DNA of 64,000 nt from Bryobacterales bacterium (GCA_963667885.2 CAXWPK010000006.1:1127445-1191444), one strand, 5' to 3'. Positions 1 to 64,000 are shown, counted from the stretch's first letter. Translations and numbers: made by a program. Notes: generated from the sequence alone by a model not told the origin.

Positions 1-1
1 G

Positions 2-256
2 GTGCCATTGTTCGTCGCGAGCTTCTTCCTGCCTGGGCCATGGGGTGTAATCGCGGTCGCGGGCCAAACAGCGTTGTACCTACTGGCGCTCATCGATCCT
101 TGGATTCCAGCAGGTAGCTTGCTCAAGCGCCTGTCGAACCCGAGTCGGGTGTTGGGGTCGTTTCTGCTCGCCGCTGTGTATGCCCTGAAGATCTTCTTCG
201 TACCGCCGCAGGATTTGTGGAAGCCGACCCAGGCGGATCGGCGCAAGGCCAACTAG
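2..256 (+). CDS. 3' end of a membrane-protein gene cut by the window edge (possibly a membrane glycosyltransferase of the polysaccharide locus)
   Basis: The frame is open from the window edge to TAG at 254-256. The product is hydrophobic with 2-3 helices. It sits on the same strand directly ahead of polysaccharide genes. The fragment is too short for a family call. Confidence 0.4.
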   Translation: MPLFVASFFLPGPWGVIAVAGQTALYLLALIDPWIPAGSLLKRLSNPSRVLGSFLLAAVYALKIFFVPPQDLWKPTQADRRKAN

Positions 257-270
257 GGGAGTTTCCCGTT

Positions 271-1428
271 ATGTCAACCCTTCGTAAGGCAGTGCTGATT
301 GGCTTCTATGGCGTGGGCAATCTTGGTGATGAGCTAATGCTGTTCACCATAACGCAGTGGCTTCGCCACCAGGGAATAGAGACGACAGTCATCGGCGAGG
401 GCGCGGATGCGATTACACGCGACCACGGATTGCCGGCGGAGTCGAACATTCCGATTATTCCAGTCTGGTCGATCAAGGACAGTTGGTTTCGGGGGCGTGC
501 ATGGCAGTTGATTCAAATATTCCGCCGCCACGATATTGTTATCGTCGGCGGCGGTGACTTGCTGCGCGACGACAACGGCTGGAAGCAGTTTGTCTATACG
601 CTCGAAAAGTTAATCCTCGGGATCGTCTTAGGTAAACCAACATTTATGGTCAATGTAGGAATCGGGCGGCCGGATACTTCCTATGGTCGCTTTGGTCTGC
701 GAACGATCTTGCCTCGCCTGAGAAGCATTATCGTCCGCGACTCGCGTTCAGTCGCCGTTTGTCAGAAGGCGGGTGCGGCGGAGAATGTTCAGAAAGCTTG
801 CGATATCGTCAACGACATTACAGAATTTCTGGATCCCGTTCAGTTCGAACAGCACCGTCTAGCCTGTACATCGAATCAACGCTCGTACATGTTGGTTTGC
901 CTTCGTGCCAACTCTGACGTGTACGGGCGATACCGCCTCGACGACGGGCGTCTGCATCGTTTGGCGTTGGCGCTGGACCGTTTGGCTCGCGAGGCCGATC
1001 TCGATATTCGATTCCTACCGTTTCAGTCGTCACCTCAGGAGTCAGACGATTCGATCCACCAACGCGTTATGGCGTCCATGCTAGAAAAACATCGTGCGAG
1101 CAGTTTGCCTTGGTCCGGCGATCCAGAGCGTGCTGCGGCCCAGTTCTCCGGTGCCCGGTTTGTCCTCGCGATGCGCTTGCATGCGGCGGTGCTCGCCACC
1201 GGATTTCGTAAGCCGGTGACGTTGATGCCGTACGACCACAAAGTTGTCCAATTCGCGGAGCAACATCATTTGTCGTCGTTGCTGTTGCCGGAGACTCTCG
1301 ATTCGGAAGACGACACCTTTGCGGCTTTGGACGACTCATTGCAAGCTGGCTACTCGGGAAGTATGGATGAAGACTTGCTGAACTGGCGACAACTGTCACT
1401 ATTTGATGACGCAGATTCTGGTTGCTAG
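271..1428 (+). CDS. polysaccharide pyruvyl transferase family protein (CsaB/WcaK-like)
   Basis: The N-terminal motif LIGFYGVGNLGDELML is typical of the PS_pyruv_trans family. The ATG at 271 is preceded by GGGGA. The track ORF start at 217 is probably an upstream extension. Confidence 0.75.
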   Translation: MSTLRKAVLIGFYGVGNLGDELMLFTITQWLRHQGIETTVIGEGADAITRDHGLPAESNIPIIPVWSIKDSWFRGRAWQLIQIFRRHDIVIVGGGDLLRDDNGWKQFVYTLEKLILGIVLGKPTFMVNVGIGRPDTSYGRFGLRTILPRLRSIIVRDSRSVAVCQKAGAAENVQKACDIVNDITEFLDPVQFEQHRLACTSNQRSYMLVCLRANSDVYGRYRLDDGRLHRLALALDRLAREADLDIRFLPFQSSPQESDDSIHQRVMASMLEKHRASSLPWSGDPERAAAQFSGARFVLAMRLHAAVLATGFRKPVTLMPYDHKVVQFAEQHHLSSLLLPETLDSEDDTFAALDDSLQAGYSGSMDEDLLNWRQLSLFDDADSGC

Positions 1429-1497
1429 GGCCGCTCGTGGGAAGTGGCACCGTGATGGTTGTTTCGGAGCATCTAGCGAATACCCAACTTCAGGCGT

Positions 1498-3072
1498 TCA
1501 TCGTATTCGCCGCGCTAACTGCAACGGAGCCAGTGCGAGTTTCTTGAGCGCCTGAACTTCGTCCGGCTCGGGCACGCGTTGCCAGGCTAGCAGTGCAACG
1601 TAGATCAGACCGAACAGCCCGCCGCACGCCGCCAGTCGCCCAATCGGGACTACGTCTAGGAGCGCGACTCTAAGGAGGCCAGCTGCCAACATCGCGCTCG
1701 CCGTCGCGATCAAGGCCTTTGCCGTATCTCCAAACAAGTAGGCGTGCGCGCGTCCTACGCCAAGCAAGCGTGCGAGCCCGATCGTAACGGACACCTTTGC
1801 GGTTAGGCGAACCGCTAAGACTGTAGCAATGACGCCGACCATCCCATACTGGGGAGTGACCCAGACTAGGGCTGCCATCAAGGCGCTGGTCAGAACCGCC
1901 ATTAGTGTCAACATCCAATACCGGTACTTCGGATACGCACGAATGATGGGGTCTGTAGGAATGATGCCGAACAGTAGCATCACCAAGTTGATTCTAAAAA
2001 TCGGCAGACTTTCCACATACTGTGACGTAAACAAAACGGTGATGAACTCTTCTCCCGCAATGGTGAGAAAGCCAAACAAGGGCAGAAGCACAATACCTAG
2101 CTTGCGGCCCGCACGCAAGCTGAGGTGGATTATCTTTTCGGTCTCTCCATTTCTCTGAAATCGGCTGACTTGTGGAATGAGGACACTTGCGGCCGCGTCG
2201 GTTAGCATCCCGACCAGAGGAAGTTGAAAACATCCAATTGCATAAATTGCGAAGACAGTTGGGCCGAACTCATGCGAGACAAAGTAGTTATGGACGTCAG
2301 TTTGAAACGTGTAGAGCAGCCCCGATGCGCCGAAGGGCAAAGCATAGGCCAGCTGGCGCCCCAGCATTCGAAGATCGAACGCTCGCCAGAACCCAGGGAA
2401 TCGACTCACGACGTAAAACAGCAGTACTACGATCTGAGCCGTAGCATGCAGCTGCGCCGCGACGATTAGCGCTGGCACCGTTGCAATTAGTACCGCAGAA
2501 CCTACCAACATCGCTGTCCTGCTCAGCGAACTGCCCAGTATAAGAATGCTGCCTAGTCGCTCTTCTTGATTGGCGATCGGAGCGATCTGTAGAAACGACC
2601 CGATGATCCAGAGCGTTAGCAGCAGGCCGACCGAGGGAGCTAGTGACTCAAGACTGGCGTCGCCTACAATGTAGGTGAGAATTCCGGGGAACAGCGTGAC
2701 CGATAGCCCGCCGAGCGTTCCCGTGGCGGTCAGGAACAGCAGGATATTGAGTACGGTGGCGTTGCGGTCCTCGGTTTCCCTCGACAGGAAATAGTAGGCG
2801 CTCATGGAGACGCCTAGCGGCAGCATGACCGCTGCGGTGTTGATGACTAGAAAGACCAGCTTGTAGACACCAAAGTCTTCTTGACTCAGGCGGCGCGTCA
2901 ACAACAGCGGCAGAACAATGGAAAAAGCGAACGAGAGGAGCCGCGCAAGGAACACCCAGGACGCGCGATGGGTGAGGCTAGTGACAGGTCCCGAAGTGGT
3001 TGTCGGAGCTGACTCCGGATCGTGCTTGGGACGAGGCTCTGAATCAGTCGACAACTTCACTGAGTGTCGCAA
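1498..3072 (-). CDS. polysaccharide biosynthesis protein / Wzx-like flippase (MOP superfamily)
   Basis: 524 aa with about 12-14 hydrophobic helices throughout. It lies among glycosyltransferase genes. Confidence 0.75.
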   Translation of the reverse strand: MRHSVKLSTDSEPRPKHDPESAPTTTSGPVTSLTHRASWVFLARLLSFAFSIVLPLLLTRRLSQEDFGVYKLVFLVINTAAVMLPLGVSMSAYYFLSRETEDRNATVLNILLFLTATGTLGGLSVTLFPGILTYIVGDASLESLAPSVGLLLTLWIIGSFLQIAPIANQEERLGSILILGSSLSRTAMLVGSAVLIATVPALIVAAQLHATAQIVVLLFYVVSRFPGFWRAFDLRMLGRQLAYALPFGASGLLYTFQTDVHNYFVSHEFGPTVFAIYAIGCFQLPLVGMLTDAAASVLIPQVSRFQRNGETEKIIHLSLRAGRKLGIVLLPLFGFLTIAGEEFITVLFTSQYVESLPIFRINLVMLLFGIIPTDPIIRAYPKYRYWMLTLMAVLTSALMAALVWVTPQYGMVGVIATVLAVRLTAKVSVTIGLARLLGVGRAHAYLFGDTAKALIATASAMLAAGLLRVALLDVVPIGRLAACGGLFGLIYVALLAWQRVPEPDEVQALKKLALAPLQLARRIR

Positions 3073-3177
3073 AAATCCGCAGAAGCGTAAACACGGGAAT
3101 CCCTTAGTCGTTTCGTAGTTTGAGGGGACTCAACCAGCCTGGTGCTCACTGTCAGGCCAAAGTGGTCCGACCGCAGC

Positions 3178-4293
3178 CTAGCCTGCCAGAATGGTCTCGT
3201 AGATCGATTCCATTCGAGTCATCGATGTGGTCATGGAGAACTCACGCTCCATGCGGTTTCGGGCGGCTTGAGCCATGTCCGCTGCCATGCCGGGTTGGTC
3301 CAGCAGCTTGTTCAGGCAGGCGCTCAGTTGGGCAGAGTCTCCTGGAGCGAATAGCAGTCCAGTTCGATCCTCATCAATGAGTTCCACGTTGCCGCCAACT
3401 CTTGTCGCCACTGGGCAGCATCCACACGCCATTGCTTCCATTAGAGAGTTCGATAGAGCTTCCGAATCGGAAGGCAACACAAAGATGTCGATTCCTCGAA
3501 GTAGCCGGGCAACATCCGTTGCTTCCGGGACGAATACGACACGATCAGAACAGTCGGAGTGGGCCACTTGCTGCTCTAGCGGCTCTAATTCCGGTCCGCT
3601 TCCGACTATCGCGAGCCGTAGATCTCCGCGACCCTGACTGATGCGCGCGAACGCGTCGACTAGAACCCGCAGACCCTTCTCTGGGCGCAAGCTGCACACG
3701 GTTCCGATGACCGTTTCGCCGCCGCGAAACTCCGGCACACGTGCGCGATCTCGAGGATGAAACTGGTCTGCGTCGAGGGCGTTGTAGCAACGATGGATTA
3801 GATCGGCAGGAACGGCTTCATCGTTCTGCAAATGGGCCTCTACCGACTTGCAGTTGACGACAATGCCGTCGACCAATCGATCGGTAACGCGTAGCAGTCG
3901 TCGCATTCCGGCACTCCTCAGGTCTCGATGACTGCGCATGCTGGAGAGGACTTTGCATTGGCGGCTCAGTCGCGCGAACAGCGTGGCAAACACTGTTGCA
4001 GGCGGATCGAAGGAATGGACGAGGTCGAACTGCTGTTGCCGGATGAAGCGAGCCAAGCGAATGCCCTGAACCACCGCATGCGGGCGACGGAAGCTGGAGA
4101 CAGGAAAGACGTGGACCGGCACGCCAGCTGCATTGACTGCCGCCGTGCGGATTCCACCCGACCGCAGACAGGCGATGTGAGTCTCGAACCGATCTCGATC
4201 GAGGTTGCAGGCGACGACCGCTGCTTGCCGTTCACTACCGCCAAGCGTCAGCGCGCTAACCGCCAAAAGGAGTCGCCGTTTCTTTATCAACAA
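3178..4293 (-). CDS. glycosyltransferase family 4 (GT-B fold)
   Basis: Contains the C-terminal E-x7-E region SDSEALSNSLMEAMACGCCPVATRVGGNVELIDEDRTGLLF. The N-terminus has LGGSERQ, resembling the GT4 GGxE motif. Confidence 0.85.
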   Translation of the reverse strand: MLIKKRRLLLAVSALTLGGSERQAAVVACNLDRDRFETHIACLRSGGIRTAAVNAAGVPVHVFPVSSFRRPHAVVQGIRLARFIRQQQFDLVHSFDPPATVFATLFARLSRQCKVLSSMRSHRDLRSAGMRRLLRVTDRLVDGIVVNCKSVEAHLQNDEAVPADLIHRCYNALDADQFHPRDRARVPEFRGGETVIGTVCSLRPEKGLRVLVDAFARISQGRGDLRLAIVGSGPELEPLEQQVAHSDCSDRVVFVPEATDVARLLRGIDIFVLPSDSEALSNSLMEAMACGCCPVATRVGGNVELIDEDRTGLLFAPGDSAQLSACLNKLLDQPGMAADMAQAARNRMEREFSMTTSMTRMESIYETILAG

Positions 4294-4560
4294 GGTCCCA
4301 GAGCCATTGCCCTGCGATCAGGATGTGATGCTCGGCGCAGTGCATTGCGGCGTAGCCAGTCTATCATGCGCTGCGAGCCACACCGTGAGGCTTGTAGCGT
4401 GAGAGCGCCGGTCGCCACCACCACTTACACACGCCTTTCTGATGCCTCGATGGAACCAGTCCGTGGCGGCACAGTTGCTTTCTGCGATGGTTCTGGCGGC
4501 GGCTCCGGTTGGACGAGTTCGATACTATTAAATCGTCCTTAGCCGCCACTGACCGCACAT

Positions 4561-5646
4561 ATGCAAAAGCAAATTCGAGTACTGCTGGTCGCACCCTCGA
4601 TGCGCTTAGTCGGTGGTCAAGCGATCCAGGGTCAGCGACTACTGCGGAACCTTCGTCGCGAGCCAGGCATCGAAATTACGTTCTTGGCGATGGACCAGGA
4701 GTTGCCGGGACCTTTCGCAATCCTCGAACGTATTCGGTACGTTCGCACGGTCTCCAGGACTGCGTGCTTTTGCGTCCTGCTGGTGCGCCGAGCTTTCCGA
4801 TGCGACATCATTCACGTCTTCTGCGCATCGTTCTTTTCGTTCCTGTGGGCGCCTGTACCAGCCATCTTGGTAGCAAAGATCTTTGGCAAGAAATCGATCC
4901 TGAACTATCGAGACGGACGTGCGGAGGAGCATCTGCGTCGATGGCGTTGGACGGTTCCAATCATGCATTTGGCCGACGCCATCGTCACGCCGTCTGAATA
5001 TCTTGTTCCAGTGTTCGCCCGCTTCGGATTGCACTCCGAGCATATTCCGAATGTGATTGAGACCGAGCACCTCAAACACCGGGTGCGCACACAACTGAGA
5101 CCCGTATTTCTTCACAACCGCCGACTTGAAGAACTCTATAACGTACCGTGTGTGCTGCGTGCTTTTCAGCGTGTGCAGAGTCGGTATCCTTCTGCGGCGA
5201 TGATCATTGCACACGATGGACCGATGCGAGCTGAACTCGAACGAATGGTGGAGGAACTGGAGCTTCGTCAGGTGAAGTTCATCGGTGAGGTGGCGCAGCA
5301 GATGATCGGTGCGACCTATGACGATGCCGACATCTATTGGACCTGCCCGAACTTCGACTGCATGCCAGGTTCACTACTAGAGTGCTATGCGGCTGGCATT
5401 CCCGTGATTGCCACTCGGGTAGGCGGAATCCCTTATCTGCTTGAAGACGATCGAACTGGCCTGTTGGTGGGTCTCGACGACGACGTCGCTATGGCGGAAC
5501 ACGCAATTCGGCTCCTGGAAGACCCTGAGTTGGTCCGGCGGTTGACGACTGCGGGTCACGCTGAGCTGACGCGGTATCGTTGGCCAGCCGTCCGAGAGAA
5601 ATGGTTGGACATGTATCAACGCTTGGTTCCCGCTGCGCGAGCGTGA
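4561..5646 (+). CDS. glycosyltransferase family 4 (GT-B fold)
   Basis: Contains GSLLECYAAGIPVIATRVGGIPYLLEDDRTGLLV. The N-terminus is RVLLVAPSMRLVGGQ. It is divergent from the previous GT4. Confidence 0.85.
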   Translation: MQKQIRVLLVAPSMRLVGGQAIQGQRLLRNLRREPGIEITFLAMDQELPGPFAILERIRYVRTVSRTACFCVLLVRRAFRCDIIHVFCASFFSFLWAPVPAILVAKIFGKKSILNYRDGRAEEHLRRWRWTVPIMHLADAIVTPSEYLVPVFARFGLHSEHIPNVIETEHLKHRVRTQLRPVFLHNRRLEELYNVPCVLRAFQRVQSRYPSAAMIIAHDGPMRAELERMVEELELRQVKFIGEVAQQMIGATYDDADIYWTCPNFDCMPGSLLECYAAGIPVIATRVGGIPYLLEDDRTGLLVGLDDDVAMAEHAIRLLEDPELVRRLTTAGHAELTRYRWPAVREKWLDMYQRLVPAARA

Positions 5647-6070
5647 CCGTACACCGAGGTGTTCGTCACGCCCTAATCCCTTTCTTTCAAATTAGCTGTT
5701 GCCTCGGCGCTATCGGCCCAGACCTACCAGGTTACGAACCTGTCGAATCAAGACATGGATGAGTTGGAACTCTTTGAGCGGCCAGACACGGTACTCAAAC
5801 AGATCCGAGATCTTTACGAAGCCAGAAGTGCGTCTGCATATCTGTTCACAGTGGCTGCGGAGGTCCGTCTTGAGCTCCAGGCGTAACTCGAAACCGATCA
5901 CGCGACTCGTGCTCGGGTGATTTGTGCCGATGACCATACGGCGAGTTGTAGGGTAGATGTCTCGGGCCCCGCTGCTCGCTTAATGTGAGACGGCTCGAAC
6001 GATTCGGCATCTAACACGCACGTTATTCGATTCGACGACCCGGAAGCTCAACGGACGGCACCGTCAGACG

Positions 6071-6089
6071 CTGGAGTTTGAAACTCCAG
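6071..6089. terminator. hairpin between the convergent GT4 and asnB genes (possible bidirectional terminator)
   Basis: CTGGAGT-TTGAA-ACTCCAG forms a 7-bp stem with a 5-nt loop. There is no strong T-tract on either side. Confidence 0.3.
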
Positions 6090-6169
6090 CAGAGAGATTT
6101 AGTGGTTGTGTTGCATCGACCGGTTGAGCCGGCATTTATTACTGGTGGCGTGGGTGGATCTGAATCGAT

Positions 6170-7886
6170 TCAGCAAGTCGCATGGTCTGAGATGCATGCG
6201 GTGGTGGACGCGGGTACGCCCGACTGCTCGAACCACGATTGAAACATCAGTACAGCCCATAGCTGAAACCGCCAATCCGCTTCACCTCGCCGATGCTCGT
6301 CCCACAGTCGTGTAATCGGAGCGGGATTAAAGATCCCCTCCCGCTGTAGACGTTCCGGTCGTAGTAACTCTGAAGCCCAGGGCTCTAACGGCCCGCGCAA
6401 CCAGTCTCCGATCGGCACACCGAATCCAGCCTTGGGCCGATCCACCAACTTTGGTGGGACGTAGCGATGGAGTATTTTCCGCAGCGGGGCCTTACATTGG
6501 CCGTCGCTGAATTTCTCAGTGACGGGAATGCGCCAGGCAAGCTCGAGAACTCGATAATCGAGAATAGGGCAACGCACTTCGAGGCTGCTCGCCATACTCG
6601 CCCGATCCACCTTCACCAGAATATCGTCTGGAAGGTAGCCCACGGTATCGAGGTACATCATTGTCTCGACGAAGGAAGCTCCTTGAGGTCCGCTTTTTAC
6701 GAACGTCCCGGTTGGTTCGTCTGCATCCCGTAGAATGGCCTCAGGTTGGTACCAGTAGGAAGTCAGCGCCAGGTGCAGATCCGCATCCGATACCTGTGAT
6801 AGGCCATAGGCTCGCCGGTGAAGGCGGTCCCCGAGAGTCCCCATACGTCCCGGCTGCGGATCGGAGAATCCAACGATTCTAAATAACGCGTCCCAGGACG
6901 AAACCGGAAAGCAACGAATTCCCGCAGCGGTAAGACGGCGCCCGAACTTGGGCCAACCACCATACTTAGCTTTGAACCGAGCGTTGGTCTTGTAGGAGTC
7001 GTAGCCAGCGAACAACTCGTCGCCCCCATCACCCGAGAGACTAACTGTCACATCGCGTCGCGCAAGCTGCGATACCAGGATCGTTGGAATCTGCGAAGGG
7101 TCTGCGAATGGCTCGTCAAAAATGGCTGGCAGACGTGGGACCACATCCATCGCATCGGCAGGGGTCACGTACAGTTCCGTGTGATCGGTGCCGAGATACT
7201 CGGCGACCGCCTTGCCATGGATCGCCTCGTCGTGAGATCGCTCATGGAACCCAATGGTAAACGTGCGGACAGGGGTGGCACTCTGCGCCTGCATAAGTGC
7301 AACCACCAGGGAACTATCGATTCCACCGGAAAGAAACGCCCCGAGCGGCACATCGGCAACCATGCGTATCTTGACGGCGTCGAGTAGGAGCGTCTCCAAC
7401 TCCTCCTGAGCCTCATCCGCAGACGTGAACGGTCGACGAGCACCTTCTTCAGCAGCTTCCAACGCCGACCAGTAGGCGGTAGGTTCAACTGAGGCCGCGA
7501 TTGAGCTAGCGGGGATCTCTAGAAACGTTCCAGGAGGTAGTTTGAAGATCCCGCGAAAGATAGAGTGAGGCGCTGGCACATACAGGTGCCTGAGATATAG
7601 CGCCAGCGCTTGAGGGTCAATCTCGGCATGAAACGCAGGGTGTGCACGGAGGGACTTCAGCTCTGAGCCAAATAGAAACGTATCACCTACTAGGCCGTAA
7701 TAAAGTGGTTTCTTGCCCAGGCGGTCGCGACCGAGGTGCAACGTTCGAGTGGCGGTATTCCACAACGCAAGAGCAAACATCCCGTTGAAACGGCGGAGCG
7801 AGCGCTCTACCCCCCAGGTCTGAAAGGCCGCCAGCATCACCTCGGTATCTGAATGTCCGCGAAAGTGATAGCCAGCGCCTTCGAGT
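6170..7886 (-). pseudogene. asnB: asparagine synthase (glutamine-hydrolysing) family amidotransferase, 3' fragment (about 571 codons) split by an IS
   Basis: Carries the PP-loop motif FLSGGIDSSLVVALM and the sequence HFRGHSDTEVMLAAF. The fragment joins 9205-9470 in frame once the IS and one copy of the 3-bp duplication are removed (..YNYVELQAEL|EGAGYHFRGHSDTEV..). Confidence 0.9.
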
Positions 7887-9204
7887 TGAACGACCGGTCT
7901 GATAGGTAACACTCTAAACCGGACGGATGGGTAACAGTATAGGCGGTGGTCAGTGGCCCCCGCGGGGGCCACTGACTGCCGAGCCGAGCGGCCACAGTAC
8001 GCGGTTGGCGGCGTCGAACAAGGCGAGTTCCACCGGACCGAACCAGATCTGCCAAATGGCTTCGTCCACTTCGACTAGCCCGACCAACTCGCGAGCCAAC
8101 GCTTCACTCAGGAAGTACTTCTCGCCGAGGAACTTGATGCGTCCGTCGTGGCGCACTCGTCGGCGCTCCCAGTGCCCCGGGTAATCCAGATCAGCAAGCT
8201 CGCTGGGATAGGCGCGTGTTGCTGGTGCATAGAACGCCGCCGGGGGCCGCTGTCTCAACGCTTCATGCGGACGTTCTTGGTTGTATTCATGACGAAAGAG
8301 GTCGAAGCGGCGCTGCTGTCGGCGACGATCGCCAGCCGGAGGTCTCACTGTCTCGGCTTTGAGCGTGCGGTGTAGCCGCTCGTGGCGACCGTTCTGCTGC
8401 GGCTTGCCCGGCTCGATGCGCTCCACCGCAATGCCCAGCTTCAGCCACCAGACGTTCAACCGGCTCAAGCGTCCGGTGCCGATGGAGGCGAACGGCGAAC
8501 CGTTGTCTGAGCGTATCCTTCGTGGCAGCCCGCGCTCCAGAAACAACCGCTCCAAGCCTCGGCGGGCCTCGGCGTAGGATGTGCCCACGTGTGCGGTGCA
8601 GTTGAGCAGGAAACGACTATATCCGTCGACGACCGTTAGCGGATAACACAGCACGCCGTCGCCGGTGCGAAACTGCCCCTTGTAGTCGATCGTCCAGAGG
8701 TCGTTGGGCGCTTCGGGTTCGCGCAACGGACTGGGTGCCGCTTCGGCCAGTCGCCGCATCCGCTTGCGCCCGCGAACGAGTCCGGCTCGCTTCAGCGCGT
8801 CGCCGATCGTCGACGCCGCTGGCCAGCTTGTCTGTGACTCTTTCGACTCCAGCCAGGCCCTGAGCTTCTTCGGCCCCCAACTCGGATGCTGCCGACGCGC
8901 TTCTATCACTCGTCGCTCGACCGACTCGGGTATCCGACCGGGCTGACGGTGTGCCGCGTGCGAGCGGTCTTCCAGCTCTGGCCAACCGCCTTGACGGAAG
9001 CGTTCTAACCACTTGTATCCGGTCCTGCGGCTGATCCCGTAGAGTCGACACAGCGCCGCCACGTTCGTCGCCGCCCCCGCTCGCAGCCAGTCTTCAATGA
9101 ATCTCTTGCGTTCTTCCATCGGATAGGTCTCCTTCCATGGCATCTCGCCATGGTGTTACCTATCCGCCCGGTCTAACCTGTTACCCTTCCGCCCGGTCTG
9201 TACA
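7887..9204 (-). mobile_element. IS481-like insertion sequence, copy 1 (1318 bp), inserted in asnB
   Basis: The ends are TGTACAG...CGTTCA (TG..CA) with imperfect terminal inverted repeats. It is flanked by the AGT/AGT direct repeat (7884-7886 and 9205-9207). It has the same length and ends as the copies at 10849-12166 and 45812-47129. Confidence 0.9.
7950..9143 (-). CDS. IS481-family DDE transposase (N-terminal HTH plus rve integrase core)
   Basis: 397 aa in a single ORF. It has an N-terminal HTH (LCRLYGISRRTGYKWLERF), the sequence WTIDYKG...CYPLTVVDGYSRF, RSDNGSPF and QQNGRHERLHRTLK (DDE/rve signature). Confidence 0.9.
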   Translation of the reverse strand: MPWKETYPMEERKRFIEDWLRAGAATNVAALCRLYGISRRTGYKWLERFRQGGWPELEDRSHAAHRQPGRIPESVERRVIEARRQHPSWGPKKLRAWLESKESQTSWPAASTIGDALKRAGLVRGRKRMRRLAEAAPSPLREPEAPNDLWTIDYKGQFRTGDGVLCYPLTVVDGYSRFLLNCTAHVGTSYAEARRGLERLFLERGLPRRIRSDNGSPFASIGTGRLSRLNVWWLKLGIAVERIEPGKPQQNGRHERLHRTLKAETVRPPAGDRRRQQRRFDLFRHEYNQERPHEALRQRPPAAFYAPATRAYPSELADLDYPGHWERRRVRHDGRIKFLGEKYFLSEALARELVGLVEVDEAIWQIWFGPVELALFDAANRVLWPLGSAVSGPRGGH

Positions 9205-9470
9205 AGTTCCGCCTGCAGTTCAACGTAGTTATAGATTTCGCCGTTGAAGACCATCACCCACTGCCCATCTTCGGACCACATCGGCTGATGGCCCTTTTCT
9301 GACAGGTCGAGAATGGCGAGCCGGCGGTGGGCCAATGCGACCCCGACAGAGACGTCTGCCCAAACGCCAGAGTCATCCGGTCCCCGGTGCCGGAGCGTGT
9401 TCCCCATGCGCAGTGCAAGTGCTTCCAGGTCTCCGCCGCCACGAGTCAGGAATCCAGCTAGACCGCACAT
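9205..9470 (-). pseudogene. asnB: asparagine synthase family amidotransferase, 5' fragment (88 codons)
   Basis: Starts MCGLAGF (Ntn-glutaminase Cys2), followed by RHRGPDDSG and NGEIYNY. It is interrupted at 9204/9205 by IS copy 1. Confidence 0.9.
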
Positions 9471-9789
9471 CGCGACTCCGATCGTAACAGACGGGTAGCA
9501 GCGCTCCACAGCTCTCGAAACCAAACGCACGAGTCTTCGGCGCACGACCCTTTCGGTTGGGGAATCATCGGGTGGAGTTCGGCGCAATTCCGATCCTTGG
9601 CGGAGTTCAGTGGCGTTGCTTCGTCCTCCTGGTCATCATGCGGCTGTTTCGGTTGGCACAACTTTTCCCTCAATCGCCAAACTTTAAACTACTGGCACGG
9701 CATCGGAATCGGACCTTGGTGCCTGGGGGGAACACCCTCCGTCCACTCTGGCCCAGTTTCCGTCTTGGTGGAATGAGAAAAGCGGAGAG

Positions 9790-10656
9790 TTGGACACTGT
9801 CAAGGCCGTGCGCAGCGCGCTCGTCCATCGCGACCACCGAAGCCTTGTTGGTATACCCGCCGTCAGACAGGCACTACGGCGGATAACGTCCGTTGCGCTG
9901 GCGCAGTCGACCCATCAAGGGTGTGCGATCTATTGGCCATCTTGCGGGTCGCTGACGACCTCTAAATCGGCGATCAAGCCGTGCTTCACATTGGCGGTGA
10001 TTTGCACGTCGTAGGCTGGCGTCACACCGCGGTCGTGCATCCACATGAATCTCGCGGACGGGTCGGTCGACGAGGCTCGCGGCTTACGACGCTTGTCGTG
10101 TTTCTTTGCTGCGCGCAACCGCTCGATCTCTTCGAGTGCTTCAGTTAAGCGTTGCTCTTGGTCGCGAGCCCCGCACCGACGCTGCTCGATTGGTCGCTTG
10201 ATCTTCTTGACGCTCCAACGCTCGCAAGTGGCGGCGCACGAGTTTCAGATACGCTTCGGTCTTGCCGCGTCGTCGGAAGCTCTTATTGTTCACATCGGCA
10301 CGGATCTTGGTGCCATCGACCGCCACGCGTTCGAGAGTGATCAGACCCTTCATCATCAGCATCGCGAGCACTTGTTCGAACAACTCCTGCAATGCTTCTC
10401 CGTGCCCGACGTGGAAGTCCGAGAGCGTGTGATGGTTGATCGGGCGCAGACCGGCTAGCCATTCGAGACCCGGCTCGTACTCCATCTGACGCGCGATCTT
10501 GCGCGCCGATTGCAGGCCTTTGGTGTAGGCGTAGAGCCGGACCGAAACCAGTAGATGCGGCGAGTGCGCACTGCGTCTCACCTGCCCCTCGAGCGTTCGC
10601 AGAACTTGTTGGCTGCGGTTGGTTGGGATGTAGCGAGCGGCAGGGCGATCCGACAT
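9790..10656 (-). pseudogene. IS1182-like (DUF772-type) transposase remnant, frameshifted, with an in-frame stop and 3'-truncated
   Basis: The N-terminal part (10141-10656) looks like the DUF772 transposase domain. A frame change near 10190 continues as ..EQRLTEALEEIERLRAAKKH..STDPSARFMWM..TPAYDVQI. After the stop at 9930 a third frame reads ..CLSDGGYTNKAS.. (DDE ADxGY-like). The 3' boundary is uncertain. Confidence 0.65.
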
Positions 10657-10700
10657 GTCTTATAAGTGCCAAGTAATTGGTGTAATAGAGTACTGGAGGG

Positions 10701-10848
10701 CTATTTGTCCACAGCTTCCTGCTTCACAAACACGAACTCATTGCAGCCCAGATCGCCAGCTTGCGTGGCCATCTCCACAAGGTGAAACCCCTTGTCTCTG
10801 AAAAAGTGAAATATTTCATCCGGCTTCGCAACTTCGAATGGGTACCCT
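10701..10848 (-). pseudogene. class I SAM-dependent methyltransferase, 3' fragment (49 codons) split by an IS
   Basis: Encodes ..YPFEVAKPDEIFHFFRDKGFHLVEMATQAGDLGCNEFVFVKQ. It joins 12167-12880 in frame (..HDVVDWVGG|YPFEVAK..) after removing the IS and one copy of the 4-bp duplication. Confidence 0.8.
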
Positions 10849-12166
10849 TGAACGACCGGTCTGATAGGTAACACTCTAAACCGGACGGATGGGTAACAGT
10901 ATAGGCGGTGGTCAGTGGCCCCCGCGGGGGCCACTGACTGCCTAGCCGAGCGGCCACAGTACGCGGTTGGCGGCGTCGAACAAGGCGAGTTCCACCGGAC
11001 CGAACCAGATCTGCCAAATGGCTTCGTCCACTTCGACTAGCCCGACCAACTCGCGAGCCAACGCTTCACTCAGGAAGTACTTCTCGCCGAGGAACTTGAT
11101 GCGTCCGTCGTGGCGCACTCGTCGGCGCTCCCAGTGCCCCGGGTAATCCAGATCAGCAAGCTCGCTGGGATAGGCGCGTGTTGCTGGTGCATAGAACGCC
11201 GCCGGGGGCCGCTGTCTCAACGCTTCATGCGGACGTTCTTGGTTGTATTCATGACGAAAGAGGTCGAAGCGGCGCTGCTGTCGGCGACGATCGCCAGCCG
11301 GAGGTCTCACTGTCTCGGCTTTGAGCGTGCGGTGTAGCCGCTCGTGGCGACCGTTCTGCTGCGGCTTGCCCGGCTCGATGCGCTCCACCGCAATGCCCAG
11401 CTTCAGCCACCAGACGTTCAACCGGCTCAAGCGTCCGGTGCCGATGGAGGCGAACGGCGAACCGTTGTCTGAGCGTATCCTTCGTGGCAGCCCGCGCTCC
11501 AGAAACAACCGCTCCAAGCCTCGGCGGGCCTCGGCGTAGGATGTGCCCACGTGTGCGGTGCAGTTGAGCAGGAAACGACTATATCCGTCGACGACCGTTA
11601 GCGGATAACACAGCACGCCGTCGCCGGTGTGAAACTGCCCCTTGTAGTCGATCGTCCAGAGGTCGTTGGGCGCTTCGGGTTCGCGCAACGGACTGGGTGC
11701 CGCTTCGGCCAGTCGCCGCATCCGCTTGCGCCCGCGAACGAGTCCGGCTCGCTTCAGCGCGTCGCCGATCGTCGACGCCGCTGGCCAGCTTGTCTGTGAC
11801 TCTTTCGACTCCAGCCAGGCCCTGAGCTTCTTCGGCCCCCAACTCGGATGCTGCCGACGCGCTTCTATCACTCGTCGCTCGACCGACTCGGGTATCCGAC
11901 CGGGCTGACGGTGTGCCGCGTGCGAGCGGTCTTCCAGCTCTGGCCAACCGCCTTGACGGAAGCGTTCTAACCACTTGTATCCGGTCCTGCGGCTGATCCC
12001 GTAGAGTCGACACAGCGCCGCCACGTTCGTCGCCGCCCCCGCTCGCAGCCAGTCTTCAATGAATCTCTTGCGTTCTTCCATCGGATAGGTCTCCTTCCAT
12101 GGCATCTCGCCATGGTGTTACCTATCCGCCCGGTCTAACCTGTTACCCTTCCGCCCGGTCTGTACA
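10849..12166 (-). mobile_element. IS481-like insertion sequence, copy 2 (1318 bp), inserted in the methyltransferase gene
   Basis: The ends match copy 1 and it is flanked by the CCCT/CCCT direct repeat (10845-10848 and 12167-12170). I found two substitutions relative to copy 1, at 10943 and 11630. Confidence 0.9.
10942..12105 (-). CDS. IS481-family transposase, variant allele (premature TAG removes the last 10 aa; one R-to-H change)
   Basis: 387 aa versus 397 aa in the other copies. A G-to-T change at 10943 creates TAG. A C-to-T change at 11630 turns GQFRTGDG into GQFHTGDG. Confidence 0.85.
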   Translation of the reverse strand: MPWKETYPMEERKRFIEDWLRAGAATNVAALCRLYGISRRTGYKWLERFRQGGWPELEDRSHAAHRQPGRIPESVERRVIEARRQHPSWGPKKLRAWLESKESQTSWPAASTIGDALKRAGLVRGRKRMRRLAEAAPSPLREPEAPNDLWTIDYKGQFHTGDGVLCYPLTVVDGYSRFLLNCTAHVGTSYAEARRGLERLFLERGLPRRIRSDNGSPFASIGTGRLSRLNVWWLKLGIAVERIEPGKPQQNGRHERLHRTLKAETVRPPAGDRRRQQRRFDLFRHEYNQERPHEALRQRPPAAFYAPATRAYPSELADLDYPGHWERRRVRHDGRIKFLGEKYFLSEALARELVGLVEVDEAIWQIWFGPVELALFDAANRVLWPLG

Positions 12167-12880
12167 CCCTCCAACCCAATCGACCACGTCGTGCCAAGGA
12201 GACATCCCGCGGTTAAGTTCATGTCGCCATGTTCGCAGCGGCTTCAGCGAGATCAGATCCTTCAATAAGCGTCGCCACCAGAGCACCACAAACCCTGGCC
12301 ACAACACGAGAAATCGAAGCGAAGGCGGCAGCCTGTTATAGGCCACCTTGACCCTGGTCCAACGACGGCTGGGTTTGCCCTGGTCGTTGTATATTGCTAT
12401 AAACAGCAGCCCGCCATCTTCCACCGCGATAGAGACGTTTTCCAACGCAGCCCACATAGCACCCGTGTGGTGAAGAACGCCCCACGAATAAACAACGCCG
12501 AAACGTCCTAATTTCTCGATGTAGGGACGGTCAAGGACGGAACCCTGCTCCACTATCCACTGACTGTCATCACCGAAATATCGAGACCGGAGTTCCCGGG
12601 TGCATGCAAACGACTCCGAATCATAGTCGAAAGAATGCACCTCGGCTCCAAGTCGCCTAGCCGCCAAACTAAAAAGTCCGCTGCCGGACCCAACATCTAA
12701 AAAACTCCGGCCTTGTAGGGATGGGAGGCCTAATTTGTTCGTTAGCGACTCTTCCGCACGGAGAATCGATTTCTCGTCGACTGTCTCAAGAAACCGCTGC
12801 CAATTCTTTCCAAATTCGAACCGATCGCCAGCGGCAATCTCCGCCCGATGGCGAGCGGATGTGGTGTCTTCAGAGTTCAT
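12167..12880 (-). pseudogene. class I SAM-dependent methyltransferase, 5' fragment (238 codons)
   Basis: Starts MNSEDTT at the ATG at 12880 and has SAM motif I FLDVGSGSGLFS. The track ORF extension to 13564 overlaps psd on the opposite strand and is not credible. Confidence 0.8.
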
Positions 12881-13234
12881 AAGAGATTCGAACCGGCTGG
12901 ACCGGCAAAGTGGAAATCCCACCAAGTCTATACCACGACCAGACGCGACTGTGACCCCACCCAGAAGCTGTGAAGCGATAGCTTTTCTAGCTACTGCGAA
13001 GAGACGAACAGCGTTTTGCTGTCGGGACGAGGAATCGGGCAGCGGCGTCGAGATCGTTTCGCTACGGCGCCACACCCCATCGGAGCCGCGACCGTGAGAG
13101 GGGGCTTCGCGGCTCGGTTGGTGGGGACTGTCGGCGTCCGCGATGTAGGTTGGCGAGCCGAAGGGCCACACCCCACGTAGACGGGCCAGGCCCAGCGCCG
13201 CGGGATATAATGGGGGCTCGTTCTCTCTCCCCTT

Positions 13235-13873
13235 ATGGTTAAAGACGGGATCTACTACGGCATCGGGTTCACGGCTGCCGGACTTCTGATTGGTTTGGTG
13301 TTTGGTTGGCTCTGGGCGGTGCCGCTGTTTGTGCTGGCGGTGTTCTGCGCTAACTTTTTCCGCGATCCGGATCGGGAAGACCCCGGAGGAGACGTGGTTG
13401 TGTCTCCCGCAGACGGCAAGGTGGTTCATATCCGTCCGCTGCCTGATGGCGGCTCGCGGGTCAGCATCTTCTTGAACATCTTCAACGTGCATGTGAATCG
13501 CGTGCCGGTGGCTGGGGTGCTGCGCTCGGTGGAGTACAAGAAGGGCCGGTTTGTGATGGCTCACCGCGAGACGGCTTCAGACGAGAACGAGCAGAACGTC
13601 TTGGTGATTGATCCGGACTACGCACGCGGTGGTGAGGTGGTCATCCGGCAGATCGCTGGGCTCGTGGCCCGTCGGATTGTGTGCTACAAGAAGACCGGCG
13701 ATCACGTTGCCAGGGGAGAGCGCTTCGGAATGATGAAGTTTAGCTCGCGCCTGGATGTGATTCTGGGGCCGCAGTGGCAGTTGGCTGTGAAGGAAGGCGA
13801 GCATGTGTCCGGAGGTAGTTCCGTCTTGGCAGAGCTGAGTTCAGAAGTCACGGGTGCAGCCAATGATGGGTAA
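13235..13873 (+). CDS. psd: phosphatidylserine decarboxylase proenzyme (short Asd-type)
   Basis: 212 aa with N-terminal TM helices. Contains FFRDPDR..SPADGKV, LNIFNVHVNR and GERFGMMKFSSRLD (self-cleavage region). Confidence 0.85.
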   Translation: MVKDGIYYGIGFTAAGLLIGLVFGWLWAVPLFVLAVFCANFFRDPDREDPGGDVVVSPADGKVVHIRPLPDGGSRVSIFLNIFNVHVNRVPVAGVLRSVEYKKGRFVMAHRETASDENEQNVLVIDPDYARGGEVVIRQIAGLVARRIVCYKKTGDHVARGERFGMMKFSSRLDVILGPQWQLAVKEGEHVSGGSSVLAELSSEVTGAANDG

Positions 13874-14726
13874 GGCGTTGCAGAGAGACCGGCCGCCCTA
13901 CGCGCTGCCGACGATTTTCACGGTCGGGACGATCTTCTGCGGCTATTACTGTCTGATGAAGACGGTGCAGGCGATCTCGCTGCCACCGGAATCGGTTGAA
14001 CTCGCCGCGCACTTCTACAACCAAGCAGCGATGGCGATTGGTATTGCGGTGTTCACCGACGGCATGGACGGCCGCATAGCGAGAGCTACCGGCGCGACGA
14101 GCGACTTCGGTAAGGAGATCGATTCTCTAGCCGATTGCATTACGTTTGGCGCCGCCCCGGCGACGTTGGCGTTTGCGTGGGGCATTCGGTCCCCGGAGCT
14201 GCTGCCGGACCTGTGGTTGGCGGAGTTCTTTCCCTCGCTGGGCTATTTCGCGACGTTCCTCTTCCTGACGTGCGGTGCGGCTCGATTGGCACGGTTTAAC
14301 GTCCAGAAGGATCCGAAACCGAAGAATCCAGGCGCTCCGGGCAAACGCTACTTCGTTGGTCTACCGATTCCTGCTGCCGCGGGAATGTTGGCGGCGGTGA
14401 TCCATGCACGCGGTGGCGTACCGATTGAGAGTTGGTGGCCGAGCGGCGTACTGTGGCTCGGATTGGTCGGCTTCCTGTCGTTCTTGATGGTGTCGAACTG
14501 GCGGTACTCCAGTTTCAAAGACATCAACTTCATGCGGAGTCCGTGGCTGGGTGTGGTCTTCTTCGCAACGATCATATATCTGATTTGGAATTTCTCGCAA
14601 CCGGTGTTGCTGACGATAGCGACAGTATTTGTGGTGAGCGGGGTGTGGTCGAGGTTGGTGTGGTTGTTCAAGCGCAACAAGGGCGAGCAGTCCCCAGACA
14701 GTACCGAGGCTGAGTCAACGACGTGA
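13854..14726 (+). CDS. pssA: CDP-diacylglycerol--serine O-phosphatidyltransferase (CDP-alcohol phosphatidyltransferase family)
   Basis: Has the motif DGMDGRIARATGATSDFGKEIDSLADCITFG (D-G-x2-A-R...G-x3-D-x3-D). It is a multi-TM protein. It overlaps the psd stop by 20 nt; an ATG at 13863 is an alternative start. Confidence 0.85.
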   Translation: MQPMMGKALQRDRPPYALPTIFTVGTIFCGYYCLMKTVQAISLPPESVELAAHFYNQAAMAIGIAVFTDGMDGRIARATGATSDFGKEIDSLADCITFGAAPATLAFAWGIRSPELLPDLWLAEFFPSLGYFATFLFLTCGAARLARFNVQKDPKPKNPGAPGKRYFVGLPIPAAAGMLAAVIHARGGVPIESWWPSGVLWLGLVGFLSFLMVSNWRYSSFKDINFMRSPWLGVVFFATIIYLIWNFSQPVLLTIATVFVVSGVWSRLVWLFKRNKGEQSPDSTEAESTT

Positions 14727-15241
14727 GACGGGTATGGGTCGGCGTAGTCGCTGCCTGCCTGATGGGGCTCGGTTGCGGGTACCACGTGGCGGGCCAGGCC
14801 GATACGATTCCCGACGAGATTGGGACGATCGCGATCCCGACGTTCACGAACAGCACGACCGAGTTCAAGATTGAGCAGTACCTAACCGAGGCAGTCACGC
14901 GCGAGTTCATGTCGCGGACCCGCTACAGTATCGTGACGAACGAGAACTACGCTGACGCCACGTTGCGAGGGACGGTACTCGGGTTCTTTGCCTACCCGAC
15001 GAACTACGATCCTCAGACAAATCGCGCGAGCACGATCAATACGACGATCGTACTCTACGTGACTCTGGTGGATCATAAGTCGGGACAGGTGCTATATCAG
15101 AATCCCAATTTGCAGCATCGAGATTTCTATGAGGTTTCGGCTCAGCCGGTCGCTTATATGGAAGAGCGACAAGTTGCTCTGACGAGGTCGAGCGAATCGA
15201 TGGCTCGGACGATTGTCTCTGCTGTGTTGGAAGGTTTTTGA
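14723..15241 (+). CDS. lptE: LPS-assembly lipoprotein LptE-like
   Basis: Has a lipobox GLGC followed by GYHVAG (compare LptE CGFHLRG). It is about 170 aa and lies immediately upstream of holA, the conserved lptE-holA arrangement. Confidence 0.6.
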   Translation: MRRVWVGVVAACLMGLGCGYHVAGQADTIPDEIGTIAIPTFTNSTTEFKIEQYLTEAVTREFMSRTRYSIVTNENYADATLRGTVLGFFAYPTNYDPQTNRASTINTTIVLYVTLVDHKSGQVLYQNPNLQHRDFYEVSAQPVAYMEERQVALTRSSESMARTIVSAVLEGF

Positions 15242-16287
15242 TGGCGACGAAACCGAAGGCCTTTGTGAAGTCGGTCGAAGGCGGCAAGACTGAGTCGGGC
15301 TACCTGTTTCTGGGGAACGAGATGTTCTTCAAGGATCTTTGTCGTCAGGCTCTGCGGAAAGCTGTGATTGACGATGACCCGGAAGGTCTCGTTGAGATCG
15401 ACTTGAAAAAGGAATCGCTGGCGCGGTTGTGGGATGAAACGCGCAGCTTATCGCTGTTCGCGACCTCGCGACTGGTCATCGGCGTCAATGCGGAAGCGGC
15501 TTTACCGCGTGGGCGTTCGAAGGCTGCTGATGAAGCACGAGAAGAAATCGCGCAGTACTTCGCGAACCCGACCCCAGGAGTGGTGGTTGTGTTTGAATGT
15601 ACCCGGTTTGATGCGCGTGAGCGCGACGACAAGGCGAAGTCGGAACGGGTGGCGAAATTCTACGACGCGGTACCCGTTACGGTTGAAATGGGTCGACTGG
15701 GGCCGCAAGATTCGCTCCGAGCGTGCCATGCACTGGCGAAGCGCAAGGGTCTGCAGGTTGAGACCGAAGTGCTTGCCGAGCTGACCGACATGATGGGTGG
15801 AGACTTAGCTCGCCTGGACAGCGAGCTCGAGAAGCTCTCTCTCTACGCGGGTAAGGCTGGAGTGATCACGCGCGCTGATATCGAGTTATTGACGCCCGAG
15901 GCGAGACAGAGCGGTGTGTTTGAGTTGTCGGATGCGCTGGCCCGCAAGGATCGCGGCCGAGCACTCGAGATTGTTCACACGCTGGCGTCGGGCGGCGCGT
16001 ACTGGCCAATGCAGATCGCGTTGTTGGCTGGCTTGTTCAGACAAGCCCTGGCGGTCCGAGAACTCCAGGCGAGAGATTCGCGGCAGGTGGTCGCGGCGCT
16101 GGGCCGTTACGGAGTGAGGATTTGGCCGAGTCGGGCACAGCAGCTACTTGGCGTCGCGAGGCAGTTTTCTAAGCGGGAGCTTGAGCGAGCGTTGACATGT
16201 TTCTTTGAGGCCGACCGGGATTTGCGCAGCCCGCGTCCAGATGATCGCTTCATCATGGAGCAACTGATCGTGGAGCTGACGGCTTAG
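15238..16287 (+). CDS. holA: DNA polymerase III subunit delta
   Basis: 349 aa. The N-terminus is YLFLGNEMFFKD, and the overall helical delta-like organisation fits. It is coupled to lptE by an ATGA overlap. Confidence 0.75.
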   Translation: MMATKPKAFVKSVEGGKTESGYLFLGNEMFFKDLCRQALRKAVIDDDPEGLVEIDLKKESLARLWDETRSLSLFATSRLVIGVNAEAALPRGRSKAADEAREEIAQYFANPTPGVVVVFECTRFDARERDDKAKSERVAKFYDAVPVTVEMGRLGPQDSLRACHALAKRKGLQVETEVLAELTDMMGGDLARLDSELEKLSLYAGKAGVITRADIELLTPEARQSGVFELSDALARKDRGRALEIVHTLASGGAYWPMQIALLAGLFRQALAVRELQARDSRQVVAALGRYGVRIWPSRAQQLLGVARQFSKRELERALTCFFEADRDLRSPRPDDRFIMEQLIVELTA

Positions 16288-16299
16288 CTGGAAAAGCAG

Positions 16300-16324
16300 A
16301 AGCCGCGCTCAGAGAGCGCGGCTT
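16300..16324. terminator. bidirectional intrinsic terminator between holA and rpsT
   Basis: AAGCCGCGCTC-AGA-GAGCGCGGCTT is a perfect 11-bp stem. It is followed by TTGTTGATT on the plus strand. Confidence 0.7.
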
Positions 16325-16351
16325 TGTTGATTCGGCAACGAGCTGCGACGC

Positions 16352-16627
16352 TTAGGCGGCAACCGGTTTGAGCTTGTTGGCGCGAACGGTCAAGCGCGAC
16401 TTGAGACGATCGGCGCGACCTTTCTTAATGAGCCCTTTTTGTACGGCTTTATCGAGGACACTCACGGTGGCTGCAACTAGCCCGGAGATTTCGGCGTAAT
16501 CGCCGCCTTCGACCGCAGTCTCAAACTTCTTCAGCTGAGTACGCATTTTGCCGCGGTTGTCCCGATTGACCTCTGAGCGTCGCTCGGTCTGACGGATGCG
16601 TTTGATCGCTGATTTGTGATTCGCCAT
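16352..16627 (-). CDS. rpsT: 30S ribosomal protein S20
   Basis: Begins MANHKSAIKRIRQTERR.. The 91 aa product starts at the ATG at 16627. The track ORF start at 16732 is an extension. Confidence 0.9.
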   Translation of the reverse strand: MANHKSAIKRIRQTERRSEVNRDNRGKMRTQLKKFETAVEGGDYAEISGLVAATVSVLDKAVQKGLIKKGRADRLKSRLTVRANKLKPVAA

Positions 16628-16781
16628 AGCTGCTGTGTTCTCTACGCAAAGAGGGCCCGAAGTGACTCCGGACCCACCCGCAACGATTGATATCGCTCTC
16701 TTGAGAATAGCCTGCGGGTCGGGGTGTGTCAACCGAGCAGCTGGTGTATCAAGGGGCGCATGCTAGCATGCGGCGATTAGG

Positions 16782-17363
16782 ATGACGATGCGAGCGGGCT
16801 ATGTATTGACCGGTGGGCGAAGCTCCCGTTTTGGCGCCAATAAGGCCTTCGCCGATGTGGACGGAAAGCCGATGGTGGTTCACGTGGCGGATCGGGTGCG
16901 CTCGGTCTGCGATAGCGTGACGCTGGTGGGTCCGGCGGAGACCTACGGCTCGCTGGGACTGCGGGTGATCGAAGATAGCGTCGCTGATTTTGGCCCAGTG
17001 GCGGGAATTCTGGCCGCTCTGGAGAATTCCTCGGCACCGTGGAGCCTCATCGTTGCGTGCGACATGCCGAGCGTCCGAATGGACTTCTTGAACCTATTAT
17101 TTCAGCGCGCCGAGTCATCGTCGGTCGATGTTGTGATGCCGCTTGATGGGGAAGGACGCGAGCAGCCGCTGTGTGCGGTCTATAGCCAGCGAGTGGAGGA
17201 GCCGTTGCGGCGGGCAGTGGCGACAGGAATCTCTAAGGTGAGGCGAGCCCTGGAGGGCTCGTCGATCGCATATTTGCCCCGATCTGAGTATGCCGAGATG
17301 GATCCGGCCGGTGACATGCTGCTGAATGTCAATCGTCCAGAGGATCTGGGGAGACGCCGTTGA
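16782..17363 (+). CDS. mobA: molybdenum cofactor guanylyltransferase
   Basis: Contains GYVLTGGRSSRFGANKAF (LAGGxSxRxGxDK-like motif) and ACDMP. Length 193 aa. Confidence 0.8.
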   Translation: MTMRAGYVLTGGRSSRFGANKAFADVDGKPMVVHVADRVRSVCDSVTLVGPAETYGSLGLRVIEDSVADFGPVAGILAALENSSAPWSLIVACDMPSVRMDFLNLLFQRAESSSVDVVMPLDGEGREQPLCAVYSQRVEEPLRRAVATGISKVRRALEGSSIAYLPRSEYAEMDPAGDMLLNVNRPEDLGRRR

Positions 17364-18066
17364 GGCAGGCGGCGATCTGGTCAGCGGTGACGATTCCGGC
17401 CTTGATGAGCTTCCACTCACGCGTCGTGATGTCGACGGTCGTCGCTCCGAGTCCGTCTGCTTCTCCGGCGTCTAGGATTAAGTCGACTCGGCCATCCATG
17501 GTGCCGAAGACTTCGATTCCACTGCGACAGGTGGACTGACCCGAAACGTTCGCACTCGTGGCGATGATGGGCATGTCGAGGCGTTCGATGAGTCGGTTGA
17601 CGATGGCGTGGGAGTCGTGTCGCACGGCGAGGCGTCCGCAGTTGCCGGTGACCTTGAGCGGGAGTAGGCGCGAAGCCTTGGTGATGACGGTCAGCGGTCC
17701 GGGCCAGAAACGGCGAGCCAGTGCGAAAAACCGAGGACTGAGCGGTTGTGACGCATAGTCTTCGACGGTAGTCGTCGAGTCGACGAGTATGGGGAGTGCG
17801 CGATTGAGTTGGCGGCCCTTGGCGCGAAAGACTGCGGCGATTGCGTTGAGATTGAGCGGATCGGCTGCGAGGACGTAGCCGCTGCTGGAGGGGAAAGCCA
17901 CCACGCGGCCAGCTCGAATGGTTGCGGCGGCCTGCTCAATCGCCGAGTCGTCGGTGCCGTCAGGGGAAGTCGCGATAATTTGAGTGTGCAATAGAAAGCC
18001 TGAGATATGCGGGCCGCTTAGCGTCGCCGATCCGATTGTACTCGAATGTCGTGTGGGTGTCGCCAT
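17329..18066 (-). CDS. tsaC: L-threonylcarbamoyladenylate synthase (YrdC/Sua5 family)
   Basis: YrdC-domain motifs are present: AFPSSSGYVLAADPLN, FWPGPLTVI and IIATSANVSG. The true start may be downstream of 18066. Confidence 0.75.
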   Translation of the reverse strand: MATPTRHSSTIGSATLSGPHISGFLLHTQIIATSPDGTDDSAIEQAAATIRAGRVVAFPSSSGYVLAADPLNLNAIAAVFRAKGRQLNRALPILVDSTTTVEDYASQPLSPRFFALARRFWPGPLTVITKASRLLPLKVTGNCGRLAVRHDSHAIVNRLIERLDMPIIATSANVSGQSTCRSGIEVFGTMDGRVDLILDAGEADGLGATTVDITTREWKLIKAGIVTADQIAACLNGVSPDPLDD

Positions 18067-18075
18067 TGACCGATT

Positions 18076-19020
18076 TTGCCCAACTGCTTCATAATCAGAC
18101 GGTTGCGTCTTGCACTTCTTGCCGTCTGCTGGGCGGTGTCCGTCGCGTCGGCCCAGACCCGGGACGTGGTGGCGTTGGCCCGCAGTGAAGCTCCGTTTCT
18201 GGTCGGCGGCACTGGGGTTCCTGGGGAAGGCAACGTCTTTGATGGCGAGACCCTGACGAGCTACTATCTGCCAGCTTGGATCGACTACCTGGACGGCTCC
18301 CGCTATGTGCTGGGGATTGGCTCAGCAGCTCGCTTGAGTGCCGATCGAATCGATCTGGAAGGGGTGTCGCTAGAGATTGTGGCAGCGGGGCCGGGAAGCC
18401 GACCGATTCAGGCAGCGCTGATGGAATTTCGACCGTCTCCAGATTGCCAGGCGACGTTATATATGGACAGGGCTGACACGGCGACCGCACACGTCTCTCA
18501 GGGCATGGTCGAGGTCTACACGGTTACCGGAGAGTACGTTGGCGTGACATCTGCTGGGGAAGCCAAGACATTCTCTTACCTGAATGCGGAGCTACGCGTC
18601 CAAGAGAATCGCGGCCCGCTGGAGATGGCGCGGATTCTGCTACGGGAACTGAACTACACGATTCGACTGGAGGCGGCTGTGCCTCCATTCGGAAGTAAGC
18701 GCCGCGAATTGTCGGATCGATTGGTGGCTTCCACAGGTGGCGTTTTGATGGTGGATGCGGATGTACGGGGTTTCGCGTTGGCGTCTACCAACGACGATGA
18801 GAACCAGACCATCGATCCCGATAGAGTGCGGCGAGAGGCTGCGGCGGTGAGTCGCGAGATCCATCACTCAGTCGGATGGCACCGGTTTGGTTGCGGAAAA
18901 CCGACTTGTATTGGTGCGACTGGCGTCGTTGCCGGCAATCCTTTCGGTGGCGATGCGCGGCTAGTGGCTCCGCAGCCACCTGGGTGCTTGCTGTGTAACC
19001 CAGAAGGCCTTCTTGAGTAA
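18076..19020 (+). CDS. secreted hypothetical protein (signal peptide; Cys-rich C-terminus)
   Basis: The N-terminus LALLAVCWAVSVASAQ is signal-like. The C-terminus has CGKPTC...CLLC. I recognise no family with confidence. Confidence 0.5.
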   Translation: MPNCFIIRRLRLALLAVCWAVSVASAQTRDVVALARSEAPFLVGGTGVPGEGNVFDGETLTSYYLPAWIDYLDGSRYVLGIGSAARLSADRIDLEGVSLEIVAAGPGSRPIQAALMEFRPSPDCQATLYMDRADTATAHVSQGMVEVYTVTGEYVGVTSAGEAKTFSYLNAELRVQENRGPLEMARILLRELNYTIRLEAAVPPFGSKRRELSDRLVASTGGVLMVDADVRGFALASTNDDENQTIDPDRVRREAAAVSREIHHSVGWHRFGCGKPTCIGATGVVAGNPFGGDARLVAPQPPGCLLCNPEGLLE

Positions 19021-19044
19021 TACACGCGCCGAAGAAAACTAGCT

Positions 19045-19393
19045 GTGCATCCTCGACTTGCCCAAGCGCTGCTGCTGACGGTTGCGGACGTGATCGCAGT
19101 GGTAGTTGGTGAGGTAGCACTGAGGCTCTTTTCCCGCACAGCCCCGCAGTTAGAGCTCGACATTTACCGCAAGCAGAACGGGCTGTTGCTGCTGCGCCCG
19201 AAAATCAAGCGGCGTGCCGGTGGTGGACCTGCTCGAGCAATTTAGAGAAAGGCATGCGGATGGTGCGCGACTGTACTATTCACCGGACGCCCACATGACG
19301 CCAGCGGGGCACCAGGCAGTTGCCGATATCGCGCTACCTGAGTTGCAGCGCTTGGTCGGTCTGGGGCGAGCAGTTAATCTGGAACGACAATGA
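19045..19393 (+). pseudogene. remnant of an SGNH/AlgJ-like polysaccharide O-acyl hydrolase/transferase (internal deletion plus frameshift)
   Basis: Frame 1 gives a TM anchor (MHPRLAQALLLTVADVIAVVVGEVALRLF..). Frame 2 (19214-19393) gives ..RLYYSPDAHMTPAGHQAVADIAL.. (SGNH block V / DxHW-like). Its stop overlaps the galE ATG. The total of about 116 codons is far too short for the family. Confidence 0.35.
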
Positions 19394-20346
19394 TCTTAGT
19401 AACAGGTGGCGCGGGGTATATCGGTAGTGTTTGTGCGGAGCGGCTCTTGGCTCAGGGTTACGAGGTTTGTGTCTTTGACAATCTCAGCCGAGGCTTTCGG
19501 GATGCGGTGCCAGCCGGGGCAGAGTTCGTCGAGGGCGATCTAGAAGACCGCGATGGGCTAGCTAGCGTGTTTCGGGACCGACCGATTGAAGCGGTAATGC
19601 ATTTCGCGGCCTTTGCGTTGGTCGGTGAATCGATGCAGCAGCCGAACCTCTACTTCCGCAAGAATTTTGTCAACGCACTCAATTTGATTGAGGCGACGGT
19701 CGAGGCTGGGGTGGATCGGTTTGTGTTCTCGTCGACCTGCGCCATCTTCGGTGACCAGGTGAAACCTCCGATCAGTGAGGATAAGCCCAAGCTGCCGGTG
19801 AACCCTTATGGTGAGTCAAAGCTGGCTGTCGAGAAGGCGTTGGAGTGGTCGAGGAAGATTCACGGATTGAACTACTTCGCCCTTCGCTACTTCAATGCTT
19901 GCGGGGCGACGGAAGAACGGGGTGAGAGGCATGAGCCGGAGACGCATTTGATCCCACTAGTATTGCGAGCGGCAGCTGGGTTGTCGGACGGCATACACAT
20001 TCTGGGCGATGACTATACTACTCCCGATGGGACGTGCATTCGGGACTACGTTCACGTGCTGGATCTGGCGGACGCTCACATCCTCGCGTTGACCGCGCCA
20101 GCGGAAAAGAGCGGCTGCTACAACGTGGGTGTTGGTCGTGGTGATTCGGTTCGAGAGGTGATTGACGCCGTGCGACAAGCGACAGGAAAGAACTTCCCGG
20201 TGATCATCGATCCGCGGCGACCGGGCGATCCGCCAGAGTTGGTTGCGGCGTCTGACAAGATCCGGCGTGAACTTAGCTGGGAACCCAAGCACGACATTCA
20301 CTCGGCGGTTCGCAGCGCGTGGAATTTCTTCCAGAAGCAGCGATGA
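19390..20346 (+). CDS. galE: UDP-glucose 4-epimerase
   Basis: Contains ILVTGGAGYIGS (Rossmann motif), YGESKLAVE (YxxxK) and DGTCIRDYVHVLDLA. Confidence 0.9.
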   Translation: MILVTGGAGYIGSVCAERLLAQGYEVCVFDNLSRGFRDAVPAGAEFVEGDLEDRDGLASVFRDRPIEAVMHFAAFALVGESMQQPNLYFRKNFVNALNLIEATVEAGVDRFVFSSTCAIFGDQVKPPISEDKPKLPVNPYGESKLAVEKALEWSRKIHGLNYFALRYFNACGATEERGERHEPETHLIPLVLRAAAGLSDGIHILGDDYTTPDGTCIRDYVHVLDLADAHILALTAPAEKSGCYNVGVGRGDSVREVIDAVRQATGKNFPVIIDPRRPGDPPELVAASDKIRRELSWEPKHDIHSAVRSAWNFFQKQR

Positions 20347-21184
20347 GCGGACCGGCGGATCAGCCGAGAGAGTTCTACGAGCAGTACGTCGAGGAACACG
20401 TTCCCTATCACCGCAGTCCACGTGGTTTGAAGCGCTTGATTCTCTCCGTCCTCCCGTACTAGTCCTATCGCGAGTGGCGCTTTTGGGCACGGTGGGTGCC
20501 GCTTGGCTGTCGACTGCTTGATTTGGGATGTGCACGCGGGCGCGAGGTGTTTCGGGAGCGGGCTTCGTTTGTTGTTGGCGTCGATCTAGCCCGCAATGCA
20601 CTGAGCGATTGCGTGCGGAACTACGATGGTGCGCTTGAGGCGACTCTGATGGGGTTGCCTGCAGTCGACCAGAGCTTCGACTGCGTCGTGAGTTCGCACG
20701 TTCTCCGGCACGTTCCGCCGGCCCACAAGGATCTGGTTCTCGGAGAGATCCATCGTGTGGTGCGCCAGGCGGGTTGAGCCTGCACGTGATTGAGACCGAT
20801 AGCCGTTGTCGGCTGATGGAGCGTGCGAGAAAGAGCCCAGAACTCTATCAACGGCACCTCATCGAGCAGGACGGGTACGTGGGGCTGGAGTTGCCATCGG
20901 AGGTCGTGACGAGGTTCGAGCGGGCTGGGTTCGAGGTGAAGTCCGTTGGTGTGCTGGCTGATGGGGATGTGCATCCGCGATTGGCGGTGAAGTGGTTTGC
21001 GAATGAGTACTGCAAGGTGTCCGACGAACTGGCGGCACTCGTGGACAAGAGTGAGGCGATTCTTGCCATTCCGATCCGGCTGGCATGGCACGAAGTGCGT
21101 CTCGGAATGCGAGGCGTCGGGGAGGCGGAACGCTCTCGACTCGGCGACGCGCTGATTGTGACGATGGTGTTACGGAAGCGCTAA
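20343..21184 (+). pseudogene. class I SAM-dependent methyltransferase with an in-frame TAG (20460-20462) and a -1 frameshift (about 20774)
   Basis: The ATG at 20343 overlaps the galE stop (ATGA). The reading is ..LILSVLPY*SYREWRFWARWVPLGCRLLDLGCARG (motif I). Then ..EIHRVVRQAG* continues in the -1 frame as LSLHVIETD.., consistent with loss of one T in GGTTTG. Confidence 0.6.
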
Positions 21185-21229
21185 TACAGTGTCGAGAGGG
21201 CTTCTGGCAGGGCGGCAGGCCGATACGCT

Positions 21230-21706
21230 TTGGTATCCTCCAATGAAATGGAGCTATCGGACATCTACCTCGGACTAGGCCGGGATCGGTTCGACGACGT
21301 ACTGGCAACGGTGTCGATGGGGTCGCTCAAAACCTTCCAGGTCTACGAGACGTTTAAGATTCGCACTCGACTCTCGAAGCTGAACCGAGACCGCTTGAAA
21401 AAGGCTGCGCCCAAGCTATGGAGCCGCATCGAGGAGGGCGATCAGGACCTCGCGAAGGAAATCGCGCAAGGGTCGCTGGTGTCGCACATGGACTTCGTGG
21501 TCGCCGTGCTCGACTTCTTGGAGATCCCCCACGACGGACATGGTTTTTTCGAGAAGGATGCCGAGGCGACCGACAAACTTGCCGATGGCTGGCAGGCGCG
21601 CGTCTTTGGCGAGTTTAAGGAAAGCCACCCGGTGGCGTTGGTATTGCTGTATATCAATCATCTCGATTGGGAGATGAGCGAGCCAACGGAAGTTTTCACC
21701 GGTTGA
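21230..21706 (+). CDS. hypothetical protein
   Basis: 158-aa ORF with protein-like composition. No motif recognised. The start is uncertain. Confidence 0.45.
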   Translation: MVSSNEMELSDIYLGLGRDRFDDVLATVSMGSLKTFQVYETFKIRTRLSKLNRDRLKKAAPKLWSRIEEGDQDLAKEIAQGSLVSHMDFVVAVLDFLEIPHDGHGFFEKDAEATDKLADGWQARVFGEFKESHPVALVLLYINHLDWEMSEPTEVFTG

Positions 21707-21732
21707 TCCGGGTCCAGAGAGTTAGGAGCTGC

Positions 21733-22908
21733 ATGGCTAAGAAGAAAATTGGAATTTTGACGGGTGGCGGAGATGTTCCCGGTCTCAACGCAGTGATTAA
21801 GTCCGTGACCTATGGGGCGACGGGGCTTGGGTATGAGGTCGTCGGCATCCGGCGTGGTTGGAAGGGTTTGGTCGCCCCAACTTGGAGCCAGGGCCGTGAC
21901 GCCAAGCATTTCATTGATTTGGATCGTGACAACACGCGTACGGTTGATCGGACGGGCGGGACCTTTCTGCATACCTCGCGGACGAAGCCTTCGAAGACGA
22001 AGCTTGAGGATGTGCCGCAGCACTTGAAGTCTCGCATCGGCGAGTTCAAGACCCCTGCGGAGGGGCAGGTGGACCTGACGCCGGTGGTACTTGAGAACCT
22101 GGAGCGCCTGGGCGTCGACTATCTGATTCCTATTGGTGGCGACGACACACTGAGCTACGCTGATCGGCTAAACGAAGAAGGTTTCCCGATGGTCTGCGTT
22201 CCGAAAACGATGGACAACGATGTACGGAACACCGAGTACTGCATCGGGTTTTCGACGGCGTTGACGCGAGCCGTTGACAACATCGAACGTCAGCAGACTT
22301 CGATTGGCTCGCACGAGCGCGTTGGAATCTTTCGGATCTTTGGTCGTGATGCGGGTTTCACGGCGCTATACACCGCGTATGTGACCAGTAACCGCTGCTG
22401 CATTCCCGAGTATGAGTTCGACGTGGACAAGCTGATGGACTTGTTGATGGTAGACAAGCGCCACAACCCATCGGGTTACTCGATCGTTATTCTATCGGAA
22501 GGCGCTACTTGGCACGGGCGTGACGTCGCTGAATACGGCGAGCCCGACGCGTTTGGGCACCGTAAGAAGGTCAGTATTGCCGAAGACTTCAGTGCACGAA
22601 TCCAGGCAAAATACGGGGTGGAGACGGTCGTTAGTGACCTAACTTACGACCTGCGTGGGGGCAAGCCCGACTCGCTTGATCGTATGGTGGCGACCACGTT
22701 TGCCACGATGGCGGTCGAGTGCATCGCGGACGGCGGCAGAGGTAAGATGACGGCGATCCAGAACGGTCGGTTCACCATGGCAGACCTGCCGGATGCCAGC
22801 CGTGGGCCCCGTAACATCGATTTGGAAACGATGTACAACACGGACCGCTACCGACCGAACTATGAACGCAAGGCGGGTCTGCCGGTCTTTTTGACCGAAC
22901 TGGACTAG
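21733..22908 (+). CDS. pfp: 6-phosphofructokinase, probably pyrophosphate-dependent (PPi-PFK)
   Basis: Begins MAKKKIGILTGGGDVPGLNAVI, with AGGAG 5 nt upstream of the ATG at 21733. Contains IGGDDTLSYA (Asp where ATP-PFKs have GGDGS) and PKTMDNDV (Lys where ATP-PFKs have PGTIDND). Confidence 0.85.
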   Translation: MAKKKIGILTGGGDVPGLNAVIKSVTYGATGLGYEVVGIRRGWKGLVAPTWSQGRDAKHFIDLDRDNTRTVDRTGGTFLHTSRTKPSKTKLEDVPQHLKSRIGEFKTPAEGQVDLTPVVLENLERLGVDYLIPIGGDDTLSYADRLNEEGFPMVCVPKTMDNDVRNTEYCIGFSTALTRAVDNIERQQTSIGSHERVGIFRIFGRDAGFTALYTAYVTSNRCCIPEYEFDVDKLMDLLMVDKRHNPSGYSIVILSEGATWHGRDVAEYGEPDAFGHRKKVSIAEDFSARIQAKYGVETVVSDLTYDLRGGKPDSLDRMVATTFATMAVECIADGGRGKMTAIQNGRFTMADLPDASRGPRNIDLETMYNTDRYRPNYERKAGLPVFLTELD

Positions 22909-22926
22909 CGCTCTCGAAGACTTAAG

Positions 22927-22960
22927 AAGGGTCGGACGTCGTGATCAACGTCCGGCCCTT
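22927..22960. terminator. bidirectional terminator hairpin between pfp and the response-regulator gene
   Basis: AAGGGTCGGACG-(10 nt)-CGTCCGGCCCTT forms a 12-bp stem with one G-U pair. It lies in the 81-nt convergent gap. Confidence 0.6.
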
Positions 22961-22989
22961 CGTTGTGACCTGTTCGCCGGTGGTTGCGG

Positions 22990-23493
22990 CTACATGAAGG
23001 CCTTGATGATCTGGGCCTGGATCTCTTGCAGGTTCTGCTGCACGTTCTGCACTTCCTGGATCTTGTTCTCTACTTCCTGGATCTTGTTCTCTAACTTCTC
23101 CATGAGGAATCGTCGTTCCAGGCCGTTCTCGATGGTGAGTTTGAGATCGTCGTTATTCCAAGGCTTTTCGACGTACTGGTAGAGCCCAACTTCGTTGATG
23201 GCCTTGATAGCATTCTCTTTGTCGGCGTATCCAGTCAATAGAATACGGGTGGCAAAGGGATGAATCTTCTTCATCTCTAAGAGGAACTCGATGCCGGTCA
23301 TACCTGGCATAAGGTAGTCCGAGATCACCAAATCCAGTGGCTTATCTTTGAGCGTGATGATTGCGTCTTCGGGAGAAGTAAACGTCTCGACTTCGTAGTC
23401 GGTCTCCAGCAGCAAGAACGAGCGAAGACTCGTCAGCACCATTTCTTCGTCATCAACAATCGCAATCACAGTTGTCTCTCCCGACTCTCTCAT
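22990..23493 (-). CDS. response regulator: receiver domain plus C-terminal coiled coil, no DNA-binding output
   Basis: Receiver motifs are intact: IAIVDDEE, DLVISDYLMPGMTG, LLTGYAD and EKPW. The C-terminus has heptad repeats ENKIQEVENKIQEVQNVQQNLQEIQ. Confidence 0.85.
   Translation of the reverse strand: MRESGETTVIAIVDDEEMVLTSLRSFLLLETDYEVETFTSPEDAIITLKDKPLDLVISDYLMPGMTGIEFLLEMKKIHPFATRILLTGYADKENAIKAINEVGLYQYVEKPWNNDDLKLTIENGLERRFLMEKLENKIQEVENKIQEVQNVQQNLQEIQAQIIKAFM
23051..23092 (-). repeat. perfect 21-bp tandem duplication inside the response-regulator coiled coil
   Basis: ACTTCCTGGATCTTGTTCTCT occurs twice (23051-23071 and 23072-23092), encoding ENKIQEV twice, i.e. exactly one heptad. 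Confidence 0.9.
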
Positions 23494-25298
23494 TCACTCT
23501 TTCCTTCTGACCCTTCATCATCGCCGTCAGGAGGGGTGATCGGCAGCCAGAGCGTGAAGGTAGAGCCCTTACCTACATCGCTCTCCACATCGATTCGGCC
23601 TCCATGGTCTTCGGCAATCTTGAAACAGATCGAAAGTCCCAGCCCTGTTCCGATGCCGACCCCTTTGGTAGTGAAGCCTGGGTCAAAGATCGCCGCCAAG
23701 TTTTCTTTCGGGATTCCCGCCCCGCTGTCTGTAATCGAGACTCCTACCTCGTCGCCGTCCAAGAATGTCCGGAGACGAATCTCGCCCTTGTCTGGTATTG
23801 CCTGAGTGGCGTTGACCAGTAGGTTCATAAAGACTTGATTGATCTGATTGGGGTGGCAGAGGACCGGAGGAATATCTTCGTAATCTTTCACTACGTTGAT
23901 GCGGTTCTTCAGCTCGTGACGAATCAGTGTCAGAGTAGAATCCAATCCTTCTCGAAGATCGGCGCTCTGGAACTCGGCTTCGTCGAGGCGGGCGAAGTTC
24001 CGCAGGCTGCCTACGATGGAGACAATGCGCGCGCAGGCCAACTTGTTGATCCGGGCGATATCTTCGATCAAATCGATGACCTGTTGCAGGCGTTTGTTTT
24101 CACGAATGGACTCCGGTGTCGATGGATCGCACAACGTCTTTCGCACGGTGTCTAAGCAGCGTGCCAGAGTGTCGGCGCTGGAGTTGATTGTGCCGATTGG
24201 CGTGTTGAGCTCGTGAGCGATCCCGGCGACAAGCCCTCCTAGCGCGGCCATCTTCTCTTGCTGCACGAGGCGTGCTTGAGAATCCCGGAGGGCACCAGTG
24301 CGTGCTTCGACCTCTCGCTCCAGCTCCTCGGCGTGACCTTTGAGGTGCGCGGCAAGTTGCTCACGCTGCGTGACGTCTTGCCCGACCACCTGGAGTAGTC
24401 GGTTGGAGCTGTAGACGACGAGCGTTGCGCTGATGTCGTAATAGCGCGTCTCGCCTGAATTGGCGAGAGGCATCGACGTCGCTAGCAGCGTTGTTTCGCC
24501 GTTGCACATGCTGACACAGCCGGAAGCGTCAGGGAAGCGGGCAAGCGGAAGAACTTGTTCGAGAGTTCGGCCCAGTAGTCGCCCCCGCGGCAAGCCGGTC
24601 ATTTCAGAGGCTCGATTGTTGACTTCGAGGATGCTTTGATCACTGACAGTTGCTAGCAGAATGGCCTCGGCAGACTCTTCCATCAAGGCGCGGTACTTGG
24701 TTTCAGAATCCTCCGCTTCGCTGGACCGTCGCTGCAACTCCTCATAGAGTCGAGCGTTCTCGACGATCTGTGATGATTGCGAAGCGATGATAGAGAGCAG
24801 TCGCTGATCCTCAGCGGTGAAGCCGTCTGGGTCGTGCTTGTTGAAGACGTTTAACAGGCCAACCATTTGGCCCTTGGCTCTTAGCGGAACGCTGAGGAGC
24901 GACTTGACGGGAAAGTCGGCGGAAGTGATCGACCGGAATCTTTCATCGGCTGCCAAATCGTTGACGACAAGAGGTCGCTGATTCTTCAGCATCCAGCCGG
25001 TAAGCTGTTGCCGCAACGGAAACGGAATGGCGTCGGAGCCGGAATAGACTTTCCGTGCCATGGTGCGAAACGGGTCACTGACCTCGCCGTGGTCGAGCAA
25101 CATGACGGACGCCTGCTCGACGTCGAGGTGCTTGGCGCTCTCTTGAACGATCAGCTCGATAACCTCGTTGAGATCGATTGTTGAGCCGATCGCGGCGCCG
25201 ATCGTGTTGAGGATGGTGAGCTCGTCGACCGAACGGCGCAAGCGGCGATTTTCAGCTTGCAACTCAGCTGAAGTCTGAGTCTGGGGTTCTGCGGACAT
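23490..25298 (-). CDS. cytoplasmic sensor histidine kinase (coiled coil-GAF-PAS-HisKA-HATPase_c)
   Basis: All boxes are intact: H box AGIAHELNTPIG, N box NLLVNATQAI, G1 ITDSGAGIP, G2 GTGLGLSIC. It has no TM helices. Its stop overlaps the response-regulator start (ATGA). Confidence 0.85.
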   Translation of the reverse strand: MSAEPQTQTSAELQAENRRLRRSVDELTILNTIGAAIGSTIDLNEVIELIVQESAKHLDVEQASVMLLDHGEVSDPFRTMARKVYSGSDAIPFPLRQQLTGWMLKNQRPLVVNDLAADERFRSITSADFPVKSLLSVPLRAKGQMVGLLNVFNKHDPDGFTAEDQRLLSIIASQSSQIVENARLYEELQRRSSEAEDSETKYRALMEESAEAILLATVSDQSILEVNNRASEMTGLPRGRLLGRTLEQVLPLARFPDASGCVSMCNGETTLLATSMPLANSGETRYYDISATLVVYSSNRLLQVVGQDVTQREQLAAHLKGHAEELEREVEARTGALRDSQARLVQQEKMAALGGLVAGIAHELNTPIGTINSSADTLARCLDTVRKTLCDPSTPESIRENKRLQQVIDLIEDIARINKLACARIVSIVGSLRNFARLDEAEFQSADLREGLDSTLTLIRHELKNRINVVKDYEDIPPVLCHPNQINQVFMNLLVNATQAIPDKGEIRLRTFLDGDEVGVSITDSGAGIPKENLAAIFDPGFTTKGVGIGTGLGLSICFKIAEDHGGRIDVESDVGKGSTFTLWLPITPPDGDDEGSEGKSE

Positions 25299-25325
25299 GG
25301 GCGGCGAGTCAGTCCCAGTATAATT

Positions 25326-25787
25326 CTAGCTAGGGGGCGTGGCTGAATCGGTAGGACTCTCGATTCCTGCCGAGAGGATCGAGCGAACTCGCTTGAACAA
25401 GGCCTGAAACAGCTCGCGGGTTACGGCGCTGTGGTCGGCTAAGAGTTCAAAGAACTCCTCGCGATCGATTCGCAGCAGATCGGTATCTTGCGCCGCAACG
25501 GCGGTGACGACACTTGGTTCACGGTCGAACAACGCCCAGTTTCCCAGGGTCTCGTTGGCGCCGATCGAATAAATGACAAGACCGCCTCGGCGCATCTCAA
25601 TCTCCCCATCGAGAACGGTGTAGAGGGCGGGAATTGGGTTGCCTTCTTCGACCACGGTCTCACCTTTCTTCAGATCGATCTGTTGAGCGATTGATGCCAG
25701 AAGCGCCAGCATTTCGGTTTCGAGGTCGCTAAAGAGTTCGACTTTCTGGAGTCGAATGGCGCGATCGAGTGTCGTGAGTTGCTCCAT
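25326..25787 (-). CDS. stand-alone cyclic-nucleotide-binding domain protein
   Basis: 153 aa with a CAP/PKA-like beta-roll: LFSDLETEMLALLA..KKGETVVEEGNP..LYTVLDGEIEM..GANETLGNWALFDREPSVVTAVA. It has no HTH or other output domain. Confidence 0.75.
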   Translation of the reverse strand: MEQLTTLDRAIRLQKVELFSDLETEMLALLASIAQQIDLKKGETVVEEGNPIPALYTVLDGEIEMRRGGLVIYSIGANETLGNWALFDREPSVVTAVAAQDTDLLRIDREEFFELLADHSAVTRELFQALFKRVRSILSAGIESPTDSATPPS

Positions 25788-25799
25788 GACGCCACTGCT

Positions 25800-28565
25800 T
25801 CAGAAACGGGCGCTCGCTGCGAGGGCTGTCTCTCGTAGGAGAGGATCGGCGTGTCGCGTGAGCTCGGTGATCTTCGCGTGGCAGGCCGTTTGTCTTGATT
25901 CCGCGGCGGCGTGGCAGGCACACACTTGAAGCCAAACGTCTGATGTGTCTAGCAGTCGTCGCAAGACGCTAGAGTAAGGCACTGGGTCAAGTTGGAACAA
26001 CCGTTTGCCTGCTTCAAGGATCCCCCGGTTGGTCTGCTCTTCGACGGCGGGCAGCAGCACGGCACGAATATCGCTGCCGATAAGGCGGCTGTCAAGGAAC
26101 TCAAGGGCATTGGCTCGTAGGTCGCGCCGTCCGCTTTGGATTCGGTGGTGAGCATCTCGCATCTCACGCTGGGGGTATATCAGGCCGAGTAGGACAAAGG
26201 CTTCATTGAGCCAGCGATCTTGTCTCTCTCGAAGTGCCAGGGCTAGGAACTTGGCCGCAGGTGCGTGCGCCTCGTCTCGCATGCCTGCCGAGAGAGTGAC
26301 TGTCTCATAGAAACGTCTTAATACGGACTGCAACAGAAGATTGACGACCTCGTTGTTGAAATCGTGATCTGGAGTCTTGTCTCGTATCCGACCGAGGGCT
26401 CGGAGCACGTCAGGTCGGGCGATTTCACGGCTTCTCCTGAGATGAGCGAGGAGCGATTGCGTTGCTAGTCGTCCACCGATGCTGCCGAGGACTCGAGCAG
26501 ACTGGCGTTGGAGACGGGGTGCCGCGCTATCGTCTCGGAGGGCTGCGCTCAATGCAGCAATCGCTTGTTCGCCGTAAGCGGTGACCGCTTGACGAGTATC
26601 AGTGCCGTAGCGTCGTTCTGAGAGAAGGAGGATCAGCTTCGGCAGGTCCTCTGTCTGCCGTAGCGCCCCGGTACTGCGAATAGCTGCACGAACGACCTCT
26701 GGTTCGGGAGAGTCCAGCAGAGCGGACAGGATGTCGGAGCGATGCTGTTTGATCGGTGCCAATCCTAGTAGTTGCGCGGCCTGGACTTGTTCCGCAGGGC
26801 CACCCTCGCTGAAAGCGACGACGACGTTTTGGAATAAAGAATCAGCCTGGGACGGGTAGTCGGACCTTTTCATCAGACGAGCCGCAGCCATGGCCGCTAG
26901 CGGTTGGTCCGGCTGCTGAAGGAGCGATTCCTCCGTTTCGCGAGCGATGACGGAGCCTTGCAGGTCGAGGTAATCGAAGGCTCGCTGGCGGGAGTCGAAA
27001 TCAGTCTCTAGACGTAGGAACGCCGCGACTTCGCGCTCGCAGCCCTCTGCTTGGAGCGATGCGATCGTGGTCATGGCCTTGCGCCGCACGGCTTCTGACT
27101 CATGTACGAGGAGAGAAGCAAGTTGGCTTTGTGCCGCTTTGGCATTGCTGAATTGGGCTAGGCCGACAGCGACTTCGACATCCTGAGCGTCGGAGCTGGC
27201 CAGGCCGGTTTCCAGCTCGTTGGAGGGGCCTGAGGCCGCTAGGCGCTGAAGAAGTTGCTCGGCGCTGATGTCGCGTCGCTCGATGGTCGTGCGCAGGGTT
27301 TGGATGTACTCGCCGCGCAGGGTCCAGAGAACCAGGAGCCAAGCCAACAGGAAGATGAGGCTGGCCCAGCTGATGTGCTGGATGGTAGCGTCGCCAAGGT
27401 AGAGCAGGGCGATGAGGATGAGACTGGCCAAACCGTCCGCGCCTCGGCTGACGACGATGTCCATGAAGCTCTTGACGCGATTGCGCAGGTCGCTGGCGAC
27501 CGGCACCCACAGCAGCTCAGAGGAGGCGCGGTCGATGGAGTGCCGGAAGCCCTGATCGGCACCGCGAGCCCAGATGGCAGCAAAGATCGACGCCGAGAAC
27601 AAGAGACCCACCACGCCCGAGAGCATCGCCAACGGAAGGACAAAGAGTGCAAAGCTAGGGCCGATCCAACGCAGGATGCGACTCGACAGAGTGGCGTGGA
27701 ACAGGAAGGAGATGACCGAGACGTAGCCGTAGAAATAGCCACCAAACGAAGCCAGGCCATCGCGATCCGCTTCGAAGTAGGCCTGGGCCACCGCCTTGAA
27801 TTGGTACTTGACGAGTGTTCCGACGACGGTCGAAGCGATGACCGCTAGCGCGATGAGCAGAAGATAGCGATTGATGCTGACGAGGCGGGCGCTATCGAGG
27901 ATCGGAGCTTTGGCCTTTTCAGGGCTTGGACTGGTGAGGTCCTGTCGTTTGCCCTTTGTGATTGCTCGAGCGATCCAGCTCCCGCCGAATAGAAGGCCAG
28001 CGGCGACTGGCAGAACGCTGGCCGCGCCAATTCTCGGCCCGAAAAAGCCGGTGAAGCTGCCTCCGACGGCAGCACCGAGAATACCGCCAGCCCCAATCAC
28101 AGTGAACAACCGCTTTGCCTGGCGAGTGGTGAAGGTGGCGGCAGAGAGCGACCAGACCTGACTGGGGATCAAGATGGCGAAGACGCCGACCCAAAGGTAG
28201 AGCAGAATTGGTGCCCAGGTGAAGTTCGCCCATAGCAGCAGCCACAGCACGAGGATGCTGGCTGCGAGGACGGTCTGTGTCTTGGAGACGAGTGAGCCGA
28301 GAGCGAGGCGACCGCTCCAACTCAAGTAGTAGTTGATGAGCACGCCGACCAAGAGGGTGACGACTAGGTCGACGTAGGGGAGTAGTCTCGCGTCGAATTC
28401 GCTAAGGAAGACGGCGTCGCTCACTGCCTTGAGGCAGATGACGGCAGCCATGCCCATCAGCAGGAACAAAGCCAGTAGGAGGGTTGGCCGCACCTCTCGC
28501 CGCTCTACGCGAAGTGCGCGTAGCAAGCGGGACGAAAGTGGGAGAACGGCGGAATCGGCCGACAT
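25800..28565 (-). CDS. fusion protein: N-terminal ATP/ADP-translocase-like (TLC/Npt family) membrane domain plus C-terminal HEAT-repeat domain
   Basis: 921 aa. The first approximately 430 aa carry about 11-12 hydrophobic helices, and the N-terminus resembles TLC-family starts (..RALRVERREVRPTLLLALFLLMGMAAVICLKAVSDAVFL..). The remainder is about 480 aa of Leu/Ala/Arg-rich helical repeats (..SPEPEVVRAAIRSTGALRQTEDLPKLILLL..). The family call is from memory of the architecture, not from a search. Confidence 0.6.
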   Translation of the reverse strand: MSADSAVLPLSSRLLRALRVERREVRPTLLLALFLLMGMAAVICLKAVSDAVFLSEFDARLLPYVDLVVTLLVGVLINYYLSWSGRLALGSLVSKTQTVLAASILVLWLLLWANFTWAPILLYLWVGVFAILIPSQVWSLSAATFTTRQAKRLFTVIGAGGILGAAVGGSFTGFFGPRIGAASVLPVAAGLLFGGSWIARAITKGKRQDLTSPSPEKAKAPILDSARLVSINRYLLLIALAVIASTVVGTLVKYQFKAVAQAYFEADRDGLASFGGYFYGYVSVISFLFHATLSSRILRWIGPSFALFVLPLAMLSGVVGLLFSASIFAAIWARGADQGFRHSIDRASSELLWVPVASDLRNRVKSFMDIVVSRGADGLASLILIALLYLGDATIQHISWASLIFLLAWLLVLWTLRGEYIQTLRTTIERRDISAEQLLQRLAASGPSNELETGLASSDAQDVEVAVGLAQFSNAKAAQSQLASLLVHESEAVRRKAMTTIASLQAEGCEREVAAFLRLETDFDSRQRAFDYLDLQGSVIARETEESLLQQPDQPLAAMAAARLMKRSDYPSQADSLFQNVVVAFSEGGPAEQVQAAQLLGLAPIKQHRSDILSALLDSPEPEVVRAAIRSTGALRQTEDLPKLILLLSERRYGTDTRQAVTAYGEQAIAALSAALRDDSAAPRLQRQSARVLGSIGGRLATQSLLAHLRRSREIARPDVLRALGRIRDKTPDHDFNNEVVNLLLQSVLRRFYETVTLSAGMRDEAHAPAAKFLALALRERQDRWLNEAFVLLGLIYPQREMRDAHHRIQSGRRDLRANALEFLDSRLIGSDIRAVLLPAVEEQTNRGILEAGKRLFQLDPVPYSSVLRRLLDTSDVWLQVCACHAAAESRQTACHAKITELTRHADPLLRETALAASARF

Positions 28566-28621
28566 AACAGCCCGGCTAAAGGGCCTCCCGATTATACGAG
28601 GCCCGTCGCGGGGCGTTTTGG

Positions 28622-29122
28622 TTAGACGTTCCGCGCGGCCATGTCACCGATGATGGGCAGTCGGAACTCTTCGCCGTTGAAGGCCTTGATGACCGCGATT
28701 AGCCATGCAGCGACCATGGCGAGAAAAACTAGCGGAGTGGTCAGAAACGTCACGAACCCGAGGACGGGAACGAATCCGATCACGATATTAGCCGTGTTCA
28801 ACACGATGATGGCCCCAGCCAGTAGTAGGCACTGCAGGCTGTGGAAACGGACGAATCGATTCTTGTTATAGGGCTCGATTAGCAGGAAGACAATGGCCGG
28901 GACGATAGTGAGATAGGCCACCGCGCCGAGCACGTTATCGTTGGCTGCTGGAGTCGCTGCGGCCGGAGCGGCTTGAGGTGCACTCGAGCCCGCCTCTGGA
29001 GCGGCTGGGGCCTCCTCGGCAGGGCCAGCGGAAGTGGCCGGAGCCTCTGCGACGGGTTGACCGCATTTGGAACAGAATTTGACGCCAGAAACTTCGGTGC
29101 CGCAAGAACTGCAGAATGGCAT
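28622..29122 (-). CDS. zinc-ribbon plus DUF4870-like small membrane protein
   Basis: Begins MPFCSSCGTEVSGVKFCSKCGQPV (double CxxC), followed by a Pro/Ala linker and 3 TM helices. The ATG at 29122 is preferred over the track start at 29242. Confidence 0.6.
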   Translation of the reverse strand: MPFCSSCGTEVSGVKFCSKCGQPVAEAPATSAGPAEEAPAAPEAGSSAPQAAPAAATPAANDNVLGAVAYLTIVPAIVFLLIEPYNKNRFVRFHSLQCLLLAGAIIVLNTANIVIGFVPVLGFVTFLTTPLVFLAMVAAWLIAVIKAFNGEEFRLPIIGDMAARNV

Positions 29123-29279
29123 GATTATGACGCGCCCCTTTCGCGCGCCCCAAGTATACATGCGGGGAATTGGGGTTTTACACAGGCAGGTGTGACGGAT
29201 TGGCACAATGGCGTGTCGAGAAGGCGCGGTTGAGGGTGCCAAAGACCGCTAAATACCTGTGTTAGCATCACTTTAGGGC

Positions 29280-29295
29280 TGGCACGCAAGTTGCT
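29280..29295 (+). promoter_or_regulatory. candidate sigma-54 (-24/-12) promoter
   Basis: cTGGCACGcaagTTGCT matches the consensus YTGGCACG-N4-TTGCW at every fixed position. It is in the correct orientation 19 nt upstream of the ATG at 29314. The implied leader is very short, which is a caveat. Confidence 0.5.
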
Positions 29296-29313
29296 AACAA
29301 GCCCTCTGGAAGC

Positions 29314-29844
29314 ATGCGTTTCGTTCGCTACATACTGGTTTTGGCTGCTTGCACCTTGTTGAGCGCGGCGACGCTTGAGCGCCTGACCGTCGAAGAGATG
29401 GCTCAGCAGTCGACGTCGGTTGTTCGTGGGCAGGTCGGCGAGGCTCGATCGGCCCGTTTTGGTGCTTTGGTCTACACGCTGCACAGATTCGAAGTGCAGG
29501 AGCAGTGGACAGGCTCCCTTATAGCTGGACTGGAAGTCGCTATTCCTGGTGGAACTTACGAAGGTCTGACGTATCGATTTGGCGGCACCCCTGAGCTGAA
29601 ACCAGGAGACGAGTACGTTCTGTTCCTTTGGACCGGGCCGAGCGGTAGAACCCAGATCGTTGGCCTGAGCCAGGGCGTCTTCCAGGTCGTACGGCAAGCC
29701 GAAGGCACCGCGGTGATCAGGAATCCGGTTGGCGACACGGTGTTCGCTGGCGATAGCGATGAAAAAGCCGAGCGAACCGTGCGAATGCCGCTGGAGCGAC
29801 TGGCCGCGAGAGTTCACGCGGCGGTAGCGGAGATCGACGACTGA
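29314..29844 (+). CDS. secreted hypothetical protein, translationally coupled to the downstream metalloprotease
   Basis: Has a signal peptide MRFVRYILVLAACTLLSAA. The 176-aa product is predicted beta-rich. Its stop overlaps the next ATG (TGATG). Confidence 0.55.
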   Translation: MRFVRYILVLAACTLLSAATLERLTVEEMAQQSTSVVRGQVGEARSARFGALVYTLHRFEVQEQWTGSLIAGLEVAIPGGTYEGLTYRFGGTPELKPGDEYVLFLWTGPSGRTQIVGLSQGVFQVVRQAEGTAVIRNPVGDTVFAGDSDEKAERTVRMPLERLAARVHAAVAEIDD

Positions 29845-32390
29845 TGAGGCGGTCTCGCATCATCTTTCTCGCCGCTGCGGCGGCGATGCTCAGCATCGCG
29901 ACATCGGCGTCCGGCTACTACCACTTTCTACATTTTCAGCAGACGGAAGATGGCTTGCGGGCGATACCGGAGCGGTTCGACCGGGACGCGCTGGTCGATG
30001 ACACGGTTTACTTTTACGTGTCGGCGGAGCAGCGACCTCGGATGCAAGAGAACGATAGTTTCAACGGGCTGGTCAGCCAGGTTAGGCAGGCGCTAGCTAC
30101 GTGGGATGCCGTGCCGACCTCGCACCTACGAGTGGGGTTTGGTGGAGTGGTTGATGGGCCGCTGCAGGGCTTGGCACCGGCAGCGGAGATCGTTTTCGCT
30201 GAACTGCCGCCTGGTGTCTTGGGCATGGGTGGCCCGACCCTGAGAGGAGAGCCGGGAGAGGAGTTTGTTCCGATCCAGCGGTCGCAGGTGATCGTTCCCG
30301 ACAATTTGGCGGTTCAGGGTGGGACGACTTTTTCTGAAGGTTTTTACAACACGCTGGTCCATGAGATTGGTCATGCGCTCGGGTTGCAGCATTCGCTCGC
30401 AGGTTCGGCGATGAGCATGGAAGCGACGCGCTCGACTACACGGGCCCGCCCTCTGGGCCCAGACGACGTGGCGGGGCTCTCGGCACTCTATCCGACGGAT
30501 GAGTTTCAGGCCCTCACCGGCGCGATCGAGGGAACAGTTCTCTATGGCGATGGGACGCCGGTAGTGATGGCCTCGGTCGCAGCGGTGAATCTTGGAGGCC
30601 GCGTGGTGACCGCCCTGACGGCTCCAGACGGGGTTTACCGCATTGAGGGTCTGTTGCCAGGGGACTATACGCTCTATGCGCAGCCAGTGCCTCGGACGAC
30701 GAGCGCGGGTCTGGGGCACGGGAACAATCGTTTGCCGGTTGATGAAGAAGGCAGCGAGATCCCGGCGTCGGGTGCGTTCCGCACGGTGTTCTTGGGGGAT
30801 GCGGATCGGCCCGAGGCCGCGCGTTTCGTCCCGGTCGTGGCGGCGTCGGTTGTGGCCGACGCCGATTTTCGGGTCGAGCGCCGAGAGAACCCTGCGTTGC
30901 TTTCGGTGACGACCTATAGTTTTCCTGGTTATGGCGCGCCGGGCGTTCATCCGGCGTTTCTCAACATTTCGGATTCGGCGGGCTTGCTCGTCGCTACCGG
31001 GCCGGACTTGGTGCCGAAAGTTGGTGAGATGCAGTTGACTGCGTTATTCCGTGACGTCACGATCCGGACTCCACACCTCTACGAACCTGCTCCGAGCTTT
31101 GTCCAGTTGGACGTGGAGCCAGCGCCCTTCGCTGGACTGGGACCACTGCACTTGATGTTCCGTCTGCCGGACGACATCCACATCTTACCGGGTGCGGCAC
31201 GGCTTACCGACCGGGCGACGCCGATCATCTACTGGTTGACACCGGACTTTAGCGTGGGAACCTCTGCATGGCGGGTCGCTGGGCAGCAGTTTGGACCGAG
31301 TTCACAGGTCTACTTCGATGGACTTCCCGGTCGTGTGCTCGCGTTTGACTCCATCACGGGCGAACTGGTCGTCGAGCCACCGGTCGGCCCGGCAGGACAT
31401 CAGGCAGTGGTTACTGTTTACAACCCCGACGGTCAGAGCTCTGCGTTTGTATTGCCGGACGGTAACGTGATATTTACTTACCCGGAGGGTCCGGCCGCGA
31501 GTGTCTTTTCAGACAGTGAGGCGTCACCGAATACGGACCAGGTGGTTGGGATCTCGGGACTATTTACTCAATTCGTTGCTGGCGAGGCTGTTGTCGGCTT
31601 CGGGTCGAGCGACATCGTGACTCGAAAGGTCCGGGTGCTGGATGAATTCAACCTGCGAGCGGTGGTTAGCGTTGGTGCGGACGCCGTGCCGGGTCGTTAT
31701 GACATCAGTGTCTCGAATGGTCTTGAGACGATTGTTTTGAGCGAGGCTTTTCAGGTCCGAAGTGGCGGAGACGACGAACGCAAGCCTGCCCTGACCTACG
31801 GCGGCCTGATCAACGCGGCGACGAATACGCACGGCGTTGCGCCTGGTATATTGGCGTCTCTGTACGGCCTACGGCTGGCTCTCCCGGGATTGGAATCTGA
31901 GGTGCGTGTGACGATAGCTGGGTTACAAGCACGGTTGGCGAGCGTCTCGGAGCATCAGATCAACCTGCAGATCCCCGACGATGTCGAACCTGGGCTGGTG
32001 GAGTTACGGGTGTTCAACGGCGAGGTGGAGAGCGAAATCATGCTCGTGCTGATTGACCATGCTGCGCCAGGTTTGTTTGGAGCCCTGGGCTCGACCGGAG
32101 AAGTAGCAGGCCCGGCGACTCCCTTGCAGGCGGGTGCCGAGTTTACCCTAATCGCGACCGGATTTGGAGTGGCGGCTGGCGACCCGCTGGACGAGGACGT
32201 GCTGGTCAACGGTTTTCGCCTGAAGCCCACTATGGTGACCTCGCCAGCCCCGGGCGTTCAAGAAGTGCGGCTGACGCTACCGGAGGCGTTTGGTGCGGCG
32301 GCAAGTGTCCGGCTGGAATTGCTTGTTGCTGGGCGATTGAGCAATGCGCTCGATGTTCCCGTTACCCCGGGTCCGACTCCGCTGCAGTAG
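29844..32390 (+). CDS. secreted metzincin (matrixin-like) zinc protease with a carboxypeptidase-regulatory-like domain, TIG-like domains and a Solibacter-type C-terminal domain
   Basis: Has a signal peptide and HEIGHALGLQHS (HExxHxxGxxH) followed by an AMSM Met-turn candidate. Contains GTVLYGDGTPV..DGVYRIEGLLPGDYTLYA. The C-terminal region (..YGGLINAATNTHGVAPGILASLYG..HQINLQIPDDVEPG..) resembles the TIGR03437-type domain common in Solibacter. Confidence 0.75.
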   Translation: MRRSRIIFLAAAAAMLSIATSASGYYHFLHFQQTEDGLRAIPERFDRDALVDDTVYFYVSAEQRPRMQENDSFNGLVSQVRQALATWDAVPTSHLRVGFGGVVDGPLQGLAPAAEIVFAELPPGVLGMGGPTLRGEPGEEFVPIQRSQVIVPDNLAVQGGTTFSEGFYNTLVHEIGHALGLQHSLAGSAMSMEATRSTTRARPLGPDDVAGLSALYPTDEFQALTGAIEGTVLYGDGTPVVMASVAAVNLGGRVVTALTAPDGVYRIEGLLPGDYTLYAQPVPRTTSAGLGHGNNRLPVDEEGSEIPASGAFRTVFLGDADRPEAARFVPVVAASVVADADFRVERRENPALLSVTTYSFPGYGAPGVHPAFLNISDSAGLLVATGPDLVPKVGEMQLTALFRDVTIRTPHLYEPAPSFVQLDVEPAPFAGLGPLHLMFRLPDDIHILPGAARLTDRATPIIYWLTPDFSVGTSAWRVAGQQFGPSSQVYFDGLPGRVLAFDSITGELVVEPPVGPAGHQAVVTVYNPDGQSSAFVLPDGNVIFTYPEGPAASVFSDSEASPNTDQVVGISGLFTQFVAGEAVVGFGSSDIVTRKVRVLDEFNLRAVVSVGADAVPGRYDISVSNGLETIVLSEAFQVRSGGDDERKPALTYGGLINAATNTHGVAPGILASLYGLRLALPGLESEVRVTIAGLQARLASVSEHQINLQIPDDVEPGLVELRVFNGEVESEIMLVLIDHAAPGLFGALGSTGEVAGPATPLQAGAEFTLIATGFGVAAGDPLDEDVLVNGFRLKPTMVTSPAPGVQEVRLTLPEAFGAAASVRLELLVAGRLSNALDVPVTPGPTPLQ

Positions 32391-32413
32391 CTATAATTTG
32401 GGTGGTCATTTGA

Positions 32414-33889
32414 TTGCGGATGCCTGTCCTGTTGGTGCTGTTGGTGCTGGCGCTGCCGTTTGGGGCGCCTGCTGCTGAGCTAGAACTCGAAAATTCAGTA
32501 CGGGCCCTAGCCCAGACTCTTTCCGCTCTCGAACAGAACCTAGCCGACCCGGTGGATACTGCTGGCGCCATCTACGAAGGTGCGCTCCCAGCGATGGTGC
32601 GGACGCTTGATCCCCACTCGTCCTTTCTTGACCCCCAACAATTTGAGTCGCTGAAACAGATGCAGCGCTCTGCCGAGACAGGTTTTGGCAGTGTGGTGTC
32701 AGTGACTCCGGGCCGGGTTATGGTGCTGCAGACGCTAGAAGGCAGTCCATCGGCGCGGGCTGGATTATCTCCCGGCGATGAGTTTGCCGTGGTCAACGGC
32801 TATCCGTTGGCCCACCTCAATCTGGATCAACTGGTGGCGTTACTGGTGCAGACACGGAGACAGAAGGCCGAGTTGATGGTGAAACGCCCCAACTTCCCGC
32901 GCCTGATTCCGGTGACGTTGACGCCGGAGGAGATGGCGGACCCGAGCGTGCGGCACCGGTTCTTGCTCCAGGATAAGGTTGGCTACGTCAAGATCGCGAA
33001 CTTCGAAGTGGCAACGGATCAGGAACTGAGAGAGGCGATTGACGAACTCGGCGGTGTCGATCTCGGGGGACTGGTTTTGGACATGCGCGAGAACACGGGC
33101 GGTTCCGTGGAATCAGCCGTTAGGCTTGCTGCGATGTTCTTGGAGGCGACAGATCGTGTGCTGTGGATACAAGGGAAGGAAGGACCGCAGGACGAGGTGC
33201 GGGTACCGGAGGGCAATGAGCCCTATCGCTTTCCCATGGCGATTCTCGTGGACGATCGTACGGCGAGCGCAGCCGAGTTGGTCACGGGTGCTCTGCAAGA
33301 TCACGACCGAGCAGTGGTAGTCGGGCAACCGACGTTCGGGAAGGGGTTGGTTCAAAGCGTCTTCGAGTTGTCGGAGGGTGCGGGCTTGGCGCTGACGACG
33401 GCGCACTATTTGTCGCCGAGCGGACGCCCGATTCAGAAGCCGTTTGACGACTGTACTCCGTATGAACTGACGGAGTGCGGCGATACCGAAGAGGACGCTC
33501 GGACGTATCAGACGGATTCCGGTCGGGAGTTGAAGGGTGGTGGCGGGATCCGACCCGATCGGATAGTGTCGGAGAGGCTATATCCCCCCTTCCAGGCTGC
33601 GCTGAAGTCGTCGAGCATCTTGCTCGACTTCGCGCAGCAGTACGTTCGCGGCAAGGAAATTACGGACGACTTCGAGGTGACTTCGGCGGTGCTTGATGAG
33701 TTCCAGTTCTACCTATCTGACAACGGCGGTCGACCCAGCTTGGCCGTTTGGACGGCGAATGTCGAGTTCATTCGCTATAGCCTGAAGCAAGAGATCTTCA
33801 CCCTAACGCTGGGCGTCAACAAGGGCGACGAGATCGTGTTGCTCCACGACCCCCAGGTGCTCGCCGCCTTGGCCGCAATAGCACCCTAA
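32414..33889 (+). CDS. S41 family carboxy-terminal processing protease (PDZ domain)
   Basis: Has a signal peptide, a PDZ domain (GSPSARAGLSPGDEFAVVNG), DDRTASAAELVTGALQD (catalytic Ser region) and FGKGLVQS (Lys). Confidence 0.85.
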   Translation: MRMPVLLVLLVLALPFGAPAAELELENSVRALAQTLSALEQNLADPVDTAGAIYEGALPAMVRTLDPHSSFLDPQQFESLKQMQRSAETGFGSVVSVTPGRVMVLQTLEGSPSARAGLSPGDEFAVVNGYPLAHLNLDQLVALLVQTRRQKAELMVKRPNFPRLIPVTLTPEEMADPSVRHRFLLQDKVGYVKIANFEVATDQELREAIDELGGVDLGGLVLDMRENTGGSVESAVRLAAMFLEATDRVLWIQGKEGPQDEVRVPEGNEPYRFPMAILVDDRTASAAELVTGALQDHDRAVVVGQPTFGKGLVQSVFELSEGAGLALTTAHYLSPSGRPIQKPFDDCTPYELTECGDTEEDARTYQTDSGRELKGGGGIRPDRIVSERLYPPFQAALKSSSILLDFAQQYVRGKEITDDFEVTSAVLDEFQFYLSDNGGRPSLAVWTANVEFIRYSLKQEIFTLTLGVNKGDEIVLLHDPQVLAALAAIAP

Positions 33890-34680
33890 CCGGCGAGAAG
33901 GTCGCCGGTCGCGACCGTCACCGCCTGGCCCTCCAGCGCCACCCTGGATTCAGCGACTTCGAGTCGTAGCACTCCACCTCGTGGTGATGCTTGATAGGCG
34001 AGCAGATTTTTATTGCCAAGTTTCTCGGCCCAGAATGGTGCGAGGCAACAGTGGGCGGAACCGGTGACGGGGTCTTCGTTGATTCCTGACTGGGGGGCAA
34101 AGAAGCGTGAGACGAAGTCGTAGCGTTCGGTTGATGCCCGGGCGGTGACAATAATGCCGCGGACCGGAATCTTCGACAACGCCAGCAGGTCGGGCTCGAT
34201 CGACCGCAGCTGATCTTCAGACTCGACTTCGACGAGCAGATCGAAGGGGCTCTTACCTGTCCAGACGACGGGCGTGCCGAGCGCATCGGCAATTCCGTTC
34301 AGCTCGGCGATCGCCTCAGCCGGAGTTGCAGGGAAGTCGAGTCGTATCCAGTCGGCACGACGTTCTGCGACGAGTAGGCCGCTGCGGGTGTGGAACCGCG
34401 CTGGCTGATCAGGCTGGAGGCGGCCACTCTCCCACAACCAATGGGCGCTTGCGAGGGTCGGGTGCCCGGCCAGGTCGATCTCCAGCGCGGGGGTGAACCA
34501 GCGCAGATGGTAGCCGTCTTCCGCCTCGACGAGGAACGCCGTCTCGGGCTGGTTCATTTCTAATGCGACGGCCTGCATCCACTCCGTGTCGCGGGCAGTG
34601 GGGAGCAGAAACACGACAGCCGGGTTACCGCTAAATCGCTTCGCGGTGAAGGCGTCGATGAGGGAGTAGCTCAAGCCCAT
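33886..34680 (-). CDS. PhzF family isomerase-like protein
   Basis: Contains LIDAFTAKRFSGNPAVVF and, in the second half, DPVTGSAHCCLAPFW. Length 264 aa. Confidence 0.8.
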   Translation of the reverse strand: MGLSYSLIDAFTAKRFSGNPAVVFLLPTARDTEWMQAVALEMNQPETAFLVEAEDGYHLRWFTPALEIDLAGHPTLASAHWLWESGRLQPDQPARFHTRSGLLVAERRADWIRLDFPATPAEAIAELNGIADALGTPVVWTGKSPFDLLVEVESEDQLRSIEPDLLALSKIPVRGIIVTARASTERYDFVSRFFAPQSGINEDPVTGSAHCCLAPFWAEKLGNKNLLAYQASPRGGVLRLEVAESRVALEGQAVTVATGDLLAG

Positions 34681-34725
34681 GAGCTCAGGCTACCAAGGCT
34701 CTCGGGCGGGGAAGCGGATCGGCTG

Positions 34726-35340
34726 CTAGACCTCGCGGATCTCAGTGCCGGTGACGAAGAACTTGAAGCGCTCGGGTGGTAGCGACGCGTTGGCGGGACC
34801 GGATGTCCGAGCCCAGGCGTCAAACGCGCTGGCAGCCAATGACTCGTTCAGGAAGAGCAGGAACTTCTCCGAGAAGAACTCGATCGGCGGCGGCTGCCGA
34901 AACGTGAGGCGATAGCCCATGGCATTCTCAAGGTCGATCTCTCCGCGCGGGACATGCTTGTCTTCGAGTAGGCGCACGAAGCTGGCTCGACTCGCATGTG
35001 GCCAGATGTCAGGTGACAACAAGGGACGCAAGTCGGGCCGTGTGCTGAAGGTCGTTTCGCATTGTCCGATCCACTCCCGTATCGATTCGCCCCAGAACCA
35101 GTGTTCGAGGAACTGGGCGTAGTGTTCGGCAAGATTGACGGCGAGGCTGACGCGGCGCGATTCGAGTGTGCCGGATAGTTGCGCGGCGATGAGTTCGTCG
35201 CTTTCGATGACTTGCTGCGCGGTGGCGAGGATATCGTGGAGCGACTTTTCGGGACGACTGTCTTTGAGGAGCAATGGAGGCAGCTCATGCACCCTCTCTC
35301 CGGGAATGTTGACGTAGTCGCGATCGCCCAGCGTCTGCAT
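34726..35340 (-). CDS. hypothetical protein
   Basis: 204-aa ORF with no recognisable motif. It is co-directional with the fmdB-like gene upstream and phzF downstream. Confidence 0.5.
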   Translation of the reverse strand: MQTLGDRDYVNIPGERVHELPPLLLKDSRPEKSLHDILATAQQVIESDELIAAQLSGTLESRRVSLAVNLAEHYAQFLEHWFWGESIREWIGQCETTFSTRPDLRPLLSPDIWPHASRASFVRLLEDKHVPRGEIDLENAMGYRLTFRQPPPIEFFSEKFLLFLNESLAASAFDAWARTSGPANASLPPERFKFFVTGTEIREV

Positions 35341-35515
35341 GTCGTCCTCCTTGCCTAACTCTCGATCAAGCGTAACGTTAGACGCGCTCGAAGGCGGCCA
35401 GCGTTACGTTCGGTGGCGTCCGTTGGAGTGATGGTGCCCTAATGCAGGGGAGTTCCGCAAGATGCCTCGGTACCTAGCTCATCGGCTGAGAAGACCTGGG
35501 TTTCGCCTCAGCTAT

Positions 35516-35749
35516 TCAATTCATGGCGCACGGACCGCCGGGGACTCCGCATGGGCCGCACACCGGAGCGTCGGATTCGCTGAAGCTACCCGGCCCGCCG
35601 TCGTTCGATTTGGCCGCGAAGGTGGAGATCTGTTTCTGGACTTGTTCGCTGCCGCACTCTGGGCAATCCGGCGCCTCTTGCTGGCCGCCGAGAGTCAGTT
35701 TCTCGAAGTGTTGGGAACACTGGTGACACTGGTATTCGAAGATCGGCAT
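35516..35749 (-). CDS. FmdB-family zinc-ribbon protein
   Basis: Begins MPIFEYQCHQCSQHFE...CPECGS, the CxxC...CxxC pattern with the MPxYEYxC start typical of the family. Confidence 0.8.
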   Translation of the reverse strand: MPIFEYQCHQCSQHFEKLTLGGQQEAPDCPECGSEQVQKQISTFAAKSNDGGPGSFSESDAPVCGPCGVPGGPCAMN

Positions 35750-35823
35750 GTTTTGATTCTAACCTCTGACGGGGTTAGGAGGCGGCTCAAGAAGGAGTCC
35801 CAGAGGTCGATAAGAGCACTACC

Positions 35824-36222
35824 GTGGCTAGTTCCTCGCCAGTTCTTGAGATTGTCTCTGGAGGTTCTGAACCCCTGGATCGCGCCAAGGCTCGCCTGGT
35901 GCAAATGGCGGCGGGGTTGATCCGGCGATTGCCCGACTCGCAGGCACTTCTGTTGTTCGGACTCTTGGAAGAGTTTGAACGCGACGGGTATCTGGAGCGG
36001 GTTCGGGCGTACGAGCCTCCGCTGGTCAAGATTTTTGCCGACGTAGCGAACGGCTGGGACGAATCCGGTGCCTACGAGTTCGCGCGAGCTTGGGTCAGCA
36101 CGCTGGTCGCGCGTGAGGACGGTTTCGTTTGGGACGGTGCGACCGAGGGTGACAAGCGCGAGCATCGACGCAAGGTCTTCGATGAGCTGGAACGTCGAGG
36201 CGTCTTGCTGCCGCGAGACTAA
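35824..36222 (+). CDS. hypothetical protein
   Basis: It has a third-position G/C bias and a helical, charged sequence. I prefer it over the antisense ORF 35695-36279. The start is uncertain (GTG at 35824 or an internal ATG). Confidence 0.45.
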   Translation: MASSSPVLEIVSGGSEPLDRAKARLVQMAAGLIRRLPDSQALLLFGLLEEFERDGYLERVRAYEPPLVKIFADVANGWDESGAYEFARAWVSTLVAREDGFVWDGATEGDKREHRRKVFDELERRGVLLPRD

Positions 36223-37670
36223 CTCGCGTGCTCGGCGTGCGGTTCGACAGGCGTGTAGCCGGTGCGCCCCAGTCCACACTCCTCGTGAACGGCACGTACG
36301 GCATCTTGTAGCTGGTCTTGCTTCACGACAATCGCGATCGTGAGTTCGCTCGAGCCTTGAGCGATGGCGATGATGTTGATCTGTTGTGCGGAGATAGCGG
36401 TGAATAGACGTCCCGCCAAACCCGCCTCACCCTTCATTCCCTCACCGACACTGGCCAACAATCCGACGCTGTGATCGATCTCGATCGGGTGGACATAGTC
36501 GTGAGCGAGTTCGAGGGCTAGCTCCTCACGCAGGCTCTCGGTGAGGGCTTCGACTTCTTCGGTGCGGACGAGCATACAGAAGTTCTGGCGGAAGCTCGAT
36601 CGGGTCAATAGCAGAATCTCTGTCTTTGACCGGCCCGCGGCACCGAGCGCTCTCGCCATGAGTTGTGCGCCGGACTGCGTGAGGCTTACCGCTTCGATCG
36701 AAATCATCGTCACATCGGCGAACGAGGTGACAGCGCCAACGTTGTGGCTGTCCGCCCTTTGCGCGCTAATCAGCGTTCCGGGCGAATCAGGATTGAAGCT
36801 GTTCTTGATGCGGACCGGGATGTCGTGATCGACGAGCGGCTGCAGAGTTCTGGCGTGAAGTACCTTGGCACCGTTGTAGGCCAGCTCCGAGGCCTCGTTG
36901 TAAGTGACTGATGGCAGTACGCGAGCATCCGGGACGATGCGAGGATCGCCTGTCAAGATCCCGTCGACGTCGGTCCAGATCCATAGTTCCGAGGCTTCGA
37001 GTGCCGCGGCGATAATCGCCGCCGAGAAGTCGGAGCCTCCGCGCCCCAACGTGGTTCGCTCGCCACCAAGTGTGGAGCCGTTGAAACCGGTGACGATCGG
37101 AACGTTGCCGGATGCGAGCAGCGGCCCGAGAGCAGTCTGTGCCCTGTCGGTAGTCTCTGCCATCAGGGGAGAAGCCGCGCCGAACTCTTGATCTGTAGCG
37201 ATGACGCCCGCTGCGTCGACACGGGTGGCGGCGACTCCGCGAGACTGCAACAACTCAGCTACCAGTAGCGCAGACAACTGTTCGCCTGTCGTGACAGCTT
37301 CGTCGACCGCCCGGGCGGGTCGCTCGCGGAGCATGAGCATGCCACGGGCAATGCGCGAGTAGTCCCTGAGAATCGTCTCGATCTGCGCGATAGCTGCATC
37401 TTGCCGGTCGGCAGGTAGCAGCTCGCGGGCGGCTGCGATGTGCTTCTCTTCGAGGGTTCGGATACCGGACTCGACACCTGCCTGGTCGCCCTCTTCTCCG
37501 CACGCCAAGGTGTTGAGTAGAAGGTCGGTGATCTTCGACATCGCTGACACGACGACTACGGTCGGACGCGACGCGGCGGATTCGGCGCAGAGCTCGGCGA
37601 CCCGACCGATCCTCTCGGGCGAGCCAACGCTCGTCCCACCGAACTTCATTACGAGCAGGGAGTTACCCAT
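36219..37670 (-). CDS. lysC: aspartate kinase with C-terminal ACT domains
   Basis: Contains LLVMKFGGTSVGS, SAMSKITD and LGRGGSDFSAA. The ACT-like C-terminus includes VGEGMKGEAGLAGRLFTAIS. Confidence 0.9.
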   Translation of the reverse strand: MGNSLLVMKFGGTSVGSPERIGRVAELCAESAASRPTVVVVSAMSKITDLLLNTLACGEEGDQAGVESGIRTLEEKHIAAARELLPADRQDAAIAQIETILRDYSRIARGMLMLRERPARAVDEAVTTGEQLSALLVAELLQSRGVAATRVDAAGVIATDQEFGAASPLMAETTDRAQTALGPLLASGNVPIVTGFNGSTLGGERTTLGRGGSDFSAAIIAAALEASELWIWTDVDGILTGDPRIVPDARVLPSVTYNEASELAYNGAKVLHARTLQPLVDHDIPVRIKNSFNPDSPGTLISAQRADSHNVGAVTSFADVTMISIEAVSLTQSGAQLMARALGAAGRSKTEILLLTRSSFRQNFCMLVRTEEVEALTESLREELALELAHDYVHPIEIDHSVGLLASVGEGMKGEAGLAGRLFTAISAQQINIIAIAQGSSELTIAIVVKQDQLQDAVRAVHEECGLGRTGYTPVEPHAEHAS

Positions 37671-37828
37671 CCGTCTCTATCTTCTTCGCCTTCTGAAATG
37701 GAGCCTGAGATGGCGTTCGCGCTGCTGCGCCATCTCCAAAGCGTTGATTTCAGTATACTTCACGGGACTGTTCGGCCTCTCGGTGGGCGGGTTAGACCAG
37801 TTCTCGGCATACTATCTAGGTAATAACT

Positions 37829-39685
37829 TTGGCGGAGGGGTTTGGGCTTCCCTATGCAGCGCAGGTGGTATCCGAGAGAAGCTATGGACAATCGGAGTGT
37901 GTTTGGAGACTAGACTTGCAAACTACCCCATTGGGCAAGCCTCAAGAGTGGACCGCTAGTGATGCTTACGTCTGCTTTATCGCGCCGAGTCTCGCCCTCG
38001 ATTTGCCAGGTATGTTGAGCACACCTTGGGTTTTTTGGTTGGGCTTGGCAGCTCTAGGTGCCGGAGCCGGTACCCTGCGTCATTGGCACGCGACACAGCG
38101 CGAAAGACAACGCGAGCACCTTGTGGCGGCCCACGCCATGGCCGAGCAGTCGCTGACCGCGAACGACCGCGAGTCAGCCTTGCAGCCGTTGGTGGCATCG
38201 CTTCCGAGCCTGCTGGGCGCGACCAATGCGCAGATTCTTCTCGTCGATTCCACCGAGCAGCAGATGGCATACTTTGTCGGGGCGAAGGGGCGTCCTCGGG
38301 GCTCTGTCTCGATGAGCACGATCTCTGGGCCGGTCACCTGCTTTCGGGCCAGGGAGACGACGGAGGTGGCAGACGCGGAGAATTGCCCGTTCATCTCCCA
38401 TGAGTGGGTCACGAAGAGGAAGCTAAAAGCGGCTTTCTACGTGCCAATCTTGTCAGGGGACAACTGTGTTGGGGTCATCGAGGTCGAGGATAGAGTTCGG
38501 AAGAGAGGGTTCGATGCAGAGCAACGGGCCTTGGCCGAGCACCTGGCGAAGATCGCGGAACTAAGTCTGCGACTCCATGACCAGCGCAGCATGACCGAGC
38601 AACTCCATCGCAGCGAGAAGCTCGCTTCGATCAGCGAACTAGCCAGCGCCATGGCGGACGAGCTTGGTGAGCCATTCACCGAGGCGCAGAGCTTGCTCGT
38701 GGAGGCTGGTTCGCCTGCGAATGAAAAACTGCGTAAGGTGTCGGAGCAGGTGAGCCATGCACAAGATGCTGTTGATCGGCTTGTCCGATTTGCGACACCG
38801 AGTTCTTCCGCGCAACAGGATGTGGACCTGAATGCGCTGGTCTCCCGGATCGCGGCAGAGCACAAGACGGCGGATGACGGGCGCGGGACGATCAAGCTCG
38901 GCCTCAACGACCGAGCGCCGTTTGTCCGTGCTGATCCCGCTCACTTGGAGCAGGTGTTCCAGATTCTATTTCGACATGCGCGTCACTTCGTTAAGCAGAT
39001 AGAAGGCCACTCACTCCAAACGCATACGGCGATTCGGGACTCGATGGCGGTCGTCTCTATCGCGCCTCTGGCTTCGGCGGAACACTCGATGCGGCGGCGC
39101 TTGGCACAACTTCCTGATACGGCTGAGAACCGGACGCTGGGCTTTTCGATCTGCCAGGCGCTCGTCGAGAGGGCCGGTGGCTCCCTGCGAATAGATCCGG
39201 CGTCGAGTCTCGGCTTTAGAATCGATTTAGAGTACCCGCTATCCCGAAACGTCACTAAATCGACAGATGGTGCCGTTGCACTGGGTCGCACTCCCCATGG
39301 GATGCGTTCGGGCCCGACGACGGCTCTCGTTGTAGAACCCGATGAGAACATTAGGCGCGTGATTGTCCAGCAGCTGGCCGAGCAGAGCGTCCGTGCCATT
39401 CCCGTTCGGTCCTCGGAGGAAGCGAAAGCGATTTGTGGTCGCTTACAGGTCGACTGGGTGTTCTGCGAATTGAGTTTGCCGAAAGAAAGCGGCATTGAGT
39501 TGTATGAAGCAGTGAGGAAGGGAGTCGCGAAATTCATCTTCATCGCGGACGCCGCCGCTTGTGCAGCGAATCCAGAGGCGTTCCAAGCCTCGGACAAGGC
39601 CGTGCTGCAAAAGCCCGTGCGTACAGAAGCTGTTGATGCGTTGTTGGAAGAGCTTCAGGGCGGTCCTGTACTGAACGATGCTTAG
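37829..39685 (+). CDS. degenerate sensor kinase-like protein (TM-GAF-pseudo HisKA/HATPase-pseudo receiver)
   Basis: The H box reads SELASAMADELGEP (Asp where His is expected). The N box reads QILFRHARHF (no Asn). No DxGxG G1 box is present. The receiver reads ALVVEPDE and DWVFCELSLP (Glu where the phospho-Asp is expected), while LQKPV is retained. The likely start is the ATG at 38012 before the TM helix. Confidence 0.65.
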   Translation: MAEGFGLPYAAQVVSERSYGQSECVWRLDLQTTPLGKPQEWTASDAYVCFIAPSLALDLPGMLSTPWVFWLGLAALGAGAGTLRHWHATQRERQREHLVAAHAMAEQSLTANDRESALQPLVASLPSLLGATNAQILLVDSTEQQMAYFVGAKGRPRGSVSMSTISGPVTCFRARETTEVADAENCPFISHEWVTKRKLKAAFYVPILSGDNCVGVIEVEDRVRKRGFDAEQRALAEHLAKIAELSLRLHDQRSMTEQLHRSEKLASISELASAMADELGEPFTEAQSLLVEAGSPANEKLRKVSEQVSHAQDAVDRLVRFATPSSSAQQDVDLNALVSRIAAEHKTADDGRGTIKLGLNDRAPFVRADPAHLEQVFQILFRHARHFVKQIEGHSLQTHTAIRDSMAVVSIAPLASAEHSMRRRLAQLPDTAENRTLGFSICQALVERAGGSLRIDPASSLGFRIDLEYPLSRNVTKSTDGAVALGRTPHGMRSGPTTALVVEPDENIRRVIVQQLAEQSVRAIPVRSSEEAKAICGRLQVDWVFCELSLPKESGIELYEAVRKGVAKFIFIADAAACAANPEAFQASDKAVLQKPVRTEAVDALLEELQGGPVLNDA

Positions 39686-39998
39686 GGCTGCAACTGAGGC
39701 TTCGCCAGTCGCCGAGCGAGTCTGGGGAGTGGTCCGTAAGATCCCCCGCGGAAGAGTCGCTACTTACGGCGAGATCGGCGAAGAGATTGGGTGTACGGCG
39801 CGACAGGTCGGCTGGGCGCTACGGCGGGCGGGACCTGGCCGACGTTTGCCGTGGCACCGGGTCGTGGCGGCGCAGGGACGCATTGCGCTTCCCGAAGAGG
39901 CTGGCCTTGAGCAGCGCCTACGGCTCGAGCAGGAAGGCGTACCGTTTCGTGGGCGGCGCGTTTGGCTTGAGCGTTGCCGCAGAGATCGTCCTTGTTAG
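39678..39998 (+). CDS. atl: alkyltransferase-like protein (ATL; MGMT-family DNA-binding domain lacking the acceptor Cys)
   Basis: Contains VWGVVRKIPRGRVATYGEIGEEIG..ARQVGWAL..LPWHRVV, with PWHRV in place of PCHR as in E. coli YbaZ and S. pombe Atl1. Its start overlaps the upstream stop by 8 nt. Confidence 0.8.
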   Translation: MLRAATEASPVAERVWGVVRKIPRGRVATYGEIGEEIGCTARQVGWALRRAGPGRRLPWHRVVAAQGRIALPEEAGLEQRLRLEQEGVPFRGRRVWLERCRRDRPC

Positions 39999-40027
39999 AC
40001 TCGAATGTTCTATAGGTTCCGCTTCGA

Positions 40028-42070
40028 ATGAGTGATTCTTCTACCAACCCACTGCTCCAAATTCGCTTCGAAATTCCCTTTGATCAGATCGAGCCGCTGC
40101 ATGTCGAACCTGCGGCTGCTGTGCTGATTGCCGAGGCGCAAGCACAGGTTGACGCTATCTCGTCTGATTCGGGGCCGAGGACCCTCGAAAATACGCTTCT
40201 CGCGCTAGAGTCCGCGACCGAAAAGCTGGAGTTCGCCATGGGCGTAGTCGCTCATCTTGAGTCCGTGAAAACGTCTGACGAACTCCGAGCGGCCTATAAC
40301 GCGGTGCGCCCCAAGTTGAGCGAGTTCTATTCCGCGATCACCCTTAATGAGAACCTGTGGAATCAGCTGAAGAGGTACGCGGAGACCGATGAGGCTCATT
40401 CGCTGACCGGCTTGCGTGGGAGGTTCCTCAAGAAGACCCTCGATGATTTTCGTCGTTCGGGCGCCGATCTTGACCCGGCGGGAAAGAAGCAATTGGCAGC
40501 GCTGGATGTAGAACTCGCTCTGGCGACACAGAAGTTCTCGGAGAACGTGCTGGACGCGACGAACGCTTTTCAGCTCGTAATCACCGACGAGGTGGGCCTA
40601 GCTGGACTGCCCGAAAGTGCACGGGAAGCTGCCCGTGAGAGCGCTGAGAAGAAGGACCAAGAAGGCTGGCGATTCACGCTACAAGCGCCGAGCTATCTCG
40701 CGGTCATGACCTATCTCGATGACCGCAATGTTCGCGAGCAAGTCTGGCGAGCCTTCAGCACCCGTGCATCGGGTGGGGAGTTTGATAACACTGCGCTGCT
40801 AGCCCAGATCCTCAAACTCCGTGCGGAGAAGGCCGTGTTGCTCGGTCGTAAGGACTTCGCTGATTGGGTGCTTGAGGATCGCATGTCGAAGGGCGGGGCG
40901 CGGGCGAAAGAGTTTATCGCCGAGTTGACCGTTCGTACTCGCGAGCCGTTTCTTGTTGAGAATCAGGCATTGAACGAGTTTCGAGAGTCTGTTGCAGGCC
41001 CCGATGTCGCCCCGATCGAGCCCTGGGACGTCGCATACTACGCCGAGAAACTGCGGCAACGAGAGTACGATTTCGACGAAGAGCAGTTACGGCCCTACTT
41101 CTCGTATGAGCGAGTCAAACAGGGTTTGTTTGATTTGGTGGGGAGACTCTACGGCGTAGAGGTTCGCTCGGAGACGGGGGTTCCGGTGTGGCGGGAGGAT
41201 GTTCAGTATTACTCGTTGTACGACGCCGACGGGACCAAACTCGGCTCATTCTATGCCGACTACTTCCCGAGCGAGGAAAAGCGCGGCGGCGCGTGGATGG
41301 ATTCGTTCTTGACGGGAGCCAAGATCAGCGACGGATGGGAACCTCACCTGGGTCTGATGTGTGGCAACCTGAATCCGCCGGTGGGCGACAAACCGGCGCT
41401 GCTTACCCACAGGGACGTGGAGACGTTGTTCCACGAATTTGGTCACCTGCTGCACCATCTGCTGACTCGCGTCGAGATTCGCAGTCTTGCGGGCACGAAC
41501 GTGGCGTGGGATTTCGTGGAACTGCCATCACAAATCATGGAGAACTGGTGCTGGGAGCGTGAGGCGATCGATCTGTTTGCCCAGCACTATGAAACGGGCC
41601 AACGGATTCCAGATGATCTCTTCGAGAAGATGAAGCGCGCTCGCAACTTCCGGTCCGCCAACGGCCAGATGCGGCAGCTGGGCCTGGCGACTCTCGATCT
41701 CGCACTGCACATCGACTACGTTCCAGATCGCGATGGCGATGCTGTCGCCTATGGGCGCGGGATTTTGGCGAAGTTCGCCTCAACCCGATTGCCGGATGAC
41801 TACGCGATGCCGACCGCATTTACACATCTTTTCGCCGACCCGGTCGGCTACGGTGCGGGCTACTACTCCTACAAATGGTCCGAGGTTCTCGATGCCGATG
41901 CCTTCACGCGGTTTGCGAGTGAAGGCATCTTCAACCCGGAGACGGGAGCCGCTTTCCGCGAGAACATCCTCTCGAAAGGCGATAGTGAGGAGCCCGAGAA
42001 GCTGTTCCGGGCTTTCATGGGACGTGATCCGAGTTCCGAAGCGCTGATGGCCAGACTTGGACTGGCGTAG
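40028..42070 (+). CDS. M3 family metallopeptidase (oligopeptidase A / dipeptidyl carboxypeptidase-like)
   Basis: 680 aa. Contains the HEFGHLLHH zinc motif and the downstream E in VELPSQIMENW. Confidence 0.85.
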   Translation: MSDSSTNPLLQIRFEIPFDQIEPLHVEPAAAVLIAEAQAQVDAISSDSGPRTLENTLLALESATEKLEFAMGVVAHLESVKTSDELRAAYNAVRPKLSEFYSAITLNENLWNQLKRYAETDEAHSLTGLRGRFLKKTLDDFRRSGADLDPAGKKQLAALDVELALATQKFSENVLDATNAFQLVITDEVGLAGLPESAREAARESAEKKDQEGWRFTLQAPSYLAVMTYLDDRNVREQVWRAFSTRASGGEFDNTALLAQILKLRAEKAVLLGRKDFADWVLEDRMSKGGARAKEFIAELTVRTREPFLVENQALNEFRESVAGPDVAPIEPWDVAYYAEKLRQREYDFDEEQLRPYFSYERVKQGLFDLVGRLYGVEVRSETGVPVWREDVQYYSLYDADGTKLGSFYADYFPSEEKRGGAWMDSFLTGAKISDGWEPHLGLMCGNLNPPVGDKPALLTHRDVETLFHEFGHLLHHLLTRVEIRSLAGTNVAWDFVELPSQIMENWCWEREAIDLFAQHYETGQRIPDDLFEKMKRARNFRSANGQMRQLGLATLDLALHIDYVPDRDGDAVAYGRGILAKFASTRLPDDYAMPTAFTHLFADPVGYGAGYYSYKWSEVLDADAFTRFASEGIFNPETGAAFRENILSKGDSEEPEKLFRAFMGRDPSSEALMARLGLA

Positions 42071-42098
42071 TTGCTAGATTCGGTGAGGCGAGAAAGCG

Positions 42099-42135
42099 AA
42101 ACGCCGCGACCGGGGGGAGACCGATCGCGGCGTTT
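42099..42135. terminator. intrinsic terminator after the M3 peptidase gene
   Basis: AAACGCCGCGA-(15 nt)-TCGCGGCGTTT is a perfect 11-bp stem ending in TTT. Confidence 0.65.
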
Positions 42136-42325
42136 GCTTACATCTACGAGAAGTGCATAAGCGAAACCCTTGGAAGAAGACGATGCCGAGTCAAAGGTTA
42201 GAATCTCGCTCTCGCGAACCTGTCTTGAACTGACATCATCGTACCAGCGCCGCAGGTTCGTGAGAACTCGGAGACATCCCGGTTTTCTAGGATGTTCTCC
42301 TAGGCGAGCTTCGTCGCTTGCCGAA

Positions 42326-42997
42326 CTATTGGCGTTTGCGGAGGGACGCCAGAGCACCCAGGCCCAATCCGAAGAGCAGAAGCGTCGCTGGCTCGGGGAC
42401 CGGTGGAAGACCTTCGTTATAGTCGATCACAAGGTCCCACCCTCGGAGGGTTCCAGAATCGTTATCAACGATGTCGAAAATCGTGAGCTGCCAAGTGCCA
42501 TCTACGAGAGTCCCGTTGAACTCATCATCCAGCGATACGTCCACATCGTTGATCGTCGAAGCGCCGTAGTTTCCACCTGGGACGATGGCGTTGTTGCCAG
42601 TTGCACCCTCTGCTGCATCCCAAAGGCTTGCCGTAAAGGCGTCGTTAAAAGAGTAAACACCATCGAAATTGCTGTTGTCGCCAGCGTTAATACCGTCGAC
42701 GGAGCTTACGCGGTAGACCAAGTCCGCGACAACTCCCGTGGCTAGGTTGCTCAACGTGATCCGGAGATTTCCCGATCGCTCATGGAACATATCGACGTTC
42801 ACGGTGATGCCCGTGATGATCCCTCCAGGATTGGGAGCGCTGATGACGATATCGAACGTAACCGTCCCGATCTCCCCGGTTTCGGGAATCGGGCCGCCGG
42901 TCGTATTGGCCCCTGTGATAGTGGCAGCTGGCGACAGACTCGTGAACGTCATCGCCACGATAACCGCCGCAATCCTTACCGTTCCCTGGATGCTCAT
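42326..42997 (-). CDS. PEP-CTERM-anchored protein with a proprotein-convertase P-domain-like module
   Basis: The C-terminus VPEPATLLLFGLGLGALASLRKRQ has the PEP motif, a TM helix and a basic tail. P-domain-like blocks are ITVNVDMFHERSGNLRITLS and GTWQLTIFDIVDNDSGTLRGWDLVI. The ATG at 42997 (MSIQGTV.., signal peptide) is preferred. Confidence 0.75.
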   Translation of the reverse strand: MSIQGTVRIAAVIVAMTFTSLSPAATITGANTTGGPIPETGEIGTVTFDIVISAPNPGGIITGITVNVDMFHERSGNLRITLSNLATGVVADLVYRVSSVDGINAGDNSNFDGVYSFNDAFTASLWDAAEGATGNNAIVPGGNYGASTINDVDVSLDDEFNGTLVDGTWQLTIFDIVDNDSGTLRGWDLVIDYNEGLPPVPEPATLLLFGLGLGALASLRKRQ

Positions 42998-43143
42998 CTC
43001 TCTCTGCCTCGACAGGCCTATGCCCGCTACTGCTGAAGGTATCAACTGTCAACCGGACCAGATATAGGGCGAATCGCCCAGGTGAGCAAGGAAAGAGCCC
43101 AGCAGACCTTAGTACTAATCCTAGGTTCCCGGTACAATCCGGC

Positions 43144-43680
43144 TTGACCCGTCTACTTCCATTCGCGCTCTGCGCCTGCTGGCTGGTTTCCGTTGGTTGC
43201 TCGACGACCCCGGAATCGACCCCGGCAAGGAGTATCAATCAGCGGGTACTGCCTAACGTGGTGGGCGACATCGCCGTTGGTCGCGAGATCTTCTATCGTC
43301 GGGAAGCACCTAAGTGTTGGGTCTGCCACGCGATCGGTGACGAAAAAGATCGAGCAGGGCCGAACCTGGCCAACATCGCTAGCCGATACGACCGCGCTGA
43401 GCTACTAGATTCTCTGATCAACCCATCGCGTGATATCGCTGACGGCCATGCCGTAGAGATCATCGAAACGCGATCCATCGGTCTCACGATTGGAGTTGTG
43501 GCACGGGAGAGACCGAGCCTTTTGGTTCGTAACGAATTCGGTGACGAAATTGCGGTGCCACTCGACGAGGTGATCGCTCGTCGCGAATCTGATGTTTCGA
43601 TGATGCCGGATGACCTAACCGACAGTTTGAGCGACCAGGAAATGGTCGACCTCTTGGTGTTTCTCGGCTCGTTACGTTAG
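43144..43680 (+). CDS. lipoprotein c-type cytochrome (single CxxCH heme-binding domain)
   Basis: Has a lipobox LVSVGC and the heme motif CWVCHA. It resembles the putative heme-binding domain common in Planctomycetes, Verrucomicrobia and Acidobacteria. Confidence 0.7.
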
Positions 43681-45245
43681 GTGACAGGCCCCGGGGTAAA
43701 TGGAGCCAGTACGTTGTGCAGTCTCCACTGGTCTGCCCATACCTTCTTTCGCCCACTGGCCACTTCGAGCATTAGCTCAAAGAGTTGCCAGCCCACGTTC
43801 TCGATCGTCGTCTCACCGACTGCGATCGGCCCGGCATCGAGGTCGATGAGGTCGTACCAGCGCTCGGCCAGCGGAGTATTGGACGAGACCTTGACTACCG
43901 GTACCATGGCCAGTCCATAGGGGGTGCCTCGGCCGGTCGTGAAGACGTGCATGTTCATGCCTGCCGCCAACTGTTGCGTCCCACAGGTGAAATCGCCTGC
44001 GGGCGTTGCTGCGAAGGTGAGACCCTTTTTGCGGATTCGCTCTCCGTGGCTGATCACGTCGGTCAATTGCATCGTGCCGGACTTGGCCACTGAACCCAAA
44101 GCCTTTTCGACGATGTTCGCCAGCCCGCCCCGCTTGTTGCCGGGGGTGGTGTTGGCGCTACGGTCGGCTTGACCGCGGGCGAGGTAGTCGTCGTACCACT
44201 GCATCTCGCGAACCAGATCGCGAGCGATCTCTTCAGACGCGCAGCGCGGAGTCAGTAGATGCACGGCGTCTCGGATCTCCGTCACCTCCGAGAACATCAC
44301 AGACGCACCCGCTCTTACCAGGAGATCCGCCGCGTACCCAACGGCCGGGTTCGCCGTAACCCCTGACAGGGCATCGCTGCCGCCACACTGCACGCCCACG
44401 ATCAAGTCAGATGCTGGGCACGAGGTGCGACGCCGTTGATCCAGCTCTGCGAGTCGCCGCTCCGCGAAGCGCATGATAGCGTCGACCATCTGGCCGAAAC
44501 CCCGCAACTCCTCGTCTTGCAGGCGGATCACATATGACTGAGGTTCGAGTACCGCCGGCAGTTCGCCGCTGGCACTTGCGAGGGTGGCGGCTGGCAAGAG
44601 ACGCTCGGGTTGCATCTTCTCGCAACCCAGGCTGACGATCAGCGGTTCGCCACCGAGGTTCGGGTGGCGTGCTATGTTGCCCAAGCTACGGATAGGGATC
44701 TCCGCATCGGGAGCGTCGATCGCCACGCCGCAACCGTAGGCGTGGGATACGGAGACGACGTCATCGACATGGGTGAAGCGCGGCAGTAGTTCTTCTTTGA
44801 TCCGACGGATCGCGTGCTCGACTGTCGGGGCTACGCACTGCACCGTGGTCGCGATCCCTAAGATATTCTTCGTACCGACCGAACCGTTCGGATTGCGATA
44901 TCCCTCGAACGTGTAGCCGTCTAGTGGCTCAGGGGCTGGCGGAATCTGAGTCGCCAACTCAAGCGAGTCGAGCGGAGGTGCTGTAGGCATCCTCACCAGA
45001 TCCTCGCGCACCCAGGACCCGGCGTCGATGTCCTGATTGGCGTAGCCGATAATGGCCCCGTACCGCAGAATGGGTTCGCCGGAGAGAATGTCAACCAGGG
45101 CGAGCTTATTGACGTGGGGCACGGCTTCTTTGAGCCGGAGTCCGCTATCGAAGACCGCGCCTGCCGGAAGACCGTCTGGATTAACGATAATGGCGACGTT
45201 GTCCTCGGGGCGGACCTGAACGTAATGCGGTTTCACGGCGACCAT
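43677..45245 (-). CDS. UxaA family hydro-lyase (altronate/galactarate dehydratase-like)
   Basis: 522 aa. The N-terminus is SAF-like ([13 protein letters not shown]), and the large C-terminal domain contains GCEKMQP and FTTGRGTP. Confidence 0.75.
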
Positions 45246-45860
45246 CTCAGCTTAGCGGACCCTCTGTGGCTCGTTTCTGTCATTGCGGTGGCGTCTTTGG
45301 TCGGCGCTTGCGATATTCCGGTCTCTGAGGTGCCGCTGTCGCCTCCCGTGGAGCGAGACGGCCCGCTAGTCGAGATTGCTCGGTTCGATAATGCCGGGCA
45401 GTGTATCGAGACCGTGGAGACCCCGAGCGTGATCCGCAACGAATCGGCCTGGCGCAACCATTTGAATCCGTTGGCCTTCCGCGTTTTGCGTGAAGGTGAG
45501 ACTGAGTTTGCCTATGGCGGGCAGTACGACAGCCACTATGAGCTGGGCATCTACCGCTGCGCGGGCTGCAACGAGGCGTTGTTCGATGGCGCTACGAAGT
45601 ACGACTCAGAGACGGGTTGGCCCAGCTTCTGGGCTCCAATCGCCAAAGAGAACGTCTACTCGGAGTTCGACGACTCTTGGGGCGTGCGCAGACTCAAGGT
45701 GCGCTGTAGCCGTTGTGGGGGGCAGCTGGGTCATATTTTCAAGGATGGTCCGGCCCCAACTTATTTGCGCTACTGCATTAACTCGACTGCACTCTCATTT
45801 GTCTCTGCCCCTGTACAGACCGGGCGGAAGGGTAACAGGTTAGACCGGGCGGATAGGTAA
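45225..45860 (+). CDS. msrB: peptide-methionine (R)-S-oxide reductase MsrB with a lipoprotein-type leader; the native 3' end is replaced by IS-encoded codons
   Basis: Contains [29 protein letters not shown] and RYCINS. The leader is ..[11 protein letters not shown]. From 45812 the last 15 codons ([15 protein letters not shown]) are IS sequence. The start is uncertain and overlaps the uxaA start divergently. Confidence 0.75.
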
Positions 45861-45864
45861 CACC
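45812..45864 (+). repeat. left terminal region of the IS with two 20-nt subterminal repeats
   Basis: GACCGGGCGGAAGGGTAACA lies at 45818-45837 and GACCGGGCGGATAGGTAACA at 45843-45862, with 25-nt spacing between starts. Confidence 0.85.
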
Positions 45865-45872
45865 ATGGCGAG

Positions 45873-47066
45873 ATGCCATGGAAGGAGACCTATCCGATGG
45901 AAGAACGCAAGAGATTCATTGAAGACTGGCTGCGAGCGGGGGCGGCGACGAACGTGGCGGCGCTGTGTCGACTCTACGGGATCAGCCGCAGGACCGGATA
46001 CAAGTGGTTAGAACGCTTCCGTCAAGGCGGTTGGCCAGAGCTGGAAGACCGCTCGCACGCGGCACACCGTCAGCCCGGTCGGATACCCGAGTCGGTCGAG
46101 CGACGAGTGATAGAAGCGCGTCGGCAGCATCCGAGTTGGGGGCCGAAGAAGCTCAGGGCCTGGCTGGAGTCGAAAGAGTCACAGACAAGCTGGCCAGCGG
46201 CGTCGACGATCGGCGACGCGCTGAAGCGAGCCGGACTCGTTCGCGGGCGCAAGCGGATGCGGCGACTGGCCGAAGCGGCACCCAGTCCGTTGCGCGAACC
46301 CGAAGCGCCCAACGACCTCTGGACGATCGACTACAAGGGGCAGTTTCGCACCGGCGACGGCGTGCTGTGTTATCCGCTAACGGTCGTCGACGGATATAGT
46401 CGTTTCCTGCTCAACTGCACCGCACACGTGGGCACATCCTACGCCGAGGCCCGCCGAGGCTTGGAGCGGTTGTTTCTGGAGCGCGGGCTGCCACGAAGGA
46501 TACGCTCAGACAACGGTTCGCCGTTCGCCTCCATCGGCACCGGACGCTTGAGCCGGTTGAACGTCTGGTGGCTGAAGCTGGGCATTGCGGTGGAGCGCAT
46601 CGAGCCGGGCAAGCCGCAGCAGAACGGTCGCCACGAGCGGCTACACCGCACGCTCAAAGCCGAGACAGTGAGACCTCCGGCTGGCGATCGTCGCCGACAG
46701 CAGCGCCGCTTCGACCTCTTTCGTCATGAATACAACCAAGAACGTCCGCATGAAGCGTTGAGACAGCGGCCCCCGGCGGCGTTCTATGCACCAGCAACAC
46801 GCGCCTATCCCAGCGAGCTTGCTGATCTGGATTACCCGGGGCACTGGGAGCGCCGACGAGTGCGCCACGACGGACGCATCAAGTTCCTCGGCGAGAAGTA
46901 CTTCCTGAGTGAAGCGTTGGCTCGCGAGTTGGTCGGGCTAGTCGAAGTGGACGAAGCCATTTGGCAGATCTGGTTCGGTCCGGTGGAACTCGCCTTGTTC
47001 GACGCCGCCAACCGCGTACTGTGGCCGCTCGGCTCGGCAGTCAGTGGCCCCCGCGGGGGCCACTGA
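45873..47066 (+). CDS. IS481-family DDE transposase
   Basis: The 397-aa product is identical to that of copy 1. Confidence 0.9.
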   Translation: MPWKETYPMEERKRFIEDWLRAGAATNVAALCRLYGISRRTGYKWLERFRQGGWPELEDRSHAAHRQPGRIPESVERRVIEARRQHPSWGPKKLRAWLESKESQTSWPAASTIGDALKRAGLVRGRKRMRRLAEAAPSPLREPEAPNDLWTIDYKGQFRTGDGVLCYPLTVVDGYSRFLLNCTAHVGTSYAEARRGLERLFLERGLPRRIRSDNGSPFASIGTGRLSRLNVWWLKLGIAVERIEPGKPQQNGRHERLHRTLKAETVRPPAGDRRRQQRRFDLFRHEYNQERPHEALRQRPPAAFYAPATRAYPSELADLDYPGHWERRRVRHDGRIKFLGEKYFLSEALARELVGLVEVDEAIWQIWFGPVELALFDAANRVLWPLGSAVSGPRGGH

Positions 47067-47067
47067 C
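47040..47067. repeat. perfect 28-bp GC-rich palindrome at the 3' end of the transposase ORF
   Basis: GTCAGTGGCCCCCG|CGGGGGCCACTGAC includes the transposase stop codon. The same palindrome occurs at 7949-7976 and 10911-10938 in the other copies. Confidence 0.9.
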
Positions 47068-47077
47068 CACCGCCTAT

Positions 47078-47129
47078 ACTGTTACCCATCCGTCCGGTTT
47101 AGAGTGTTACCTATCAGACCGGTCGTTCA
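47078..47129 (+). repeat. right terminal region of the IS with two inverted copies of the same 20-nt repeat
   Basis: The reverse complement of 47105-47124 is GACCGGTCTGATAGGTAACA. The reverse complement of 47080-47099 is AACCGGACGGATGGGTAACA. Spacing is 25 nt again. Confidence 0.85.
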
Positions 47130-47310
47130 CCCCCTCCCTCTAGCCCTGTTGAAACGGCGTGTTAAGGCAGAAACTATAGGGTCTTAGGGGCATTCTCTCG
47201 TACTCGATTTGTTGGTCAAAGTCTACTCTCATAACCGAGGAGAAGACCGTCTTGGACACGTCTGGAGCTAATGACTCTGCGATAGTCGCCCAGCGGCGCT
47301 GACAACAACC

Positions 47311-48015
47311 GTGGTCATCAACAAGAAACTGCTCATTGTGGCGGGCGTCGCTCTGGCGGCGGCCATCGTCACAACCGTATTTTTTAGCGCTGTACTGTCG
47401 GATCAGTTCCGTACGCCTGAAGAGCCTCCACAAGTTGTGGTGGCCACCGCTGCTAGGGACTTGCCACGTGGAACCCGGCTTGCAGCCGAAGACGTGGAAC
47501 TCACCAACGTCCACGCTTCCCAGGTGCCGTTTGGAGCCGTTGGATCGGTTGAGGGGCTCGAAGGCCGATTCCTTGTGCAGTCGGTACGGGCTAGTTCTCC
47601 AATCACTGAGTCACATTTTCCTTCCAGCGAATCAGGTGGCATGGCCGCAACGATCCCTCCCGGCATGCGAGCAGTCTCGCTACACGTCGAAGAGTATGCT
47701 GGCGTGACGGAAATCGTCGAGCCAGGAGATCGGGTCGATATTCTCATGGCGAGTGATCGCCGGGCACCCGGACGGTCGGGCATCGAGGTGACGACAATCC
47801 TCGAGAATATCGAGGTCATCGACACCGGTCGTCGTGCTAGCCAGCCGGGCCGACAAGCTCCTTTGCCGGTTGTCACCGTTATCGTGGATTCAGAGCACTC
47901 CCGGGCACTGAGTCTGGCTGACCAATCAGGTGCGATTCGGCTTGCCCTTCGCAATCCGACCGACGGCAACATTTCCATTCAGGCTTCTGGACCGGCCGTT
48001 GTAGCAGCCCAATAG
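47311..48015 (+). CDS. cpaB: Flp pilus assembly protein CpaB/RcpC-like
   Basis: GTG start. It has an N-terminal TM helix (LLIVAGVALAAAIVTTVFF), a SAF-like region (ATAARDLPRGTRLAAEDV) and a CpaB-type C-terminus. Confidence 0.75.
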   Translation: MVINKKLLIVAGVALAAAIVTTVFFSAVLSDQFRTPEEPPQVVVATAARDLPRGTRLAAEDVELTNVHASQVPFGAVGSVEGLEGRFLVQSVRASSPITESHFPSSESGGMAATIPPGMRAVSLHVEEYAGVTEIVEPGDRVDILMASDRRAPGRSGIEVTTILENIEVIDTGRRASQPGRQAPLPVVTVIVDSEHSRALSLADQSGAIRLALRNPTDGNISIQASGPAVVAAQ

Positions 48016-48025
48016 GAGCGTCGTT

Positions 48026-49363
48026 GTGGACGACCAAACCCAAACCGCCTCGACCGCTAGCTCTGCCTCGAATCGGGACGACGGCTGGCGCTACCTGGAA
48101 CTCAAGCACACACTTCACGGCAAGCTTCTCGAACGGATCAACCTAGACCGACTGGCTGAGATTGATGCCCCTCGCGTCCGGAAAGAGGTGAGGGCCGCGG
48201 TTGCCGCCCTCGTCGCTGAAGAAGCACCGCAGATGCAAGGTGATGAGCGAGAGAGTCTCATCGACCAAATTCTCAACGAGGTTTTTGGGCTGGGTCCCCT
48301 CGATCCGCTGATGCAGGATGACACGGTCTCGGACATCCTCGTGACCACCTCGGACTTGGTTCATGTCGAACGCTTCGGCAAGCTCAAGAAAACCGGTGTG
48401 CGGTTCAAAGACGCCGCTCATCTCACGCGCATCATCCAGAAGATTGTCGGCCAAGCAGGACGGCGAATCGACGAGTCGTCTCCGATGGTCGACTGCCGAC
48501 TACCGGATGGTTCTCGCGTCAACGCCGTGATTCCGCCAGTTGCCTTCGAGGGTCCACTGCTATCGATCCGCAAGTTCTCGAAGGATCCGATGACTGCGGA
48601 TGAGCTGGTCGAAAAAGGCACGCTGAGCGAAGAAATGCGGGAGTACCTGCACCGCGCCGTTAAGGGCCGCCGCAACATTCTCATCTCGGGTGGTACCGGG
48701 TCGGGTAAGACCACGCTGCTCAACGTGTTGTCGGCGTCTATCGGGGCGGATGAGCGCATCGTCACGATCGAGGACACAGCCGAGCTGCAGTTGCGTCAAG
48801 AGCACGTTGCCAAGATGGAGACGCGCCCCCCCAACATTGAAGGCCATGGCGCGATCCGCGAACGGCACCTCGTCATCAACGCATTACGCATGCGGCCAGA
48901 CAGAATCATTCTCGGTGAGGTGCGAGGCGAAGAAGCGTTAGACATGCTCCAGGCGATGAACACTGGCCACGACGGCTCGCTTGCCACGATACACGCCAAT
49001 AGTTGCTCGGATGCCGTTAACCGGCTTGAAATGATGGCCGGGTCAGCGAACGCGAATATCTCCAACTCTTCGCTCAAACAGCAGATCGCGTCCGCCATCC
49101 ATGTGCATGTTCAGGTGGCTCGGCTGAGCGACGGTACTCGCAAGATCATAGAGATTGCGGAGTCGAGAGGACTAGGTAGGAACAGCGCGGCCGACCTCAA
49201 GACGCGATTCGTTTTCGAGAGGACCAACGTTTCTGATGAAGGGGAAGTCGCGGGTCGCTTCGTCGCCGTCGCTGAGGAACACGAGGCCGTACCTCGTATT
49301 GAGCCGATCGCCGATCAGACCTCGGTCGAATCTGAGCGTTCTGCCGTGGACGTCGCATCCTAA
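48026..49363 (+). CDS. cpaF: CpaF/TadA family secretion ATPase
   Basis: Has Walker A ISGGTGSGKTTLLN, TIEDTAEL, Walker B RPDRIILGEVRG and GHDGSLATIHAN. AGGAG lies upstream of the GTG at 48026. Confidence 0.9.
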   Translation: MDDQTQTASTASSASNRDDGWRYLELKHTLHGKLLERINLDRLAEIDAPRVRKEVRAAVAALVAEEAPQMQGDERESLIDQILNEVFGLGPLDPLMQDDTVSDILVTTSDLVHVERFGKLKKTGVRFKDAAHLTRIIQKIVGQAGRRIDESSPMVDCRLPDGSRVNAVIPPVAFEGPLLSIRKFSKDPMTADELVEKGTLSEEMREYLHRAVKGRRNILISGGTGSGKTTLLNVLSASIGADERIVTIEDTAELQLRQEHVAKMETRPPNIEGHGAIRERHLVINALRMRPDRIILGEVRGEEALDMLQAMNTGHDGSLATIHANSCSDAVNRLEMMAGSANANISNSSLKQQIASAIHVHVQVARLSDGTRKIIEIAESRGLGRNSAADLKTRFVFERTNVSDEGEVAGRFVAVAEEHEAVPRIEPIADQTSVESERSAVDVAS

Positions 49364-49366
49364 ATC

Positions 49367-50293
49367 ATGGCTGAGATCTACACCATCATCTTCGCCGTGA
49401 CCTTCATCGCGGTTGGCCTAGCCACCGGTCTCGCTTGGGCCTTCGTTGAGACGCCGCGGGACATCGACGACGATGAGCCTGACTTGCTCCGACAAGACAA
49501 GCTGAGCGCAGTCGACACTCTGGCTCACTTACTGGCACGTATGCGGTTCGCCAAAGCGATCAAGCAATTGCTGTCGGAGGCCGAGCTGGACTGGTCGGTT
49601 GGGCGATTCCTGCTCCAGATGCTGGTCGCTGGATCGCTCGGTGGTGCGGTGCTCATCCCGCTCGGATGGGTCCCTTGGTTCGGTACCTTGGCAGTGGCTT
49701 GTGCCTTAGCTGCCTTGCCGCTGCTTTATGTGCGGCGGCTGCGAACGAAGAGACTCCGTCAGGTGGAAGATCAACTTCCTGATGCCTTGGAGTTTCTGTC
49801 CCGGGCGCTGGTTGCTGGCCACTCGCTGCCGATGGCGTTGGAGCTGTTGGGCGAAGAGGCAGCGGCTCCGATTTCGACAGAGGTTCGTAAGACCGTCGAC
49901 GAGTACAATCTCGGTCTTTCGATGGAAAAGTCCTTGGCGAATTTGGCGGACCGGATTCCTAGCGTGGACATCCAGTTCTTTGTCTCGGCCGTCACCTCGC
50001 AATCGCGGACAGGCGGAAGCCTACACGAACTGCTCGATAGCTTGGCTGAGACGATTCGAGACCGCGAGACGCTACGCGGTCAGGTTCGGGCTCTAACCGC
50101 GAACGGTCGCATTACGGCGATCATTCTGACCTGCCTACCGTTCTTCATTGCTGGCATGATGCTGATTGTGAACTCGGAGTACCTAGACATCCTGACGACC
50201 CACCCTGTCGGGCGCATGTTGATCTTGGCTGGGATCTGCGGACAGGGCCTCGCCTTCTTCGTCATCAACCGAATCGTGGACATCAAGGTCTGA
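49367..50293 (+). CDS. tadB: type II secretion system F family protein (TadB-like)
   Basis: 308 aa with a TM-cytoplasmic T2SSF domain-TM layout (..LPDALEFLSRALVAGHSLPMAL..). It directly follows cpaF. Confidence 0.8.
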   Translation: MAEIYTIIFAVTFIAVGLATGLAWAFVETPRDIDDDEPDLLRQDKLSAVDTLAHLLARMRFAKAIKQLLSEAELDWSVGRFLLQMLVAGSLGGAVLIPLGWVPWFGTLAVACALAALPLLYVRRLRTKRLRQVEDQLPDALEFLSRALVAGHSLPMALELLGEEAAAPISTEVRKTVDEYNLGLSMEKSLANLADRIPSVDIQFFVSAVTSQSRTGGSLHELLDSLAETIRDRETLRGQVRALTANGRITAIILTCLPFFIAGMMLIVNSEYLDILTTHPVGRMLILAGICGQGLAFFVINRIVDIKV

Positions 50294-50297
50294 CGAA

Positions 50298-51224
50298 ATG
50301 GGTGAACCGATCTCCGCTGTAGTCTTTCTGGCGTCTCTAGCGCTCTACGGATACGTGGGCTACTGGTTCTGGGCTCGGAATTCAGCAGTTGCGACCACCG
50401 GCGAGATTGTGTCAGGAGTTCCTGGCGATGAAGAGCTGACCGATCGTCCCGCGTTGCCTGCCTTGCTGAACACGCTTGCGGACCTTGGGCAGAATGCGGC
50501 TGCGAACGACACCAATAGCTCTTCGCTGCGGCGCCGGTTGGATCGCGCCGGGTTCCGGCAGTCGTGGGCTCCCCAGATCTATCACGGGGCCAAGTTGGCT
50601 GTACTCGTCGGTTTGCCCCTCTTGACGTTCGTGTTGATTGCCTTTGCATCTGGTTCGGCCACGACCGCGATTCCAGCGACGGCATTCGGCGCTTACCTCG
50701 GACTGATAGGCCCGGATCGCTACCTCAAGTACCGCGCACGTCGCCGAACCGAGCTGATTCGGCGCAGCCTTCCAGACTTCCTGGATCTGCTCGTTGTGTC
50801 GGTCGAAAGTGGACTCTCCCTGGATCAGGCCGTGGCGGATACCGCTCGCGACCTGCGCCGCGCACACCCGGAGCTCAGTGAAGAGTTGGCGATCTTTAGC
50901 CACGAGGTTCGGGCCGGCGCGACCCGCGCCCAGGCACTGCGGAACCTAGGGAAGCGTACCGGCGACGAAGAGATGCGAAAGCTGACGTCGATCCTCATCC
51001 AAGCGGACCGTTTCGGCAGCAGTGTTTCGAAGGTACTGCGCAACCAGGCACGCTACATGCGCATTAAGAGGCGTCAGCGGGCGGAGGAGTCCGCCCACAA
51101 GGTCGGCGTGAAGCTTATCTTCCCAATCTTCTTCTTGATCATGCCTTCCGTGTTTCTGGTCACAGCTGGACCGGCGATCATCATGCTGACGGAAAACTTC
51201 AGCCGCATGATCGCTGAAATGTAA
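50298..51224 (+). CDS. tadC: type II secretion system F family protein (TadC-like)
   Basis: 308 aa with a T2SSF domain (..LPDFLDLLVVSVESGLSLDQAV..). It is the second paralogue after tadB. Confidence 0.8.
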   Translation: MGEPISAVVFLASLALYGYVGYWFWARNSAVATTGEIVSGVPGDEELTDRPALPALLNTLADLGQNAAANDTNSSSLRRRLDRAGFRQSWAPQIYHGAKLAVLVGLPLLTFVLIAFASGSATTAIPATAFGAYLGLIGPDRYLKYRARRRTELIRRSLPDFLDLLVVSVESGLSLDQAVADTARDLRRAHPELSEELAIFSHEVRAGATRAQALRNLGKRTGDEEMRKLTSILIQADRFGSSVSKVLRNQARYMRIKRRQRAEESAHKVGVKLIFPIFFLIMPSVFLVTAGPAIIMLTENFSRMIAEM

Positions 51225-51242
51225 GGAGGGCGTCACGAGCCC

Positions 51243-52190
51243 TCAATCGTTCAGATGCTCGTAGCCCCCAGGCTCTAGCCGTTCGGTTCGTCCCGCGCGG
51301 AGCAGGCTGACTCCCCTACCGCTCACCGCTTCGCCGATTCGCGTCAAGCGGACTCCGTCAAAGTGATCGGGGATCACGACCGAAGTGGGAGCGGTGAAGA
51401 GTAATTCGTATTCCTCACCGCTGTGAAGCACCTGGCTTTCCGTGGCTTCGGCGAACCGAGGCAGAGCTTCGAGATCGACGTGCATCGCGACGCCGCTTGC
51501 TGCCGCCATCCGATGGAGGTCCGTCGAGAGCCCATCGGAAATATCGAGTGCAGCGGAAGCTCCGCCCTCTCGCAAAAACGTTCCCAGTGCCAGTCGGGGA
51601 GTTGGCCAAAGGTGATTCGCGACGGCCGGGTCCGTCAGCGGGCTCGATGGCAGCCGCTCAAGGCCCAGCGCCGAGCCACCCAGCTCCCCTGAGACGTAGA
51701 GGATGTCACCGACACTCGCTCCGCTGCGGAGGAGTGCCTGTCCGGCCGGGACGGCTCCCACCGCTACGATGTGGGCCAAGAACGAGTCCGCGCCAGAGAC
51801 ATCGCCTCCAGCCAAGGGCAGACTGGGCACACCAAAATTTTCTCTTGCCACCAGGAGGCCTTCAACAAAGCTTTTGATCCACGTGTCGTTGATTCTGCTG
51901 GGGATCGCGAGAGACAGCAGAAACCAGTTTGGGACTCCCCCCATGGCGGCGATGTCGCTGAGACCCCGGGCGAGGAGTTTATGTCCGAGCGCCTCCGGCG
52001 GATGTTGACCCAGGACGAAGTGTTTGTTTTCAACCACTTGGTCCGTCGTGGCTAAGAGTTCGTGTGCCGCGCGCGGCGCATGGAGTACCGCCGCGTCGTC
52101 ACCGATCCCGGCGATGAGGTTTGGCGAGTCACCATCATCCGCCAGCCTCTTGATGAGCTTGATCAGTTGGGTCTCGCTTCGGGTCGACAT
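51243..52190 (-). CDS. thiL: thiamine-monophosphate kinase
   Basis: Contains AGIGDDAAVL and LLATTDQVVENKHF. The layout is AIR-synthase-related, 315 aa. Confidence 0.85.
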   Translation of the reverse strand: MSTRSETQLIKLIKRLADDGDSPNLIAGIGDDAAVLHAPRAAHELLATTDQVVENKHFVLGQHPPEALGHKLLARGLSDIAAMGGVPNWFLLSLAIPSRINDTWIKSFVEGLLVARENFGVPSLPLAGGDVSGADSFLAHIVAVGAVPAGQALLRSGASVGDILYVSGELGGSALGLERLPSSPLTDPAVANHLWPTPRLALGTFLREGGASAALDISDGLSTDLHRMAAASGVAMHVDLEALPRFAEATESQVLHSGEEYELLFTAPTSVVIPDHFDGVRLTRIGEAVSGRGVSLLRAGRTERLEPGGYEHLND

Positions 52191-52410
52191 CTCGAACGAT
52201 CAGTGTAGGGTAGAATCTTATTGACAGTCCCGATTCGGGACTGTTATCTTCTCGTAATCTCATCGCGCTATCCGAACGACGGTTCGGCGAGTCGAAATGG
52301 GTACAAATTGGCCGTAGAGCCAAGACGGGTAGAGAAGAGGTCGAACTAACGGCCCGCCGACAGAACAGTTAGCTGGTGAGTCATTCGGATCCACCCCCAT
52401 CGGGACGAGA

Positions 52411-53277
52411 ATGAAAAAGAATTACTTTATCGTCGTACTGGCGCATCCGATCCACGGTCGGATCAAGCGCCTACACATCCCCCACTACTTCCTGCATATT
52501 GCCGTTGCGCTCATGGCTCTGAGCGCGATTGTCGCAGTCGGATTTACTTCCAGCTACGCACGCATGCTCGGCAAAGTTTCTGAATTCAACCAGATGCGTG
52601 CCGAAAAGGTTGCTTTGCAGAAGCAGTACGATCAGCTGCAAGATGAGGTGGACGACCGTGGCGATAAGCTCGCATCTTTAGGTGCGTTGGCGTCAGAGGT
52701 ATCGATAGCGTTCGGCATTCGGCGTGAAGCCGGTGAGGCTGCTGGCCGCGAAGTTGCCACGCTGGAGAGTTCGCTCAATCAGTTCGATTTTCTTCAGTCC
52801 ATTCAGCTGCCTTCGAATAATTCGATGGCACTGCATCGGTTGACCAATACGACGCCTTCAATCTGGCCGATTGAAGGCCGCATTGGAAGCTCGTTTGGTA
52901 GCCGGGTGGATCCGTTTCGCGGTGAAGGTGCGTTCCATGCCGGAGTAGACTTCGGGGCCTCCAGGGGTACGCCGGTTGTTGCTACCGCTGACGGTCTGGT
53001 CCGCAAGGCTGGTTGGCTCGGAACGCTCGGCAGAGCCGTCGTCATCGACCACGGTCGCAGCCAGCTAACGACCCGCTACGGCCACATGACCGAGGTGTAC
53101 GCTCGTCCTGGACAGGTGGTGCGTCGCGGAGAGGTCATCGGCAGAGCCGGTAGCACTGGCAGGTCGACTAGCACCCACCTCCACTACGAGGTGATCTATC
53201 GGGGTACGCCGGTGAACCCGTACAAGTACCTGGGCAAGCGCAACGGCCCGACCAGCGGCCTCTCGATCGCCGACTAG
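52411..53277 (+). CDS. M23 family metallopeptidase with an N-terminal TM helix and coiled coil
   Basis: Contains FHAGVDFGASRGTPV and STGRSTSTHLHYEV (HxxxD...HxH signature). A coiled coil follows the TM helix. Confidence 0.85.
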   Translation: MKKNYFIVVLAHPIHGRIKRLHIPHYFLHIAVALMALSAIVAVGFTSSYARMLGKVSEFNQMRAEKVALQKQYDQLQDEVDDRGDKLASLGALASEVSIAFGIRREAGEAAGREVATLESSLNQFDFLQSIQLPSNNSMALHRLTNTTPSIWPIEGRIGSSFGSRVDPFRGEGAFHAGVDFGASRGTPVVATADGLVRKAGWLGTLGRAVVIDHGRSQLTTRYGHMTEVYARPGQVVRRGEVIGRAGSTGRSTSTHLHYEVIYRGTPVNPYKYLGKRNGPTSGLSIAD

Positions 53278-54173
53278 TTGATCACCAGCCACAGTGCGGC
53301 GAGGTCTGCCGCCTGTAAGATCCAACTCACACGCACGATTTGTCCTTCTGAGTTGCTTTTGAAACTCTTGAGGATCGGTACCCATTGTGTGCGTGCCTCG
53401 GCATCTTGGGCGACGAGGGCGATCGTCATATCGTTAAGTCCCTTCAGGACGTTTCTTAACTGCTCGGTATCCTCTACCGCACAGTGAGCTTCTAGCTCCA
53501 AGGAGAAGGCTCCCTCCGGCGTGGGCGTTAGCGTCGCATACGCTATATGCGCAGGTTCGAGTGCGCGCGCGATCAACTGAACATTGAGCCAGTTCGAGGG
53601 CGGAGTCTCCATCGCCTGATCAAGCAGCTGTGGATCAATCTCTGCCCACGCGACTGCGCCGCCGTCTAGTGCAGCTTGGGCCTTGTCTACTGCGACTGGC
53701 CGTGCGACTGGCGCAATCCGCAACACCTCTGTTGTCCCGAACACGATCCCGTCGCTGAGCATACTGACAGAGACCGTTCCATGCTCTAGCAGCGCGTGAC
53801 AGGGGGTTACGGCGATCGGTTCGGCACAGCGGACGCCTTGTCTCGCCAGGGCTGCTTCGATGAGGCCCACACCGAATCTTCCGCCAGCGGCTAAGTAGAG
53901 ATCCTGTCCTGCTAGCCCTAAGGCGATAGCTTCTAGGCCGCTAGCCGACAAGCTCAGCCTCAACGGCAGCGGAAATCCGACTGGCCCTGTCGCCGAGACT
54001 GCCGAGGGCACGTCGATGTACAGCTGAACAGCAGAATCCTCCGGTAAGAGACCAAGAAGATTCTGTAGGTTGTCTCGCGGCCAGAAGCGCAGTACGAGGA
54101 ACGCAGCGCATGCAAGAACGAAACCGATAAGGAGGAGCGCCTGCCAACGTGGCGACTGCGACGTTCCTGGCAT
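53274..54173 (-). CDS. membrane-anchored hypothetical protein
   Basis: 299 aa with an N-terminal TM helix (ALLLIGFVLACAAFLVL) and no recognisable motif. It begins 8 nt after the DUF1501 gene on the same strand. Confidence 0.5.
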   Translation of the reverse strand: MPGTSQSPRWQALLLIGFVLACAAFLVLRFWPRDNLQNLLGLLPEDSAVQLYIDVPSAVSATGPVGFPLPLRLSLSASGLEAIALGLAGQDLYLAAGGRFGVGLIEAALARQGVRCAEPIAVTPCHALLEHGTVSVSMLSDGIVFGTTEVLRIAPVARPVAVDKAQAALDGGAVAWAEIDPQLLDQAMETPPSNWLNVQLIARALEPAHIAYATLTPTPEGAFSLELEAHCAVEDTEQLRNVLKGLNDMTIALVAQDAEARTQWVPILKSFKSNSEGQIVRVSWILQAADLAALWLVIN

Positions 54174-54181
54174 CTAAGCAC

Positions 54182-55612
54182 CTAGAAAATCTCTTTGATG
54201 ACCCTGCCGTGGAGCTGAGTCAGACGTTCTTTACGCCCGAGATGGAGGTAGCTCAGTTGATCTTGGTCAAGGCCCATCGAATGCAGGATCGTCGTATGGA
54301 TGTCGCGGAAGTGATACGGGTCCTCGATAGCTCGCAAGCCGATATCGTCGGTCGCGCCAACCGTCTGGCCACCTTGAACTCCGCCGCCCGCCATCCACAT
54401 GGAGAAGCCGAGATTGTGATGATCGCGGCCAGCATTTCCCGTTCTATCGACTTGCGCCTCGGGGGATCTTCCAAATTCACCGCCCCAGACGACCAGCGTT
54501 TCGTCGAGCAGGCCACGCCGCTTTAGATCCGTGATGAGGGCCGCGACTGGCTGGTCGGTCTGGGCCGCCATGCGAGTGTGGTTCTCGTCAAGGTTGCTAT
54601 GGGCATCCCACTGCAACGAGCCGGGGCCACCGCCGGATACGACGCAGACGAATCGCGTCCCTTGTTCCACCAGCCGCCGAGCTAGTAGGCAACGCCGACC
54701 ATAGTCGTCGGTCGGTTCTTTGCCAACGCCGTAAAGATCCAACGTTTCCTGAGGCTCGTTCGAGACATCCAATGTCTCCGGTGCTTCGGTCTGCATCTTA
54801 AACGCCAAGTCGTAGGTCCGCATCCGTGCGTCGAACTCGTCGTCGCCTGGCTCAAGCGTGGCGTCGTTCAGGTCGCGGATTAGGCTGAGAGTATTCTTTC
54901 GCTCGTTGAAGTCGACGCCTTTCGGCAGCTGCAAGTTGAGAACCGGATTCTTGCCCGCGCGGAACGTAGTGGGTTGATACACCGCGGGCAGGAAGCCGTT
55001 CATGTACATGGGTTGGCCCGCTTCGAGAGCACCGTCAGGATCGGGCATCACCACATAAGACGGCACCGACTCGGCCTCGGATCCAAGCCCATAGAGCATC
55101 CAAGAGCCCATCGACGGGAACCCGGGGGTGACACGGCCCGAGAAGAGCTGATACTGCGCCGCCGAGTGGACCACCATGTCTCCATGGCACGACCTCAGAA
55201 CCGCGATATCGTCGATTACGCCGCCGATATGGGGCAGTAGGTCGGACACCTCGATGCCGCTCTTGCCGTAGCGCTTGAAGGTTCGGCTGGAACCGAGCAG
55301 CGTGGCGTTGTTGCCAACGAACTGGTACTTAGCCTCTCCGAACTCTTTCGGCCGAACCTGGCCGCTCAACTTGTTCAGAAGTGGCTTGGGGTCAAAAGTT
55401 TCTATGTGGCTCGGACCACCAGCCATGAATAGGAAAATGACCGACTTGGCCTTCGCCTCTTTATGGGGCGGTTTGGGCGCTAGCGGGTCTGTGGTTGCTG
55501 CCCGTAGCGACTCTGCCTGCATCATTTGCAGGTAGGCAAGGGAACCAAAGCCAGCGAAAGATTCCCTGAGGAAATCTCTGCGATTTCGATTCAACTTAAC
55601 GTGTTCGGACAT
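54182..55612 (-). CDS. DUF1501 domain protein (sulfatase-like fold, Tat signal)
   Basis: The N-terminus RRDFLRESFAGFGSLA is a twin-arginine signal. The body is typical of DUF1501 (..FLFMAGGPSHIETFDPKP.., ..GGEFGRSP.., ..GRDHH..). Confidence 0.8.
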   Translation of the reverse strand: MSEHVKLNRNRRDFLRESFAGFGSLAYLQMMQAESLRAATTDPLAPKPPHKEAKAKSVIFLFMAGGPSHIETFDPKPLLNKLSGQVRPKEFGEAKYQFVGNNATLLGSSRTFKRYGKSGIEVSDLLPHIGGVIDDIAVLRSCHGDMVVHSAAQYQLFSGRVTPGFPSMGSWMLYGLGSEAESVPSYVVMPDPDGALEAGQPMYMNGFLPAVYQPTTFRAGKNPVLNLQLPKGVDFNERKNTLSLIRDLNDATLEPGDDEFDARMRTYDLAFKMQTEAPETLDVSNEPQETLDLYGVGKEPTDDYGRRCLLARRLVEQGTRFVCVVSGGGPGSLQWDAHSNLDENHTRMAAQTDQPVAALITDLKRRGLLDETLVVWGGEFGRSPEAQVDRTGNAGRDHHNLGFSMWMAGGGVQGGQTVGATDDIGLRAIEDPYHFRDIHTTILHSMGLDQDQLSYLHLGRKERLTQLHGRVIKEIF

Positions 55613-55701
55613 CTGGGCTCCCCGAGTCTATGTACAAATACCTGAACTAACCGCAAGCGCGCCCCACGGCGCTCCAAGACTTGACGTCTACAATATAGTC
55701 T

Positions 55702-56721
55702 ATGTTTGCCCGTATCGTCCCCTCCGTCGGCCTCGCGGCACTACTCGCCTGCTCTGCGACCGGACAAGAAGCCGCCGTTCCCGCGATGGATCGCGACGAT
55801 GAAATCGTTGCGACCGTCGACGGCGTGGCGCTGCGCGTCAGCGACCTTGAGATTGGTGGCGAACTGACCCGGATTCGCCAAGAGGAATATCAGGCAAAGG
55901 TCGCCGGGGTGGAATCCAAGATCGCCGAGTTGCTCATTCGCAAGGACGCGGAGCGGCTAGGTCTCTCGTTCGAGGAGTACCTGGAGCAGCAAATTGGATC
56001 CAAGGTGATTGGACCCACCGATGACCAAGTGGTGCGGTTCTACGAGCAGCAGCAGGGTCGAATCGGGCGTCCCCTCGAGGATGTGCGATCACAGATCGAG
56101 CGCGTCTTGCAGCAGCAGATCGTTCGCACGGCTCACGATGAGTTGGTGGCCCGTCTCCGTGAGGGCTCCGAGATACGAGTCTCGATCGAGCCTCCCCGAC
56201 TCACGGTGTCTGCGGAAACCGTCCGGGTTCGCGGTCCTGAAGATGCGCCAATTAGCATCATCGAGTACTCTGATTTCCAATGTCCCTTCTGCCGCCAGGT
56301 GCAACCGGCCCTGGGAGAGCTGCAGGCCAAGTACGGCGATAAGGTCCGCTGGTCATTCAAGGACCTGCCGCTGAATAGCATCCACCCGCAGGCACAGAAA
56401 GCTGCCGAAGCTGCGCGTTGTGCCGCCGAACAGGACAAGTTTTGGGAGTTCCGGGCGGAGCTATTTGCCTCGACCAGCATTACGCGCGAGCTGTTCGACC
56501 GCACTGCCGAAGGACTGGGTGTCGATATGGACGATTTCGCAGCCTGTCTCGACTCTGACCGCCACCGCGATGCGGTCATGGCAGACAGCGCGGAAGCGGA
56601 ATCGATGGGTATTTCAGGCACGCCCGCATTCGTGATCAACGGAATCCTGCTCACCGGCGCCCAGCCACTGGAAAACTTCGTCGCTGTCATCGACCGCGAA
56701 CTCGAAAGAGCCGCGCAGTAG
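55702..56721 (+). CDS. DsbA-family thiol:disulfide oxidoreductase with an N-terminal SurA-N-like chaperone region
   Basis: Has a signal peptide, a thioredoxin-fold active site FQCPFC, and the C-terminus ISGTPAFVINGILLTGAQP. Confidence 0.8.
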   Translation: MFARIVPSVGLAALLACSATGQEAAVPAMDRDDEIVATVDGVALRVSDLEIGGELTRIRQEEYQAKVAGVESKIAELLIRKDAERLGLSFEEYLEQQIGSKVIGPTDDQVVRFYEQQQGRIGRPLEDVRSQIERVLQQQIVRTAHDELVARLREGSEIRVSIEPPRLTVSAETVRVRGPEDAPISIIEYSDFQCPFCRQVQPALGELQAKYGDKVRWSFKDLPLNSIHPQAQKAAEAARCAAEQDKFWEFRAELFASTSITRELFDRTAEGLGVDMDDFAACLDSDRHRDAVMADSAEAESMGISGTPAFVINGILLTGAQPLENFVAVIDRELERAAQ

Positions 56722-57855
56722 TTAGAGTCGAGCCTCGCCCGATTTGGGCAGAGCGAAACTGACTGCGAACCCGAGTAGCGGCAGCACCGCGACGCCGTAG
56801 AGCACCGTCTCGATTCCGGTGCGGTCGGCGAGCCATCCGATTAACGGGATGAAGACGATGCCAGCCATGCCCCAGGCGAATCCCATCATCAGCGAAGTCA
56901 CGATTCCACGCTGGCTCGGCACTAGCTCTTGCGCCATGACGAGGTTGACCGAGATCGTCATCATCAGGATCATAAATCCGATGGACAGCGACCCGAGCGA
57001 CAGCCATCCGTCCGTCATCAGAAACAGGACGTAGAAAGGCGCGCTTACGATCATCGATAGCCGAATAACGCGTAGTCCCCCGATCCGGGCGGCTAAATGT
57101 CCGCCAACGAGGGCACCAACAGTCGCGGACAAAAACGTCAACGCGAGGGCTAAGCTGGCGGCCTCCAATGAGTAGCCTCTTTCACGAGTCAGATACAGCG
57201 TCAAGAACTGCGCAATGCCCAAATACACGATACTCCGCAGCACAATGAAGACGTAGTGGACCAGCAGCGTACTTCTATGGCTCGCCAGGGCGGACCAGTC
57301 GATGTGCCGATCCGCGACCGGGTGCGGTGGTGGGGCGGGTAGACGCCAATACATCAACGTGCAGACAACGAGCGCCAGCGTCATGGCGATAGGGAGCCCC
57401 TCGAATCCCGCAATCGAAATGATCGCCGCTACAAAGGGGGGGCCGCAGGCTAGCCCGAGACTGCCAGCTGTGATGAATATCGCGACACCGACGCTCTTTC
57501 TGTTGCCGGAGAGTCGGGCGGCCTCGCCGGTCGACTGTGGATGGAACGCCGCGACGCCCATGCCGCCGACGAAAACCAGCGCTATCAGCATGGCGTAGCT
57601 GTTCGCCCACGCCAAGCTAGATAGGAATATACCAGCGGTAAGCGGACCCAAGATTGAGAATGCCCGTGATCGGAGACGGTCGCTCAAGATGCCAAATGGC
57701 AACTGCAGCACTGACGACGAAAACATGAAGACGCCGCCGAGCAGTCCTGCCTGAGCCAGCGACATCGAGAAACGCTCGGTGAGGATCGGCTGCAGTGTCG
57801 GAACTATCGAAGAAAACAGATCCGTCGTCAGATGCCCGACCGCGAGCCATACCAT
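56722..57855 (-). CDS. MFS transporter (Fsr/fosmidomycin-resistance-like)
   Basis: The product has 12 hydrophobic helices and GHLTTDLFSSIVPTLQPIL near the N-terminus. The first ATG before TM1 is at 57855. The track start at 58230 adds about 125 non-membrane residues and overlaps the next gene. Confidence 0.7.
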   Translation of the reverse strand: MVWLAVGHLTTDLFSSIVPTLQPILTERFSMSLAQAGLLGGVFMFSSSVLQLPFGILSDRLRSRAFSILGPLTAGIFLSSLAWANSYAMLIALVFVGGMGVAAFHPQSTGEAARLSGNRKSVGVAIFITAGSLGLACGPPFVAAIISIAGFEGLPIAMTLALVVCTLMYWRLPAPPPHPVADRHIDWSALASHRSTLLVHYVFIVLRSIVYLGIAQFLTLYLTRERGYSLEAASLALALTFLSATVGALVGGHLAARIGGLRVIRLSMIVSAPFYVLFLMTDGWLSLGSLSIGFMILMMTISVNLVMAQELVPSQRGIVTSLMMGFAWGMAGIVFIPLIGWLADRTGIETVLYGVAVLPLLGFAVSFALPKSGEARL

Positions 57856-58030
57856 CCCCTCGGTCAAAAGCCTGGTGCGTGGCGCTGAATCGACCGGTAC
57901 TTCCCGCGGGAGGACCTGCTGAGATGAACTGCTCACGGGAAGGGGTCCTGTGTGACGGGACTCCCTCCAATATAGCGTGGGGATCGGGCAACGGTGATAG
58001 ACTGCTTCCACGCGAGTTGGCGCCCAACCT

Positions 58031-58705
58031 ATGCAACGTCCATTTTTCCGTTTCGTTCTCTTGGCTATCTGTGTGAGCGGAACTTTGTCGGCCCAACGTG
58101 GCGATTTTGACAATCTGCTCGGTGGCGATCTATCCCAATGGGACTCAGTTGGCGACGGCGTTTGGAAGCTCACACCGGACGGCATTCTGCTCGGCCGTCG
58201 TCCCGTTGACACCGCTAGTGCGGAAGTCATCGAAGGCAGTTCTTTCGAAGCGTGGCGAAGTTCGCAGGCGTGGCTCTATACCAAGAAGGAGTACGGCGAG
58301 TATGACCTGCATCTCGACTATTTCGTGGGCGCGCCGGGCAACTCCGGTATCTCGATCCGTGATCGGCGTCGCGCCCAGTTCGCTGTGACGGTCCCCAATG
58401 ATGGTACCCGGACCCCTGCCAGGACCGCCTATGAAATTCAGATCAATGCTGACTGGTCCGACGATTGGCCAACCGGTAGCGTGTACGGCCTGACTCGGGC
58501 CAAGGACGGTATTCAGAAGCAGGACGAGTGGAATAGCCTCAACATCGAATCCCGCAATGATGGCATTTGCGTGTTAGTGAACGGTGTTGTCGTTGCCGAA
58601 CATCCCGGACGGTCCGGTCACACCCTCGTCGGCCCGATCGGGCTCCAGTTGCACGACCGCTCAAGCGTCGTAATGTTCCGCAATATCTGGATCCTCGAAC
58701 GCTAG
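58031..58705 (+). CDS. DUF1080 (3-keto-disaccharide hydrolase-like) domain protein, secreted
   Basis: Has a signal peptide. Contains ..YGEYDLHLDYF.. and the C-terminal ..GPIGLQLHDRSSVVMFRNIWI typical of DUF1080. Confidence 0.75.
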   Translation: MQRPFFRFVLLAICVSGTLSAQRGDFDNLLGGDLSQWDSVGDGVWKLTPDGILLGRRPVDTASAEVIEGSSFEAWRSSQAWLYTKKEYGEYDLHLDYFVGAPGNSGISIRDRRRAQFAVTVPNDGTRTPARTAYEIQINADWSDDWPTGSVYGLTRAKDGIQKQDEWNSLNIESRNDGICVLVNGVVVAEHPGRSGHTLVGPIGLQLHDRSSVVMFRNIWILER

Positions 58706-59628
58706 CTCGAGGATGGGGTCGCCAATACGACCGGTTGAGCGGCCAGGAGTTGCTGGTAGACCCCGAGTTGATTCCTCAAGTGCCACAGTGTCACACAGCG
58801 CCCCAGAGCCATGCGTGCGATGAGCGCTCCGTCGCTTGATACGGTAGCGCCGGTAGCTGGGAATCCCATCCACCGGCCACCGTGCAAGGCACTGAAACGG
58901 AAGCGACAGGCGACCGCATCGCCTTCCGCCACCAAACTCAGAATCTCAAAGCGCACGTTTGAAAACGCTTGGCCGACCTCGGCGATCTGGGTTCGCCACT
59001 GGTCGGCGGAGTAGGAAGCCGGCGCATTGGGATCACGCAGGACGAAGTTGTCAGAGAGTAGCGTGTCGCTGATATCGATCCTGCCCTGGTTCCAGACACC
59101 GTCGAGCAGGCACCTCAGCGCCGCCCGGTTAAGCTCGGTTTCCGAGCGAGATACTTGTGCGATTTCGGGCGCGAATCCCAGGCCTCGCTGAGCGGCTGCT
59201 GATCCAGTTATGGTTTGCATCACGCCGAACGCATCCCACACCCTCCACGCTTGGCGAATCAGCCCTTCCTCGATACGGTAATGCACGATTGACGAGACGC
59301 TGACCGACTTGCCCGTCGCGGCAACACCCAGAAACTCAGCGCGTTGCGTGCCAGTTGAGGTCATGCGACACACAACGAGGTCGCCTTCCGAGATCAAGTC
59401 GTCGATCCGTACCTTCAAGTCGGGGAATGCGATAAGCGTCTGGGCCATGAATCGACCGATGCCGTCACGCCCCCACAACGTGCCCTGGCACGCGTCTTCA
59501 CCACAAAAGTCCACCGAGCAAAAATCTTCGATCGCCGAATCGCGACGCTGATTCCAGCCCGCTTCGATCCAGTCGCGGACGAGTTCTCTGTTGCTTTGTC
59601 CCAACGAGGAAATTTTACCCGAAAGCAC
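58702..59628 (-). CDS. tandem SnoaL-like (ester cyclase-like) domain protein
   Basis: It has two about 140-aa halves with the same pattern (..WNQRR../..WNQGR.., ..FPDLKVRIDDLISEGDLVVCR../..FSNVRFEILSLVAEGDAVACR..). Confidence 0.65.
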   Translation of the reverse strand: MLSGKISSLGQSNRELVRDWIEAGWNQRRDSAIEDFCSVDFCGEDACQGTLWGRDGIGRFMAQTLIAFPDLKVRIDDLISEGDLVVCRMTSTGTQRAEFLGVAATGKSVSVSSIVHYRIEEGLIRQAWRVWDAFGVMQTITGSAAAQRGLGFAPEIAQVSRSETELNRAALRCLLDGVWNQGRIDISDTLLSDNFVLRDPNAPASYSADQWRTQIAEVGQAFSNVRFEILSLVAEGDAVACRFRFSALHGGRWMGFPATGATVSSDGALIARMALGRCVTLWHLRNQLGVYQQLLAAQPVVLATPSSS

Positions 59629-59685
59629 GAAGGCCGCGAACTAGGAATTGTTCGAGGCCTTCCACTAGGTTGTGCGACTTGTCGG

Positions 59686-62367
59686 TTAGGACTTGAGAAT
59701 TTGGCGCAGCACGTATTGCAAGATTCCGCCGTTCTTGTAGTACTCGACTTCTTGAGGAGTGTCGATGCGGACTGAAGCTTGAAACTCGATCGGGTCGGCT
59801 CCATTGTCAGAAGTCGCTCGAACCGTGACCTGTTTCGCTTCGCCTCCTTTGAGGCCTGTGATATCGAACTGCTCACGACCGGTTAGGCCTAGCTCCTCAA
59901 CCGACTCTCCGGCCAAGAACTGCAGCGGAATGACACCCATGCCAATCAGGTTCGAGCGATGGATACGCTCGTAGCTCTCGACCAGCACCGCTTTGACGCC
60001 CAACAGACCCGTCCCCTTGGCTGCCCAGTCACGGGACGAACCCGAACCATACTCCTTACCTCCCAAAATCACCAGAGGCGTGCCAGCCGCCTGATACTTC
60101 ATCGCGGCGTCATAGATCGGCATCTGCTCGCCATCGGGCAGGTGCTGCGTCCAACCGCCCTCGGTCCCCGGCGCGAGCTGGTTGCGTAGCCGGACGTTGG
60201 CAAACGTTCCGCGCATCATCACTTCGTGATTGCCGCGACGAGAGCCGTAGGAGTTGAAGTCGGTCTTCTTAACTCCCTCCGACAGTAGCCACTGACCCGC
60301 TGGCGTGTCTTCTTTGATGACGCCTGCCGGAGAAATGTGATCGGTCGTTATGCTGTCGCCGAGCAACGCCAAAGCCCTTGCGCCTTGGATGTCCGCGATC
60401 GGAGCGGGCTCGGCGGCCATTTCACTGAAGAACGGAGGCAGTCGGATGTAGGTCGAATCGGGTTCCCACTCATAAAGCTCCGTGTCGTTCGCTTCGAGCG
60501 ATGCCCAACGACTAGCACCCTGGAAGACGTCAGCGTACGTCTTGCGGAACATCTCCGAGTTGATGGTGCTCTCGATCGCCTCTTGCACCTCAGCCTGGGT
60601 CGGCCAAATGTCCTTCAGGTAAACCGGCTCGCCCTCAAGATCCGTTCCGATCGAATCCGTCAGCATGTTCATGTCCATGCGCCCAGCGAGAGCGTAGGCC
60701 ACGACGAGTGGCGGGGAAGCGAGGTAGTTCGTGCGCACTTCCGGATGCACTCGGCCCTCGAAGTTGCGGTTGCCCGACAGTACCGAAGCGACCGTCAGAT
60801 CACCTTCCTCGATTGCGTCGGACACCGCTTGGGGCAGCGGGCCCGAGTTGCCGATACAAGTCGTGCAGCCGTAGCCCACCAGGTTGAACCCGATCATGTC
60901 GAGGTACTCAAGCAAACCGGATTTGCTCAGGTACTCGGTAACGACCTTCGATCCCGGAGCGAGAGAAGTCTTCACCCACGGACGCGCTTGCAAACCCCTA
61001 GCGACTGCCTTCTTGGCGACCAGCCCCGCCGCCATCATGACCGCCGGATTCGAGGTGTTCGTGCAACTGGTAATCGCGGCGATGACGACAGAGCCGTTGC
61101 GAAGCGTCTGTTGTCCGCCGCCTAGGTGCAGTGACACGCCGTCCGAAGTCGCGACCGCCGTGCCACCACCAGCGGCAGCCGTCTGCGCCACGACCGCCAA
61201 GAAGCGCTCCTTCGCGTCCTTCAGCGGCACCCGATCCTGCGGACGCTTCGGTCCGGCCAGGCTCGGTTCGACCGTACTGATATCGAGTTCGACGGTGTCG
61301 GTGTACACCGGGTCGGGCGTCGCATCCGTACGGAACAGGCCTTGCTCCTTGGCATACGCTTCGACCAATTCGATGTCGCTCTCCTCCCGGCCAGTCAGTC
61401 GCAGGTAACTGAGCGTCTCTTCGTCGATCGGGAACATACCGCACGTCGAGCCGAACTCCGGCGCCATATTCGCCAGAGTCGCCCGATCGGCCAGAGCCAG
61501 CTCCGAGAGACCTTGACCGAAAAACTCGACGAACTTGCCGACGACGCCCTTGTGGCGTAGCATTTCGGTGACGGTAAGCACCAGGTCGGTCGTAGTCGTG
61601 CCCTCCGGCAGCCTGCCTGTCAACTTAAACCCGATCACCTGCGGGACCAGCATCGAAATCGGCTGGCCCAGCATCGCCGCTTCGGCTTCGATGCCACCAA
61701 CGCCCCAGCCCAGAACACCCAGCCCGTTGACCATCGTCGTGTGCGAGTCGGTTCCCACCAAGGTGTCCGGGTAAGCCTGTTTCACGCCGTCCTTCTCTAG
61801 TTGGAAAACGACACGCGCCAGGTACTCAATGTTCACCTGGTGAACAATGCCAGTCTCCGGCGGTACGACCTTGAAGTTGTCAAACGCCTTCTGACCCCAT
61901 TTCAAGAACTGATACCGCTCGCGGTTCCTCATGTACTCCAGTTCCGTATTGAACTGCAGCGCATCTGGACTGGCGAACCGATCGACTTGCACCGAGTGAT
62001 CGATGACGAGTTCCGCAGCTTGTAGGGGGTTGATGCGATTCGGGTCGCCGCCCATCGCCTTCATCGCCTCGCGCATGGCAGCGAGGTCAACAACGGCGGG
62101 GACGCCGGTGAAATCCTGCATCAGGACGCGAGCTGGCCGGTAAGCAATCTCCTGACTCGGCGTGGCCTGCGGGTCCCAGTTCAAGACCGCGTCAATGTCA
62201 TCGCGTGTGACGGTCGTGCCATCTTCGTTGCGCAGCAAGTTCTCCAGCAGAATCTTCAACGAGAAGGGCAGTCGATCCAGCTTTTCTTGGTCGAGGACGC
62301 CCAACCGATAGATTTCGTAATTCTGGCCGCCTGCCGTGAGAGTTGCTCTTGCTCCGAAGCTGTTCAT
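59686..62367 (-). CDS. acnA: aconitate hydratase A
   Basis: About 893 aa. Contains [29 protein letters not shown] and [10 protein letters not shown]. The ATG at 62367 ([10 protein letters not shown]..) is preferred over 62409. Confidence 0.9.
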
Positions 62368-62467
62368 AAAAAAAGTGGCTAACCTCTGCGAATAGTCCGT
62401 GGGAAGCACTTATTCTCTCACGTCCCCGGGGCCTCTGGGCAATCGAGAGGCGAGCGATCGGCTAGGG

Positions 62468-63832
62468 CTAGCGAGTCCGCAGACGGTTGTAGGCGAGGGC
62501 TCCACCAGCGATCGTGAGCAGCGTTCCCATCGCTTCCCAACTCTTCCCCCAGGCGAAGTAGACGAAGATCAACGCATTAGCCGACGTGTAAAACACGGGG
62601 ATGATCGGCCAGCCGAAGCTGACCGCACCGAGTCGCTTCCAACCTGGGCGTTTCCGGAACTGGAAGACCGCAAACACCGACAGCGACGAAAACAGCCACA
62701 GCGTAAAGCCGATGTAGTAGCCGAGTGTCTCGAACGTACCCGTCAAGATCAGCAGGATCGTGAACGCGCCCTGCGCCATGATCGCCACGTACGGCGTCTT
62801 CCACTTTGGATGCACCTTCGCTGCCGCGGGGAAGAACGCTCGGTTCTTTGCCATCGCGTAGTACACCCGTGGCCCCACCAGACACATGGCGTTAATCGTC
62901 GCCAGCAGCGACGCAGCCATCGCGATCGCGAAGAACCGCCCACCCGCTCCGCCGAACAACGATTCGGCCGCCTGAGCGCCAACCGCGACGACTCCCTTCA
63001 TCTGCTCTAGCGGATTGGCGTAGATGAACAGACAATTCAGTGCCAGGTAAAAACCCGTGACAAAGATCGCGCCTTGGATCATCGCCCGCGGAAGCGTTTT
63101 TTCGACATCGCGTATCTCTTCCGCGACATAGACCGCCGCATTCCATCCCGAGTAAGCCCAGTACACGAAGACAAGACTAATGAAGAACTGCGGTGTCGTC
63201 GCCATCGATGATGTCCGCTCGGCGGCTTGCGTGAAGTGGCTCCAGTCTCCATTGCCAATGGCAAACCCGAAGATCAATAGCCCGCTCAAGACCGTCAACT
63301 TAAGGACGGTCAGCGCATTCTGCACTCCAGCCGCGACTCCGACTCCGAACAGATTCAACGCGGACAACATCGCGACGATCCCGCAGCCGATCAGCGTTCC
63401 CGCGCCCAAGTTGATCGTGACTGGCCCCAGGGCAATGCGGAGGGCATCGGCACTCTGTGGGTCGAGCGACGGATTGAAATAGGCCAGGTACGACACCATC
63501 GCCAGGCTGGTGACGGCGATCGGTGCTGAGAAGCCAGCCGTAAAGCTGACCCAGCCGTTGATGAAGCCCCATGCCGGGCCATAGCGTTCAGTGAGGTAAA
63601 CGTACTCGCCGCCGGATCGTTGAAAGTTGATTCCCAATTCCGCGTAGCAGAGCGACCCAGCCAGCGCGATCACGCCGCCGACTAGCCAGATCCCAATTAC
63701 GACGGTGGGCGAGCCGAGATCCCCGGCCAGGAACCCGCTGGTGCCGAAGATTCCCGTGCCGACCATATTCGACACCACCAGCGCTGCGGCACTAGCGGGC
63801 CCGATACGGCGTACAAGTTCTGTCGATGACAT
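62468..63832 (-). CDS. APC superfamily amino acid permease
   Basis: 454 aa with 12 TM helices. The N-terminus VVSNMVGTGIFGTSGF is typical of APC transporters. Confidence 0.8.
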   Translation of the reverse strand: MSSTELVRRIGPASAAALVVSNMVGTGIFGTSGFLAGDLGSPTVVIGIWLVGGVIALAGSLCYAELGINFQRSGGEYVYLTERYGPAWGFINGWVSFTAGFSAPIAVTSLAMVSYLAYFNPSLDPQSADALRIALGPVTINLGAGTLIGCGIVAMLSALNLFGVGVAAGVQNALTVLKLTVLSGLLIFGFAIGNGDWSHFTQAAERTSSMATTPQFFISLVFVYWAYSGWNAAVYVAEEIRDVEKTLPRAMIQGAIFVTGFYLALNCLFIYANPLEQMKGVVAVGAQAAESLFGGAGGRFFAIAMAASLLATINAMCLVGPRVYYAMAKNRAFFPAAAKVHPKWKTPYVAIMAQGAFTILLILTGTFETLGYYIGFTLWLFSSLSVFAVFQFRKRPGWKRLGAVSFGWPIIPVFYTSANALIFVYFAWGKSWEAMGTLLTIAGGALAYNRLRTR

Positions 63833-64000
63833 GCAGGTTTAGCGGGCAGTCGCAATCTTCAGCTCAGCGACCGATTCGCGGCTTGATCGATCCATGTTCG
63901 CAGCTACGCATGGCTAGTTGCTGAGCGAACTCTCGTCGTTCTTGAAAGACAATGCGTCTGCGTGAACTGAGGCATGAGAAACCATCTTAGGCGCTGCGTC

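Follow-up and report, generated by a model that had tools for sequence, protein, structure and literature searches.

An NTT-HEAT protein, a cNBD-homology protein and a soluble two-component pair recur together in Bryobacterales and may form a carrier-anchored phosphorelay

In UhpC/UhpB, DctA/DcuS and BceAB/BceS, a transporter or transporter-like protein reports the transport state to a kinase; UhpB, DcuS and BceS are membrane kinases in intramembrane contact with the transporter, and they act with DNA-binding regulators. In AmtB-GlnK and SbtA-SbtB, a small ligand-binding protein gates the carrier by docking on it, and in KCNH channels the cyclic-nucleotide-binding homology domains do not bind cNMP. 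DctA/DcuS and UhpC have been mentioned as transporter co-sensors (PMC5703999). NTT domains fused to HEAT repeats, with a cNBD encoded just downstream or fused, were described by Major, Embley & Williams (2017, Genome Biol Evol, PMC5381601) without a function and with an operon inferred. According to these authors, NTT-HEAT proteins are widespread in free-living bacteria, with uncharacterised representatives also in Chlamydia trachomatis, cyanobacteria and oomycetes; they proposed that cAMP controls ATP uptake in this family (PMC5381601).

The locus analysed here lies in a 64,000-nt stretch of Bryobacterales DNA (the window) and has the same N-terminal NTT, C-terminal HEAT (PF13646/PF02985) and downstream cNBD (PF00027) as the NTT-HEAT systems of Major et al., to which its 921-aa protein was provisionally assigned by similarity ranking and an NJ tree restricted to clade A. 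It differs from that description in that a kinase/regulator pair, unmentioned there, is joined to these genes in many genomes, and in that the binding residues for both cAMP and ATP are missing in this clade. The link of the kinase and regulator to NTT-HEAT is new as far as we could find in the literature; the separate cNMP gene, which the initial annotation had stressed as a feature of this locus, was already described in 2017 (PMC5381601). The features of the locus are as follows.

25800..28565, minus strand: NTT-HEAT gene, 921 aa (Pfam TLC and HEAT_2, family profile, AlphaFold2, Foldseek)
27270-28565, minus strand: 12-TM NTT/TLC-fold domain, residues 1-432 (part of the NTT-HEAT gene)
25803-27269, minus strand: HEAT solenoid, residues 433-921 (part of the NTT-HEAT gene)
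25326..25787, minus strand: cNMP-binding-fold protein, 153 aa (Pfam cNMP_binding PF00027, 3.6e-15)
25497-25550, minus strand: phosphate-binding cassette of the cNBD (alignment to PKA regulatory subunits and CRP)
23490..25298, minus strand: soluble histidine kinase, 602 aa (Pfam, NCBIfam, motifs)
24759-25175, 24360-24698, 24045-24242 and 23535-23852, minus strand: GAF, PAS, HisKA (H362) and HATPase_c domains of the kinase (Pfam)
22990..23493, minus strand: response regulator, 167 aa (Pfam Response_reg, 2.8e-23)
23131-23466, minus strand: receiver domain with D59 (part of the regulator gene)
22993-23130, minus strand: coiled coil and conserved C-terminal tail ...QIIKAFM (part of the regulator gene)
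23044..23098, minus strand: 21-nt tandem repeat, 2.6 copies (TRF)
22926..22961, minus strand: strong hairpin of 15 pairs in the regulator-PFK spacer (fold -29.5 kcal/mol, z -2.85)
28581..28604, minus strand: inverted repeat with 7-bp stems and a 10-nt loop holding TATAAT (sequence and fold of the 56-nt spacer)
28622..29122, minus strand: Zn-ribbon/DUF4870 membrane protein gene, 166 aa (Pfam DUF4870 26.2 bits, cut-off 25)

All five open reading frames lie on the minus strand with the gaps and overlap that the initial annotation gave, and four of them (NTT-HEAT, cNBD, histidine kinase and response regulator) are tightly spaced: 12 nt (25788-25799) separate the NTT-HEAT and cNBD genes, 27 nt (25299-25325) separate the cNBD and kinase genes, and 4 nt (ATGA) are shared by the kinase stop and the regulator start. 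A simple terminator scan found no terminator-like sites at the cluster junctions, and the four genes are a candidate single operon. The hairpin with a TATAAT loop is present upstream as previously described (stems 28604-28598 and 28587-28581, TATAAT at 28596-28591, 25 nt 5' of the NTT-HEAT start codon), and the 56-nt spacer that contains it folds at -26.8 kcal/mol (z -2.65). TATAAT occurs only four times in the window, and a perfect copy lies 5' of the orthologous NTT-HEAT gene in 24 of 30 loci; it probably serves the cluster as the -10 box of a promoter of its own. The upstream hairpin itself finds weak support across loci, with a mean z of -1.0 once composition is controlled. The TATAAT sits between the NTT-HEAT gene and the DUF4870 gene, whose product passes the Pfam cut-off for DUF4870, with a Zn-ribbon match slightly under its cut-off. 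The DUF4870 gene is syntenic upstream in at least 14 clade-A loci, was not found in the rearranged clusters described below, and is probably a separate transcription unit kept as an upstream neighbour within the Bryobacterales clade. At the other end, the regulator gene and the convergent PFK gene are separated by 81 nt that hold the hairpin 22926..22961, missed by the simple scan because it has no T-run; this hairpin is probably a terminator common to the cluster and the PFK gene, which would close the cluster.

Profile and fold comparison place the N-terminal half of the 921-aa protein in the NTT/TLC lineage and not among generic MFS proteins. It matches Pfam TLC PF03219 at 33.2 bits (gathering cut-off 21) over residues 116-327 only, and the family profile finds two solved NTT structures, 9j3n and 9j3j (E-values 1.2e-27 and 7.4e-27), with the motifs W..AN, AKR, E..Y.P and K..ID in common. 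The AlphaFold2 model (pLDDT 87) places 12 TM helices across residues 22-429, where pLDDT mostly exceeds 85, and a solenoid of about 26 helices across residues 435-921. In Foldseek the first three ranks are NTT structures, with TM-scores of 0.70-0.74, and NorA and SPNS2 rank below them. The C-terminal half matches HEAT_2 at 3e-11 (Pfam) and AlphaRep and HEAT structures at up to 2e-49. The 11-12 TM TLC/Npt domain and the HEAT repeats proposed from the sequence are both borne out. The protein thus shares the 12-TM fold and motifs of AtNTT1 and Chlamydia pneumoniae NTT1 (PDB 9j3j/9j3l/9j3m/9j3n), but differs from these canonical NTTs in its additional 490-aa HEAT solenoid and in its substrate residues. 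We found 136 close homologues, and the NTT-HEAT family comprises 10,940 clusters at 50% identity (E<=1e-30). The initial annotation regarded TLC-HEAT(-cNMP) proteins as having no assigned function; likewise, we found no functionally characterised family member in the literature.

The likeness to ATP/ADP translocases noted earlier is, according to the alignment, true of the fold and not of the binding site. Both solved NTTs have K, E, E and K at the positions of AtNTT1 K155, E245, E385 and K527, which align to D66, G127, K253 and G378 in the 921-aa protein, the K155-to-D66 mapping sitting in a poorly scoring stretch of the alignment. None of 104 family members has a lysine aligned to K155 or K527, and the E245 and E385 positions are occupied by G and K/D across these members. 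In AtNTT1, mutation of K155 or K527 abolishes ADP/ATP binding (PMC3306366). The 921-aa protein scores 27.7 bits against TIGR00769 (NTP/NDP exchange transporter), far under the curated NCBIfam cut-off of 387.2. Its substrate is probably not ATP/ADP in the canonical binding mode.

The 153-aa protein scores 56.1 bits for cNMP_binding (Pfam cut-off 27.5) and matches PKA, PKG and CRP structures at up to 2e-12. Its cassette reads G-N-W-A-L...P-S-V-V-T where the canonical one reads G-E-L-A-L...P-R-A-A-T, with N83 (in G82-N83) in place of the Glu and S92 (in P91-S92) in place of the Arg. These two residues are the ones that hold cAMP or cGMP, through contacts with the cyclic phosphate and ribose. The motif GNWA(L/F)FD.QPS is invariant in 31 orthologues. 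In this clade the small subunit probably does not serve as a receptor for cAMP or cGMP. Elsewhere in the family, a canonical G-E...P-R-S-A-S cassette is retained by the L083 fusion, and the Arg by some other members.

These residues bear on whether the cluster encodes a cyclic-nucleotide-gated importer, in which exchange of ATP/ADP or other nucleotides would be tuned by cAMP/cGMP on the cNBD. The NTT lineage and fold, the NTT motifs kept in the family (AKR, E350...P355 and K365...D369), the presence of a cNBD fold and the canonical cassette in at least one family member, with the Arg in some others, speak for it; the substitutions at all four AtNTT1 positions across the family, the TIGR00769 score and the loss of both Glu and Arg from the cassette of the window clade speak against it. 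We consider such an importer very improbable here, and the missing cassette residues make the "cNMP-gated" carrier of the initial annotation doubtful. Major et al. (2017) suggested the same reading, which was also the second option of that annotation, after a sensor (transceptor).

The small subunit was also compared with other described proteins. hERG CNBHD chains are among its PDB matches, and it has the cNBD fold of the KCNH-type homology domains together with a cassette lacking Arg and Glu; in contrast to the KCNH domains, it is stand-alone and bacterial. The layout of a carrier gene followed by the gene of a small soluble protein is that of AmtB-GlnK and SbtA-SbtB, although the small protein here has a cNBD fold and not that of PII. 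Natural fusions of the two suggest that the cNBD protein may dock on NTT-HEAT. An anti-phage effector of the Pycsar/CBASS type was considered and rejected: the defence-system models of PADLOC gave only weak cNBD-region matches (~1e-8) for the 153-aa protein and none for the other four proteins, and no cyclase gene was found in the cluster.

The kinase passes the Pfam cut-off for HisKA (28.5 against 26.9 bits) and its catalytic boxes are intact (H362, N 492-500, G1 524-529, F 538-545, G2 548-556), in agreement with the GAF-PAS histidine kinase read from the sequence earlier. In the regulator, the receiver residues D14, D15, D59, T87 and K110 are intact, Response_reg is the sole Pfam match and no output domain is recognisable, also as first annotated. 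Its best NCBIfam match is NF053512 (1.1e-43, residues 12-157, receiver and linker helix of REC-HD(-GYP) proteins) and, in the PDB, a REC-HD receiver (2rjn) ranks first. In its receiver and linker helix the regulator therefore resembles those of the RpfG type with REC-HD-GYP architecture; in contrast to these, the protein has no HD-GYP domain, ends after a coiled coil of about 45 aa with a conserved tail, and shares only 30% identity with the clade-B REC-HD-GYP proteins. The name "RpfG family c-di-GMP phosphodiesterase" given by JGI to these 160-aa proteins is an over-annotation. All arrangements, from Bryobacterales to a Poribacteria MAG, retain the coiled coil together with a tail of the form ...QI(I/V)K(A/T)F(M/V/I/L). 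Judging from the ATGA overlap and their constant adjacency, including at loci without NTT-HEAT, the kinase and regulator would be a cognate pair. Compared with UhpC/UhpB, DctA/DcuS and BceAB/BceS, the kinase is soluble and the regulator lacks a DNA-binding domain, and the likely interface would be a cytoplasmic HEAT/cNBD platform.

In 31 of 32 clade-A loci the cNBD gene comes directly 3' of NTT-HEAT, and it also adjoins it in the distant members L081, L082 and L078, while NTT-HEAT-cNBD fusions are found in P0109-P0115, most clade-B loci, L083 and L133. The coupling to a kinase and regulator, which the initial annotation had proposed, stands in part: of 31 Bryobacterales-type genomes, 19 have the pair after the cNBD gene, as do 16 metagenome loci, but no kinase or regulator was found within 10 kb in 12 of 31 clade-A loci. 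On the clade-A NJ tree, nearly every sub-branch has the link, and only nested ones are without it. In two genomes the kinase/regulator pair lies apart from the carrier pair (2.4 Mb apart in OZ244172.1), and five metagenome loci have the orthologous pair without either NTT-HEAT or cNBD in the 7.6-10 kb upstream. No two-component genes were found near the distant family members; full-length REC-HD-GYP regulators adjoin NTT-HEAT in 11 clade-B loci. The two-component link is thus frequent and not obligatory.

The pair could be a conserved general two-component system of this acidobacterial lineage that often stands beside NTT-HEAT/cNBD as an independent neighbour, its regulator having a target elsewhere. 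Consistent with this, the regulator is 75-95% identical across more than 120 clusters and far better conserved than NTT-HEAT (44-66%), the pair adjoins other genes at some loci (2-hydroxyacid dehydrogenase and NUDIX in L164 and L165) and at L094 and L099 is oriented divergently to the gene upstream, and the synteny among close relatives reaches clearly unrelated genes (DUF4870, M10 peptidase, PFK), so that part of the conservation reflects shared ancestry. However, the same regulator subfamily, recognised by its C-terminal tail, stands with a kinase beside NTT-HEAT/cNBD in at least three gene orders. Besides the order of the window, these include kinase > NTT-HEAT > cNBD > regulator (L108, L109, L115) and NTT-HEAT-cNBD fusion > regulator > kinase (L133), and the four parts also occur together in a Poribacteria MAG cluster (L054). 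The NTT-HEAT proteins of the rearranged clusters share only 27-35% identity, and repeated chance adjacency among thousands of genes would be very unlikely. We therefore regard independent neighbours as an unlikely explanation.

Our preferred reading, which we advance tentatively and hold to be possible while somewhat short of probable, is that the cluster encodes a carrier-anchored phosphorelay working by protein-protein contacts. It draws on the gene packing, the folds, the catalytic residues, the loss of canonical binding residues and the recurring association, all of them observed computationally. Against it count the loci in which the two pairs occur apart, the distant family members with no two-component genes close by, and the share of the synteny that reflects common ancestry. 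The core found across phyla would be a 12-TM NTT-fold carrier with a cytoplasmic HEAT solenoid as docking platform and a bound small subunit of cNBD fold, to which a soluble kinase and a receiver/coiled-coil regulator would be recruited, on the HEAT platform, in this lineage. The hypothetical sequence that follows is our inference as regards all contacts between the parts, the way the signal runs, the target of the regulator and the substrate: (i) the state of the carrier and any ligand of the cNBD-like subunit would be relayed via cNBD/HEAT to the kinase, which in the window also has GAF and PAS inputs of its own; (ii) the kinase would phosphorylate D59 of the regulator; (iii) the regulator, since it has no DNA-binding or enzymatic domain, would exert its effect by contacting a protein via its conserved coiled coil and C-terminal tail. 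The HEAT platform itself would be the most economical target, resulting in feedback on the carrier.

Signalling could also run in one direction only, the GAF-PAS kinase sensing a cytoplasmic cue and the phosphorylated regulator docking on HEAT/cNBD to gate the carrier, with no signal from carrier to kinase. The window kinase carries GAF and PAS sensor domains and would therefore need no external sensor, which counts against the relay; the pair is also found as a stand-alone two-gene unit, and is therefore able to sense by itself; and for a regulator without an output domain the cluster offers an obvious protein-interaction target. On the other hand, kinases without a sensor domain adjoin cNBD or NTT-HEAT-cNBD genes in L133, L054 and L105. 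No sensor domain was detected in the L133 and L054 kinases (329 and 316 aa), which would therefore need an external sensor. Overlaps of 8 nt join the cNBD and kinase genes in the short-kinase variants, and L054 has one of 4 nt; cNBD-HisKA-HATPase fusions also occur (L161). Together, the sensor-less kinases, the overlaps and the fusions suggest input from the cNBD side, and we consider purely feed-forward control fairly unlikely. Within the carrier-anchored phosphorelay, a bolder and more doubtful version would make NTT-HEAT the membrane sensor and platform of an unrecognised carrier-anchored class of two-component systems, and not a nutrient importer; the cNBD-homology subunit would couple the conformation of the carrier to the soluble kinase, and the regulator would feed back on the platform or on another protein. 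If true, this would offer a first way into the function of a family with more than 10,000 sequence clusters.

The 21-nt tandem repeat in the regulator gene is specific to the window, being absent from the near-identical metagenome contigs L085 and L098 and from all other orthologues, and adds one heptad (ENKIQEV) to the coiled coil of the regulator.

The cluster comprises four genes, and a fifth gene on the same strand lies next to its NTT-HEAT end:

22990-23493, minus strand: regulator gene, 167 aa
23490-25298, minus strand: kinase gene, 602 aa
25326-25787, minus strand: gene of the cNMP-binding-fold (cNBD) protein, 153 aa
25800-28565, minus strand: NTT-HEAT gene, 921 aa
28622-29122, minus strand: Zn-ribbon/DUF4870 protein gene, 166 aa counted from ATG

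The initial annotation had placed all five open reading frames exactly and on the correct strand, and Pfam confirmed every domain it proposed (TLC, HEAT_2, cNMP_binding, GAF, PAS, HisKA, HATPase_c, Response_reg and DUF4870). The TLC match to the 921-aa protein reaches 33.2 bits (cut-off 21) and covers residues 116-327 only. The junctions within the cluster measure 12 nt and 27 nt, followed by a 4-nt ATGA overlap. The H, N, G1, F and G2 boxes of the kinase are all intact, as are residues D14, D15, D59, T87 and K110 of the regulator's receiver. A PFK-family phosphofructokinase gene is convergent with the regulator gene. Three flanking genes at 29314-32390 (+) and 21667-22908 (+) are syntenic in the closest relatives; besides this PFK gene, they encode a 176-aa protein without a Pfam match and one of 848 aa that combines an M10 (matrixin) zinc-protease motif with a CarboxypepD_reg domain.

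Profile and structure matches assign the 921-aa protein to the NTT lineage. A profile built from the N-terminal 450 residues of 22 relatives and searched against the PDB matched only the two NTT translocators of solved structure (Chlamydia pneumoniae NTT1, 9j3n, 1.2e-27; Arabidopsis AtNTT1, 9j3j, 7.4e-27). The AlphaFold2 model, based on 104 homologues (pLDDT 87, pTM 0.64), shows 12 TM helices followed by about 26 solenoid helices. Its best structural matches are again NTT structures (TM-score 0.70-0.74), with generic MFS carriers ranking lower, so that the alternative of a generic MFS protein fails; the C-terminal half resembles HEAT/ARM solenoids and includes a conserved stretch, 'NA.EFLDSRL' (residues 819-828). 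The likeness to ATP/ADP translocases described in the initial annotation thus holds for lineage and fold, but four binding or exchange residues are replaced. In AtNTT1, a K155 mutant does not bind ADP, a K527 mutant does not bind ATP and an E245K mutant does not exchange (PMC3306366). With the AtNTT1 precursor numbered as the 9j3j chain + 84, positions K155, E245, E385 and K527 fall on K, E, E and K in the alignment, and the Chlamydia NTT1 carries the same four residues. The window protein has D66, G127, K253 and G378 in the alignment. Among 104 family members, the E245 column holds G in 95, the E385 column K in 65 and D in 30, and the K527 column G in 77 and A in 27 but never K, all three lying in well-aligned blocks; the K155 column, which falls in a weakly scoring stretch of the alignment, holds D in 72, Y in 17, otherwise hydrophobic residues and never K. 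With the NCBIfam model of NTP/NDP exchangers, the protein reaches 27.7 bits where the cut-off is 387. Judged by these sequence features, the protein is probably not a canonical ATP/ADP exchanger. Polar residues near-invariant in the 104 members (K46, Q136, W138, R148, R152, D337, R341, D345, E350, K365, D369, R374 and D377) speak for a genuine binding or coupling site that differs from the canonical one.

The 153-aa protein is cNBD-folded, as judged by sequence. In the HMMER alignment with PKA regulatory subunits, G-N-W-A-L stands opposite G-E-L-A-L and P-S-V-V-T opposite P-R-A-A-T, leaving the protein without the ribose-contacting Glu and the cyclic-phosphate-contacting Arg. The motif 'GNWA(L/F)FD.QPS' is kept in all 31 of 31 orthologues. 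In the window's clade, the domain therefore resembles a cNBD homology domain that binds either a different ligand or no ligand, and the cNMP-gated reading of the initial annotation is doubtful for this clade. The cassette Arg is retained in the homologous loci L109, L115 and L078, and one fused member, L083, has a fully canonical cassette, so that cyclic-nucleotide binding may be ancestral or confined to some branches. A cAMP-gated nucleotide importer appears improbable, since the canonical ADP/ATP and cNMP contacts are both missing. A defence-system reading (a Pycsar-like cNBD effector) was rejected, as there were generic cNBD matches only and no cyclase.

NTT-HEAT fusions have been described as a monophyletic, widespread family, in which cNBD genes lie a few nucleotides 3' of NTT-HEAT in an inferred operon and NTT-HEAT-cNBD three-domain fusions occur, with repeated fusion and fission; no function was assigned and two-component genes were not mentioned (Major, Embley and Williams 2017, PMC5381601). 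Our literature searches returned two later papers using the NTT-HEAT term, neither of them a functional study (unrelated uses of 'heat' crowded the results of one search), nothing on coupling of TLC-HEAT with response regulators, and no characterised member. The statement of the initial annotation that such proteins have no assigned function agrees with this, although the separate downstream cNBD gene was already on record (PMC5381601). Clustering at 50% identity leaves 10,940 family representatives with E<=1e-30, the best 150 all being near full length, and a single peptide pattern matched 497 members among 185,579 species genomes. By transfer, members are usually annotated as 'ATP:ADP antiporter' or 'Npt1/Npt2 nucleotide transporter'. 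The NTT-HEAT/cNBD pair is thus known but uncharacterised, while its recurrent coupling to a kinase and regulator and the loss of canonical nucleotide and cNMP contacts appear to be undescribed. Family annotation would change with the absence of canonical ADP/ATP-binding residues across the sampled family, a partner cNBD without cyclic-nucleotide contacts in the clade, and the repeated recruitment of a specific kinase and an output-less regulator beside the pair.

The neighbourhood survey covered the best 80 of the 497 relatives, with one genome per species, scored with the window's own proteins; 32 of these loci belong to the Bryobacterales/Terriglobia clade (NTT-HEAT identity 39-66%). The cNBD gene directly follows NTT-HEAT in 31 of the 32. 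The gene order, whose conservation the initial annotation had put up for checking, was borne out in part: the kinase and regulator follow the cNBD gene in 19 clade loci and also recur in rearranged orders, but neither lies within 10 kb in 12 (31 loci). In a neighbour-joining tree, the link occurs in almost every sub-branch, and the branches that lack it (L010/L012, L003 and L008/L014) are all nested, a pattern suggesting that the link is ancestral and was broken repeatedly. Synteny in close relatives also spans DUF4870, the M10-type peptidase and PFK, so clade-internal conservation alone proves little.

A second survey, a metagenome scan beginning from the kinase, found NTT-HEAT and cNBD upstream of nine full-length kinase orthologues, and five kinase-regulator loci without NTT-HEAT or cNBD over 7.6-10 kb upstream; L094 and L099 have a divergent gene on the upstream side of the kinase-regulator pair. 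Where the kinase is shorter, with PAS alone or with no sensor detected (seven loci), NTT-HEAT and cNBD are always present, with a cNBD/kinase gene overlap of 8 nt. The location of the kinase and regulator was checked, via the regulator protein id, in two genomes whose NTT-HEAT locus lacks them. In OZ244172.1, the NTT-HEAT/cNBD pair lies at 6.68 Mb, and a GAF-PAS kinase orthologue with a regulator 79% identical to the window's lies at 4.29 Mb; the second genome likewise separates both modules. Rearranged clusters, given here in gene order, were found in further loci:

L108, L109 and L115: REC-PAS-GAF-PAS kinase (1119 aa), NTT-HEAT, cNBD, regulator (176 aa)
L133: fused NTT-HEAT-cNBD, regulator (overlapping by 4 nt), kinase no longer than 329 aa with HisKA and HATPase_c only
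L054, from a Poribacteria MAG: propeller-PAS kinase and NTT-HEAT, followed by cNBD, an overlapping 316-aa kinase without a detectable sensor, a receiver, and a receiver with coiled coil

The NTT-HEAT proteins of these clusters are only 27-35% identical to one another, and their regulators nevertheless have the entire coiled coil in common, together with the C-terminal tail ...QI(I/V)K(A/T)F(M/V/I/L). Such recurrences are stronger evidence for the link than clade synteny. Mere adjacency of two conserved modules would fit the kinase-regulator pairs unlinked from NTT-HEAT/cNBD in the two genomes and five metagenome loci; however, recurrence in new orders at this divergence, with the same regulator tail, makes it rather unlikely. 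The distant members L081, L082 and L083 retain cNBD and have no two-component genes. We conclude that NTT-HEAT with cNBD is the universal core, and that the kinase with the receiver/coiled-coil regulator is a recurrent, non-obligatory add-on.

In two loci with an unlinked pair (L164, 7218-9927; L165, 7221-10967), the pair follows a 2-hydroxyacid dehydrogenase gene, and a NUDIX hydrolase gene lies downstream, directly in L164 and after one BNR-repeat gene in L165, which may be a nucleotide-related hint. In the long-read Bryobacterales MAGs L017, L019, L022, L024-L027, L029 and L032, the NTT-HEAT frame is broken into two or three ORFs, either by sequencing frameshifts or as real pseudogenes; seven of these nine loci have no adjoining kinase and regulator.

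As their genes are constantly adjacent and occur naturally fused, the cNBD-like protein presumably binds the NTT-HEAT protein, whose HEAT solenoid should be cytoplasmic from the MFS/NTT topology. The cNBD/kinase gene overlap, the cNBD-HisKA-HATPase fusion kinases of a separate locus (L161) and the sensorless kinases of some clusters point to the cNBD side as an input to the kinase. A less likely alternative is feed-forward control, in which the GAF and PAS domains of the kinase itself would do the sensing. The regulator consists of an RpfG-like receiver followed by a conserved coiled coil and its tail, and nothing more, so its output would have to be protein contact, for which the HEAT platform is the most economical target; the protein-protein output foreseen in the initial annotation thus agrees with the domain make-up, but this target is conjectural. 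We tentatively favour, at somewhat less than even likelihood, a carrier-anchored phosphorelay with feedback, in which (i) the cNBD-like subunit would sit on the NTT-HEAT carrier and pass input to the kinase; and (ii) the regulator would contact the HEAT platform, feeding back on the carrier. The initial annotation, which proposed a transceptor or cNMP-gated carrier feeding a phosphorelay, was right in its observation and is partly borne out in its interpretation. Should the coupling prove real, the transporter co-sensor systems already known would gain a variant built on a soluble kinase and a HEAT platform; otherwise, two conserved modules simply lie side by side in this cluster.

In L161, two adjoining kinases (7570-12445) each have an N-terminal cNMP-binding domain fused directly to HisKA-HATPase_c, and just upstream lies a receiver fused to a pyridine-nucleotide-disulphide oxidoreductase. 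The regulator, of 160 aa, is 75-95% identical over >120 clusters of homologous proteins (P0121-P0240) and far better conserved than its neighbours. Several copies are named 'RpfG family c-di-GMP phosphodiesterase' or 'NtrC family DNA-binding regulator' by JGI, with a receiver domain only. In the window, a 21-nt tandem duplication (23044-23098, minus strand) adds the heptad ENKIQEV to the coiled coil (167 vs 160 aa); neither of two near-identical metagenome contigs (L085 and L098) has it, nor does any other orthologue. The loci L033-L080 (Vicinamibacterales and other Acidobacteriota) carry, at about 6000-12800 per locus, a head-to-head divergent paralogue pair in about 44 of 48, composed of an unfused NTT-HEAT (about 920-950 aa) and an NTT-HEAT-cNBD fusion (about 1230-1290 aa), which suggests that the two carriers act as a pair. 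A REC-HD-GYP regulator is convergent downstream in 11 of these loci, and an OmpR-type regulator with a HAMP kinase stands beside the fusion gene in about eight. These REC-HD-GYP regulators were rejected as orthologues of the window regulator, their 30% identity being ordinary for receivers.

The hairpin with a TATAAT loop reported in the initial annotation is present at 28581-28604, with TATAAT itself at 28591-28596, but is weak once composition is controlled. Among the loci whose spacers were examined (L001-L031, L087, L089, L100 and L138), 24 of 30, window included, carry an exact TATAAT 9-88 nt ahead of the NTT-HEAT start; its flanks are otherwise non-conserved. TATAAT occurs four times in the whole 64-kb window. 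The copy ahead of NTT-HEAT is best read as the putative -10 box of the cluster's own promoter, and on that reading the DUF4870 gene would form a separate transcription unit. A sigma-70 scan found a single site, inside a coding region, with no promoter and no recognisable -35 box at the cluster start. The inverted repeat often has the hexamer in its loop, with stem sequences varying between loci. The hairpin stands out against other TATAAT sites (p = 2e-9); against composition-matched shuffles, the mean z is -1.0 (18 non-redundant loci; window -0.8), only weakly above chance, and it was downgraded as a conserved structure while TATAAT was kept. Structured RNA in the cluster spacers was rejected, with no Rfam match at 22000-30000 and no folding of the 27-nt cNBD-kinase spacer. 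A stronger hairpin lies at 22926-22961, in the spacer that separates the regulator gene from the convergent PFK gene. Two of the window's other three TATAAT hexamers are on the plus strand, at 13206-13211 and 32392-32397, the latter 16 nt upstream of the TTG start of a 491-aa ORF at 32414, a spacing that fits a very short or absent leader.
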